Source of the DNA: Candidatus Woesearchaeota archaeon
GTDB lineage: Archaea; Nanobdellota; Nanobdellia; Pacearchaeales; GW2011-AR1
Length of the DNA: 27,958 nucleotides
Reading direction: 5' to 3'
Assembly (NCBI GenBank): GCA_964366295.1
Contig: CAYITH010000001.1
Location: 1 to 27,958 of the forward strand
How positions within the stretch are numbered: the stretch's first letter is position 1; the number at the start of each line of letters is the position of its first letter. The notes under the pieces are model-generated. The model saw nothing but the letters and a program-made list of their open reading frames with translations. It did no database searches and was not told the DNA's origin. Below are positions 1 through 27,958 of the stretch, one piece after another. A program made the position numbers and the translations under genes.

Positions 1-1056
1 ACTATAGGGCTTCTTGACGGAAAGCAGATTAATGTCTTAAGAAAAATGACTTCTGGAGTTCCTGGAAAAATAAGGGCAGGGGGACAATGCTTAGCTCCAG
101 ATACCCTTGTTAATGTAGAAAATAAAGGGCATATTAAGATAGAAGAAATTGAAGAAAGTGACAATATACTGGGGATTAATTTTGAGGATATGAGTCAAGT
201 ATATAATAAATGCCTAAAAAAATGGAGAGTTAATAAAAAAGAGTGGCTATCTATTTATACCGACAATAATAAAGAGATATTTGCATCATTAGACCATACA
301 TTTTTCTCATTTAAAGATAAAAAGATTATTGAGTTGCCTGCTGAAAAATTATCTCTTGGGAATGCCCTGATAGATGAAAAAGGTAGAATAGCAAGAATTA
401 TCTCAATAAATAACAATAGAATTGAGAGAGAGTTAATAGATTTAGAAGTAGAAAATCATAACTTTATTGCAAATGGACTGATTGTTCATAATTCTTCTCA
501 GCGATTCGAGCGCATCACAGAAAATCTTGCGAAAGAATTTTTCAGGCGAGTCAGCGCTGCAATGAAAGAATGCTTTTTTGACAACAAAAAGCTAAAAGGA
601 ATTTTAATTGGTGGGCCGGTTCCGACAAAAGAAGAATTCCTAAAGGAAGGCGAGTTAGTTACAACTTTGAAGGATAAGGTTCTTGCTGTGAAAGATTTGG
701 GAAATACTGATGAATCCGGATTGGAAGATCTTGTGAACTTGTCGCAGGACATATTGGCACAACAGGAAATTATACATGAAAAAAAGGCGCTGGAAGAATT
801 TTTCTTCACGCTCGGAAAAGAACCCGACAAAGCAGCTTACAAGGAAGAAGATGTCCGCAAGGCGTTAGAATACGGCGCTGTTCGCAAGATTATATTATCA
901 AAAAAACTTGAAAAGAGCAAACTGAAAGAGTTTATGGAAAAGGCAAATGAGATTTCTGCAGAATTTGAGATAGTTTCAATAGAAACTCCAGAAGGCCAGC
1001 AATTCTGGAACCTCGGCGGAATTGGAGCTTTGTTGAGATATGGGATTGGAAAGTGA
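1..1056 (+). CDS. prf1: Peptide chain release factor aRF1 (eRF1 family), 5'-truncated by the window edge, intein-containing
   Basis: The frame is open from base 1 (TIGLLDGKQINVLRKMTSGVPGKIRAGGQ), so the track's Met at 46 is internal. GGQ-[intein]-SSQRFERI reconstitutes the GGQS..RF motif. ILIGGP in domain 2 and the C-terminal LGGIGALLRY are typical of aRF1. Confidence 0.96.
   Translation, partial: TIGLLDGKQINVLRKMTSGVPGKIRAGGQCLAPDTLVNVENKGHIKIEEIEESDNILGINFEDMSQVYNKCLKKWRVNKKEWLSIYTDNNKEIFASLDHTFFSFKDKKIIELPAEKLSLGNALIDEKGRIARIISINNNRIERELIDLEVENHNFIANGLIVHNSSQRFERITENLAKEFFRRVSAAMKECFFDNKKLKGILIGGPVPTKEEFLKEGELVTTLKDKVLAVKDLGNTDESGLEDLVNLSQDILAQQEIIHEKKALEEFFFTLGKEPDKAAYKEEDVRKALEYGAVRKIILSKKLEKSKLKEFMEKANEISAEFEIVSIETPEGQQFWNLGGIGALLRYGIGK
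88..492 (+). other. Mini-intein (135 aa, Hint domain only, no homing endonuclease) inside aRF1
   Basis: Begins CLAPDTLV (block A), has SLDH (block B, TxxH variant) and DLEVENHNFIANGLIVHN (blocks F/G), followed by Ser+1. Hand count gives ~28% GC (121-480) versus ~41% in the C-extein (541-900). Confidence 0.95.
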
Positions 1057-1090
1057 GTAAGATTTTTCTGGGAAAAAATAGGTCTATGAA

Positions 1091-1117
1091 AAGCTTTATA
1101 TACTCGGCATATATGCC
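1091..1117 (+). promoter_or_regulatory. Archaeal BRE/TATA promoter plus palindromic operator candidate for the first TA operon
   Basis: AAGC-TTTATATA at 1091-1102, a perfect 12-bp palindrome GGCATATATGCC at 1106-1117, and ATG at 1132. Confidence 0.5.
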
Positions 1118-1131
1118 ATATATACATTAAA

Positions 1132-1371
1132 ATGGTACAAGCAGTAATTGATATACCTGAAGAAGCAAATCATATATTGAACATAGTGAAAGCGAGGTAT
1201 AACCTAAAAACAAAAAGCGAAGCTATTGCGAGAGTTGTGCTAGAACGCGGGGGAGAGATACTAGAACCTGAGATAAGGCCAGAATATTTAGAAAAACTTA
1301 AAAGAATGTCTACTGAAAAAGGAATTCCTTTTAAGAATATTGATGAACTAAGAAAAATCATTGAGGGATAA
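1132..1371 (+). CDS. Putative antitoxin, DUF2683-like (ribbon-helix-helix type)
   Basis: The N-terminus MVQAVIDIPEEANHILNIVKARYNLKTKSEAI resembles archaeal DUF2683 proteins. Its stop abuts the ATG of a RelE-like toxin (TAAATG). Confidence 0.75.
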   Translation: MVQAVIDIPEEANHILNIVKARYNLKTKSEAIARVVLERGGEILEPEIRPEYLEKLKRMSTEKGIPFKNIDELRKIIEG

Positions 1372-1638
1372 ATGTACAATTATGAGATACAGCCTTTGCT
1401 ACAAAAAATTCTTAATAAATTATTGAGGAAAGATAAAGCTCTATATGAACAAGTAATGAAAAAGATTGAAGAAATTATAAACACTGGAGATGTTGAGCAC
1501 TATAAAAATCTTAGATACAATTTAAAGGATTATAAGAGAGTTCATGTTGGCAGTTTTGTTCTTGTCTTTAAATTTGACAAAGGTTTTAATCTTATAATAT
1601 TTGAGGATTTTGACCACCATGATAACATATACAAGTGA
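1372..1638 (+). CDS. RelE/ParE-superfamily toxin
   Basis: 88 aa basic protein with KNLRYNLKDYKRVHVGSFVLVF and C-terminal DFDHHDNIYK, coupled to the upstream antitoxin. Confidence 0.8.
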   Translation: MYNYEIQPLLQKILNKLLRKDKALYEQVMKKIEEIINTGDVEHYKNLRYNLKDYKRVHVGSFVLVFKFDKGFNLIIFEDFDHHDNIYK

Positions 1639-1671
1639 AACATTTAAAACTGCCAATTCCAATATTTAGTT

Positions 1672-2886
1672 ATGAGAATAATGGCGGACTTGCAGATACA
1701 CTCGCGTTATGCGCGGGCAACGAGCAAGAACATTACTATTGAAAATCTTGAAAAATATGCGCAAATTAAGGGAATTAACATTTTAGGGACGGGCGACTTT
1801 CAGCATCCACTTTGGAATAAAGAGATTAAGGAAAAATTGAAAGAGGATGATAAGGGAATATTGCGGACTGCCGGAGGGTTTCCATTTTTATGGCAGACAG
1901 AGGTAAGTTTGATGTTCTCTCAAGGCGGAAAAAGGAGAGCAGTTCATTTATTAATTTTTGCGCCAAATGGCGAGATTGCTGACAAAATAACTGCTTTTCT
2001 TGGAAGTAAAGGCCGGCTGGATTATGACGGAAGGCCAATATTTGGAATGAGCTGCAAGTACCTGACAAATGAGCTGAAAAAGATAGATGGCCAAATAGAA
2101 ATAATTCCAGCGCATGCTTTTACTCCATGGTTCGGAATGTATGGAAGTGAGAGCGGATTTGATTCTATTGCCGAGTGTTTTGAAGAAGAAGCAAAACACA
2201 TTCACGCTATAGAAAGTGGAATGTCAGCAGATCCTGCGATGATATGGAGATTAAAAGAAAGGGTGAATATAGTTTCTTTCTCAGATGCGCATAGTTTCTG
2301 GCCTTTTAGATTAGGAAGAGAGGCAACAATATTTGAAATTCCTGAATTAAGTTATATTGAGATTATGAAGGCAATTCTAACAGGCGATGGCCTTGTTGGG
2401 ACAATTGAAACTCCGCCCGAATATGGAAAGTACCACTATGATGGGCATAGAAACTGCAATTTTTCCTGCTCGCCTGAAGAAACAAAAAAGATAAACGGAA
2501 TCTGCCCTGTTTGCAAAAAAGAATTGATTATAGGCGTTGAGAACAGAATTGACGAGATTGCTAAAGAGAAGACCGGTTTTAAGCCAGATAATGCAAAGAG
2601 TTTTTATTCTATATTGCCTTTGCAGGAGCTGATTGCGCTGGCTTATGGGATGCGAATGGAAAGCAAAAAAGGATGGGAAATTTATAATTTATTGATAGCG
2701 CAATTTGGAAATGAGTTTAATATATTGTTGAATGTTTCAAAAGAGGAACTTTTGCTAAAGAAAGTCAATAATGCTTTAGTTGATTTAATCTTGCTTGGAA
2801 GAGAAGGAAAGCTGAAAGTCAAACCGGGATTTGATGGAGAGTATGGGGTTGTGCAGATGCCGGAGAAGCAGGGGAGATTGGCGTAA
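1672..2886 (+). CDS. Endonuclease Q family protein (PHP domain plus Zn finger)
   Basis: DLQIHSRYARATSK, QTEV, PAHAFTPWFG, ESGMSADP, SDAHS, LGRE, GKYHYDGHRNC...CPVC and C-terminal PGFDGEYG. Confidence 0.88.
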   Translation: MRIMADLQIHSRYARATSKNITIENLEKYAQIKGINILGTGDFQHPLWNKEIKEKLKEDDKGILRTAGGFPFLWQTEVSLMFSQGGKRRAVHLLIFAPNGEIADKITAFLGSKGRLDYDGRPIFGMSCKYLTNELKKIDGQIEIIPAHAFTPWFGMYGSESGFDSIAECFEEEAKHIHAIESGMSADPAMIWRLKERVNIVSFSDAHSFWPFRLGREATIFEIPELSYIEIMKAILTGDGLVGTIETPPEYGKYHYDGHRNCNFSCSPEETKKINGICPVCKKELIIGVENRIDEIAKEKTGFKPDNAKSFYSILPLQELIALAYGMRMESKKGWEIYNLLIAQFGNEFNILLNVSKEELLLKKVNNALVDLILLGREGKLKVKPGFDGEYGVVQMPEKQGRLA

Positions 2887-2887
2887 A

Positions 2888-3142
2888 ATGATAAATAGGA
2901 TAATCAAATTTATCACAAAGAAGAAGAAAGAGGGTGATTGTCTATTTTGCAAGAAAAAATTTATAAGTGAAAGATATATATCCTATTATCAAGGCATAGG
3001 ATTTATCAATGTTGCAGATTGTTATTGTTCAAATAAATGTAAAATGGCAATGAGTAAAGCAATCAAAAGATGTTTTAATAGAAAATGGTTATCCAGACAA
3101 GAAAGATTAGCAGTTAATAGTTTAAGATACATTGACTTCTAA
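2888..3142 (+). CDS. Small basic hypothetical protein with a CxxC...CYCSxxC putative zinc finger (84 aa)
   Basis: ATG at 2888 lies one base after the EndoQ stop (TAA-A-ATG). Contains CLFC and CYCSNKC. AT-rich. Confidence 0.55.
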   Translation: MINRIIKFITKKKKEGDCLFCKKKFISERYISYYQGIGFINVADCYCSNKCKMAMSKAIKRCFNRKWLSRQERLAVNSLRYIDF

Positions 3143-4167
3143 CAATCAACCATCTCCTCAATCTTCTTCTTAAAAATATCAAGCGAATGAGCAGGAACTT
3201 GCGCGCCTGTTGCGTTTTCGTGGCCGCCGCCGGTTGCGCTTTCTATGCCGTTAATAGCTTTTAGAGTTATGTCGCGGGCTTTTTTTCCTCTAACAGATAT
3301 ATTCACTTTTTCACCTTTAATATAACACACTACTACAAGTGAATTAGGATATAAATATGAGAGTTCATTTGATATGTCTGCTGAAATGCTTAAATCTCCA
3401 GAGTATTCAAAAAACAAAAGATTCCCATTTATTGATGACTTTGCTTTTTCCACCAGCTTCTGGTATTTTTTGTTTATTTCTTCGTACCTTTCCAACATAT
3501 GCTCTGAGGAATTAAGTATATCATAAGGATTTTTGGCAGTGTAGAGAAATTTGAGCATCTGAATAACATTGCGAGTTTTGTCTTTCAGAGCAAAACTAAA
3601 AATTCTTGCCAGCTTGCCCATTTCAGTTTTATAAATTGCTTCTGCAGGAGTTTTCACAGAGTTCCACAACTCTGAAAAATCTTTGCAAGCTTCTGCTGAA
3701 AAGTCCGGCAAAAAATGGTCTCCGATACATCCAACTAAAGCGAGCCAATCCTCGCCTTTGTTATTAACAATTTTTGAGCAAATGTATGTAATTGGCTCGC
3801 CAAATTTTTTTACATTGTCAAATGAGTTGTAGTACGATAAGTTTTCAAACTTCTGGTTTGGCATGTTGTGATGGTCAAGCCATATAACCGGAGTTCCTTT
3901 TTCATTGAGCTCTTGAAAAAATTCAGGCTCTGCTGTAGGTTTGTCTAATATAATCGCCATATCTCCGTTATGCTCTGCAACCTTTTTTGCATAACTTTTA
4001 TTTAATCCTGGAAAAGACTTTGCAGGAATACCTACGCCGCGAAGCAACCAACGCCTTAAAAGCAGAAACGAGCATAAGCCATCAGCATCGTTGTCAAAGA
4101 AGAATATTGGGTTTTGAGAGCTTTCTAGGAATGTTCTTATTTCTGAAATCTGATGAGCAGTTAACAT
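3139..4167 (-). CDS. DHH/DHHA1 family phosphoesterase (RecJ/NrnA-like)
   Basis: DNDADG motif I, ILD motif II, WLDHH motif III and C-terminal GGGHENATG (DHHA1). Confidence 0.9.
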   Translation of the reverse strand: MLTAHQISEIRTFLESSQNPIFFFDNDADGLCSFLLLRRWLLRGVGIPAKSFPGLNKSYAKKVAEHNGDMAIILDKPTAEPEFFQELNEKGTPVIWLDHHNMPNQKFENLSYYNSFDNVKKFGEPITYICSKIVNNKGEDWLALVGCIGDHFLPDFSAEACKDFSELWNSVKTPAEAIYKTEMGKLARIFSFALKDKTRNVIQMLKFLYTAKNPYDILNSSEHMLERYEEINKKYQKLVEKAKSSINGNLLFFEYSGDLSISADISNELSYLYPNSLVVVCYIKGEKVNISVRGKKARDITLKAINGIESATGGGHENATGAQVPAHSLDIFKKKIEEMVDC

Positions 4168-4257
4168 GCTTGAAATTTAGAAAAGGGGGTTTTTATACAT
4201 TCTTATTAATAATTTATAAATCGAAACATTTAAATATACTAATATTAATTTATAATA

Positions 4258-4491
4258 ATGGGAACAATAACAATTAATATAAATGATGAAACCGAAAGAC
4301 TCTTTCGCGAAAGAGTTAATCAAATTTATGGTAAAAGAAAGGGGGTTCTTGGAAAAGCTATTGCAGAAGCGGTTATGGATTGGGGAAGAAAGAGAAAAAA
4401 TTTAGAAATTTGTATGAAATTGCTTAATGAGGGTGTTAAGATGGGCAAGATAAAATATAAAAATCGCGGAGAATTATATGAAAGGAGTTGA
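4258..4491 (+). CDS. Putative VapB-type antitoxin (RHH/CopG-like)
   Basis: 77 aa with beta-strand-helix N-terminus MGTITININDETERLFR; overlaps the downstream PIN gene by 14 nt. Confidence 0.7.
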   Translation: MGTITININDETERLFRERVNQIYGKRKGVLGKAIAEAVMDWGRKRKNLEICMKLLNEGVKMGKIKYKNRGELYERS

Positions 4492-4885
4492 CACAAATAT
4501 TCTGGTTTATGCTTTTGACTTAAGTTGCGAAGAAAAAAGGATGAAGTGTAAAAAAATAGTTTGGAATGTCTTTAATGGTATAGAATCTGCTGCTATAACT
4601 AATCAAATACTCGCTGAATTTTTTATTGCAGTTACAAAAAAGATAGAGAAACCGTTATCAGTAGATGAGGCAAAAGCTATTATTGGGGCAATACTAAGCA
4701 GTGAAAACTGGAAAGTGTTTAATTATACTGCTGAGACTCTCTTTAATACTCTTGATAATAATATTTCTCATTTTTGGGATGCGCTAATAGCTAGAACCTT
4801 CTTAGAAAATGGAATTAGAGAGATTTTAACTGAAAATACTGCGGACTTTTCTAATCTTGGAATAATGGCCATAAAACCATTTTAA
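4478..4885 (+). CDS. PIN-domain (VapC-like) toxin
   Basis: VDTNILVYA, QILAEF, FWDALIA and ILTENTADF supply the PIN acidic residues. Confidence 0.88.
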   Translation: MKGVDTNILVYAFDLSCEEKRMKCKKIVWNVFNGIESAAITNQILAEFFIAVTKKIEKPLSVDEAKAIIGAILSSENWKVFNYTAETLFNTLDNNISHFWDALIARTFLENGIREILTENTADFSNLGIMAIKPF

Positions 4886-7068
4886 TTATGCACATCAAAA
4901 TCCTCTTTTTCCTGTTTTGTCCTGCATGTCGGATTAAAACAAAAAACCCATGGGCGTTTTCCTTTTGATAGGCGGATGAGCTTGGGAAAACCGCATTCGC
5001 AAAGCTTTCCGGTTTTTTTGATTATGCCGTTTGGAGGAAGAGAAAAAGTAGTTTTGCAGTTTGGATAAGCATTGCAGGCAATAAAACTTCGTTTTGTCTT
5101 TCTGCTAAAGGTAATTGCAAGCTGGCCTTTTTTGCAGACAGGGCAGGGCATTAACTCGGCTTCTTTTTTTTGAGCTTCACGAAGGGCGGTTGTTGCTGAA
5201 AGAAGCGCCGCGCCAATTTTATTTTCTGATTTTTTGAACTGCTCAGCTATTTTTTTTATTGTTGCTTCTGCTTTTTTTATAATCTCTTTTTCTTTTTCAG
5301 GAAGATTTTTTTTAATAACGTTGAGAGAATCCATCTCTTTTTCAAATTCTCTCGTGAGGGCTTCGTCAAGGATTATCTCTGAATTTTCTTCGAGTGTTGA
5401 GACAAGAGCTATTCCCAGTGGTGTGGCTTTGATGCTTGTGCCTTCAATATAGCCTCTGGTGTAGAGGGTTTCCAAAATTGATGAACGGGTAGATTTTGTT
5501 CCGAGATTTCTTTTTTCCAATTCTGAGACAATTGAAGCGGGACTATAACGTTTTGGCGGCTGGGTTTCTTTCTCTTCTACCCTGACTGCTTCAATTTCAT
5601 ACTGCCCGTTCAATGTAGGCAGAACCCCTTCTTGAATAGAAGCAGGATAAATGGAAAGCCATGTTTTCTTTTTTATTGTTGTTGCGCGCGCTGTAAACAG
5701 AATATCGTTAACGAGTGCTGAAATTTTCTTGTTCTCAAGTATTGCGTCTTCACAAAAGCAGGCGAGAAATCTCTTGACAATAAGGGAATAGAGCTTAAAC
5801 TCGTCGCCTGAAATGTCTGCTTGTTCTCCGGTAGGATAAATTGACGGGTGCGCAGGGTCTGATTTTTTTCCTTCTATTGGCGAATTTCTAGTGCAAAGAT
5901 TTGTGTTAAAATCTCCCGATAGCCTCTTTATTATTGCTTGTGGATTTATAGTAGTGGGTATTTTTTGAGATGAAGTGCGGGGATAAGAGATAATTCCTGC
6001 CAGATATAATGACTGTGCGGTCTGGAGGGTTCTTGCAGGAGTAAAGCCAAATAGGCGATAAGATTCTATTTGCAAAGCGGTTAAGTCGAAAGGAAATGGC
6101 GGGGGAAGTGATTGCTCTTCTATATCTGTCTTTACATCTGCTTTTTTTCCTTTTAGGCTCTTGAATTTTTCAAGTTCTGAAATTTTTGTTATGTCTTTGT
6201 TGTGCTTTAGTTCTATACCCTGAATCGTTATAAACACCTGCCAGTAAGTTTCTGGCTTAAACGAGATTATTTGCCGTTCTTTGTCAACAATAAGCTTCAA
6301 TGCTGGGCCTTGAACTCTGCCTATTGAAAGAATCTTGAATGCGCCGGCTGATTTGATTGCGGACATCAAAGCACGGCTTAAGTTTATACCATAAAACCAA
6401 TCAAGAAAATGACGGGTTTCACCTGCAATTGCCTGACCGAATTCTATCGACTGAAGCGGATGATTGAAGGACTCTTCGAGTTCTGGCTTTGTCAGTGAGG
6501 AAAACTTCATTCTTTTTGCATTCTCCTGATGACAGATAAACCGGATTATGTTCCAGCCTATTACTTCGCCTTCTACGTCAAAATCTGTTGCAACTATAAA
6601 TGATTCAGCTTGCTTGGCAAGTTTTTCCAGAACAGAATAATATTTTTTTGTAAAATCAGACTTTGTGTTTTTCTTCCAGGACGGCACCCATTCTATATCA
6701 AAAACAGGCCAGATTCCTCCGCGTTTTTTTTGCGCAAGCGTAAAGAGATGCCCGACAGCGCAGGCAACGGTAATGTTTTTGCCTTCTCTCTGAAGCTCAT
6801 AATAAGGAACACCTAATTCAACATATTTGCGCGGGGCGCCTAATGCCGAAGCTATTTTTAAGGCAGCTTGAGGTTTTTCGGTGATTATTAGTATGCTGTT
6901 CTTCTTTATTGCTTTTTTATCCAGCTTCTTGCCTTGCTTTTCAATTGTGACTAAAGACTCTTTTTTTATTTCTTTTACCGGAATTGATACTGAAATTCTT
7001 ACATTTTCTGGCTTTATCGGAAGCGGATTTTCAAGCTGTACGCTTTCTGTTGATTGTTTGCGAGGCAT
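4882..7068 (-). CDS. topA: DNA topoisomerase I (type IA) with C-terminal zinc ribbons
   Basis: TOPRIM ITEKP and ATDFDVEGE, GRVQ, catalytic ISYPRT, AHPSIYPT, C-terminal CPVC...CNAYPNC and CEC...C..C. ATG at 7068 preferred over the track's GTG at 7074. Carries a ~55-aa Lys-rich N-terminal extension. Confidence 0.96.
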   Translation of the reverse strand: MPRKQSTESVQLENPLPIKPENVRISVSIPVKEIKKESLVTIEKQGKKLDKKAIKKNSILIITEKPQAALKIASALGAPRKYVELGVPYYELQREGKNITVACAVGHLFTLAQKKRGGIWPVFDIEWVPSWKKNTKSDFTKKYYSVLEKLAKQAESFIVATDFDVEGEVIGWNIIRFICHQENAKRMKFSSLTKPELEESFNHPLQSIEFGQAIAGETRHFLDWFYGINLSRALMSAIKSAGAFKILSIGRVQGPALKLIVDKERQIISFKPETYWQVFITIQGIELKHNKDITKISELEKFKSLKGKKADVKTDIEEQSLPPPFPFDLTALQIESYRLFGFTPARTLQTAQSLYLAGIISYPRTSSQKIPTTINPQAIIKRLSGDFNTNLCTRNSPIEGKKSDPAHPSIYPTGEQADISGDEFKLYSLIVKRFLACFCEDAILENKKISALVNDILFTARATTIKKKTWLSIYPASIQEGVLPTLNGQYEIEAVRVEEKETQPPKRYSPASIVSELEKRNLGTKSTRSSILETLYTRGYIEGTSIKATPLGIALVSTLEENSEIILDEALTREFEKEMDSLNVIKKNLPEKEKEIIKKAEATIKKIAEQFKKSENKIGAALLSATTALREAQKKEAELMPCPVCKKGQLAITFSRKTKRSFIACNAYPNCKTTFSLPPNGIIKKTGKLCECGFPKLIRLSKGKRPWVFCFNPTCRTKQEKEDFDVHN

Positions 7069-7110
7069 AAACACTTAATGAAACGCTAATTTAAGAAGGT
7101 ATCGTCCCAA

Positions 7111-9495
7111 TCATTCAATTCTATGACACGCATTCAGGTCTTTTTCAAATGGCTTTAAGTCGGCGGGAATCTTAATGTTTTTGATAGGAGAGTTAAGGGA
7201 AATTCCCCTGTCTTTTTTTATTTTCCAAATCTCACTATTGAAATCCATAAGCTTGTCGATAATAGTTAAGTCTGTTTTTTTAGTTTTTGCTTCTGGAAAT
7301 TCAGCAGATAGCAGGTCTATGCCTATCTCTTTGGCGATTGTGCTGGATAACTGCGGAATTATAGGATATATTAAAGCGAGAAATCTTTCAAGCAAAAAAT
7401 GAATAGTGTATTTTGCTGAATCTGACTCTTCTTTTGTAAAAAGATTGTCTTTGTTGTAGGCACGGCTTTTTACCATTTCAATATAATGAGATGCAAAATT
7501 TTCCCAAAGAAAACGCCTTAATTTTTGCGACGGGTGATGGAAGTCATAGTTTTCGTAGCAATTATCTGTTTCTTTAGTGAGACTCTCAATATAACTTATA
7601 AATAGCTTATCTAAATCTGTGGATGTTATCTTGTTTTTTGGCTTGCCAAACTGCATTATAAAACGAGCAACATTGAGAAGCTTGTTTAGTGTTTTTAACT
7701 CAGATGAAATTTTTTCTTTTGAACATGGCAGGTCTTGCTTTGATAGGTCGCCTTCTGTTGCAGCCCAGAGGCGTATGGCTTCTGCGCCATAATTGCGAAG
7801 AAGTTCCTGCGGGTTTATAATATTTCCGATGGACTTTGACATTTTTTTCCCGGTAGCATCAACAATATGCTGATGAATCCAAACATCCCTGAAAGAGGGT
7901 TTCTTTGTCTCAAGAAAACCGCGAAGCAAGGTGTAGTACAACCATGTGCGGACAATCTCTTTTCCCTGCGGTCTTAAGGAAGCAGGGAATGATTTTTTGA
8001 AAAAGTCATTGTTGCTCTTGTATTTTAAAATATACAACTCGGAGATGGAAGAGTCCATCCAAGTGTCAAAAACGCGCTCTTCGCCCGTCCATTTTGCGTT
8101 TTTAAAATCTGATAACTTGCCTATGAGTTTTCCATTTTTGAAGACTTCTGAGTTTTTTGGCGGAGACTCTTTCCATGGTTCATAATAAATGCCTGCTGGC
8201 GGAAGGGCTATTAAATCTCCGGAATGCCACAGAGGAATGGGAGTTGCATAATAGCGCCTGCGAGAGATTGGCCAGTCAATGCTTATTGAATCAAGCCAAG
8301 AGAGAAGAATTTTTTTTGAGTCTTCTGGGAAAAAATTTATCTTGTCAGCTATATTTCTTATTTCATCTTTAAACTCCATCTGTTTTAAATAAAATTCAGG
8401 CATTTCTATGAACTCTATCTCTGCTCCAGAACGCTCTGAAACAGGAGTCTTGTGAACAATATTTGATTGCTTGACTAATAAACTTTTTTCTTTCAGCTCA
8501 TCAATTATTTTAGAGCGAGCTTCTTTAACAGACAAACCAGACAGAAATCCTGCATTTTCATTCAGCTTGCCGTCGCGATTTATTGCTATTAGGGGGGTTA
8601 ATTTTTGTTCGCGGAAAAATTGTATGTCACTTAAGTCGCCGGCAGAACACATCATAACAAGCCCTGTGCCTTTGTCAACTTGGGCAAGAGGGTGGGGCTT
8701 TATTGGCACTGATTTGTTAAACAACGGCGAGACTGCTGTTTTTCCATTAAGGTGAGAGTAGCGAGAGTCTGCAGGATTATAGATAACCATGCCGCAAGTG
8801 CAAATTAACTCTGGACGGGTTGTGCCTATTACTATCTTTTCGCCTGTTTCTTTTATTCTCCATACGATATCATTAAAAGTTGAAGGCAAATCCTTGTAGT
8901 CTATTTCAGAATCTGCTATTGTTGTCTGGAGCTTTGTGTCCCAGTTTGTAATGCGTGTTGCTTCATAGACTAGCCCTTTTTTGAAAAGCGAAATAAATGT
9001 TGATTGTGTGAGGGTGCGGTATTCCGGAGAGTCTGTCAGATAAACTGCACCAATATGCTCTCCCTGCTTGTAGGAAGTGAATGAAATTCCAAGTTTCTTG
9101 AAAGTGTCTGCAGTCTCGTCAGAACTTTCGTCCACTAATTTTTTGCATAACGCTATAAACTTTTCCCTGCCTATCTTAAATGGTGAGGTGTTGAATTTTT
9201 TTTCTGCGGCAAGCTCTATTGGAAGTCCGTTCCTGTCAAGGCCAAGAGGAAAAATAACTGAAAAGCCCCTTGCTCTTTTGTATCTGGCAAAAAAGTCCAT
9301 ATAGCAGTAGGTAACTGCCTGCCCTATATGTATCGGAGAGTTGACATATGGCGGAGGGGTATCAATTGAATAAATTTTATCTGATTTTTTATCTTTAAAT
9401 CTGAACATTTCTGAGTCTTTCCATTCGTCGGTTATTCTAGATTCTGTGTCAACAGACCATGATTTCAGGTCTTTTAATTTTGGCAAATCCATCAT
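7111..9495 (-). CDS. valS: Valine--tRNA ligase (archaeal-type, no C-terminal coiled coil)
   Basis: YSIDTPPPY..HIGQ (HIGH), GTTRPEL, GTGLVMMCSAGD, WPISRRRYYATPIP, FDTWMDSS, RPQGKEIVRTW and KMSKS. Confidence 0.95.
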   Translation of the reverse strand: MMDLPKLKDLKSWSVDTESRITDEWKDSEMFRFKDKKSDKIYSIDTPPPYVNSPIHIGQAVTYCYMDFFARYKRARGFSVIFPLGLDRNGLPIELAAEKKFNTSPFKIGREKFIALCKKLVDESSDETADTFKKLGISFTSYKQGEHIGAVYLTDSPEYRTLTQSTFISLFKKGLVYEATRITNWDTKLQTTIADSEIDYKDLPSTFNDIVWRIKETGEKIVIGTTRPELICTCGMVIYNPADSRYSHLNGKTAVSPLFNKSVPIKPHPLAQVDKGTGLVMMCSAGDLSDIQFFREQKLTPLIAINRDGKLNENAGFLSGLSVKEARSKIIDELKEKSLLVKQSNIVHKTPVSERSGAEIEFIEMPEFYLKQMEFKDEIRNIADKINFFPEDSKKILLSWLDSISIDWPISRRRYYATPIPLWHSGDLIALPPAGIYYEPWKESPPKNSEVFKNGKLIGKLSDFKNAKWTGEERVFDTWMDSSISELYILKYKSNNDFFKKSFPASLRPQGKEIVRTWLYYTLLRGFLETKKPSFRDVWIHQHIVDATGKKMSKSIGNIINPQELLRNYGAEAIRLWAATEGDLSKQDLPCSKEKISSELKTLNKLLNVARFIMQFGKPKNKITSTDLDKLFISYIESLTKETDNCYENYDFHHPSQKLRRFLWENFASHYIEMVKSRAYNKDNLFTKEESDSAKYTIHFLLERFLALIYPIIPQLSSTIAKEIGIDLLSAEFPEAKTKKTDLTIIDKLMDFNSEIWKIKKDRGISLNSPIKNIKIPADLKPFEKDLNACHRIE

Positions 9496-9528
9496 ATTGA
9501 AAGATAAAAATAGGTTAAAAATGTTCGC

Positions 9529-10182
9529 TTAATAGAAATAATCAGCTAGACAGCATAATCTGCGCGGATGCCTTAACTTGCAAATTGCTTTCTGTTCAAT
9601 GTTGTAAATTGTTTGCTTTGTCGTGTGATATCTTTTAGCAATCTCTTCAAGAGTATGCTCCATATTATCTATTCCAAATCTCAACCTGATTATTTCTGCT
9701 TCTTGGCTTGGAATAGTTTTAAGTAATTTTCTCAATCTTTCCCGCATAGAATTGTAAATTGCCTGTTCATAAGGAGATGGTTGGGTAGACTGCGGTTCAG
9801 AATATTGGATTTCTTCGCGCTCTTTTTTAATACATTCCGCATATTCATCTCTAGCATTGCATTGTAGGGAAATAAATTTTGGCATTGGCGGAGTACATGA
9901 ATTATTCTTTCTTTCGCGCTCTATGTCTATTGTAGTCTTGCGAAGCTGGTTTGGAAATATCTTTGCGACTTTTTGACAAAGCGCTTTGCATATTATTGTT
10001 GCGGTTTTCTTTGGGGGAAATGCTCTGCATCTTTCATAAGAATGAAACGTTATCGAATTTATACCGGTTATTTCTTCAAGTTCTTTAATAGTATAACCAT
10101 TTTTTAAACGCGCTTCTCTAAGAGGATAGTTGAGGTAATTATCTTTTAAATCCCGCCGAAATTTGCATAATAAAGGTTCCAC
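9529..10182 (-). CDS. Fusion of an XRE-family HTH and a sigma70 region 3.2/4-like domain
   Basis: N-terminal LREARLKNGYTIKELEEITGINSITFHSYER (XRE HTH). C-terminal PSQEAEIIRLRFGI..EHTLEEIAKRYHTTKQTIYNIEQKAICKLRHP aligns by eye with RpoD region 4. Start is GTG and uncertain. Confidence 0.8.
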   Translation of the reverse strand: MEPLLCKFRRDLKDNYLNYPLREARLKNGYTIKELEEITGINSITFHSYERCRAFPPKKTATIICKALCQKVAKIFPNQLRKTTIDIERERKNNSCTPPMPKFISLQCNARDEYAECIKKEREEIQYSEPQSTQPSPYEQAIYNSMRERLRKLLKTIPSQEAEIIRLRFGIDNMEHTLEEIAKRYHTTKQTIYNIEQKAICKLRHPRRLCCLADYFY

Positions 10183-10267
10183 AAACCATGATGAAAACTT
10201 GACTTTAAAAAAATGTATATACTGCAGAATAAATTATTTTAGATGAAAACGAGAGTGTATAATACTC

Positions 10268-10291
10268 ATAATAGGGATTTAGTCCTATTAT
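10268..10291. promoter_or_regulatory. 8-bp inverted repeat in a divergent intergenic region, possible operator
   Basis: ATAATAGG-N8-CCTATTAT between the divergent XRE-sigma4 gene and the 210-aa gene. Confidence 0.3.
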
Positions 10292-10382
10292 CTTAGAGTT
10301 AAATAAAACCCATAGAAATGGTAATAATTAGTAAGTAGTAACGAACCAAAAGGTTTATAAAGGTTAATTCGTCTTATTTACT

Positions 10383-11015
10383 ATGGAAAACATAAAAAGA
10401 TTATTTTATGATGTAGATGAAGCAGGACAATTTTTATATTCTGCAATATCTGGAATAACTAAAGGAAGAGCAGATTGCGATGTAAAATCTATCTTTTTAG
10501 ATGGCGGAGCATACAAATGGATGAAATCCCAAAATCCTTTCCCAGTTCCTTTTTTTATGAAGATAATCAATTTAGAAGCAGAAGACCAAGAAAGGGTTCT
10601 TTCAAGATTACCAAAAATTTTGCAAGAGGATCCCGAAAGAATAAGATATTATCTTAAGACTTTAATTCCATTTTTTAGATTCTCTGATTCTAAAAGATAT
10701 AACATTGTAACCGAAAAAGGATTGATGACCCAGCCCATAAATCAAATAATAACGCCTGCACAAATGGAATTGGATTCTATTGCTGGCTGGTATAATCAAG
10801 ATATACAGGAATTAGTAGATATGGATACTTATATGGCTGTCAAATTAGGAAATCATAGGAGATTTTTTCAAAGGTTCTGTCCATTCGTATTTGAAAAATT
10901 TCCCGGTTATGCACCCCTAGATAATTCTCAAAAATCACTTATTAAAAGATTTGCAGAAGGCATAATAGATTCCAACCCTATTAGTTCTAAAGAATTAACT
11001 GACTTAGTTAAATAA
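10383..11015 (+). CDS. Hypothetical protein (210 aa)
   Basis: Long AT-rich ORF preceded by AAAGGTTTATAA about 25 nt upstream. No family recognised. Confidence 0.75.
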   Translation: MENIKRLFYDVDEAGQFLYSAISGITKGRADCDVKSIFLDGGAYKWMKSQNPFPVPFFMKIINLEAEDQERVLSRLPKILQEDPERIRYYLKTLIPFFRFSDSKRYNIVTEKGLMTQPINQIITPAQMELDSIAGWYNQDIQELVDMDTYMAVKLGNHRRFFQRFCPFVFEKFPGYAPLDNSQKSLIKRFAEGIIDSNPISSKELTDLVK

Positions 11016-11093
11016 TAATGCCTTTATTATAGACTTATTTTTCAATAAAACATTTATAGAAAGCTTAATTAACATACCTGCGTTATCAATTAA

Positions 11094-11711
11094 ATGGACG
11101 CAAAAAAAGCAGTTGAACAGCTGAAATATCTTGAAAAGCTTGCTCCGAAAAATATGCGGCTGGCGGCAGAGTGGAACGAGAGATGGAAGATACTAATTTC
11201 TACAATAATGTCGTCGCAGTCGCGAGATGAGACTACAATAAAAATTGCGGAAGAGCTTTTCAAGAATTATAATGGATTAAACGAACTGGCTAATGCAAAA
11301 TATGAGAAAGTGTTAAAAATTTTGAAAAGCTTAAATTATAATAAAACCAAGGCAAGGCACATAATAGAAACTGCTGGAATATTAATTGAAAAATATGGCA
11401 AGAAAATTCCTGAAAATATCAAAGAACTGCTTGAACTGCCGGGTGTTGGAAGAAAGGTTGCTAATGTGTATCTTGTCGAGGCTTGCAACGCTGAAGCAAT
11501 TGGTGTTGACACGCATGTTGCAAGAATTTCGAGAAAACTTGGCTGGGCGAAAAGCAAAAACCCACATAAGATAGAAAAAGAACTGCAGGCGCTTTTTCCC
11601 AGAAGATACTGGAATTCTATAAATTACATTCTTGTGAGGTTTGGAAGAAGCGTCGATAGAAAAGAGGAAGATGAAGTCATTATGAAGATGAAACGAAAAA
11701 TATATAAATAA
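11094..11711 (+). CDS. nth: Endonuclease III-like HhH-GPD glycosylase lacking the C-terminal [4Fe-4S] motif
   Basis: LISTIMSSQSRD, helix-hairpin-helix LPGVGRKVAN with catalytic Lys, and VDTHVARI with catalytic Asp. Ends FGRSVDRKEEDE with no Cys cluster. Confidence 0.88.
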   Translation: MDAKKAVEQLKYLEKLAPKNMRLAAEWNERWKILISTIMSSQSRDETTIKIAEELFKNYNGLNELANAKYEKVLKILKSLNYNKTKARHIIETAGILIEKYGKKIPENIKELLELPGVGRKVANVYLVEACNAEAIGVDTHVARISRKLGWAKSKNPHKIEKELQALFPRRYWNSINYILVRFGRSVDRKEEDEVIMKMKRKIYK

Positions 11712-11800
11712 AAGCATAATATTGATTTTGTGAAAGAAGGAAATAAAAAAGCATAAAATGTATATGTTTGTTCTGAAAAGCTTAATATAACAAGACAAAG

Positions 11801-12097
11801 ATGCGCTATAATTTATTATATTTAGAAGAAACTGATTTAGAAATTCGGTTATCAATGCAGGGAGTAATGAGAGATCTTGGAATGGTTTCGAAAGTAGTCG
11901 AGATACCTATAGTTTTATATGAAGGCCGTATTCCGGCTGTTAATAAAGGAGCCATGAAAAGCTTGGAAGGAAGAGGACATATTGAAGTCAGGCCTGTTCA
12001 TAGAAACGGAACTATTTACATAGGATGTTATTTAACTAAACAAGGGGAAGAATATCTCTCCAAAAAAGAGAGAAAGTTACGGAAAGCTGTTAAGTAA
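11801..12097 (+). CDS. Small hypothetical protein, possible winged-helix fold
   Basis: MKSLEGRGHIEV...YLTKQGEEYL resembles the recognition helix/wing 'L..G.I....LT..G...L' pattern. Confidence 0.5.
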   Translation: MRYNLLYLEETDLEIRLSMQGVMRDLGMVSKVVEIPIVLYEGRIPAVNKGAMKSLEGRGHIEVRPVHRNGTIYIGCYLTKQGEEYLSKKERKLRKAVK

Positions 12098-12216
12098 ACC
12101 CTAAAACTTAACATAAAGATTAGCAGGATAATCCTTAATTCCTAAATTTTTTCTCTCCTCATTAAACCATCTAACCAAAGCATAAGCTTTTTAACTGCGT
12201 TTTTTCTCATATAGAT

Positions 12217-12372
12217 ATGGCGAAAGACAATAAAATAAATATTCCTGGAATGGGCGGGCTTGTGCGGTATGATGAGGAGCAGGATACAAGATTTCACCTT
12301 AAACCCGAGCATGTTGTTGTGCTTGTTATCGCAATAATACTTTTCTCTATCTCGTTGAGGATATTCTTCTGA
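12217..12372 (+). CDS. secG: Preprotein translocase subunit Sec61-beta (SecG), 51 aa; absent from the ORF track
   Basis: Translated by hand: MAKDNKINIPGMGGLVRYDEEQDTRFHLKPEHVVVLVIAIILFSISLRIFF. The GLVRY.EE...LKPE motif plus one C-terminal TM helix is typical, and it lies 7 nt upstream of nac. Confidence 0.9.
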   Translation: MAKDNKINIPGMGGLVRYDEEQDTRFHLKPEHVVVLVIAIILFSISLRIFF

Positions 12373-12379
12373 GGCAAAA

Positions 12380-12703
12380 ATGTTTCCAAATATAGACCCA
12401 AGAAAAATGCAGTCAATGCTTAAACAGCTTGGAATGCAGCAGGATGAAATAGAGGCAACACGCGTAATAATAGAACAAGCAGACAAGAAGATAATAATTG
12501 AAAACCCGAGTGTTGCAAGGATAAAAATGCAGGGACAGGAGAGCTGGCAGATAAGCGGAAATGCGAGGGAAGAAGAGAGCAATAATGAAGGAGATATCAA
12601 GACTGTAATGGAAAAAACAGGCAAGAGCAGAGAAGAAGCGGAAAAAGCTCTTAAGGAATCAAATGGTGATTTGGCAGAAGCAATATTGGGATTGAGCAGT
12701 TAA
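12380..12703 (+). CDS. nac: Nascent polypeptide-associated complex protein
   Basis: IDPRKMQSMLKQLGM, A.RVIIE, C-terminal UBA-like DIKTVMEKTG.SREEAEKALKESNGDLAEAILGL. Confidence 0.93.
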   Translation: MFPNIDPRKMQSMLKQLGMQQDEIEATRVIIEQADKKIIIENPSVARIKMQGQESWQISGNAREEESNNEGDIKTVMEKTGKSREEAEKALKESNGDLAEAILGLSS

Positions 12704-12713
12704 TTATTTTTAT

Positions 12714-12857
12714 TTTCAAATTGGTTTAATACCCTGCGGTCTTGCCGCAGTCAATTTGAAAAGACTAAAATTGCCGGTCGCTGAAAGCGAAAAAATTTGC
12801 GATGAATACCCTATGCTCTTGGCATAGGGATAGCAAATTTTTAGGCAATTTTTTTAT
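12714..12857 (+). mobile_element. Non-autonomous palindromic element, copy 1 (IS200/IS605-like ends, PATE/MITE-like)
   Basis: Homologous to 16058-16198 and 27876-27958. Two AATACC-preceded hairpins with TCTTG loops, a GAA mini-hairpin, and TTTAT at 12709-12713 and 12853-12857. Confidence 0.75.
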
Positions 12858-12901
12858 GCATAATTCGTATGTTTTAAAAGGCTATAAAATACAGAAAGTA
12901 A

Positions 12902-13261
12902 ATGGCAAAAGTATTATTGGTTGAAGATACTCCTGAGTGCAGAATACTAGCGGTTGCTACTTTAACACACAAAGGTCATGAAGTTATTGAAGCTAAAGAC
13001 GGAAGTGAAGGATTGGAAGCTATTGCTCAAAATCCAAAAATTGCATTAGTGGATTATAATATGCCTGTAATGGACGGATATGAATTTACAAGAGCAGTGA
13101 GAACTGATGATAAATATGCATTACAAAGAGATACTGTTTTAATAGGAATTGGCGATTTTCCAGTGAATAAAAGAGAATTCCTTACAGATAGAAGATGCTT
13201 TGAAAAGCCATGGAGTCTTAAAGAGCTAATTGAAGCTGTTAATGAATATTGTTCTGTTTAA
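12902..13261 (+). CDS. Stand-alone response regulator receiver (CheY-like)
   Basis: VLLVED acidic pair, phosphoacceptor D51 in LVDYNMPVMDGYE, and KP at 102-103. Confidence 0.88.
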   Translation: MAKVLLVEDTPECRILAVATLTHKGHEVIEAKDGSEGLEAIAQNPKIALVDYNMPVMDGYEFTRAVRTDDKYALQRDTVLIGIGDFPVNKREFLTDRRCFEKPWSLKELIEAVNEYCSV

Positions 13262-13320
13262 AATCCTACTAACCGCTATAGCATATAAATGCTTATTAAG
13301 TTAGAGCTTGATTATTATTC

Positions 13321-13800
13321 ATGGAGAAGAAATTTGAGAACTATGTTATTTCATTGGCTAGAGCAGAAAAAGCGCTTCGTGTGGGAGAGCATATAAAGCA
13401 TGTAACTTTTCCTCTGCTGAAAGATACAAAACTTCTTCTTAAGATATTAACAGAGTCTTATCTCTCAATAATGCACGCTATAAATGCAATATTGCAATAT
13501 GAGTATGCTATGAAAAGAACCAGCATAACGAGCAATGCAAGGGATAACTTGATTATATTCAGAAATAAATGCGCTGGCAGATACGGAATAAGCGAAAAAG
13601 AGTTGGGAGAGCTGAGAGAGCTTATTTTTCTTGCTGAAATGCACAAAAAAAGCCCGCTTGAGTTTACAAAACACGGCAAAATTGTTATAATGAGCGACTC
13701 CAGCCAGGTTTATACAATTGATTATGAAAACATGGCTGATTTTTTGGAATTGGCGAAAGGAATGTATGAGAAGGCAAAAGAGGGGATTAAGAGATTATAG
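13321..13800 (+). CDS. Hypothetical protein (159 aa), mostly helical, possibly HEPN-like
   Basis: Clean ORF with an upstream TATA-like site. LARAEKAL...YLSIMHAINAIL loosely resembles HEPN N-terminal helices (weak). Confidence 0.7.
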   Translation: MEKKFENYVISLARAEKALRVGEHIKHVTFPLLKDTKLLLKILTESYLSIMHAINAILQYEYAMKRTSITSNARDNLIIFRNKCAGRYGISEKELGELRELIFLAEMHKKSPLEFTKHGKIVIMSDSSQVYTIDYENMADFLELAKGMYEKAKEGIKRL

Positions 13801-13833
13801 AAAACTTTTTAATTAGAAGACCTTTGTTAAAGT

Positions 13834-14964
13834 ATGCTTAAACAATGGGCTTTTGTCCTTGTATTTGTAGAATTTTTCATTGCTTTTGCGAGTCTTTCTT
13901 ATGCGCAAAATATCTCGGTAAGCTATGACTATTCAGCAATTGCAGGAGTGAATTTCAGCTTTTCTCTGGAGCTGGTTAATTTTTCAGCGGACACTTATGA
14001 TATTAAAATAGACATAACAAACAGCACCGGCAGCAGGATAAGCCGGATTTATGACAATGGAACATGGAAATCCACTAATTTTTATATTGTTAAGGCAATA
14101 AATCTAAGTGAAGCCAGCAGAGCAAATTTCAGCTTGAATACAACTGAAGATTATACCGGAGTGGCAAATATTACCATCAAGATTAGAAACAGCCAAAATA
14201 ATAATGATATGGAAACCTTTGTTGGATATTTCTTGAATGTGACTCCAAAAACAGAAACGCAAATCAATTCCTCGCAAAACAGCACAAACCAAAGCGCACA
14301 AAATAATACTGGAACCGCGCAAACTCCAGCCAGCTCTGGCAATACTACGCAAACAACAAGCGTTATTGAGGAAAGTGAAGGCATCAGCTTAAAGTTTCCG
14401 ACTAATGTCAGCGTTAGCGAGATTTTTAATGTGACTGTAAAAATGTTTAACTTGAAAAATAAGCCTTATGATTTAAAAGTTGAGTTGAGAATTGGCGAGA
14501 CACTTGTGTCGGAAGTTTACAACGAAAGAGACAAAGAGTGGCAGTCTTCTTTCTACTACCTGCAAAATTTCACAGAGTCAAATGGAAACCAGATGAGAAA
14601 TGTCAGTTTAAGGCTAAAAAACAATGTTGTGAAGTCTGACAGAGATGCTATCTTGAGCGTTAAATTGAGAAGAAGCGGAACACAAATTTCTTCAAAGAGC
14701 GAAGATATAAAGATAACATATGCCGATAAAACAGCGGGTGAAAAATACCTCAATGAGACAACGAATGAGACAATAACTAAAATTGAGGATAATAAAATCT
14801 ACCTAAACAAAAAAGAAGAGACACAAGGTATAAAAAGTACTCCATACAGAAGCTTTAAAGAGTTTGTAAGAGAATATGCAATTTATGGATTTGCCATACT
14901 TAGCATTTTTCTTATAATAATACTGAAAGATGAGCGAGAAAATACAGGCGAGAATAATAATTGA
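13834..14964 (+). CDS. Membrane-anchored surface glycoprotein with an internal domain duplication
   Basis: Signal peptide (…ASLSYA|Q), about 20 N-x-S/T sequons, an S/T/N/Q-rich linker and a C-terminal TM helix (YAIYGFAILSIFLIIIL). Confidence 0.8.
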   Translation: MLKQWAFVLVFVEFFIAFASLSYAQNISVSYDYSAIAGVNFSFSLELVNFSADTYDIKIDITNSTGSRISRIYDNGTWKSTNFYIVKAINLSEASRANFSLNTTEDYTGVANITIKIRNSQNNNDMETFVGYFLNVTPKTETQINSSQNSTNQSAQNNTGTAQTPASSGNTTQTTSVIEESEGISLKFPTNVSVSEIFNVTVKMFNLKNKPYDLKVELRIGETLVSEVYNERDKEWQSSFYYLQNFTESNGNQMRNVSLRLKNNVVKSDRDAILSVKLRRSGTQISSKSEDIKITYADKTAGEKYLNETTNETITKIEDNKIYLNKKEETQGIKSTPYRSFKEFVREYAIYGFAILSIFLIIILKDERENTGENNN

Positions 14965-15460
14965 AATGCTTGGAAAGCCAGCAGAGCACTTAATTGAAAC
15001 AATGAAGCAGTTAATTGAGCAGTTGGGAAAAGAGCCGAATACTGCTGTTGCGGAGTATAAAATAGCCGCTCCAAAACAACTGGAAAACTCAATGTTCAGT
15101 ATATTCGGCGAAGTAAGTCTTGAAGCAAACAGCGTCAACACATTATTTTCGCTTCTTTTCAGCTATATGCCCTCACATATCGAGATATTATCCCCTGCTG
15201 AAATTAAGATGACAAATTTTCAGTTCAATGAGATTGTCAATGAACTGCAAAGAAGACTGCATAAGTATGATGAAATTGCAAAGAGAGTTTATTTTGAGAA
15301 TACTATATTAAGAAGGCAGATGGAAGAAGCAGGTATAAAGCCAGCTGTTGAAGAAATGGTGCAGAGAGCGAAAAAGGGAGAAGCTGAAAAAGAGACAGAA
15401 GAGCAAGGAAGAAAAAAGAAGAAAGGCGGAAAAAAAGGAAAGAAAAAGAAAGCGGGGTAG
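14930..15460 (+). CDS. Hypothetical protein (176 aa) with a Lys-rich tail
   Basis: Overlaps the upstream gene by 35 nt with normal composition. No function recognised. Confidence 0.75.
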   Translation: MSEKIQARIIIEMLGKPAEHLIETMKQLIEQLGKEPNTAVAEYKIAAPKQLENSMFSIFGEVSLEANSVNTLFSLLFSYMPSHIEILSPAEIKMTNFQFNEIVNELQRRLHKYDEIAKRVYFENTILRRQMEEAGIKPAVEEMVQRAKKGEAEKETEEQGRKKKKGGKKGKKKKAG

Positions 15461-15513
15461 AGATGAAGAAGAATTATAGAAAGGTTTGTATATAGATATA
15501 TACCTATATGTAT

Positions 15514-15686
15514 ATGGCAAGACTAATTAATGTTTCAGATGAAGTATATGAAAAATTGACAGGATTATTGCTGCTATATGCCTCAAAAATAATATTGAAC
15601 TACTAACATATAACCTTAAACATTCTGAAAGACTGGAGAGTTTTGGACTTATGGGTAATTCTGTTGGTTATATCAAAGGACGCTGA
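15514..15686 (+). pseudogene. Deletion-fused vapBC remnant
   Basis: 15514-15561 encode MARLINVSDEVYEKLT (VapB N-terminus). In another frame 15564-15650 encode IIAAICLKNNIELLTYNLKHSERLESFGL (PIN C-terminus). Neither is in the ORF track. Confidence 0.72.
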
Positions 15687-15721
15687 AAATTTACCAAAAA
15701 TGCGCCTTTGATAGATAGAAG

Positions 15722-15754
15722 AGGACAATAAATCCGGTAGAATATTATTGTCCT
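15722..15754. repeat. 10-bp perfect inverted repeat
   Basis: AGGACAATAA-N13-TTATTGTCCT. Confidence 0.6.
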
Positions 15755-15787
15755 TGACTATAGTATTGTTTTTTCAGAATTATACAG

Positions 15788-15834
15788 ATAGAGAATTCTG
15801 GACAAAATGTATTCTAATTACCAGAATTCTCTAT
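15788..15834. repeat. 14-bp perfect inverted repeat
   Basis: ATAGAGAATTCTGG-N19-CCAGAATTCTCTAT. Confidence 0.75.
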
Positions 15835-15854
15835 ATTTTGGCAAATTAAGTTAA

Positions 15855-16052
15855 TCATTTGTTTTTTAGCCCTCTAATAGATCTTAACTTTTCTTCTCCG
15901 TTTTGCATTCGAGCTATCTTTTTCAATGCTCTTTGCGCCATCTCAAGCTGAGAGTTTATGAATGCGGAGTGCTGTTTTTTCCAAGTCTTGTCAGTCAGGA
16001 CAAATTTTGCCCAGCGTTCTATCTGTTCTGAATGAGAGGAGTCATGCGTCAT
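15855..16052 (-). CDS. Small helical hypothetical protein (65 aa), likely partner of the nucleotidyltransferase-like gene
   Basis: SHSEQIERWAKFV..W.K.H..FINSQ. Same strand as and directly downstream of the NTase gene once the inserted element is removed. Confidence 0.7.
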   Translation of the reverse strand: MTHDSSHSEQIERWAKFVLTDKTWKKQHSAFINSQLEMAQRALKKIARMQNGEEKLRSIRGLKNK

Positions 16053-16057
16053 TTTAT

Positions 16058-16198
16058 TTCAAAATTTGGGTTTAATACCTCGCAGCTTGCTGCGAATTTT
16101 GAAAGACTGAAAATGCTGGTTGTCGAAGACAAAAAAATTTGCGATGAATACCCTACAGCTTGCTGCGGAGTTAGCAAATTTTTAAGCATTTTCTTTAT
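16058..16198 (+). mobile_element. Non-autonomous palindromic element, copy 2
   Basis: 88/89 nt identical to copy 3 over 16052-16140. TTTAT at 16053-16057 and 16194-16198. Removal rejoins the NTase stop and the next ATG. Confidence 0.8.
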
Positions 16199-16764
16199 TC
16201 TTTCATCCTTAATTTAATTATTTTATCTTTAATATTCCGAATTTCCGCTTCATTAATTTGTTCGGCGTAGATAATACGAAGGTGTTTTGCATCTTCCAAG
16301 TCTTTCTCTGACTTTAGATATTCTTCCTTAAATGCTATATTCATTTCTATGCTTGAAAACCATAAATCCAAGCCGGTAAAAGGAAGTTTTTTTCTTGTTT
16401 TTAACTGCAGTTCATCTAGAGAATCTTTTGCAAACTTGAGTTCCATTTCAGGCAAAAATTCTCCTTTTCTTATATAGCGAACACTCAATCCAGCGGACAA
16501 ATAGTCACTATAGATTTTTTCCGGCGAAGCTGACTGCATGCACTCAAAACCGGATTTTTCCAGCCAATTATGCAGCAGCACAAACCTCTCACGAGGTATC
16601 TTTTCTATTATCATGTCTATATCTTCTGTGCCGCGGCTCCTGCCGTGGGCAATTGCGACAAAACCAGAGACTATAATGTATTTGCAGTATTTTTCTACTT
16701 CTGCTGAAAAGTCTTCTGCGAATTTATCAAGTATGCTTTTGTCATCTATACTGCGTGTTGCCAT
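16195..16764 (-). CDS. Nucleotidyltransferase-superfamily protein (AbiEii/DUF6036-like)
   Basis: YIIVSGFVAIAHGRSRGTEDIDMII matches the G..A...G..R.T.D.D pattern. C-terminal KD..DA..L helix. Confidence 0.7.
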   Translation of the reverse strand: MATRSIDDKSILDKFAEDFSAEVEKYCKYIIVSGFVAIAHGRSRGTEDIDMIIEKIPRERFVLLHNWLEKSGFECMQSASPEKIYSDYLSAGLSVRYIRKGEFLPEMELKFAKDSLDELQLKTRKKLPFTGLDLWFSSIEMNIAFKEEYLKSEKDLEDAKHLRIIYAEQINEAEIRNIKDKIIKLRMKE

Positions 16765-16866
16765 GGATAAAAAAAGCAGGCAGATTATATAAATGTTAGC
16801 GCTATGGGATAGTGTATACTAATTGTCACTGCATAAATTTATATAGTTAAAAATATCTACCTTTTT

Positions 16867-17064
16867 ATGGAACAACAGAGCATCATATTGAGATTAGACA
16901 GAATAGAAGAAACCTTAAGAGAAATAAAAAATAGTATGGTAGATGTAGATGTTATTATAACTGAAGAAGAAAGAGCAATGCTTAATGAAAGTGTAAAAAA
17001 TGAAAAAGAGGGAAATCTTATTTCTTTAGAGGCGATAAAAAATGTTCGAAATAAGGTTAGATAA
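16867..17064 (+). CDS. Putative antitoxin
   Basis: 65 aa, acidic; ITEEE..ML.ES......G.LISLE pattern; overlaps a relE-like gene by 23 nt. Confidence 0.7.
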   Translation: MEQQSIILRLDRIEETLREIKNSMVDVDVIITEEERAMLNESVKNEKEGNLISLEAIKNVRNKVR

Positions 17065-17299
17065 ACAGCCTGAGAATTTTATGAGCAAATGTGAAAATGA
17101 AATTTTTAATAGAATCAATGCTAAACTTGAAACTCTGAAATACAATCCTATTCCTCATGATGCTAAGAGAGTTATAGGTTATGAACTGCCTACATTTAGA
17201 ATTAGAATTGGGAAATACCGGGCTTTATACAGAATTAATTATGAAACGAATATTATCATAGTAGTGAAAATAGATAAAAGAGACAGAGTATATGATTAG
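17042..17299 (+). CDS. RelE/ParE-family toxin
   Basis: L.YNP.P...K.V.G....FRIRIGKYRALYRI......VVKIDKRDRVY. Confidence 0.88.
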   Translation: MFEIRLDKQPENFMSKCENEIFNRINAKLETLKYNPIPHDAKRVIGYELPTFRIRIGKYRALYRINYETNIIIVVKIDKRDRVYD

Positions 17300-17320
17300 G
17301 AGTACCTTTTTACTGCCAGC

Positions 17321-20300
17321 CTACTCTGCCCGCGGCTTTATTATCGCTGTGCAGCTCCGCGGCGTTGGCTCGCTGCCGCTTGTGTCACGGCATCGGATAT
17401 AGAAGGTTTTATCAGTTTTCCAATCAGTGAAATGTTCTGTGCTGTTCTGGAACGGCATGTCTATGCCGTCAGCGATGTTGAAGTTGCAGTTGCTGTTTGA
17501 GTAGGCGCAAGCGCTTTTTTCGTCTGTAACCACTTTTAGGCATCCTTCTACACCACATAGGGAGACGCCTTTTTCATTGTAAAAACGGGCAATACGGGGA
17601 GCTTGCTGGTCTACCTCAAGAGTAAAAGAAGCACTTTTTGTATCTGCGTTTCCACCCAGGTCAATGCACCTTATTGTAAGATTATAAGTTCCTTGGGCGA
17701 GATTTAAGGTTTGGGAGTGCTTGTTACTGCCTGTTGTAAAAAATGGCACGAAGTCGTTCTCGTTTCCTGTTTGGGAGAAGGAACAAGAGGCATCGCCGTT
17801 TGAGGCGCCGTTAGCGGTTTCAACTGAAATTTCAATAGGCGCAACTGAAGAAAATGCCCTTATTGTTCCGTTTGGCTTTATGTCAATTATATTTAGCGTC
17901 TGCGAACCGCGAAGTGTGAAAGGGAAACTTTCTGACATAATGTTTCTGTCTTTTTCTGCTGATAGGGGCTTGTCTTTGCATCTCACAAAAAAGTTATTGT
18001 CTTTTTTGTTTTCCAAGCCGAATAGAGTAGTTTTGCAGGTGAAGACAAGATTATTATTCACTTCAGAGCCGAAAGAACTGCATTGCATTGAATTTTCCAT
18101 GAGAGAAAGGTCTTTATCTTGCCTGCTCCACTTGCATTCAGCAGGCTCATTGATGTAGAATTCTGCTTCTGTCTCGTTCAGATTAAACTGGACAAACTGG
18201 TTGTTTATTATGCTTGTGGCTTCAACTTGAGGAGGCGTTGTGTCTGGCTCCTGCTCAACGCAGAAGCGTATAGCGAACTCGTCGTCATTCACATTTCCGT
18301 TTGCGTCTTTGCATCTTGAGTATAAGGTGAAAGTGCCATCGCTTGGAACTACAACTCCTTCTGCTTCCAGTGAATCTCTCGATGGCAGTTTCATTGTTTG
18401 TGTATGGTTGTATAAGAAAAGATTTGTTTCTCCGAAAAAGAATTTCATTTCGTCAAACTTTCGCGTGTGATTAAAGTCAATCTTGCATTGCGTTGGCTCA
18501 TTTGTTGAGATGCCGAATTGAAGCGGAGTAAATGCCTTTAAGCATCCATCTTCTCTCTCAGTATTAACAATTTTCATTCCCAAGCCAGGAGGCCTTATCT
18601 TAACATCTTTGTATTCATGGTCTTTTGTTAATACATCAGCGAATGGAATTATTGTTGGAGAGTCAACATCTCGTGGATTTACCCATGCGCAGGTATCATT
18701 GCCTGTTCCACTATTAAGAAGCTGGCACGCCTGCCCTAAGCTTCTGCATCTATATTCAGAACATGGTCTAAATTTATCATTATTGCACAGTTCGCAATCT
18801 GCTCCGCCAGTGCGCGGCTCAAACGGCTTGCACTGGAAGTTTATTGTCTGCGTTGTTTCTTTGCGATACATCGCATAAAACACAGCGAAGGCAACTCCTG
18901 CTCCGATGATGCCGGAGACGAGACCTGCATTTGAATTTAAAAAGCCAACTTTACTGCCAAGCCATCCCGCTTTTCCGCCGGTTGTTCCAATCAATCCATA
19001 AGCCGCTTTTCCTGCGAAAATCCCTGCGTAGGTAGCTGCTGAAAGAGCGTTTACTGTTGTTTCATCAACTCCAAACATTCTGCCTCCTGTCTGAATAATT
19101 CCGGCGACAACACCACCCCATACTAATCCTTGAGATGCCTGCCCCAAAAATATGCCCCATGGCTTTGCCCAAAATGTTCCTTTAGTTTCAAACAAACTTA
19201 AAAATTTCTCGCCTTGGAAACCTGCCGGCGCAACGGCTACTGCGAGTGCTGGAAAGCTCTTTAATGCGTTAGGATTTTCTGCATTAAGTTCGTAGAGTTC
19301 TTCGGAAGATAAACTACTACTTTTGTCTTTGTCGTATTTGGTGAATAAATCTAATGAAGAAGATTTGAATGAACTTTGTTCAAAATCGAATTGAGTATAT
19401 TCTGTACCATCGATAAAGGATTTAGAATCGATATCCTCTTGTGTTATACCTGCAAAATTATCCTTATTAAACCCACTAATATCTGAAACTTTCACCAACC
19501 CTGTTTTTCCACTAGTTTGAGAAACATATTGAAAATATTCGTCGTCTTTTCTAATTAAAATCATACCATTTGAATTTATAGAATCTATTTTGTACTCTTT
19601 ATCTGTGATAAATTTATTTGGAATATTTATACCTTTGTTGGTAGTATAACTATCTGGACTTAGCAAAACCTCATCCTCCACTGAGAATAATTTTTTAATA
19701 AACTCTATGAAAGAACCAGCTGTTTCTGCTGCGAAAATTACCCTGCCTGTTGTTTGCTGTGAGAAGGGCGAGGCAGATGCACCTGGAGAAAAGCCGATAG
19801 GGTTTTGGCGGATACTGGAAGCGACACTTACAGAGCCAGTGCAGTCGCTTATTTGAGAGCATAAACTTGTTAATGATTGGTTAAATTCCGGCTTAAGGCA
19901 TTGTTCATTTTCTTCAACATCGCCTTTTCCGCCTTCAAAAAGTTTTTTTTCGTATTTTACAATGCACTGCGCATTGCCTAAAGCGCAAACACCTTCAGAG
20001 TCTCCCGGAGACCAAAACTGAATGCCGGGCTTGACATCGGGCAGGCAAACTCCAGTTCTTCTTATTCCTGTTGTGGTAGTGTTTCCAAAAGCTGTGAGGA
20101 ATTTGGCTTTGTCTGTTTCTACCCATCTGCAATCGCGCTTGTCAGTGTTTTCGCAATCTGATTGTTCTTCTTGGCTTGCACAATCTTGCCAGCGATTTAC
20201 ACGGCAGGCGGCTTGTGAAAAATCGCCTTGTGTTGTTGGAATAGAATCTTCAATGCATTGCTCGTTGCGAAAATCAGCGCACGATTCTAAGACTTCCTCG

Positions 20301-21421
20301 CCAGCATAACAGACATGCTTCCATTGTCTGCTTCCTGTTGTATCTTGGCCTGCGCCAGTTGCGCTGTCGTAAATGCACCAGCTTTCTCCGTGCCTGTAAT
20401 CATTTCCATCTATTGTGTCTTTGCAGTTTAAATTCCTGCAGACATTATCGCCAAAAGTTGGAGCTACTTTGTCTTTTTTTCTGTCAAAAGCAGAGCAGAT
20501 ACTTCCAGCAATATAATCGCAGTTTCCGCAGTTTGCAGGATTTGTGCCGACAGGACAGGCAGAAGCTTTTGGAACAACTTTTTTCCAGTATAGCTTATCA
20601 TTAAATTTTGAGGCTTCATAGATGTTTGCTGCATTTCCGCAAGTATCCACAAAATAGACCTCATCTTTTCCTGGAACGCAGGTTGTTTTTGTTGATGGCC
20701 CGCAGTTAGTTGCTAACTCTTCTGCACTGCATAAGAAGTCTTCATAGAAAGTGGCGTTTGAAGTTATTTTTCCTTCGCTCGCAGTTGGGTTTTTGCAGTT
20801 TGCGCGTGTTGTGAAACTGCAGGTTTTAACAAAGTCCACTTCAAAAACACAGGCGCCCTCGTCTTCATTTTCTGCTATGGCAATGCACTCTGCCTCGCTT
20901 GAAACTGATTGGCGGAAGTCTGTCTGCAGGCCAAATGAAGCCGAGAGTTTCTTGCATCTTGTCAGCGAGACAAAAGAAGCCTGCTTTCCGACAACACAGC
21001 AGCCTTTTTGGCATTGAGGAATATCGCAGTCTTTGTTATCTGCCCAAACACCCCTTGAATCAGCGCAGACTTTCTCCGGAGTTTTTTCAGAGCAAGTGCC
21101 TTCAACGCTGTCATAACAGCACCCTTGCTTGCAGAATGATGTGGCTTCGCAACTCGCTGGCGCTTGGCGGAACGAGGGATTGCAATTTGCAGAGTTGGTA
21201 TTCTGGCAGAACGCCCCAGTGAGAGTTTTTTCACAACAGGTTGTTACTTGTGGAGTTGCAGGAGTGGCTTGTGCTTTAACTGCTGGCGCTGTGGAAGAGG
21301 CAATAATAAATGCAAAAGCAAAAGTTGAAATGAAAAATGTCAGTATTTCAAATAGGGAGATTGCCTGCTTTGCCCGCAATCTTTTTGGTTTGTTCAATAT
21401 CACGCTTTTATTTTTTTTCAT
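17321..21421 (-). CDS. Giant Cys-rich surface/membrane protein A (1366 aa)
   Basis: Basic N-terminus plus QA|ISLFE hydrophobic stretch. Cys-rich region (GESWCIYD, GSRQW, DTCGN), Gly/Ala-rich hydrophobic core, then C-terminal T[ND]E..[AST].C beta-rich repeats. ATG 21421 preferred over GTG 21427. Confidence 0.9.
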   Translation of the reverse strand: MKKNKSVILNKPKRLRAKQAISLFEILTFFISTFAFAFIIASSTAPAVKAQATPATPQVTTCCEKTLTGAFCQNTNSANCNPSFRQAPASCEATSFCKQGCCYDSVEGTCSEKTPEKVCADSRGVWADNKDCDIPQCQKGCCVVGKQASFVSLTRCKKLSASFGLQTDFRQSVSSEAECIAIAENEDEGACVFEVDFVKTCSFTTRANCKNPTASEGKITSNATFYEDFLCSAEELATNCGPSTKTTCVPGKDEVYFVDTCGNAANIYEASKFNDKLYWKKVVPKASACPVGTNPANCGNCDYIAGSICSAFDRKKDKVAPTFGDNVCRNLNCKDTIDGNDYRHGESWCIYDSATGAGQDTTGSRQWKHVCYAGEEVLESCADFRNEQCIEDSIPTTQGDFSQAACRVNRWQDCASQEEQSDCENTDKRDCRWVETDKAKFLTAFGNTTTTGIRRTGVCLPDVKPGIQFWSPGDSEGVCALGNAQCIVKYEKKLFEGGKGDVEENEQCLKPEFNQSLTSLCSQISDCTGSVSVASSIRQNPIGFSPGASASPFSQQTTGRVIFAAETAGSFIEFIKKLFSVEDEVLLSPDSYTTNKGINIPNKFITDKEYKIDSINSNGMILIRKDDEYFQYVSQTSGKTGLVKVSDISGFNKDNFAGITQEDIDSKSFIDGTEYTQFDFEQSSFKSSSLDLFTKYDKDKSSSLSSEELYELNAENPNALKSFPALAVAVAPAGFQGEKFLSLFETKGTFWAKPWGIFLGQASQGLVWGGVVAGIIQTGGRMFGVDETTVNALSAATYAGIFAGKAAYGLIGTTGGKAGWLGSKVGFLNSNAGLVSGIIGAGVAFAVFYAMYRKETTQTINFQCKPFEPRTGGADCELCNNDKFRPCSEYRCRSLGQACQLLNSGTGNDTCAWVNPRDVDSPTIIPFADVLTKDHEYKDVKIRPPGLGMKIVNTEREDGCLKAFTPLQFGISTNEPTQCKIDFNHTRKFDEMKFFFGETNLFLYNHTQTMKLPSRDSLEAEGVVVPSDGTFTLYSRCKDANGNVNDDEFAIRFCVEQEPDTTPPQVEATSIINNQFVQFNLNETEAEFYINEPAECKWSRQDKDLSLMENSMQCSSFGSEVNNNLVFTCKTTLFGLENKKDNNFFVRCKDKPLSAEKDRNIMSESFPFTLRGSQTLNIIDIKPNGTIRAFSSVAPIEISVETANGASNGDASCSFSQTGNENDFVPFFTTGSNKHSQTLNLAQGTYNLTIRCIDLGGNADTKSASFTLEVDQQAPRIARFYNEKGVSLCGVEGCLKVVTDEKSACAYSNSNCNFNIADGIDMPFQNSTEHFTDWKTDKTFYIRCRDTSGSEPTPRSCTAIIKPRAE

Positions 21422-21911
21422 TTGCACTCCTGAAATTAAAGGTTTCTGGACTTCCTTGTGATAGTGTGGAGATATACTGGTTATTTGGGGCTAATAGTAT
21501 TGGCATTAGTTGGGAGTTATTTAAGACAGGTGATAATGCTAAAACATACGGGTTATGGTAATTAGGGGTTTTATAAATGGGGATAGAGTTTATTGGTGGG
21601 AGTGGATTATCTAAAACAGATGATAATGCCCAAACATACTTTTCATCTAAACAAAGAAGTTTAAGAGGATTATTTTTGCAGAAACTGAAGGTTTCTGAAC
21701 TTCCATTTGAAGATAGGGATAGTGCCCAAACATAAGGATTATGTAATTTAATTCCACTAAATAATGGGTAGGAAGATAAATGGTTAATAGGAGATATATC
21801 GCCTAACATGACAGATGAGGCGGATAATGGAAAGGCAAATTGCGAGAAAGTAAAGTTATCTCTAAGCATCATGCGTTCTATTCTATTGTTTTCTGAAACT
21901 AAATTTATCAT
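21408..21911 (-). CDS. Hypothetical repeat-containing protein (167 aa)
   Basis: A stop-free frame fills the gap between the pilin-like gene (stop 21913) and giant gene A. Contains YV[WL]ALS three times and [SP]ETF twice. Confidence 0.5.
   Translation of the reverse strand: MINLVSENNRIERMMLRDNFTFSQFAFPLSASSVMLGDISPINHLSSYPLFSGIKLHNPYVWALSLSSNGSSETFSFCKNNPLKLLCLDEKYVWALSSVLDNPLPPINSIPIYKTPNYHNPYVLALSPVLNNSQLMPILLAPNNQYISTLSQGSPETFNFRSANEKK
21517..21733. repeat. Three degenerate direct repeats at 90/96-nt spacing
   Basis: GATAATGCTAAAACATA (21532), GATAATGCCCAAACATA (21622), GATAGTGCCCAAACATA (21718). Confidence 0.65.
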
Positions 21912-21912
21912 T

Positions 21913-22668
21913 TTATGAGTAGCCATAACCTGGCGGAAAGACACGGCTTCTTACGGCGAATAGCGTTTGTTCGCCAGTTGTGGTGTCTGTTAAAATAAAT
22001 ATTGTGCTTCCTTCTCCTTGGTCGAGCTTTTGCACTTTAATGTGGGGAAACTCTCTCAAATACCCTTCAGCGAAGGCGTCGCCATAACGGGCTTCAAGAT
22101 TTATTATATCTTGGGCAATGAAAAGCAAGTTATAAACCCCTGATGCGACTTTTACATTTAAACCAGAGACAGTTTGTTTTGCATCGCCTTGTGTTAGCGT
22201 GAATACGCTGTTAAGCTTTACTTCGATATTGTTGGGCGTTATTGACAAGGCGAATGGTTTTTCTTCTACTTGAGTGTTTCTTGAGGCGACTCTGGCTTGA
22301 GCGTGGCATTTTGAGACTGCCGGTTTTATAGCTTCGGCTAATGCGGTTTCGGCTTCTGTCTTTAGAACACCGACTTGGGCAGTGCAGGTTTTATAATTTT
22401 CAGAAGTGTAACAAAGATAAGGGAGATTGTTTCCCTGATATGGAAAAGTGTTTTCTATTTTTGGAGTGAAGCCTGAACTGCCAAGTTTTGCCACTGCATC
22501 TGCGACAGCTTTCTGGACGCAGGATTCAATTTCAACCTGCGGAGTTGTCCGCGATATAAGCGGCTTTATTTTTGGATATGAAAATGCAATTATGGCTATT
22601 GCTGCGAGAATAATAATTGCAATTATAACAAACAATGTCACCTGCCCGCGCTTACCTCTTAGATACAT
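21913..22668 (-). CDS. Pilin-like protein with class III (prepilin) signal peptide (251 aa)
   Basis: MYLRGKRG|QVTLFVIIAIIILAAIAIIAF fits the archaeal [KR][GA]|[QILF..][VILS..] plus hydrophobic-helix pattern. Paired Cys (PYLCY...CTAQ). Confidence 0.8.
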   Translation of the reverse strand: MYLRGKRGQVTLFVIIAIIILAAIAIIAFSYPKIKPLISRTTPQVEIESCVQKAVADAVAKLGSSGFTPKIENTFPYQGNNLPYLCYTSENYKTCTAQVGVLKTEAETALAEAIKPAVSKCHAQARVASRNTQVEEKPFALSITPNNIEVKLNSVFTLTQGDAKQTVSGLNVKVASGVYNLLFIAQDIINLEARYGDAFAEGYLREFPHIKVQKLDQGEGSTIFILTDTTTGEQTLFAVRSRVFPPGYGYS

Positions 22669-22725
22669 GTTTTTATGATGGAAATGAGATTTATAAATGT
22701 TGTTTGTCATCTTTACTTTTGAGTT

Positions 22726-23112
22726 TCACCACACCTCAAAATCTAAATTTATATTGGAAAAATCTTTTTTATCGCGAGTTATCAATATAAGCCCTTTGGC
22801 CTTCGCGATAGATGCTATCATGAGATCTGATTCTGCAAGAGGTATTTTTGCTCTTTTCAATCTGGAGAACTCTGCTCCAAAAAATCTGCAAGCATTTGGG
22901 GTAAAGTCTGCTATAGACACTGCGTCGAGTAGAGCATTGATAAGAGAGATGTCCTTGCTAGTATTTGCAGATAAAAATGCTCCTTTAAATAATTCGCATA
23001 AGGTAATTGAAGTTATAAACAAGTCCTTTTTGCCTATAGAGGATATTCTATTTTTTAATGCCGAATCCCCCCTCCAAATATCTATAATGATATTTGTATC
23101 AAGACAATACAT
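22726..23112 (-). CDS. VapC PIN-domain toxin
   Basis: CLDTNIIID, ITLCELFKG, DLMIASIA and LITRDKKDF. Confidence 0.9.
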   Translation of the reverse strand: MYCLDTNIIIDIWRGDSALKNRISSIGKKDLFITSITLCELFKGAFLSANTSKDISLINALLDAVSIADFTPNACRFFGAEFSRLKRAKIPLAESDLMIASIAKAKGLILITRDKKDFSNINLDFEVW

Positions 23113-23339
23113 TATAATTTCACCTCTCTAAGCTTAAATTTTTTTCTGTCTTCATATATTCTCTTTTCTATTTCTCCCCATTCTTTAGACCTATCTTTTA
23201 AGGCTCCAAAAAACTCCATAATACTCTTTTTTGGCTTGGCTTCTGTCAAGGATACTACTGTCTCGGAAAATGATTTTGCACCTTTCAACGCTGCCAGCCG
23301 GGCATATGCTTCATTAGATAAGGAGATAACTTTTACCAT
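23112..23339 (-). CDS. VapB antitoxin (75 aa)
   Basis: MVKVISLSNEAYARL..LKG.KSFSETV; TAATG overlap with vapC. ATG 23339 preferred over the longer track start. Confidence 0.85.
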   Translation of the reverse strand: MVKVISLSNEAYARLAALKGAKSFSETVVSLTEAKPKKSIMEFFGALKDRSKEWGEIEKRIYEDRKKFKLREVKL

Positions 23340-23373
23340 GCATACGCATATGCATACACCTATATAAATCTTT
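23340..23373 (-). promoter_or_regulatory. BRE/TATA promoter and GCATA-repeat operator candidate; probably a leaderless transcript
   Basis: Minus strand reads AAAGA-TTTATATA-N21-ATG. The spacer contains GCATA x3 and the palindrome GCATATGC. Confidence 0.55.
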
Positions 23374-23402
23374 TCTTTATTAAAAAACAATTGTTTTGTT
23401 TT

Positions 23403-23804
23403 TTAATTATTAAGCGATGCCAAAATCTTATCTACCATAGCCCGATTTTTAAAATGGGCGTCTGCACTTAACAATTGGCAGTTTAAAGCAAGTGACAGGG
23501 CTTCTACTGGCTTGTCAGCTTTATGTTTCACTTTAGTTTTTGAAATAAAATCATGATAGTATAATTTATCAAGCCATGTTATTGGCAGGCTGGCAATAAG
23601 AGTGTTTATTTCTGCATCTGAAAAATTAAGTTCCCTTTTTAGAACCCGAGTTATCTCTTCCTTAACAGTATCTGTTGAAAAAAGCATAATTTTATTTTCT
23701 AGAGCCGCTGAAACTATCTTGCCTGCTTTGCTATTTATATCATAAACGGCCATAAAAATAACATTAGTATCTATAACTATCTTAATAATTTCAGAACCAT
23801 TCAT
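23403..23804 (-). CDS. PIN-domain protein (putative toxin)
   Basis: KIVIDTNVIFMA, TVKEEI, D....ALSL....LLSADAHF. ATG 23804 overlaps the antitoxin stop by 14 nt. Confidence 0.82.
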   Translation of the reverse strand: MNGSEIIKIVIDTNVIFMAVYDINSKAGKIVSAALENKIMLFSTDTVKEEITRVLKRELNFSDAEINTLIASLPITWLDKLYYHDFISKTKVKHKADKPVEALSLALNCQLLSADAHFKNRAMVDKILASLNN

Positions 23805-24030
23805 CTGCAATTTCTTCCCTTATTTTTCTTGAGCTTTTTAATAAATCATAGAAGCCGAGATTTTTTTCTGACATTTTTCTCTTCAGCAAACCTCCTGCTT
23901 CAAGAAGTTTTTTTCTTTTATAATCCGATACTAAAATAGATATAAGCGCGGCTATATTTCTTTCTCTTTCCTGCAGTTTTATATTCACAAGCTCTCTATG
24001 TACCTCTTCGGATATCGCAATGGTTTTCAT
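23791..24030 (-). CDS. VapB-like antitoxin
   Basis: MKTIAISEEVHRELVNIK N-terminus, coupled to the PIN gene. Confidence 0.75.
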   Translation of the reverse strand: MKTIAISEEVHRELVNIKLQERERNIAALISILVSDYKRKKLLEAGGLLKRKMSEKNLGFYDLLKSSRKIREEIADEWF

Positions 24031-24064
24031 ATAAATTTATAATTTTACAGATTTATAAATCTTT
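24031..24064 (-). promoter_or_regulatory. BRE/TATA promoter; probably leaderless
   Basis: Minus strand reads AAAGA-TTTATAAA-N21-ATG, the same spacing as at 23339. Confidence 0.55.
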
Positions 24065-24081
24065 CTGTCCCTTAAACTTTT

Positions 24082-27000
24082 TTAATACACCTTCGCCTTG
24101 GCGATGCATGAACTTGGCTCGTTGTTCCAGATGTCACGGCATTTTATGTAGTATGTAAATTCAGAGTCTGCTGAAGTTGTATGTTCTATGGAAAGACCAG
24201 ACATTTTTGTGCCATTGGCAAAGTTGAAATTGCAGACACTTGTTGAAAAGGCGCATTCTGAATTTTCATCTGTTGAAATGTAAAGAGCGCTTCCACTTTG
24301 ATAGATTCTTGTTAGTTTTGGCGGAGTTGTGTCAAGCTCTATGGTGAATTGCGTTGAACGCTCAGCGGTGTTGCCTGCTGTGTCTGTGCATTTAACTGCG
24401 ACATTATGAGTTCCTCGGAAAAGGCTTAGACTGCCTTGCGTGTGAGTTGTTCCAGCTGTGGTGAAAAATGAGGCGAATAGCAAATTATTAAGTTTGTATT
24501 CGCAGAGCGCGTTGCCGTTGTCAATTCCGCCTGTTGTTGCTGCGCTGATTGTGACAGTAATTGGCTCTATGCCGTTGACTATTTTGCTTCCATCTGCGGG
24601 AGTGAGAGAGGTAATGTTAAGTATAGATTGAGTTCTTGTTAAGTCATATTTCTGGCTTTGCGTGTTTGCATTTCTCTTTGTCGCGTCTGTTTCCCACGGC
24701 ATATCAAGACAGCGGAAATAAACCGCGTTTTTGTCTCTTAACCCTGTTAAAACTCCCTCGCATCTGAAGCCGAAAATTGTTTGGTCTGCAAGAGATTGGT
24801 GGCATTGCATTGAGTTTTCCATTTCTCCGAAGGATTTGTCTGTTAGACTCCAACGGCAATCTGAAGGCTCGTTTGTGTGCATTTGAATGTTCATCTGTTC
24901 GGAATTAAAGGCAAGTTTTCCAACAGCTGGAGAGAAAGATTTTATTAATGGCGCTGTGCGGTCTGGCTCTGGATTGATGCATGCTTTTATTGAGTATTCG
25001 TTTGTGTTTACATTATTATTTGGGTCTTTGCAACGGACAAAGAATCTTAAATCCTGCACTTGCCTCTGGATTTCGCTTATTCCTGTTTCTGTTTCATGGG
25101 CGAGCGATTCAAGACTTGGAAGTGAGAGTTTAATAGTATGCTCTTTTCCCAAAATTCCTGTGTCAAAATCAATTTCCATTTCCTCAAAAGTGTCTTTGTG
25201 CTCTGTGTCTGCTAAGCATTGCGATGGCTCGTTTGTTTTTACGCCGAGCGTGAAGTCTGTGAATGGGTTAAGGCATTTTTCTATTTCATAGCCGTTTTCA
25301 ATAGTTTTTATCTGCACGCCTGAAGAAACTAATGGAGAAATTACAGGAGGAGATACATCATTAGGGCTAATGTCAACACACTCTTCTTTTCCTGTGCCTT
25401 CATTTATAAGGCGGCATGTTTGGCCAAGAGACTGGCAACGATAAGGCGAGCAAGTTTTGAAGCCTTTTATGAGAGAGCTGTCAGTGCATTTCGAACATTG
25501 CGAACCGCCTGGAGCGGGAAGCCATGCATTGCAAGTAAATGAGACAGTGCGTTCTTTTGTTTCACCGACACCGACAAGTTTCAGTATGCCTGCGAAGACT
25601 GCTACTAATGCTACAACTATTAAGGCTGCGGGGCCGAATGATATTGCTAAGGGTGCGTTGCTACCTACGGCTGCAAATCCTGCACTTACTCCACCTGCTG
25701 CTCCTACTACTCCACCAAAAACTAAAACAGCAGTAGATGCATCTCCTTGTAAGCCGAAGAGTTTTATGAAAATTGTTGCGGACAACATTCCTATAGCAAA
25801 AACTGCGGCTCCATTTGCATAAGCTCCGAGACTAGTGCCTAAAGTAGTGGGTAAAAAAGAGGGGGCAATTTCAGCAGTACCGGCTAATGTTCCTTTTAAA
25901 AGTGCAAAAACGGCTGAAAGACTTTTTCCAGCTATTGCGGCTGCGACAACAGAAGTACCTGCTAATCCTATCGCAGCCATGCTCATTGAATCAACGATAT
26001 CTGAATTAGAGAGGTCAGCTTGGCCTGTGTTTGGATTTGTGGGAAGGCCCATTGCTAAAAGAGTTTCATTTAAACTTTGGGCTTGAATAAATTTATTTTT
26101 TTCTGGAATAGCATCTTCTCTATAATCTGCAATTTCGTCTGCGCTCAAGTCTTGGAAACCCCAGCCAGCAATGCGGTAGTTTTTCTCAAACTTGCCGAGA
26201 ATGTTTGCTTTTCCACCGCAGTCGCCTAACGAGGTGCAAACTTTATTCATCTCTGTTGCGAGGCGAGCCATGCAGCCGCAATTTGCTTTGCATTTCCATT
26301 TTCCTAAAATGCTTTTTTGATAGGTCATCTTGCAGGTTGTTGTGGCTTGAGAGCATTGGGTGTCTGCAACACTTGCGAATTCTGGAGTTGAGGTGTCAAA
26401 GCCAGGCGGATACTTAGGAAGGCATAAAGTGAATTTGTAAGGCGGGATGTCATCGTCTGGGTGTCCGCTGTCAATGAGTGTATTGCGTATATAACAATCA
26501 GAGATTTTATCGCAATCATCTTTAAACTCATCTAATACTCCTGGAGAAGTCATATATCGGTTTTGAAACTGGGAATTGACATTAAAACATTCCTGCCAGC
26601 GATTAATACGGCATGAAGCTGATGAAACTTTTTTACCGGCGCCTACCTCTGCATCTGACTGGACGCAAATTTGTTGGCGGTAATCAGAACAACCTTCTGT
26701 AAGAACCTCGCCGTCAATACAGCTGCGGCGCCAGTGCCTGCTGCCTACTACATCTTCTCCATCGCCTAACTTGCTGTCATAAACGCACCATGATTCTCCA
26801 TTTTTTCTTTTTTTTCCGGCCTCATCAACACATTCTGTTGAAATGCATTGCGCTTCGCCAGAAGTTTCTGAACAACGACTGCTTAAAAAATGGTCACAAT
26901 TTCCGCAAGTTTTGCCAATGTTTAGCTGGCTAGGATTGCACGACTGTGCTGGTGACAAGACTCGACCGTTATTCCAACTTTGAAGAGTATTAGAACTGAA

Positions 27001-27783
27001 TATATTTTCCCGATTTCCGCAAGAATCAAACCAGTAAACTTTGTCTTCTCCTTCAACACATGCTTTTTTTACTTGTTTCTGGCAGTTGGTATTAAGCTCT
27101 GGAGCAGAGCATAAAAATCCGTCTTTGAATGATTGAGTATTACCTGTCTGCTGAAGGCATTCTTGCTGTGTTAAAAATTTGCACCCGAGCTCGTTGTTTG
27201 GGCCCGGAATTAAACAAGCGCCTTGCCTTCGTTCTTCTGACAGCAATACACAATCTACCTCATTTCGAATATTCTGGCGAAAATCTTTTTGCATTGCAGT
27301 ATTGCGTGCAAGGTTTTCACAGGCTTTTTCTGTAACAAATGCGGTGTTTTTTCCGAGAATACAACAACCTCTTGCGCAGGCGTCAATGTTGCACTCTGCG
27401 TTTGAACTCCAGATGCCTGCTGGCGATGGGCAAACTGCTTTTGGAGTGTTTGGAGTGCAAGTGCCTTCTGCGCTATTCTGGCAGCATCCAACTCTGCATT
27501 CTGCAAAAGAGCTTCTTGGCCCCGGAAAGCAGGGAGTTTTGCAATTATTGGCGCATTCGCTTGAGGGATATTCCTGACAAGAAACGCCTTGCTTGTTCTC
27601 ACTGCAGGTATAAGTTGGTTGGGCGGCTTGTGCTGAAACTATCGGCGTTGAATAAGAGGCAATAATAAATGCGAAGGCAAAATTTGAAATGAAAAATGTC
27701 AGTATTTCAAAGATGGAAATTGCTTTTCTTGATATAAGGGAAGTGTCCCTTATCAACCCTCTAATTGAGCTATTATTTTTCAT
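24082..27783 (-). CDS. Giant Cys-rich surface/membrane protein B (1233 aa), paralog of A
   Basis: RKA|ISIFEILTFF N-terminus. Shares GESWCVYD, GSRHW, DSCGN, C.PY.CQSLGQ.C.LIN.GTG and TNEP..C motifs with protein A, in the same order. Confidence 0.9.
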   Translation of the reverse strand: MKNNSSIRGLIRDTSLISRKAISIFEILTFFISNFAFAFIIASYSTPIVSAQAAQPTYTCSENKQGVSCQEYPSSECANNCKTPCFPGPRSSFAECRVGCCQNSAEGTCTPNTPKAVCPSPAGIWSSNAECNIDACARGCCILGKNTAFVTEKACENLARNTAMQKDFRQNIRNEVDCVLLSEERRQGACLIPGPNNELGCKFLTQQECLQQTGNTQSFKDGFLCSAPELNTNCQKQVKKACVEGEDKVYWFDSCGNRENIFSSNTLQSWNNGRVLSPAQSCNPSQLNIGKTCGNCDHFLSSRCSETSGEAQCISTECVDEAGKKRKNGESWCVYDSKLGDGEDVVGSRHWRRSCIDGEVLTEGCSDYRQQICVQSDAEVGAGKKVSSASCRINRWQECFNVNSQFQNRYMTSPGVLDEFKDDCDKISDCYIRNTLIDSGHPDDDIPPYKFTLCLPKYPPGFDTSTPEFASVADTQCSQATTTCKMTYQKSILGKWKCKANCGCMARLATEMNKVCTSLGDCGGKANILGKFEKNYRIAGWGFQDLSADEIADYREDAIPEKNKFIQAQSLNETLLAMGLPTNPNTGQADLSNSDIVDSMSMAAIGLAGTSVVAAAIAGKSLSAVFALLKGTLAGTAEIAPSFLPTTLGTSLGAYANGAAVFAIGMLSATIFIKLFGLQGDASTAVLVFGGVVGAAGGVSAGFAAVGSNAPLAISFGPAALIVVALVAVFAGILKLVGVGETKERTVSFTCNAWLPAPGGSQCSKCTDSSLIKGFKTCSPYRCQSLGQTCRLINEGTGKEECVDISPNDVSPPVISPLVSSGVQIKTIENGYEIEKCLNPFTDFTLGVKTNEPSQCLADTEHKDTFEEMEIDFDTGILGKEHTIKLSLPSLESLAHETETGISEIQRQVQDLRFFVRCKDPNNNVNTNEYSIKACINPEPDRTAPLIKSFSPAVGKLAFNSEQMNIQMHTNEPSDCRWSLTDKSFGEMENSMQCHQSLADQTIFGFRCEGVLTGLRDKNAVYFRCLDMPWETDATKRNANTQSQKYDLTRTQSILNITSLTPADGSKIVNGIEPITVTISAATTGGIDNGNALCEYKLNNLLFASFFTTAGTTHTQGSLSLFRGTHNVAVKCTDTAGNTAERSTQFTIELDTTPPKLTRIYQSGSALYISTDENSECAFSTSVCNFNFANGTKMSGLSIEHTTSADSEFTYYIKCRDIWNNEPSSCIAKAKVY

Positions 27784-27875
27784 GTTAGATAAACTGAAAA
27801 TCGATTTAATTGAAAATCTAAAGACAATAGATAATGTGAAGGCATACTTGATATTATATGGGGTAAAGTTTTTAT

Positions 27876-27958
27876 TTCAAAATTTGGGTTTAATACCCCG
27901 CAGCTTGCTGCGAATTTTGAAAGACTGAAAATGCTGGTTGTCGAAGACAAAAAAATTT
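27876..27958 (+). mobile_element. Non-autonomous palindromic element, copy 3 (cut by the window end)
   Basis: Near-identical to copy 2, with TTTAT at 27871-27875. Confidence 0.75.

Follow-up and report, generated by a model that had tools for sequence, protein, structure and literature searches.

The first gene of the window (the whole 27,958-nt stretch of DNA analysed here, from a groundwater DPANN archaeon of Pacearchaeota/Nanoarchaeota type) codes for a polypeptide release factor, aRF1, whose catalytic GGQ loop is interrupted by 135 residues. This raises the question of whether the insert is a functional intein and what its removal would mean for translation termination. Frame 1 of the forward strand is open from base 1 to a TGA stop at 1054-1056 and reads ...PGKIRAGGQ/CLAPDTLV...FIANGLIVHN/SSQRFERI..., the slashes marking the borders of an insert that corresponds exactly to window positions 88-492 (405 nt, with no stop codon). 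The GGQ motif forms residues 27-29 of the aRF1 fragment. The flanks of the insert match eRF1 domain 2 (PF03464, E 4.9e-22), domain 3 (PF03465, 7.2e-21) and the aRF1 family TIGR03676 (E 1.7e-54). Base 1 of the window is base 1 of contig C1 in an assembly of 725 kb and 102 contigs, estimated to be 80% complete, and the contig start truncates aRF1, leaving 87 nt of it before the insert, so that its ~145 N-terminal residues are absent. This loss, together with the splitting of the match by the insert, explains why the fragment scores 185 bits, below the TIGR03676 cut-off of 234.7, while full-length intein-bearing homologues reach 391-403 bits. Sequence comparison and structure prediction lead us to conclude that the only aRF1 gene detected very probably harbours a functional class-1 mini-intein, whose splicing would be a necessity and is most likely constitutive, and that this intein represents one state of a widespread, patchy allele.

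Protein sequence analysis and predicted structural homology both assign the insert to inteins. It matches the Pfam profile Intein_splicing (E 5.7e-18) and those of the intein N-terminal region (TIGR01445, 2.1e-8) and C-terminal region (TIGR01443, 2.3e-5), and a profile search of its 135 residues found no LAGLIDADG or other endonuclease domain. Alignment A2, composed of 62 mini-inteins from the aRF1 GGQ/S site, has eight invariant residues (C1, W46, S67, H70, D118, F126, H134 and N135), and none of the eight varies among 235 inteins of this site, mini and large. The AlphaFold2 model obtained from A2 (pLDDT 97.6) predicts an all-beta HINT fold of 13 beta strands that occupies the entire length of the insert. 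Foldseek yields 67 PDB matches at E<=0.001, the best being the gp41-1 intein 6qaz (TM 0.83/0.88, rmsd 2.0 Å, 30% identity); the 50 matches listed are mostly inteins and otherwise HINT domains (bacterial intein-like, BIL2, hedgehog). Comparison of the sequence profile with the PDB also finds 6qaz, at E 2.4e-16. The structural and sequence hallmarks of class-1 inteins are present: predicted HINT fold, Cys1, S67 and H70 of block B, D118 of block F, H134-N135 of block G, and Ser+1. The endonuclease domain that lies between the splicing regions of homing LAGLIDADG inteins is missing.

Orthologues without the intein run uninterrupted through the site, as expected for an in-frame insertion. One of them, P0020 (locus L023), has an extein 92% identical to that of the window and reads GGQSSQRFERIT. 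Positions 626-713 of L023 share 85% nucleotide identity with window 1-88, and positions 718-1868 share 77.5% with window 498-1650, a segment that includes the two genes downstream. L023 is thus collinear with the window on either side and differs by precisely the 405-nt insert. A sequence-only reading of this DNA had called a mini-intein exactly at the GGQ/S site of aRF1, lacking a homing endonuclease and regenerating GGQS upon splicing. The junctions, profile matches and HINT-fold model agree with the call, the insert has no endonuclease match, and P0020 displays the loop that splicing would restore. The features are listed in Table 1.

Table 1. Features of the interrupted aRF1 gene, in window coordinates
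Feature	Position	Strand	Basis
aRF1 N-extein fragment, ending in the catalytic loop ...PGKIRAGGQ, with Gln as residue -1	1..87	+	Translation; TIGR03676 positions 145-174 match window 1-90
Probable class-1 mini-intein, 135 aa, HINT splicing domain alone, without endonuclease	88..492	+	Pfam, TIGRFAM, AlphaFold2, Foldseek, PDB profile
Cys1 (TGC), block A, predicted nucleophile of the N-S acyl shift	88..90	+	Invariant in 235 aRF1-site inteins and in alignment A2
Block B S67-L-D-H70, S-x-x-H form of TxxH	286..297	+	S67 and H70 invariant in 62 and 235 homologues
Block F Asp118	439..441	+	Invariant in 62 and 235 homologues
Block G His134-Asn135; the terminal Asn is predicted to cyclise and free the intein	487..492	+	Invariant; TIGR01443 match to residues 118-135
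Ser+1 (TCT), first C-extein residue, predicted trans-esterification nucleophile, native Ser of GGQS	493..495	+	Intein-free alleles: GGQ-S-(S/A)-x-R-F
aRF1 C-extein (remaining domain 2 and domain 3) with TGA stop	493..1056	+	PF03464, PF03465; TIGR03676 positions 174-319 and 358-402

The aRF1 gene is followed by two adjoining small ORFs on the same strand (window 1132-1371 and 1372-1638), coding for 79 and 88 aa. The second begins directly after the stop of the first and gives weak, sub-threshold ParE/RelE-like matches (E 1e-3 and 3e-4). The two may encode a toxin-antitoxin pair, and the intein-free relative L023 shares this DNA in syntenic position. Further downstream, a 404-aa ORF (window 1672-2886, plus strand) has no Pfam match at E<=0.01; its N-terminus (DLQIHSRYARATS) presumably resembles those of PHP-domain/EndoQ-type nucleases.

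Host and intein each have known counterparts. Once the intein is taken out, what remains is an ordinary aRF1 with GGQS, like canonical aRF1/eRF1 (TIGR03676; PDB 4af1, 3agk, 1dt9), and P0020 matches 4af1 at E 4e-65. The window gene departs from the canonical ones in the interruption of its GGQ loop and in the N-terminus cut by the contig end, and these DPANN exteins are short (~360 aa). The gp41-1 (6qaz, 6riz) and Npu and Ssp DnaB mini-inteins (4o1r, 1mi8) have the same minimal HINT fold of ~125-155 aa as the window intein (TM 0.83-0.88, rmsd ~2 Å, 26-30% identity), but their hosts are phage or bacterial helicases, and their insertion sites and lineage are unrelated to the aRF1 intein. The gp41-1 intein, naturally split, also has Cys1 and Ser+1. 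Closest in position are the large inteins of the aRF1 site in other DPANN archaea, for example P0123 (named 'hypothetical protein, Candidatus Pacearchaeota archaeon' at NCBI), which interrupt the same host at the same GGQ/C...HN/S point. Their splicing blocks are homologous, with C1, W46, SxxH, D, F and HN invariant as in the mini-inteins, but they measure 420-510 aa and carry LAGLIDADG_3, accompanied by HTH_3 in the ~500-aa class.

The main text of a census of inteins from 2015/16 (PMC4760082) reports few inteins in core translation components, lists aIF2 as a host and makes no mention of release factors. The aIF2 inteins of that text and the aEF2 intein of the present genome also interrupt functional sites of conserved, essential GTPase/translation-factor genes, in another protein family and at another site than GGQ/S of aRF1. 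A published description of an intein at the latter site was found neither in the open literature searched nor in the main text of the census. Judged from its sequence, the window element is a real mini-intein of ordinary type, belonging to an allele that is common and apparently unpublished, with a canonical GGQ and a predicted mechanism of the standard type.

The commonness of the allele is apparent at several taxonomic scales. In the GTDB family, sampled with one genome per genus, ~19 of 100 genera have an intein at the site: 6 a mini-intein (ORF ~500 aa), 11 a large one (ORF 750-880 aa) and 2 fragmentary intein-bearing genes. The remaining ~81 genera have an empty site and an ORF of 362-390 aa. 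An even phylum sample of 400 genomes, each at least 90% complete, has an intein at the exact site in 58 genomes from many families. The 54 inteins parsed fall into lengths of 130-151 aa (20 inteins), 421-431 aa (8) and 470-510 aa (26); the large ones carry LAGLIDADG_3 and a 502-aa example has HTH_3 as well. Mini and endonuclease-bearing kinds coexist in each of the GTDB families f14, f24, f26, f32 and f42. In the protein collection, mini-bearing aRF1 accounts for more than 110 clusters (90% identity) among the best 120 matches listed, all reading GGQ/C...HN/S, and large-intein aRF1 for 478 clusters at 90% identity. A related-locus search with one protein as query gave six loci. Source names of the intein-bearing homologues point to Pacearchaeota, Woesearchaeota and Nanoarchaeota, and some copies are named 'peptide subunit release factor 1 (eRF1)/intein/homing endonuclease' by JGI. 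The screening of aRF1 homologues for GGQ/S insertions proposed in the sequence-only reading has therefore uncovered hundreds, and the window copy is far from unique.

Two variants of the allele deserve mention in their own right. In the ~500-aa inteins, a Cro/C1-type HTH_3 domain (E 1.5e-9; L025:758-2263, genome G063) lies beside LAGLIDADG_3, perhaps serving as an additional module for DNA recognition. Four intein-bearing aRF1 genes of family f24, in the same class (loci L049, L068, L073 and L095 of genomes G290, G132, G255 and G188), read GGW/C...HN/SQQRY instead of GGQ. The catalytic Gln is replaced by Trp in these genes, which bear either mini or ~430-aa inteins.

Intein and extein histories were compared, as the sequence-only reading had suggested, and the two sets of trees have different topologies. 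In the splicing-domain trees, which are quick IQ-TREE searches on short alignments (~139 columns), the label mini or endonuclease-bearing needs a single change, the separating branch having an SH-aLRT of 93 in the database sample, chosen by similarity, and 97 in the phylum sample. For extein trees of the same proteins the figure is 13 in the phylum sample and 24 in the database sample, where well-supported branches impose no fewer than 14 of the changes. The intein of the window groups with P0004, P0007, P0016 and P0017 (SH-aLRT 97), and its extein with intein-free P0020, P0116 and P0118 together with P0006 (SH-aLRT 98). In AU tests of groupings picked after inspection of the trees, the intein-tree grouping of the window copy is incompatible with the extein data (p-AU 2e-69), and the intein data are compatible with a placement beside the extein neighbour P0006 (p 0.145) or among the ~430-aa inteins of its own family (p 0.25). 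In the phylum sample, identity between large inteins is hardly related to that of their exteins (Spearman 0.16; intein more similar in 22% of pairs), and that between mini-inteins follows the host moderately (Spearman 0.65). Since the different states of the site lie dispersed over the tree of host aRF1, and the grouping of the inteins is strongly rejected by the extein data, horizontal replacement of the site occupant, either the element or a gene segment carrying it, appears well supported by these phylogenies.

The proposal that the window intein is a horizontally acquired remnant of a homing element is upheld in its first part. LAGLIDADG versions at the same site, the patchy distribution and the conflict between intein and extein trees all indicate a mobile allele. 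Its origin as a remnant is less certain, because the mini-inteins stand apart from the endonuclease-bearing ones in the trees, yet the intein data leave room for descent from the family's own ~430-aa intein. A fairly recent loss of the LAGLIDADG domain by the ~430-aa homing intein that circulates in the family, as opposed to descent from an old endonuclease-free lineage, would fit the position of the endonuclease in the large versions, where the mini-intein has a short linker (intein residues ~95 to ~104), and the spread of mini lengths from 130 to 151 aa, as expected from independent deletions. The tree uniting the mini clade with the 430-aa inteins of the family also survives the AU test. 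However, the maximum-likelihood trees of both samples set all mini-inteins beyond one branch, the splicing domain of the window intein is only 37-40% identical to those of large inteins as compared to 56% for the nearest mini-intein, and the insert retains no trace of endonuclease sequence. We consider recent decay unlikely on this balance.

Base composition does not help to date the arrival of the element. The intein has 28.6% GC, compared to 41.4% in the N-extein fragment, 40.5% in the C-extein and a genome mean of 36.3%, and it lies at the 3rd percentile of the 405-nt windows of the genome. The hand counts of the sequence-only reading (~28% versus ~41%) were accurate, but low GC had to be rejected as a specific sign of recent transfer because the five further inteins of the genome whose GC was determined (GyrB intein 1, MetK, aEF2, RtcB and SufB) are all likewise AT-richer (31-35% GC) than their exteins (36-43%). 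AT-richness is a general property of inteins in the conserved housekeeping genes of this genome.

The ~0.7-Mb genome is rich in such elements. GyrB has two inteins, one of them with LAGLIDADG, and SAM synthetase, aEF2, RtcB and SufB have one each, so that the intein-bearing translation factors are two, aEF2 and aRF1. The HINT loci of the genome (G000; L033-L038) are found at C3:17758-22491, C3:13803-16322, C47:1954-5577, C11:3-2207, C13:5215-7830 and C20:1355-4762. A 1136-aa protein of the same genome has a PT-HINT domain.

The aRF1 gene would be translated into a precursor whose GGQ loop carries the 135-aa HINT domain at its tip. Excision is expected to start with an N-S acyl shift at Cys1, followed by trans-esterification onto Ser+1, cyclisation of Asn135 helped by His134, and an O-N shift. 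These reactions would join Gln(-1) to Ser(+1) and leave a scar-free aRF1 with a native GGQS loop. Before splicing, the HINT domain at the loop tip would block catalysis, the precursor being expected not to reach the peptidyl-transferase centre, which would render splicing obligatory. Neither a second aRF1 nor the missing N-terminus was found in the 80% complete assembly (TIGR03676 at E<=10; tblastn with the P0020 N-terminus). In five relatives with a mini-intein, at least 92% complete, no gene but the intein-bearing one exceeds the aRF1 cut-off; three of the five also have a weak further TIGR03676 match (~45 bits, ORFs of ~365 aa), which is probably Pelota. As no second aRF1 is detected, we infer that an active release factor requires splicing. 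The single aRF1 detected here and in the five relatives is in line with the dependence of termination on splicing that had been advanced from the sequence.

The genome also codes for an Mtq2/HemK-related archaeal methyltransferase (G000:C25:7325-7867, minus strand; TIGR00537, 96.4 bits, above the family cut-off). Such an Mtq2-type enzyme likely methylates the GGQ glutamine after splicing, and the presence of this Gln methyltransferase is consistent with a normal GGQ factor.

Most likely, and as far as sequence can tell, the intein is a selfish element of the ordinary kind that splices itself constitutively. The empty site, the mini-intein, the ~430-aa LAGLIDADG intein and the ~500-aa LAGLIDADG intein with HTH would be states that cycle among DPANN archaea by homing and recombination, and the endonuclease-free copy would persist only because its imprecise loss would destroy an essential gene. 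The mini lineage could be more than a decaying remnant, a stable alternative occupant that shields the aRF1 GGQ site from the aggressive LAGLIDADG inteins of its communities, or its splicing could be condition-dependent and gate the supply of release factor; we find either very improbable. If true, this would be an intein with a host-level role in the translation termination of ultra-small archaea.

The sequence-only reading had suggested a conditional switch. In such a scheme splicing would await a cue such as redox state, metal or temperature, and the intein would tune termination post-translationally by keeping aRF1 inactive meanwhile. There is precedent in the conditional splicing documented for some archaeal and bacterial active-site inteins (Topilina et al. 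2015, on RadA, as cited in the text of PMC4760082), and because the insertion sits in the catalytic loop of the only aRF1 detected, anything that slowed splicing would be felt in termination. The proposal finds no support in the window sequence, which shows none of the traits of known switches. The catalytic residues are all canonical, residue +1 is Ser and not Cys, and the only other Cys of the intein, C42, is present in 26% of homologues, so that no conserved second Cys, at +1 or internal, could pair with Cys1 as a redox trap. Close relatives dispense with the intein, both P0020 with its 92% identical extein and ~81% of the genera of the family. The best structural match, gp41-1, is a very fast splicer. 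We regard a conditional switch as very improbable and maintain constitutive splicing as the preferred reading.

There is next to no chance that the assembly of a complex metagenome wrongly fused the intein to aRF1 at a conserved repeat. The contig does begin within the gene, shortly before the intein, and word depth in Logan data from four groundwater runs rises five- to ten-fold at window 51-100, coding for GGQ, and 451-500, coding for blocks F and G. The loose ends at these two segments run into intein-free alleles of other species (GGQ-SQHRF..., GGQ-SSQRFH...) or into different inteins, which indicates that both segments are common to many aRF1 and intein alleles of the community; the contig break inside the gene was probably caused by these shared segments. 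Against a misassembly, the window sequence is present in several groundwater metagenome runs of two studies. Logan contigs with 0-1 mismatches cover 28-481 (run X3), 459-1500 (X1), 459-1248 (X2) and 138-519 (X4, from the other study) and bridge both junctions independently, which makes the misassembly that would have overturned the original call unlikely. The same in-frame architecture recurs moreover in hundreds of independent assemblies.

The source metagenomes contained no intein-free allele of the same strain, only alleles of other species with 43-47-nt matches and 2-5 mismatches. A single 'joint' from 73 to 588, skipping 514 nt, was rejected as an intein-free allele since it is off the intein borders and comes from the contig of another organism.

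Equally negligible is the possibility of a dead element, with a HINT domain that has lost its splicing activity in an aRF1 copy without function: nothing direct speaks for it, other than that a genome 80% complete could conceal another aRF1, and it is contradicted by the intact reading frame, the retention of all invariant catalytic residues, the close similarity of the extein to an intact intein-free orthologue and the lack of any other aRF1 found here or in the complete mini-intein-bearing relatives.

With a probable functional mini-intein at its catalytic GGQ loop, aRF1, a translation-termination factor, joins the list of intein hosts, in keeping with the rule of intein insertion into the best-conserved active-site DNA. 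Small, canonical Cys1/Ser+1 mini-inteins like this one are possible parts for protein engineering. An allele that exists in four states and hundreds of copies provides a rich natural data set on the homing cycle in uncultured DPANN archaea.

Follow-up and report, generated by a model that had tools for sequence, protein, structure and literature searches.

A probable non-autonomous IS200/IS605-type element with a covarying branched fold, repeated in the genome of a Pacearchaeota-like archaeon

Introduction

The palindrome-associated transposable elements (PATEs) of Haloquadratum walsbyi, of which HqIRS46 is an example, are devoid of genes and possess neither terminal inverted repeats nor a target duplication (Dyall-Smith et al. 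2011, PMC3119063). The repeat analyzed here resembles them in its insertion beside a short conserved oligonucleotide, in palindromes near its termini which resemble each other as well as the palindromes of IS200/IS605 elements, and in the occurrence of single-hairpin "terminal-only" forms generated by deletion between the palindromes (PMC3119063). Such deletion forms measure 64 nt in one carrier genome (G017) and ~125 nt in the genome under study. The repeat differs from the Haloquadratum PATEs in its DPANN host with a genome of less than 1 Mb, in its length of only 144 nt and in its tnpA-only IS200 partner. It further possesses four covarying accessory stems in a branched fold of two domains, and no such feature was found reported for the Haloquadratum PATEs in PMC3119063.

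Autonomous elements such as IS608 of Helicobacter pylori and ISDra2 of Deinococcus radiodurans share with the repeat a Y1 HUH transposase, subterminal hairpins on one strand, a 4-nt guide that complements the cleavage tetranucleotide, and a fixed target of 4–5 nt that is not duplicated. In IS608, the guide lies 5' of each hairpin (AAAG at the left end) and base-pairs with the cleavage tetranucleotide TTAC (PMC3201880). Unlike the repeat, these elements are autonomous, have differing left and right guides and cleavage sites and lack conserved long-range stems, whereas the repeat employs the left-end-type guide AATA and the cut site TTAT at both of its ends. The REP/BIME sequences of enterobacteria and pseudomonads, which are associated with RAYT, are likewise high-copy extragenic hairpins accompanied by a single Y1 transposase gene; however, the transposase in the present case is not of the RAYT type, the hairpins are direct and the borders are those of a defined transposon. 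Pneumococcal BOX elements are also modular, with a left module, optional middle inserts and a right module, and have a strong predicted fold like that of the repeat. To our knowledge no transposase has been linked to BOX elements, whereas the repeat shares its end motifs with an IS200 of the same genome.

Here, we present a computational analysis of this repeat, three copies of which lie in a stretch of 27,958 nucleotides that was analyzed as a whole (the window). The repeat most likely constitutes a new family within the known class of IS200/IS605-derived PATEs, and not a new RNA.

Element anatomy and borders

Copy 1 of the repeat is 144 nt long, too short for protein coding, belongs to subfamily A and scores 155.9 bits with the covariance model described below. 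It sits between an archaeal NAC gene (stop codon at 12701–12703) and a response-regulator gene (start at 12902), both neighbours being assigned by Pfam. The features of the three copies are as follows.

12709–12713, + strand: TTTAT target and putative left cleavage site, outside the element; TTTAT flanks 31 of ~40 left ends
12714–12857, + strand: copy 1, subfamily A
12713–12762, + strand: left module, in which P1 (12713–12723 with 12752–12762) encloses the GGTTTAATACC bulge and hairpin P2, as seen in the MFE folds
12728–12731, + strand: AATA guide-like tetranucleotide within the conserved AATACC 5' of P2; part of the invariant TTAATAC
12734–12750, + strand: P2, predicted left-end-type TnpA hairpin (CTGCGG, loop TCTTG, CCGCAG), from the fold and the match to the IS end
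12763–12766, + strand: conserved unpaired linker (A)GACT between the modules, the site of a ~70-nt insert in other copies
12767–12852, + strand: right module, in which P3 (12767–12775 with 12844–12852) closes a three-way junction
12778–12790, + strand: P4 with GAA triloop, a branch of the P3 junction, from the fold and the alignment
12791–12800 with 12833–12842, + strand: P5, a branch of the P3 junction that carries P6, from the fold and the alignment
12805–12808, + strand: AATA guide-like tetranucleotide immediately 5' of P6, from the alignment and the IS608 rule
12809–12829, + strand: P6, second predicted left-end-type TnpA hairpin (CCCTATGC, loop TCTTG, GCATAGGG), from the fold and the match to the IS end
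12853–12857, + strand: terminal TTTAT of the element and putative right cleavage site; the boundary falls after 12857
16058–16198, + strand: copy 2, subfamily B, 166.6 bits, with a TTTAT flank at 16053–16057
27876–27958, + strand: copy 3, subfamily B, 90.9 bits, 3'-truncated by the end of the window, with a TTTAT flank at 27871–27875

The AATA tetranucleotide abuts the foot of the hairpin directly at P6, as it does in the left end of the IS, while a CC dinucleotide intervenes at P2. Between P5 and P6 lies an internal loop, GATGAATA.

Comparison of the copies places both borders sharply. On the left, the number of flanks rises from the 31 with TTTAT to 36 when any base is accepted at the first position (xTTAT). 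On the right, the element itself finishes in TTTAT at ~41 of 44 ends and the downstream sequence diverges at once; outside the borders, the sequence is unrelated from copy to copy. A target-site duplication was considered and rejected: six complete copies carry GTTAT, ATTAT, TTGTT, TTAAT or TTTGT on the left and nevertheless TTTAT at the right end, so that the variant left pentamers find no mirror on the right. Terminal inverted repeats are absent as well: the left end (TTTCAAATTGG...), when inverted, does not yield the right end (...GGCAATTTTTTTAT).

The other two copies lie close to minus-strand reading frames. The last bases of copy 2 contain the stop codon of a minus-strand ORF (16195–16764), and the minus strand would read GAA TAA A ATG if 16058–16198 were removed. 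Copy 3 lies 93 nt upstream of a minus-strand gene of 1233 aa. As a separate observation, paralogous giant ORFs of 1368 and 1233 aa occupy 17321–21427 and 24082–27783 of the window on the minus strand, with only a weak, sub-threshold match to Big_13. Just upstream of copy 2, positions 15668–15840 hold two other short repeat families, each with hairpins of its own, one of ~95 nt that is present at least 20 times in the genome and the other of ~75 nt with ~8 copies; contig depth over this segment is 25–170 against a background of ~5.

Fold and covariation

A first-pass annotation of the window had described a branched structure of six stems, preserved by compensatory changes between diverged copies. 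All six stems are present in the minimum free energy folds of copy 1, both as RNA (-53.2 kcal/mol, z = -5.09, with none of 200 shuffles as good) and as DNA (-42.2 kcal/mol, z = -9.65). Copies 2 and 3 form the same stems from different stem sequences, and the stem sequences that had been quoted for copy 1 versus copies 2/3 are correct, as is the remark that P6 is imperfect in copy 2, which its fold displays. The remark on fixed elements also holds: across the alignments, little or no variation affects TTAATAC, the CTTG loops or the GAA triloop, nor the terminal TTTAT.

Compensatory change was assessed on two alignments. RNAalifold, applied to a structure-blind MAFFT alignment of 13 copies, returned 51 pairs, 22 of them changed on both sides, and found besides the six stems a 4-bp GGGT/ACCC helix inside the left bulge. 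A covariance model was built from the 13-copy alignment, and 34 distinct copies from seven genomes were aligned to it. Among these, 95.6% of pairing cells are paired against 81.1% after shuffling and 41–56% with partners slid by 1–3 columns; compensatory change affects 42 of the 51 pairs against a shuffled mean of 22.1; and the covariation score of 0.380 (0.149 shuffled) was matched by none of 500 shuffles. These values are to be read with the alignment being model-fitted and the copies being related, so that they amount to ~10 independent subfamilies. Resolved by stem, compensatory pairs number 9 of 10 in P1, all 5 of those modelled in P2, 7 of 9 in P3, 5 of 5 in P4 and 8 of 10 in P5, and several pairs display three to five different Watson-Crick types. 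Stems P1, P3, P4 and P5 are thus kept by compensatory change across genomes, which bears out the maintenance of the fold that had been claimed from the three copies of the window.

The accompanying proposal that selection acts on the + strand holds in part. The asymmetric AATACC-hairpin modules of the + strand match the coding strand of tnpA, and G.T pairs outnumber A.C pairs in the stems (57 vs 25), but the two strands fold alike: as single-stranded DNA, copy 1 reaches -42.2 kcal/mol on the + strand and -40.8 kcal/mol on the opposite strand. Strand assignment by folding energy was accordingly rejected as uninformative.

Transposase and guide sequences

The genome holds one intact tnpA, located on contig C48 (2101–2544, 147 aa) inside an IS200-like element of 559 bp. 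Its product scores 129 bits on the IS200/IS605 transposase model NF033573 (cut-off 55), and its best PDB match is the TnpA of ISDra2 (9e-19), with the HUH motif and the tyrosine aligned. Read on the coding strand, the left end of this IS comprises TTTAT, 8 nt, AATA and then the hairpin CCCCGCAG-CTTG-CTGTGGGG, while its right end comprises GATG, the hairpin CCCCAGAG-CTTG-CTCTGGGG and then AGGTTCAC. Relatives of tnpA in ~20 other genomes are organized in the same manner, with TTTAT, 8–20 nt, AATACC and a CTTG-loop hairpin upstream, and GATG/GATA, CC, a hairpin and then GGAGGTTCAC/T downstream. In the vicinity of the transposase, at C48 3363–4284 (L031 ~2727–3648), we also noted an ORF that ends in a helix-turn-helix which by eye resembles bacterial sigma-70 region 4 (GLTGERTRQIEERAY), a motif that is unexpected in an archaeon.

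At P2 and at P6 of the repeat, AATACC leads into a hairpin with a CTTG loop, an arrangement that is also seen in the left ends of the C48 IS and of ~20 relatives and that lies on the tnpA strand; in subfamily B, a single base separates P6 from the left-end hairpin of the IS200 in this genome. We therefore predict that P2 and P6 are left-end-type TnpA hairpins. In complexity, the repeat exceeds the plain end hairpins of autonomous IS200 copies, a point that the first-pass annotation had made for the right half. The autonomous IS is without P1, P3, P4, P5, the AGACT linker and the GAA triloop. It moreover has a TTCAC terminus and a GATG guide, whereas the repeat carries a left-end-type hairpin and TTTAT at both ends; the repeat is not a simple deletion derivative of the autonomous IS.

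The pairing of guide and cleavage site known from IS608 can be followed in the autonomous relatives, where the terminus can be predicted from the 4 nt that precede the right-end hairpin (GATG with TCAC in 18 cases, GATA with TCAT in 10 and AATG with TTAC in 4). The rule holds at 32 of 34 right ends, with two exceptions. In the repeat, AATA precedes both hairpins and TTAT stands at both putative cut sites, the two being complementary at every position. Such complementarity at both ends would explain the presence of the target sequence at the element's own terminus, and would likewise account for the head-to-tail copies and for the IS found behind a right end on C48. A divergent single copy in another genome (L206, G059) hints at a guide changed together with the termini, but was left out of account because its borders are uncertain.

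Among other carriers of the repeat, G017 and G041 possess tnpA of another IS200 type (multi-copy in G041), with the terminus GATGTCACA, and no tnpA was found in the carrier genome G043. This second type, with three copies in G041 and one in G017, has GCTTTAGC-loop hairpins in addition to that terminus, and its ends are unlike those of the repeat family. Because of this second type, and because 37 of the order's 151 genomes contain tnpA in any case, the co-occurrence of tnpA and repeat is only suggestive.

Copies and genomic distribution

The host genome comprises 725 kb in 102 contigs at 36% GC and is ~80% complete; archaeal NAC and aEF-1alpha genes are present. The host is Pacearchaeota-like (DPANN), and the nearest relatives of its transposase occur in Pacearchaeota/Nanoarchaeota MAGs. 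The sequencing runs that contain the locus derive from groundwater, with no RNA run among them. In the genome, ~40 left ends and ~45 right ends were counted, both ends lying on one contig for 26 elements, and many copies are located at contig ends, where the assembly breaks. Two subfamilies dominate, namely B and A, the latter comprising copy 1 and four near-identical others; C is represented by one copy. Beyond this genome, related subfamilies were encountered in no fewer than six further small genomes of archaea, the highest number of BLAST matches in any one of them being 41, while among 150 other sampled genomes of the order the covariance-model search recovered the element in only 3. The distribution is patchy but copy-rich, as for mobile DNA, some carriers having dozens of copies, and on groundwater contigs the depth at the element is 10–60 times the background.

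The element is presumably mobile, judging by near-identical copies at unrelated sites and by tandems. Copies sharing one common TTTAT stand in tandem on C7 (3751/3752) and on C49, and on C48 the IS itself lies directly behind the right end of a repeat copy. Searches for an empty site returned none on the contigs of four groundwater runs over 11000–17000, where just breaks and cross-copy joins were seen; every contig that encodes the identical NAC protein ends inside the element, and the 189-aa protein flanking copy 2, sought for the same reason, is not on record. Circle junctions were not seen either in these contigs, which come from four runs and four assemblies and all break at the element.

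For the 26 two-ended elements, the orientation was compared with that of the neighbouring genes on a crude ORF map. The upstream gene points the same way as the element in 11 cases and the opposite way in 14; for the downstream gene, the corresponding numbers are 10 and 15. Element orientation is thus unrelated to neighbouring genes, in agreement with the earlier statement that the fold is independent of flanking gene direction.

Proposed mechanism and role of the accessory fold

Taken together, the observed anatomy and borders of the repeat, its copy number, its agreement with the IS ends, the complementarity of guide and cleavage site and the covariation make it quite probable that we are dealing with a non-autonomous element of the IS200/IS605 type (a PATE, or hairpin MITE), which the TnpA encoded on C48 most likely moves in trans. 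By analogy with IS608 and ISDra2, on which each biochemical step is modelled, P2 and P6 would fold when the + ("top") strand becomes single-stranded, each being bound by one subunit of a TnpA dimer. The AATA 5' of each hairpin would pair with TTAT, located in the left flank in one case and forming the 3' terminus of the element in the other. TnpA would then cut 3' of both TTAT sites, reseal the donor with one TTTAT and release a single-stranded circle, which would insert, in one fixed orientation and with no duplication of the target, on the 3' side of another TTTAT. As the element ends in its own target, new copies or the IS could land directly behind an existing copy and give rise to head-to-tail tandems.

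Hairpins, guides and cut sites suffice for the known mechanism, which can do without the accessory stems P1, P3, P4 and P5. With P1 and P3/P5 formed, each cleavage site is placed ~10 bp or more, about a helical turn, from its guide, and these stems would therefore have to open for cleavage. Our best guess, held with low confidence, is that the accessory stems keep the top strand compact and thereby favour hairpin formation or stabilise the excised single strand, in which event selection among element lineages for transposability may maintain them. It is conceivable, albeit rather unlikely, that the accessory fold (P1, the P3/P4/P5 junction, the AGACT linker and the GAA triloop) is itself the functional module, either as a single-stranded DNA scaffold that times TnpA cutting or as an RNA made from a left-end promoter; if so, it would represent a layer of structure-based regulation undescribed for IS200/IS605 elements.

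The predicted TnpA hairpins present a different picture from the accessory stems. In subfamily B, P2/P6 are 88–92% paired against 98–99% for P3–P5. Between otherwise near-identical copies of this subfamily, 17 of 35 P2/P6 columns vary compared with 6 of 102 elsewhere (including 16080–16094 and 16148–16168 of the window), the changes being mostly G>A and C>T and many of them breaking pairs. That P2/P6 are the most variable and least paired parts is the reverse of simple selection for TnpA binding, and may reflect GC-to-AT pressure or damage to extruded hairpins.

Alternative explanations

The strong covariation of stems that the transposase mechanism does not need could also be read as the mark of a structured RNA, with the whole element or its right three-way junction serving as a small RNA or as a cis-acting mRNA element (terminator, stabiliser or processing site). 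Transcription would perhaps start from the TATA-like TTTAATA of the left module, and the covariation would then indicate an RNA function, possibly besides mobility. The excess of G.T over A.C pairs (57 to 25) agrees with such a function; CUUG is a stable RNA tetraloop, T-rich 3' ends could terminate archaeal transcription, and the conserved GGGTTTAATACC resembles an archaeal TATA box, as judged by eye. Against it, the element shows no preferred orientation relative to neighbouring genes, the two strands do not differ in how well they fold, and sharp transposon-like borders together with tandems explain the spread without an RNA role. The C-GAA-G hairpin, which P4 has in most subfamilies, is a classic hyperstable DNA mini-hairpin and a DNA-stable rather than RNA-stable motif; its presence favours, but does not prove, a single-stranded-DNA role over an RNA role. 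Nor does the structure belong to a known Rfam family: the window gave no match at the gathering score and, with E-values up to 10 admitted, nothing credible, the best sub-threshold hits reaching at most 17.7 bits with E-values of 5.6 or worse. We consequently regard an RNA function as improbable. A C/D-box snoRNA was rejected, the Rfam matches being weak and the internal loops fitting, by eye, neither kink-turn nor C/D motifs.

A more specific RNA proposal would see in the right module, which is multi-stemmed and ends exactly at the right border, an orphan omega-RNA scaffold of a TnpB/IscB nuclease whose guide would come from the flanking sequence past TTTAT; omega-RNA modules are common among PATEs (PMC10055086). 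However, the TnpB zinc-ribbon PF07282 gave nothing significant in this genome (~80% complete), the RuvC model PF01385 had no hit in this genome or in four other carriers (80–90% complete) while control genomes were positive, Rfam offered no omega-RNA-like match, and the autonomous partner is a tnpA-only IS200 of 559 bp. As no TnpB-type gene was found, an orphan omega-RNA is very unlikely. The ratio of one tnpA to ~45 repeats, and the flanking of tnpA by repeat copies on C48, would in turn suit a domesticated REP/RAYT-like system, with the one tyrosine transposase acting as a gene of the host that keeps the repeats in place for some cellular role. Yet TnpA attains only 24.9 bits on the REP-associated model NF047646 (cut-off 80) compared with 129 bits on the IS200 model, tnpA has IS200-type left and right ends of its own, the hairpins are direct and not inverted (the CTTG loop lies on the + strand in both), there is no GTAG-type REP head, and the database hits of TnpA suggest a place inside mobile IS200 clades with multi-copy relatives; domestication of this kind thus carries scarcely any probability.

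Relative to this spread of readings, a non-autonomous IS200/IS605-type element is the interpretation that we prefer. As to whether an already described element had been encountered, the repeat falls into the IS200/IS605-derived PATEs (PMC3119063), but it corresponds to no named family and to no Rfam model. Such an element accounts for a structured repeat that stands out in a streamlined DPANN genome, of which it occupies ~1%, and that splits the assembly into ~100 contigs, and it extends PATE-type elements, including hairpin-targeting parasites and deletion forms, to Pacearchaeota-like archaea. The point of note is that, in several genomes, compensatory change has preserved four stems outside the hairpins predicted to bind the transposase; the accessory fold is a genuine embellishment of a known class, for which the known mechanism has no need. 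If these stems modulate single-strand transposition, a 144-nt element and a 147-aa transposase would together offer a very small testable system for control by DNA folding.

Modular variation within the family

The repeat family is a mosaic of modules. Where PATEs have SMR-A, small repeats with inverted ends, inside their near-terminal palindromes (PMC3119063), the repeat has a 57-nt insert. This unit, which has 17-bp inverted ends, occurs 25 times in the genome (for example, outside the window, in L005, C7:2247–5395, at ~1209–1265) and always at a constant position, namely after AATACCCC within the 5' arm of either P2 or P6; no other site in the genome has it. In several subfamily B copies (C19, C22, C28, C76, C95 and C48; e.g. 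L219), a two-hairpin insert of ~70 nt replaces the GACT linker, and one subfamily A copy bears a different insert of ~68 nt at the same place. Three copies, on C2, C21 and C86 (L116:1501–1646, minus strand), show the hairpin loop CAAG in place of CTTG with the arms intact, a loop inversion as is expected from strand switching within a hairpin.

Follow-up and report, generated by a model that had tools for sequence, protein, structure and literature searches.

The window analysed here, i.e., the whole 27,958-nt stretch of contig C1 from Candidatus Woesearchaeota archaeon (Pacearchaeales; GW2011-AR1; GCA_964366295.1, CAYITH010000001.1, positions 1-27,958 of the forward strand), carries at 16058-16198 a 141-nt element that is very probably a non-autonomous, gene-less IS200/IS605 transposon of the PATE type (palindrome-associated transposable element), which would move by single-stranded DNA (peel and paste) transposition. 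PATEs are already known from Haloquadratum walsbyi, e.g., HqIRS46 (Dyall-Smith et al. 2011, PMC3119063), and the mini-element is a very clean example of this kind. It was assigned to the PATEs because the features that can be tested by sequence were found, whereas readings as a RAYT-dependent repeat, a DDE-type MITE or an omega-RNA carrier each fail a defining feature. In agreement, the non-autonomous, PATE-like Y1/HUH family proposed in the initial annotation was supported by the element borders, a resident TnpA, the empty site of relatives and the guide/site pairs. The assembly (G000) derives from a groundwater metagenome and comprises 725 kb in 102 contigs with 36% GC and a completeness of approximately 80-81%; contigs near-identical to the window bear the label Hain-H51-01um. 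The archaeal nature of the genome is reflected by a NAC-like gene in the window (12380-12703). The nearest named carriers of the mini-element family are Pace-, Woese- and Nanoarchaeota MAGs.

Three copies of the family are present in the window, all on the plus strand. Copy 2 (16058-16198, subfamily A) is preceded by a TTTAT at 16053-16057 that belongs to the flanking DNA (TAM, or C_L), and terminates in an element-encoded TTTAT at 16194-16198 (TEM, or C_R). Copy 1 (subfamily B, 144 nt; TAM TTTAT at 12709-12713, element at 12714-12857) lies behind the NAC-like gene (12380-12703), at a distance of 5 nt from its stop, and ends in TTTAT at 12853-12857. Copy 3 (subfamily A; TAM TTTAT at 27871-27875) is 99% identical to copy 2 and is cut by the contig end, so that only the first 83 nt of the element (27876-27958) are contained. 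The initial annotation was thus correct in placing TTTAT directly 5' of all three copies and at the end of both complete ones. Its statement that terminal inverted repeats are absent holds as well; no inverted repeat joining the termini was found, also on inspection by eye. Approximately 90 nt separate copy 3 from the start of the downstream 1233-aa gene (24082-27783, minus strand), and copy 3 may therefore occupy the promoter region of this gene.

With lengths of 141-290 nt, the elements are too short for a protein. The single ORF of at least 50 aa overlapping copy 2 (16032-16217, plus strand, 61 aa) has both ends in flanking DNA, indicating a by-product of the insertion rather than a gene of the element.

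Profile searches with PF01797 gave a single match in the genome, a gene product of 147 aa encoded at C48:2101-2544 (114 bits). This protein scored 129 bits with the NCBIfam IS200 model NF033573 (cut-off 55). It aligned with the TnpA of ISDra2 from Deinococcus radiodurans (2XM3) at E = 9e-19, with the HUH motif (HVH) and the catalytic Tyr in place; ISDra2 TnpA (2XM3, 2XMA) is its closest solved relative, and the TnpA of IS608 is only distantly related (E = 2e-10). Judged by these alignments, the C48 gene is an intact IS200-type Y1 (HUH) tnpA. With the models tried, no further transposase was found in the assembly; as the genome is only approximately 80% complete, another transposase could be the real mobiliser.

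The resident insertion sequence (IS) containing this gene spans C48:2027-2585 (559 bp), with TTTAT-7 nt-AATA-hairpin at the left and GATG-hairpin-AGG-TTCAC at the right end. Its 20-nt left hairpin is one base off the canonical right hairpin of subfamily A (copies on C14, C86 and C28), of which the right hairpin of copy 2 is an imperfect variant. A Y1 TnpA with matching ends, for which the initial annotation had suggested a search, was therefore found at least with respect to its left end, which consists of AATA and a near-identical hairpin. The IS sits directly after a decayed mini-element, and its left end may therefore be truncated. Other genera of the same family contain homologues of the C48 TnpA with 63-75% identity. 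The right end, composed of GATG, a hairpin, 3-4 nt and TTCAC, is common to the resident IS and seven loci from six further genera (G014, G161, G093, G046, G100, G063 and G073), with compensatory changes in the hairpin. In the sister genus G100, the tnpA-bearing IS is present in at least nine copies, mostly at contig ends, and all right-end junctions, at least nine of them independent, stop exactly after TTCAC. A complete IS in another archaeon (L149) shows TTTAT, 14 nt and an AATA-hairpin at the left, and GATA, a branched hairpin, TAT and TTCAT at the right end; its left-end layout matches that of the mini-element. The mini-element cannot be derived from the resident IS by a simple deletion. 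Its left linker has 16 nt versus 7 nt in the resident IS, and at the right end TTTAT follows 24 nt after the hairpin in the mini-element versus 3-4 nt for TTCAC in the IS.

The presence of one tnpA in the assembly versus dozens of small palindromic repeats, together with a decayed repeat copy beside it and the possible truncation of its left end, would also fit a REP/REPIN-like repeat that is kept by a domesticated single-copy RAYT instead of an insertion sequence, for which the same Y1/HUH chemistry is expected. REP/REPIN-RAYT systems (PMC3333891, PMC8266576, PMC3337134) share with the family described here the small palindromic repeats, a Y1/HUH enzyme recognising a hairpin plus an adjacent tetranucleotide, and the one enzyme gene per genome. 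However, the C48 protein matches the IS200 model at 129 bits and the REP-associated model NF047646 at only 24.9 bits (cut-off 80), and sister genera carry its close homologues (63-75% identity) as ISs in multiple copies with defined ends (at least nine copies in G100). Moreover, the repeats are 141-290-nt two-ended units with a target motif, not 20-40-nt REPs arranged as inverted doublets. A domesticated RAYT is thus very unlikely.

The strongest sequence-level support for a PATE mobilised by single-strand transposition is the agreement between guides and cleavage sites. The cleavage sites of IS608 are recognised through pairing with the tetranucleotide located 5' of each hairpin (PMC3201880, PMC5934647). 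The pairs C-3:G-35 and T-4:A-34 were described with A-2 unpaired (PMC3201880), i.e., the first guide base pairs with the second base of the site, the second guide base with the first, and the third base of the site is an unpaired A; the pair A+17:T-4 was described as well (PMC5934647). According to this rule, AATA predicts TTAT, GATG predicts TCAC and GATA predicts TCAT, and all three combinations were observed: AATA/TTAT at both ends in G000 and in G017 from another genus, GATG/TCAC in seven genera, and GATA/TCAT in L149 and others. The fourth bases of guide and site are reportedly paired in IS608 as well. The third guide base is T in all guides found here versus A in IS608. In copy 2, the proposed guides AATA precede both main hairpins, at 16074-16077 (+17 to +20) and at 16147-16150, as the initial annotation had described; its application of the rule to AATA was borne out at both ends, and the two further guide/site pairs of related elements agree with it. 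In relatives with a TATA guide (G100, G161, G063 and G046), TTAAT was found 3 nt upstream in five of six cases; the pair TATA/TAAT was left out of the confirmed pairs, because the left boundary of the IS could not be fixed there. Beyond the model systems, the family represents an unusually clean natural test of this guide/cleavage code of IS608 across archaeal genera.

From these data, the following course of transposition is proposed. A TnpA dimer supplied in trans would bind both top-strand hairpins while the DNA is in single-stranded form, and the AATA located 5' of each hairpin would pair with TTAT, thereby defining both cleavage sites. Cuts 3' of the flanking and of the terminal TTTAT would yield a single-stranded circle and a donor resealed with one TTTAT, and the left guide would then pick a new TTTAT for integration. 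As both guides are AATA, the two cleavage sites would be identical and mimic a 5-bp duplication. In addition, every copy would provide a fresh target at its 3' end, which would explain head-to-tail arrays. Insertion directly after the terminal TTTAT of another copy was found in three cases (P = 0.004); these three insertions and the resident IS located after a decayed copy fit such a built-in target at the right ends.

The single strand of copy 2 is predicted to fold into two domains. The left domain (16058-16103) is closed by an outer stem (16058-16066 with 16095-16103) and contains the inner hairpin CGCAGC-TT-GCTGCG (16081-16094; +24 to +37 of the element), which shows compensatory changes; a conserved GGG/CCC mini-stem may hold the left AATA in its loop. 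The right domain (16109-16193) forms a three-way junction, in which P3 pairs 16109-16117 with 16185-16193, P4 is a hairpin at 16120-16132, and P5 pairs 16133-16142 with 16174-16183. A predicted internal loop of this junction contains the right AATA, which is separated from TTTAT by 24 nt of stem sequence and followed by the imperfect TnpA-type hairpin (16151-16170), which is located 29-48 nt from the right end. The predicted foot of the left domain abuts the flanking TTTAT, and that of the right domain abuts the terminal TTTAT. Folding as single-stranded DNA gave z = -5.4 for copy 2 and z = -9.1 for copy 1, and an alignment of 10 copies from four genomes revealed compensatory changes in 18 of 40 predicted pairs.

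A six-stem structure as strongly conserved as this one, including its unpaired motifs, could also point to a PATE that mainly carries a stand-alone guide (omega/reRNA-like) or another structured regulatory RNA, with mobility being secondary; PATEs encoding omega RNAs have been documented (bioRxiv 10.1101/2023.03.14.532601). We regard this as very improbable. Searches for TnpB/IscB in the approximately 80% complete assembly gave only 13 bits with PF07282 and nothing with PF01385, and the omega-RNA reading was set aside on this basis. Rfam had no match to the window at the gathering score, and at a permissive E-value only noise was obtained (snoR31 and RAGATH-26, E ~0.6; best E 0.63). Furthermore, the copies occur in either orientation relative to neighbouring genes, with no bias seen among those of the family, and the conserved parts are those required by single-strand transposition. 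For annotation, repeats of the family should not be labelled as regulatory RNAs or CRISPR-like features.

BLAST analysis of the whole assembly identified 60 regions with a total of 7.4 kb (1.0% of the genome), 14 of which touch a contig end, corresponding to about 50-60 copies; like C1, numerous other contigs end within copies. One mobile family thus accounts for approximately 1% of a very small genome, for many contig breaks and for at least one split gene pair. The initial annotation had assumed at least two subfamilies, and two, A and B, were recovered, together with longer forms of 200-290 nt that contain optional internal modules. Copies of subfamily A are 88-97% identical to copy 2, with full-length copies of 92-97% identity on C14, C80, C86, C10, C22 and C23. 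The five full-length copies of subfamily B (copy 1 and those on C95, C17, C10 and C7) share 99-100% identity with each other.

Element ends were located by pattern search, giving 44 left ends (43 scorable) and 51 right ends genome-wide. Left ends were preceded by TTTAT in 32/43 and by TTAT in 36/43 cases; at a background of 0.47% TTTAT per position, the binomial probability of this enrichment is P ~1e-65. The right end finished in TTTAT in 41/51 cases. The TTTAT borders noted for the window copies hence extend to further copies. Beyond the border pentamers, conservation drops sharply and the base composition is ordinary, the left limit being position -5.

The left and right pentamers differ in origin. 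Among 28 complete elements, 26 end in TTTAT irrespective of the left flank, and 20 have TTTAT on both sides. In six of the 28, the left pentamer deviates (GTTAT, ATTAT twice, TTAAT, TTTGT and TTGTT), and the right end is the canonical TTTAT in all six; one more, truncated, deviant case was left out of this comparison. The two elements with a deviating right end are decayed copies with a left flank of TTTAT. As deviant left pentamers are never repeated on the right, the left motif is selected in the target and the one on the right is encoded by the element, which is the arrangement of IS200/IS605 elements (PMC3201880, PMC5934647); with TAM and TEM being identical, the borders only look like a duplication. 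Taken alone, the TTTAT flanks on both sides of 20/28 complete elements look like a target-site duplication, as expected of a classical cut-and-paste MITE whose DDE transposase duplicates TTTAT as its preferred 5-bp target, but this alternative, named already in the initial annotation, is largely refuted and can practically be dismissed, since there are no terminal inverted repeats, the six non-canonical left pentamers pair with TTTAT and never with themselves, the unlike end motifs of the related tnpA-bearing IS (TTTAT left, TTCAC or TTCAT right) argue that the family makes no duplications, and profile searches of the assembly (~80% complete) with three DDE Pfam models, PF01609, PF00665 and PF13358 (DDE_Tnp_1, rve and DDE_3), revealed no cognate transposase.

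The insertion site of copy 2 was compared with the corresponding loci of relatives. On the minus strand, copy 2 is located between a 189-aa ORF upstream (16195-16764), the TAA stop of which lies inside the terminal TTTAT of the element, and a 65-aa ORF downstream (15855-16052). Removal of 16058-16198 gives GAA TAA A ATG between the two ORFs, with the TAA-A-ATG spacing that is also present at 2884-2890, both as described initially. The gene pair is overlapping or adjacent in three other genera (G021, G006 and G018). Orthologues of the 189-aa ORF show 68-70% DNA identity there, and those of the 65-aa ORF, identified by tblastn (41-47% identity), directly follow or overlap the 189-aa gene. The junction is ATGGTAA in G021, with the ATG of the small gene overlapping the TAA of the 189-aa gene; in G006 the genes overlap as ATGA, and in G018 the junction is GAATAAAATG, exactly the 10-mer predicted by deleting copy 2. 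The claim that removal of copy 2 restores a gene junction is thus substantiated by the intact pair in three genera and by the identical 10-mer in G018. The contiguous junctions of the relatives indicate that copy 2 inserted into a tight junction, with the terminal TTTAT re-creating the TAA stop; the two co-directional genes flanking this junction are probably co-translated.

The search for an empty site was successful in relatives from these three genera and negative in the reads and contigs of the population itself. In four groundwater runs, the contigs compared over 12000-17000 showed occupied junctions only, and the exact 24-mer of the reconstructed empty site had zero matches in the metagenome contigs. 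Likewise, all 16 contigs from the same population were collinear with the assembly, without any presence/absence difference. Recent activity of the family is suggested by the near-identical copies; no presence/absence polymorphism was found among the contigs compared.

The single orientation of all copies applies to the window only, as oppositely oriented copies are found on C10, C22 and C48, on C10 and C22 even less than 1 kb apart. Across the 102-contig assembly, neighbouring copies were co-oriented in 13 of 17 pairs (P = 0.025), which is only suggestive of a lagging-strand, i.e., replication-dependent, strand bias.

In comparison with the PATEs of Haloquadratum (PMC3119063), the family has in common the lack of inverted terminal repeats, near-terminal palindromes related to those of IS200/IS605 elements, a targeting oligonucleotide of 4-5 nt at the left and a conserved terminal oligonucleotide at the right end, and homogeneous subfamilies with more than 90% identity. 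The 52-bp single-palindrome 'terminal-only' forms of Haloquadratum have a counterpart in G017, where versions of approximately 115 nt and a single-hairpin version of 52 nt retain the layout of TTTAT, AATA-hairpin and terminal TTTAT. In both cases, the palindromes are hit by a small repeat (SMR-A in Haloquadratum, the 55-nt module H here). In contrast, the host here is a small-genome groundwater archaeon, a single guide and pentamer are used at both ends, giving the borders their duplication-like appearance, and the right end forms a three-way junction. The associated element is of the IS200 type (tnpA only), whereas the IS1341/TnpB type dominates in haloarchaea. With one guide at both ends and a 52-nt single-hairpin form, the family may offer a compact substrate for programmable single-stranded DNA insertion by an archaeal TnpA.

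IS608 from Helicobacter pylori (PMC3201880, PMC5934647) shares the Y1/HUH TnpA, subterminal hairpins on one strand with a tetranucleotide guide 5' of each, and the position of the left cleavage site in the flank and of the right one inside the element; its left guide is located at +16 to +19, versus +17 to +20 here. Differences are the unequal cleavage sites of IS608 (TTAC left, TCAA right), its tnpA and tnpB genes, and the distance of the right site, which is 10 nt from the hairpin foot in IS608 and 28 nt past the inner hairpin here, where it abuts the foot of the larger domain. ISDra2 is autonomous and carries tnpB, in contrast to the tnpA-only situation here. The target of ISDra2, TTGAT, is a pentanucleotide of the form TTNAT, and so is TTTAT. 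The PATE-like ISGst elements of Geobacillus stearothermophilus (Meers et al. 2023, bioRxiv 10.1101/2023.03.14.532601) are likewise protein-less, with ends like those of resident ISs; a single TnpA is predicted to mobilise them in trans, and they were described with TAM, TEM and DNA guides. Unlike the mini-elements, they often encode omega RNAs for TnpB/IscB; neither such a nuclease nor an Rfam omega-RNA match was found here.

Parts of the element are distributed far beyond the host lineage. The 24-nt left-end motif TTTAATACCCCNCAGCTTGCTGNG, in which a GGG/CCC mini-stem holding AATA is followed by a hairpin, was detected at more than 114 loci in species-representative genomes of both domains, with hosts among the Spirochaetes, Deltaproteobacteria, Planctomycetes, Omnitrophota and several DPANN lineages including Pace-, Woese- and Nanoarchaeota. 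At 53 of 111 motif loci, the distance from the end of an upstream TTAT to AATA is 13-17 nt, and at 47 of these the upstream motif is TTTAT. The full window element has homologues at several loci from Pace- and Woesearchaeota, and their outer stems show compensatory changes. In the deltaproteobacterial loci, the motif stands in a different context. A woesearchaeotal copy (L194, 1692-1828) has the whole right hairpin module inverted with respect to its sister copy in L144, with AATA on the other strand.

Module H is a 55-nt palindrome with perfect arms of 17 bp, and all of its 26 copies are located inside TnpA-type hairpins of the mini-transposon and nowhere else. They directly follow AATACCCC, are flanked by CC on either side and are spread over three hairpin contexts. 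Examples are the copy at C22:5139-5193 (L014, 1686-1740) and an inverted one at C49:5519-5573. Module H is similar to the SMR-A repeats of Haloquadratum, for which PATE palindromes are the target. A two-layer parasitism, in which a cross-domain mini-transposon lineage was colonised in this genome by module H as the DPANN counterpart of SMR-A, is conceivable, yet we regard it as rather unlikely. If true, it would imply a general, unexplained mechanism recognising IS200/IS605 hairpins, either a hyper-parasite or a host anti-transposon device. Among these results, module H and the left end conserved across both domains are those that could lead to something new.

Two further small repeat families were observed close to copy 2. 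A search for a tRNA in the high-depth region 15669-15836 was negative; the region consists of a pair of small repeat families. The first (window 15669-15763, ~95 bp) is composed of two hairpins, has imperfect inverted ends and carries TATA at either end; no DDE transposase able to move it was found in the assembly. It has at least 30 matches in the genome and a contig depth of approximately 200 versus approximately 5 for unique sequence. The second (window 15764-15836, ~70 bp) consists of one long hairpin with the end CTCTATA, has at least eight genome matches, and directly abuts the first.

Follow-up and report, generated by a model that had tools for sequence, protein, structure and literature searches.

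A conserved cell-envelope gene cluster of Pacearchaeota-type DPANN archaea that pairs pilin-like proteins with giant cysteine-rich membrane proteins

Introduction

What kind of surface structure is encoded where genes for two giant cysteine-rich proteins lie beside a gene for a small pilin-like protein? The question is raised by a locus in the window, the whole stretch of 27,958 nucleotides analyzed here. Pacearchaeota and their relatives are abundant, uncultured, and thought to be dependent on other cells, and we know of no molecule that mediates their contact with these cells. In a first-pass annotation, the locus was interpreted as a pilus-associated adhesion or host-contact apparatus in which the giants would be very large minor subunits.

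Locus organization

The features of the locus are given in Table 1. Giant B, two PIN-type toxin-antitoxin pairs, the gene for the 251-aa pilin-like protein, a repeat-bearing spacer, and giant A are co-oriented on the minus strand, and the gene set and shared orientation first described were confirmed throughout. An upstream GTG provides an alternative start for giant A (end at 21427, 1368 aa). The toxin-antitoxin modules were recognized by Pfam matches to PIN (E 6e-14), VAPB_antitox (4e-13), and PIN_3 (6e-7), and no Pfam family match was found for the ORF at 23791-24030. The spacer sequence is single copy in the genome, and no Rfam family was found anywhere in the window, spacer included. The ORF at 21408-21944, previously listed as a repeat gene, did not hold up as one: it has no protein family in Pfam or NCBIfam, overlaps both neighboring genes, covers the 485-bp spacer, and is more likely non-coding.

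Table 1. Coordinates of the genes, protein parts, and spacer of the locus within the window.
Feature	Position	Strand	Description
Giant B gene	24082..27783	-	B-type member of giant Cys-rich family; 1233 aa; ORF and translation
Giant B leader, residues 1-51	27631..27783	-	basic n-region, conserved hydrophobic helix (I-S-I-F-E-I-L...F-A-F-A-F-I-I), V49-S50-A51 site
Giant B ectodomain 1, residues 52-580	26044..27630	-	disulfide-rich, mostly beta
Giant B hydrophobic Gly/Ala-rich core, residues 594-742	25558..26004	-	about four hydrophobic helices (hydropathy, AF2)
Giant B second Cys module and four beta-rich, putatively Ig-like repeats	24085..25551	-	family alignment
Two co-oriented toxin-antitoxin modules	22726..24030	-	placed between giant B and pilin-like gene
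Second PIN gene	23403-23810	-	small upstream ORF 23791-24030
PIN gene	22726-23112	-	paired with VapB-type antitoxin 23112-23390
Pilin-like gene, pilin-like 2 type	21913..22668	-	251 aa from internal Met; ORF reaches 22710
Spacer with degenerate direct repeats about 90 nt apart	21428..21912	.	485 bp
Giant A gene	17321..21421	-	A-type member; 1366 aa from ATG; ORF and translation
Giant A leader, residues 1-50	21272..21421	-	ends V48-K49-A50

Conservation and distribution

The window carries the leading section of an undescribed cell-envelope gene cluster that is conserved in Pacearchaeota-type DPANN archaea. At the core of the cluster is a cassette, present in duplicate, in which the gene for a pilin-like protein (about 255 aa) precedes that for a giant membrane protein (about 1,250 aa). 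Neighborhood conservation was found in the loci of five relatives, where the cluster has a fixed place in the chromosome and the order PCNA, small wHTH, pilin-like 1, giant, pilin-like 2, giant is kept, and four further pilin-like genes trail the cluster in three of these loci. The next pilin-like gene or the second giant stands close behind the giant in four of the five (overlapping or abutting in L011 and L012), and in L013 a 192-aa gene on the opposite strand lies between the giant and the next cluster gene. In the window's own genome, the cluster is broken up: PCNA, the wHTH gene, and a 261-aa pilin-like gene corresponding to pilin-like 1 (R-K-A/Q, with the slash marking the presumptive cut) stand at the end of contig C59, the four trailing pilin-like genes are on C65 and C80, insertions comprise the two toxin-antitoxin modules and the spacer, and the contig terminates in a repeat element. 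No toxin-antitoxin module occupies the corresponding site in any of the five relatives' loci. No Pfam match was found for the trailing pilin-like genes, a lipoprotein gene, or the C97 protein, taken from the window's own genome or from relatives.

More than 244 full-length homologs of the giants were found, all without names and with 32-39% identity to giant B; the family profile matched 2,463 representative clusters (1,633 with E <=1e-30). Of 301 genomes sampled from the phylum, 77 have the family, usually with at least two matches per genome, as do 12 of 13 sampled genomes of the window's own family. Searches of the literature, including a paper on archaeal type IV filament systems, turned up no description of it, and the proposal that the locus is a good candidate for an uncharacterised system was borne out in the form of this conserved surface-protein cluster.

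Pilin-like proteins and filament machinery

The 251-aa protein has a class III signal (M-Y-L-R-G-K-R-G/Q-V-T-L-F) and a TM helix, followed by a two-lobed alpha/beta domain with four invariant Cys. In the alignment of its family (40 sequences), Q9 is invariant and K6, G8, V10, and F13 are kept at >=90%; the prepilin-type N-terminus assigned to it is thus near-invariant, with [KR][GA] and a helix in 36 of the 40. Curated models gave no match above threshold: Pilin_N gave E 0.099, below cut-off and for one family member only, and the class III signal model was likewise below threshold. The AF2 model (pLDDT 85) gave nothing at E <=0.001 in Foldseek against the PDB, and only uncharacterised archaeal proteins were matched in AFDB and Atlas. 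With VIA-align against 48,161 chains, the highest Z was 6.5, for unrelated chains, a value that the tool itself counts as noise, and the matches to a pseudopilin and to PilB, at Z 4.6-4.7 (PilB 4.6), are also at noise level.

The first-pass annotation had named the lack of a prepilin peptidase in the genome as a result that would speak against a pilus system; an A24 peptidase is present, on a contig other than the window's (Peptidase_A24, 45 bits, above cut-off). A complete type IV filament locus on C39 holds an ATPase (T2SSE, 105 bits), two T2SSF platform genes, and two pilin-like genes. The products of the latter, adjoining the ATPase, begin K-K-G/L-S-H-V-E and K-K-G/I-L-R-I-A-E, so Glu at +5 or +6 does occur among this organism's pilins. 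The expected linkage to pilus ATPase genes was absent: the five inspected loci of relatives show no cluster-linked filament ATPase or platform gene, and the peptidase, ATPase, and platform genes of the window's own genome are also unlinked.

Architecture of the giant proteins

Giants A and B are paralogs, as first proposed. BLASTP gave two aligned regions, an N-terminal one of 570 columns (33% identity, E 3e-86) and a C-terminal one of 520 (35%, E 9e-85); their hydrophobic cores do not align to each other. The ordered architecture ascribed to both is real, and over about 120 homologs the same succession is kept: leader, Cys-rich ectodomain, hydrophobic Gly/Ala core, second Cys module, and beta-rich repeats with T[ND]E...C. 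Roughly 60 Cys are near-invariant; 39 Cys of ectodomain 1 are present in >=85% of family members, and the second module has seven near-invariant Cys, a C-x-x-C among them. The core of giant B is weakly conserved, with only G606, G677, G690, G738, and G740 kept. Hydropathy gives four hydrophobic segments in this core and only one strongly hydrophobic segment in that of giant A, which speaks against a settled topology.

The AF2 model of giant B takes in the leader, ectodomain 1, and the core (pLDDT 82.7). Ectodomain 1 has block means mostly >90 up to about residue 570. A helix is predicted at 12-45, followed by a disordered, low-confidence linker at 46-53, and the core helices have low pLDDT with the exception of 718-737. 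The fold of ectodomain 1, as modeled, is without a solved relative: no match to it was found in the PDB, BFVD, or Pfam, and only Nanobdellota hypotheticals were matched in AFDB and Atlas. For the giant model, Foldseek against the PDB gave nothing at E <=0.001, VIA-align against 48,161 chains gave Z <=7.1 for transmembrane helices only (inside the tool's stated noise range), and profile searches of PDB sequences with the giant parts gave nothing significant. The absence of a match among the BFVD viral structures lends no support to a likeness to viral fusion proteins. The type III translocator AopB was matched by the hydrophobic core at E 0.22, which was dismissed as compositional.

Both giants drew only sub-threshold matches from Pfam and NCBIfam, including Big_13 at E 1.4e-4 (A) and 3.3e-4 (B). 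Across the family, the C-terminal repeats gave sub-threshold Ig-like matches (best 23.8 bits against a gathering threshold of 27), to Big_13 (39 of 77 members), DUF4625 (18), and Y_Y_Y (16). Sub-threshold matches to EF-hand_6, Vault, MukB, and XopAW, from searches with both giants, the 251-aa protein, and the repeat ORF, were judged to be noise.

Predicted export signals of the giants

The N-termini R-K-A/I-S-I-F-E (giant B) and K-Q-A/I-S-L-F-E (giant A), like that of the 251-aa protein, read exactly as first given. Behind the helix that follows, V-S-A is conserved, with V, S, and A kept in 103, 109, and 111 of 118 giants, respectively; position -3 is V in 103, A in 7, and I in 6 of the 118. 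Together with a basic n-region, a hydrophobic h-region, and an archaeal signal peptidase I encoded in the genome (sigpep_I_arch, 59 bits, above cut-off), these small -3/-1 residues give the giants the characters of Sec-type signals. Leaders of other predicted secreted proteins of this genome end V-F-A/Q, S-Y-A/Q, and V-S-A/A. In some relatives, giant A orthologs (40-48% identity to giant A vs 32-35% to giant B) are split into an ectodomain gene and a core/C-half gene, and there ectodomain 1 stands behind short canonical signal peptides ending N-F-V-S-A, Y-S-S-A, or L-T-S-A. The downstream AxA site, which the first-pass annotation had named as the alternative to prepilin processing, is a conserved feature of the giants and closes Sec signals in the split relatives; cleavage at it is a prediction. 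Export through the Sec pathway on the helix and V-S-A leader, most likely with a cut after V-S-A by signal peptidase I, is the route proposed here for the giants. Against such a cut, V-S-A lies 36-50 residues past the helix in about half of the giants, which is far for signal peptidase I, and the helix is conserved beyond what is expected of a disposable signal peptide, with Glu/Gln near its start in about 80% of giants, an F-A-F-S-Y-like end, and I27 in 86%.

That conservation would be accounted for if the leader were an uncleaved signal anchor, the giants being polytopic (TM1 and a 2-4-helix core), V-S-A being the structural start of ectodomain 1, and TM1 packing on the Gly/Ala core, perhaps with pairing between paralogs. 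In agreement with this, the helix accompanies the core/C-half gene in split relatives, followed by F-V-S-A (L012) or I-V-S-G (L005), or with no recognizable V-S-A and only a later A-Q-A (L011); it may hence be retained or act after cleavage. The Ser at -2, kept in 109 of 118, is not needed by signal peptidase I. The DNA of the helix is also near-identical in giants A and B (nearly all columns over about 70 nt, with barely alignable flanks), and such concerted evolution of the two helices was seen in three of six genomes; a general rule of leader co-evolution between A and B of one genome fails on the same count. However, x-S-A also closes the short signal peptides of stand-alone ectodomain proteins, where it has no anchor role, nearly all giants satisfy the -3/-1 rule, and V-S-A falls in the disordered, low-confidence linker of the giant B model. 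An uncleaved anchor is considered unlikely.

The first reading of the giants, worked out in full, would make them class III substrates, cut at R-K-A/I-S-I-F-E or its equivalent, with the helix and its Glu at +5 inserted at one end, tip or base, of a type IV filament of six small pilin-like proteins. The prepilin signal did not carry over to the family: [KR][GA] precedes the helix in 40 of 120 giants (33 Ala, 7 Gly) vs 36 of 40 members of the 250-aa family, 2 of 120 giants match a FlaFind-type pattern, and V-S-A is far better conserved than the class III site. Glu at +5 is present in both giants of the window, but across the family the Glu/Gln is at +3, +5, or +6, and giant A has Gln rather than Lys/Arg at -2. 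An internal hydrophobic core would be hard for a filament subunit to extract from the membrane, and the ATPase and platform genes are unlinked in the relatives. Points in favor are the Lys at -2, Ala at -1, and following hydrophobic helix of giant B, as in the C59 pilin-like protein, the Glu at +5/+6 in the C39 proteins beside the ATPase, A and B helices near-identical in half of the six genomes as in pilins of one filament, the six pilin-like genes of the cluster, and the peptidase, ATPase, and platform genes in the genome. On balance, giant minor pilins are distinctly improbable. As a separate observation, giant B fits the class III pattern loosely, its R-K-A/I matching the loose form found in this genome's pilin-like proteins, and this counts against a Sec reading of its leader.

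Proposed assembly and function

Complex prediction for the pilin-like protein with ectodomain 1 of the giant gave a median score of 0.33 vs 0.00 for the best control, graded as weak support. Of 80 solved complexes, 58 reached the mark, and so did 2 of 110 mismatched pairs; with scores <=0.60, only 7 of the 80 solved complexes reached it, along with both passing mismatches. The predicted interface includes positions 87, 95, 98, 100, 196, 245, and 247 of the pilin-like protein (P0003) and 69, 101, 109, 118, 123, 391, 394, 461, and 462 of the giant, all invariant or nearly so. The model hints at docking of the pilin-like protein on ectodomain 1, with the best-conserved surface of each protein at the contact.

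Overall, we lean, by a little, toward small proteins that are class III substrates and giants that are Sec-leader membrane proteins, with possible docking between them in a surface-contact assembly. The pilin-like proteins would be cut after K-R-G by the A24 peptidase of the genome and anchored by, or assembled through, the N-terminal helix, possibly via the unlinked C39 filament machine. In the mature giant, ectodomain 1 and the second Cys module with the four putative Ig-like domains would both be outside the cell, and an even number of Gly/Ala-rich hydrophobic helices would hold it in the membrane. The assembly may be a surface contact or adhesion device of host-dependent cells. Of the pilus-associated host-contact apparatus first suggested, a conserved surface system and a pilin-like signal remain; giants as pilus subunits and linkage to filament genes in the loci inspected found no support.

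A housekeeping envelope scaffold, such as an S-layer anchor or organizer in which class III signals are membrane anchors only, as in the Sulfolobus bindosome, seems very doubtful as an account of the cluster. It would fit the fixed core-genome position beside replication genes (PCNA, primase), the near-universal presence in several families (12/13, 9/10, and 13/14 genomes), the unlinked filament machinery, and, in the L013 locus, a gene with a faint S_layer_C match about 3 kb downstream. Since that gene is separate, the giants were set aside as the S-layer protein itself. The giant family was not found in about three-quarters of the sampled genomes of the phylum, though the cells are similarly built, and Ig-like repeats with large variable ectodomains are typical of adhesins; neither point is decisive. 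A DPANN-specific host-contact machine, with a short pseudopilus of six pilin-like proteins presenting or driving the giant ectodomains and with the Gly/Ala core and leader helix forming a channel or inserting in a partner membrane, is a long shot; if true, it would offer an uptake route for lipids and metabolites that reduced genomes cannot make.

Few conserved blocks of unannotated surface genes in these genomes are as large as this cluster, in which recognizable signals of the type IV pilin kind occur together with a very large family of proteins whose fold, as modeled, has no solved relative. The probable division into Sec-type giants and small class III substrates guides the choice of peptidase assays and constructs, and the confidently modeled ectodomain offers a defined starting point for binding and structural studies.

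Comparison with known systems

The Epd pili of Methanococcus maripaludis consist of EppA-processed pilins and belong to the archaeal type IV filament "system 1". They resemble the present cluster in small class III proteins with Gln at +1 after [KR]-G, in several pilin-like paralogs per cluster, and in a dedicated A24 peptidase in the genome. In contrast, the pilin-like protein of the window is below threshold for the Pilin_N and class III models and has a globular domain without a pilin fold match, the ATPase and platform genes are unlinked, and the pilin-like genes alternate with two genes for giant Cys-rich membrane proteins.

PilB of Streptococcus sanguinis is reported to be a modular type IV pilin with large functional modules on a pilin N-terminus (PMC8179133). 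This module-on-pilin design is what had been proposed for the giants, which differ in the absence of a conserved class III site and in their internal hydrophobic core. The structural match to PilB was to the small protein only and not to the giants, at the noise-level Z given above.

Bacterial operons that combine minor pilins with large adhesins include FimU-PilVWX-PilY1 of Pseudomonas and GspH-I-J-K of type II secretion. No sequence or fold relation to these was found; the giants have a membrane-embedded core and a Sec-type leader, and the organisms with this cluster are archaeal with a single membrane. Gene organization is the sole basis of the comparison, with four to six pilin-like genes clustered with non-pilin proteins of >1,000 aa; a contact between a pilin-like protein and the large protein is also predicted here.

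Gene content of the locus

Every gene that the first-pass annotation had named at the locus was found, on the minus strand (table below). Its "repeat ORF" held up as repeats and is probably not a gene: the region contains degenerate repeats about 90 nt apart and occurs once in the genome, and because the reading frame overlaps both flanking genes and returned no family in protein-family searches, it was taken as spacer. The remaining genes of the window are archaeal housekeeping genes, namely aRF1 with an intein (Intein_splicing, E 4e-16), a topoisomerase, a class I tRNA synthetase, and an HhH-GPD glycosylase. A 217-aa protein combines an XRE-type HTH with Sigma70 region 4 (E 5e-11) in this archaeal genome. 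The genome assembly totals 725 kb, spread over 102 contigs, at roughly 80% completeness. Going by the names that homologs carry, it belongs to Pacearchaeota/Nanoarchaeota.

Features of the window with coordinates
Feature	Coordinates	Strand	Remarks
Giant B	24082-27783	minus	1233 aa
PIN toxin	23403-23810	minus	small upstream ORF at 23791-24030
PIN toxin	22726-23112	minus	VapB-type antitoxin at 23112-23390
251-aa pilin-like gene	21913-22668	minus	
Spacer			485 bp, between the 251-aa pilin-like gene and giant A
Giant A	17321-21421	minus	1366 aa counted from ATG
Helix-coding leader DNA, giant B	27631-27708		
Helix-coding leader DNA, giant A	21272-21346		
A-only insert of giant A	19265-19720		low GC
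88-nt repeat	27871-27958		
88-nt repeat	16052-16140		
XRE-type HTH/Sigma70 region 4 protein	9529-10182		217 aa
aRF1	1-1056		intein

Distribution and structure of the giant proteins

Giants A and B are paralogs; identity is 33% across the 570 N-terminal alignment columns and 35% across the 520 C-terminal ones, and no alignment was obtained between their hydrophobic cores. More than 244 homologs came from a word-indexed search; almost all are 1,100 to 1,400 aa long, and most match end to end at 32-39% identity. Few are named, and among those names "hypothetical" stands almost throughout. A profile built on residues 1-845 matched 2,463 representative clusters among 1.84 billion proteins (1,633 at E 1e-30 or better). 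The family is present in 77 of 301 sampled genomes of the phylum, usually with at least two matches per genome, including 12 of 13 genomes in the window's own family and 9 of 10 and 13 of 14 in two others. About 60 cysteines are near-invariant, and the motifs kept include D-S-C-G-N, G-E-S-W-C, G-S-R-H, and S-L-G-D-C-G.

Residues 1-845 of giant B were modelled with AlphaFold2 from an alignment of 118 sequences (pLDDT 82.7). In order, the model shows a helix (12-45), a disordered stretch (46-53), a mostly beta ectodomain that is confident up to about residue 580, helices of low confidence (594-737), and a second Cys module that is again well modelled. No solved or viral structure matched the ectodomain, and AlphaFold DB and the ESM Atlas returned unnamed Nanobdellota proteins only. 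In the C-terminal half, sub-threshold Ig-like matches recurred (of 77 members, 39 hit Big_13, 18 DUF4625, and 16 Y_Y_Y). Four hydrophobic segments lie between the two Cys-rich parts of giant B, and this even count, together with the conserved cysteines and Ig-like domains, suggests that both parts are outside the cell. The topology of giant A is less clear because it has one strongly hydrophobic segment only.

The pilin-like protein

Across 40 sequences of the 251-aa family, Gln at +1 is invariant and the nearby Lys, Gly, Val, and Phe are near-invariant (consensus K-R-G/Q-V-T-L-F); four cysteines are invariant and a C-terminal R...P-x-G-Y-G is conserved. The prepilin-type N-terminus proposed earlier for this protein was borne out, 36 of the 40 members having [KR][GA] before the helix, and by every sequence criterion available the small pilin-like proteins are class III substrates. 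No curated pilin model scored over threshold, so the label "pilin-like" denotes the class III signal alone. The model (pLDDT 85) consists of an N-terminal helix, a flexible link, and an alpha/beta domain of two lobes; this domain had no relative among solved structures and recurs in uncharacterised archaeal proteins (some with fused cadherin or PKD domains) and Nanobdellota clusters. On contig C97 of the same genome (168-2021), a 617-aa protein without a Pfam family has its K-R-G/Q-V-A-I-F signal and N-terminal domain in common with the 251-aa family; the roughly 400 C-terminal residues that follow are unrelated.

A complex prediction for residues 36-251 of the small protein and ectodomain 1 of giant B (residues 52-580) returned "weak support" (median score 0.33 versus 0.00 for the best control), on a scale whose mark 58 of 80 solved complexes passed, against 2 of 110 mismatched pairs; at 0.60 or under, only 7 of those 80 complexes passed it, along with the two mismatches. 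The three runs were concordant, and the interface draws on the residues that each family conserves best. Together with the conserved gene pairing, the docking modestly raises the odds of direct contact between the two proteins.

Leader and probable processing site of the giants

The giants had also been assigned prepilin N-termini. Giant B (R-K-A/I-S-I-F-E) does fit a loose class III pattern, and R-K-A/Q is found in the paralog of the small protein on contig C59, but the fit is not a family trait: [KR][GA] directly precedes the helix in 40 of 120 giants (33 Ala, 7 Gly) versus 36 of 40 in the small family, the FlaFind-type pattern occurs in 2 of 120, and giant A has Gln at -2. Glu at +5 fails as a mark of the giants, since those with [KR][GA] have Glu/Gln at +3, +5, or +6.

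The tripeptide V-S-A after the helix is conserved (of 118 members, 103 keep V, 109 S, and 111 A), in most members 2-30 residues, typically 5-12, ahead of the first invariant Cys. Several relatives have the A-type giant divided between a 495-562-aa ectodomain 1 gene and a 789-802-aa core/C-half gene. The former has a short canonical Sec signal peptide with the same motif at its end (...N-F-V-S-A/V-D-P-T-V-C-C, ...Y-S-S-A/Q-Q-N-T-V-C-C); the latter encodes the conserved helix, V-S-A or a variant (F-V-S-A in locus L012, I-V-S-G in L005), the core, and the C-terminal half, and in L011 it lacks a recognisable V-S-A and has just an A-Q-A further along. The window's genome encodes an archaeal signal peptidase I on contig C36, and other secreted proteins there have similar leader ends. 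On these grounds, V-S-A is likely the processing site of the giants. The downstream AxA site that the first-pass annotation had set against its own reading is the conserved one, its cleavage being predicted. Against cleavage there by signal peptidase I, the leader helix is more conserved than a throw-away signal, it remains with the core after the gene split, and about half of the members have V-S-A 36-50 residues past it.

The split A-type orthologs (L011 14604-19386, L012 15498-20883, L005 18243-22816) consist of the ectodomain gene, one or two lipoprotein genes (lipobox, e.g., ...F-S-S-G-C, ...A-I-G-G-C), and the core/C-half gene; the split point is the stretch of the low-GC insert of giant A. 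Over about 70 nt of helix-coding leader DNA, giants A and B agree at almost every aligned position, whereas the sequence on either side hardly aligns and identity between the proteins is about 34%; by alignment, this part of the leader looks like a gene-conversion tract. Two further genomes show such within-genome similarity (identity 0.79 and 0.68) and three others do not (between-genome mean 0.35).

Synteny and filament machinery

Five relatives' loci were compared, and neighbourhood conservation, a check proposed at the outset, was confirmed: the common order is a small wHTH gene (absent from L013), pilin-like (254-263 aa), giant, second pilin-like (251-266 aa), and second giant, whole or split. 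L005 deviates, with adjacent giants followed by a 284-aa second pilin-like gene. In four of the five, PCNA is found shortly upstream. Genes within the clusters overlap, which suggests that they are coupled, and three loci have four further class III-type genes downstream (e.g., ...K-R-G/F-E-F-S-F, ...K-K-G/Q-E-E-I-V-G-F). The window's genome holds all cluster genes scattered across contigs: PCNA, wHTH, and the first pilin-like gene on C59, which stops at the contig edge, and the four trailing pilin-like genes on C65 and C80. Two toxin-antitoxin modules and the spacer are gains of the window's copy with respect to other genomes. Where the sequence breaks off upstream of giant B there is an 88-nt repeat that recurs on more than 25 contigs, often at contig ends; this repeat probably caused the fragmented assembly, including the window/C59 break. 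Copies 95-99% identical occur on C3, C10, C14, C16, C22, C23, C27, C80, C86, and others, the one on C80 inside the trailing pilin-like block.

The prepilin peptidase sought in the genome was found, an A24 gene on C4 that adjoins bacterial-type lipoprotein machinery (locus L001, 1018-3019; Lgt, 153.6 bits, above cut-off; LspA-like signal peptidase II, 58.5 bits, under its cut-off). A compact type IV filament locus (C39, 1663-6653) encodes an ATPase (510 aa), two T2SSF platform proteins (431 and 276 aa), and two small pilin-like proteins with predicted mature ends L-S-H-V-E and I-L-R-I-A-E; about a dozen more proteins of the genome have [KR]G/hydrophobic N-termini. The expected linkage to a pilus ATPase did not materialise, no filament ATPase or platform gene lying beside the cluster in any locus examined.

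The cluster is real, conserved, and very widespread. No description of it was found in the literature searched, and with the synteny in relatives and the spread of the giants this bears out the earlier suggestion of a conserved, uncharacterised system. Adhesion or host contact may reasonably be proposed as its role. Within it, the giants had been put forward as very large minor subunits of a pilus; a reading as surface proteins that are delivered by Sec and embedded in the membrane explains them better than one as giant minor pilins.
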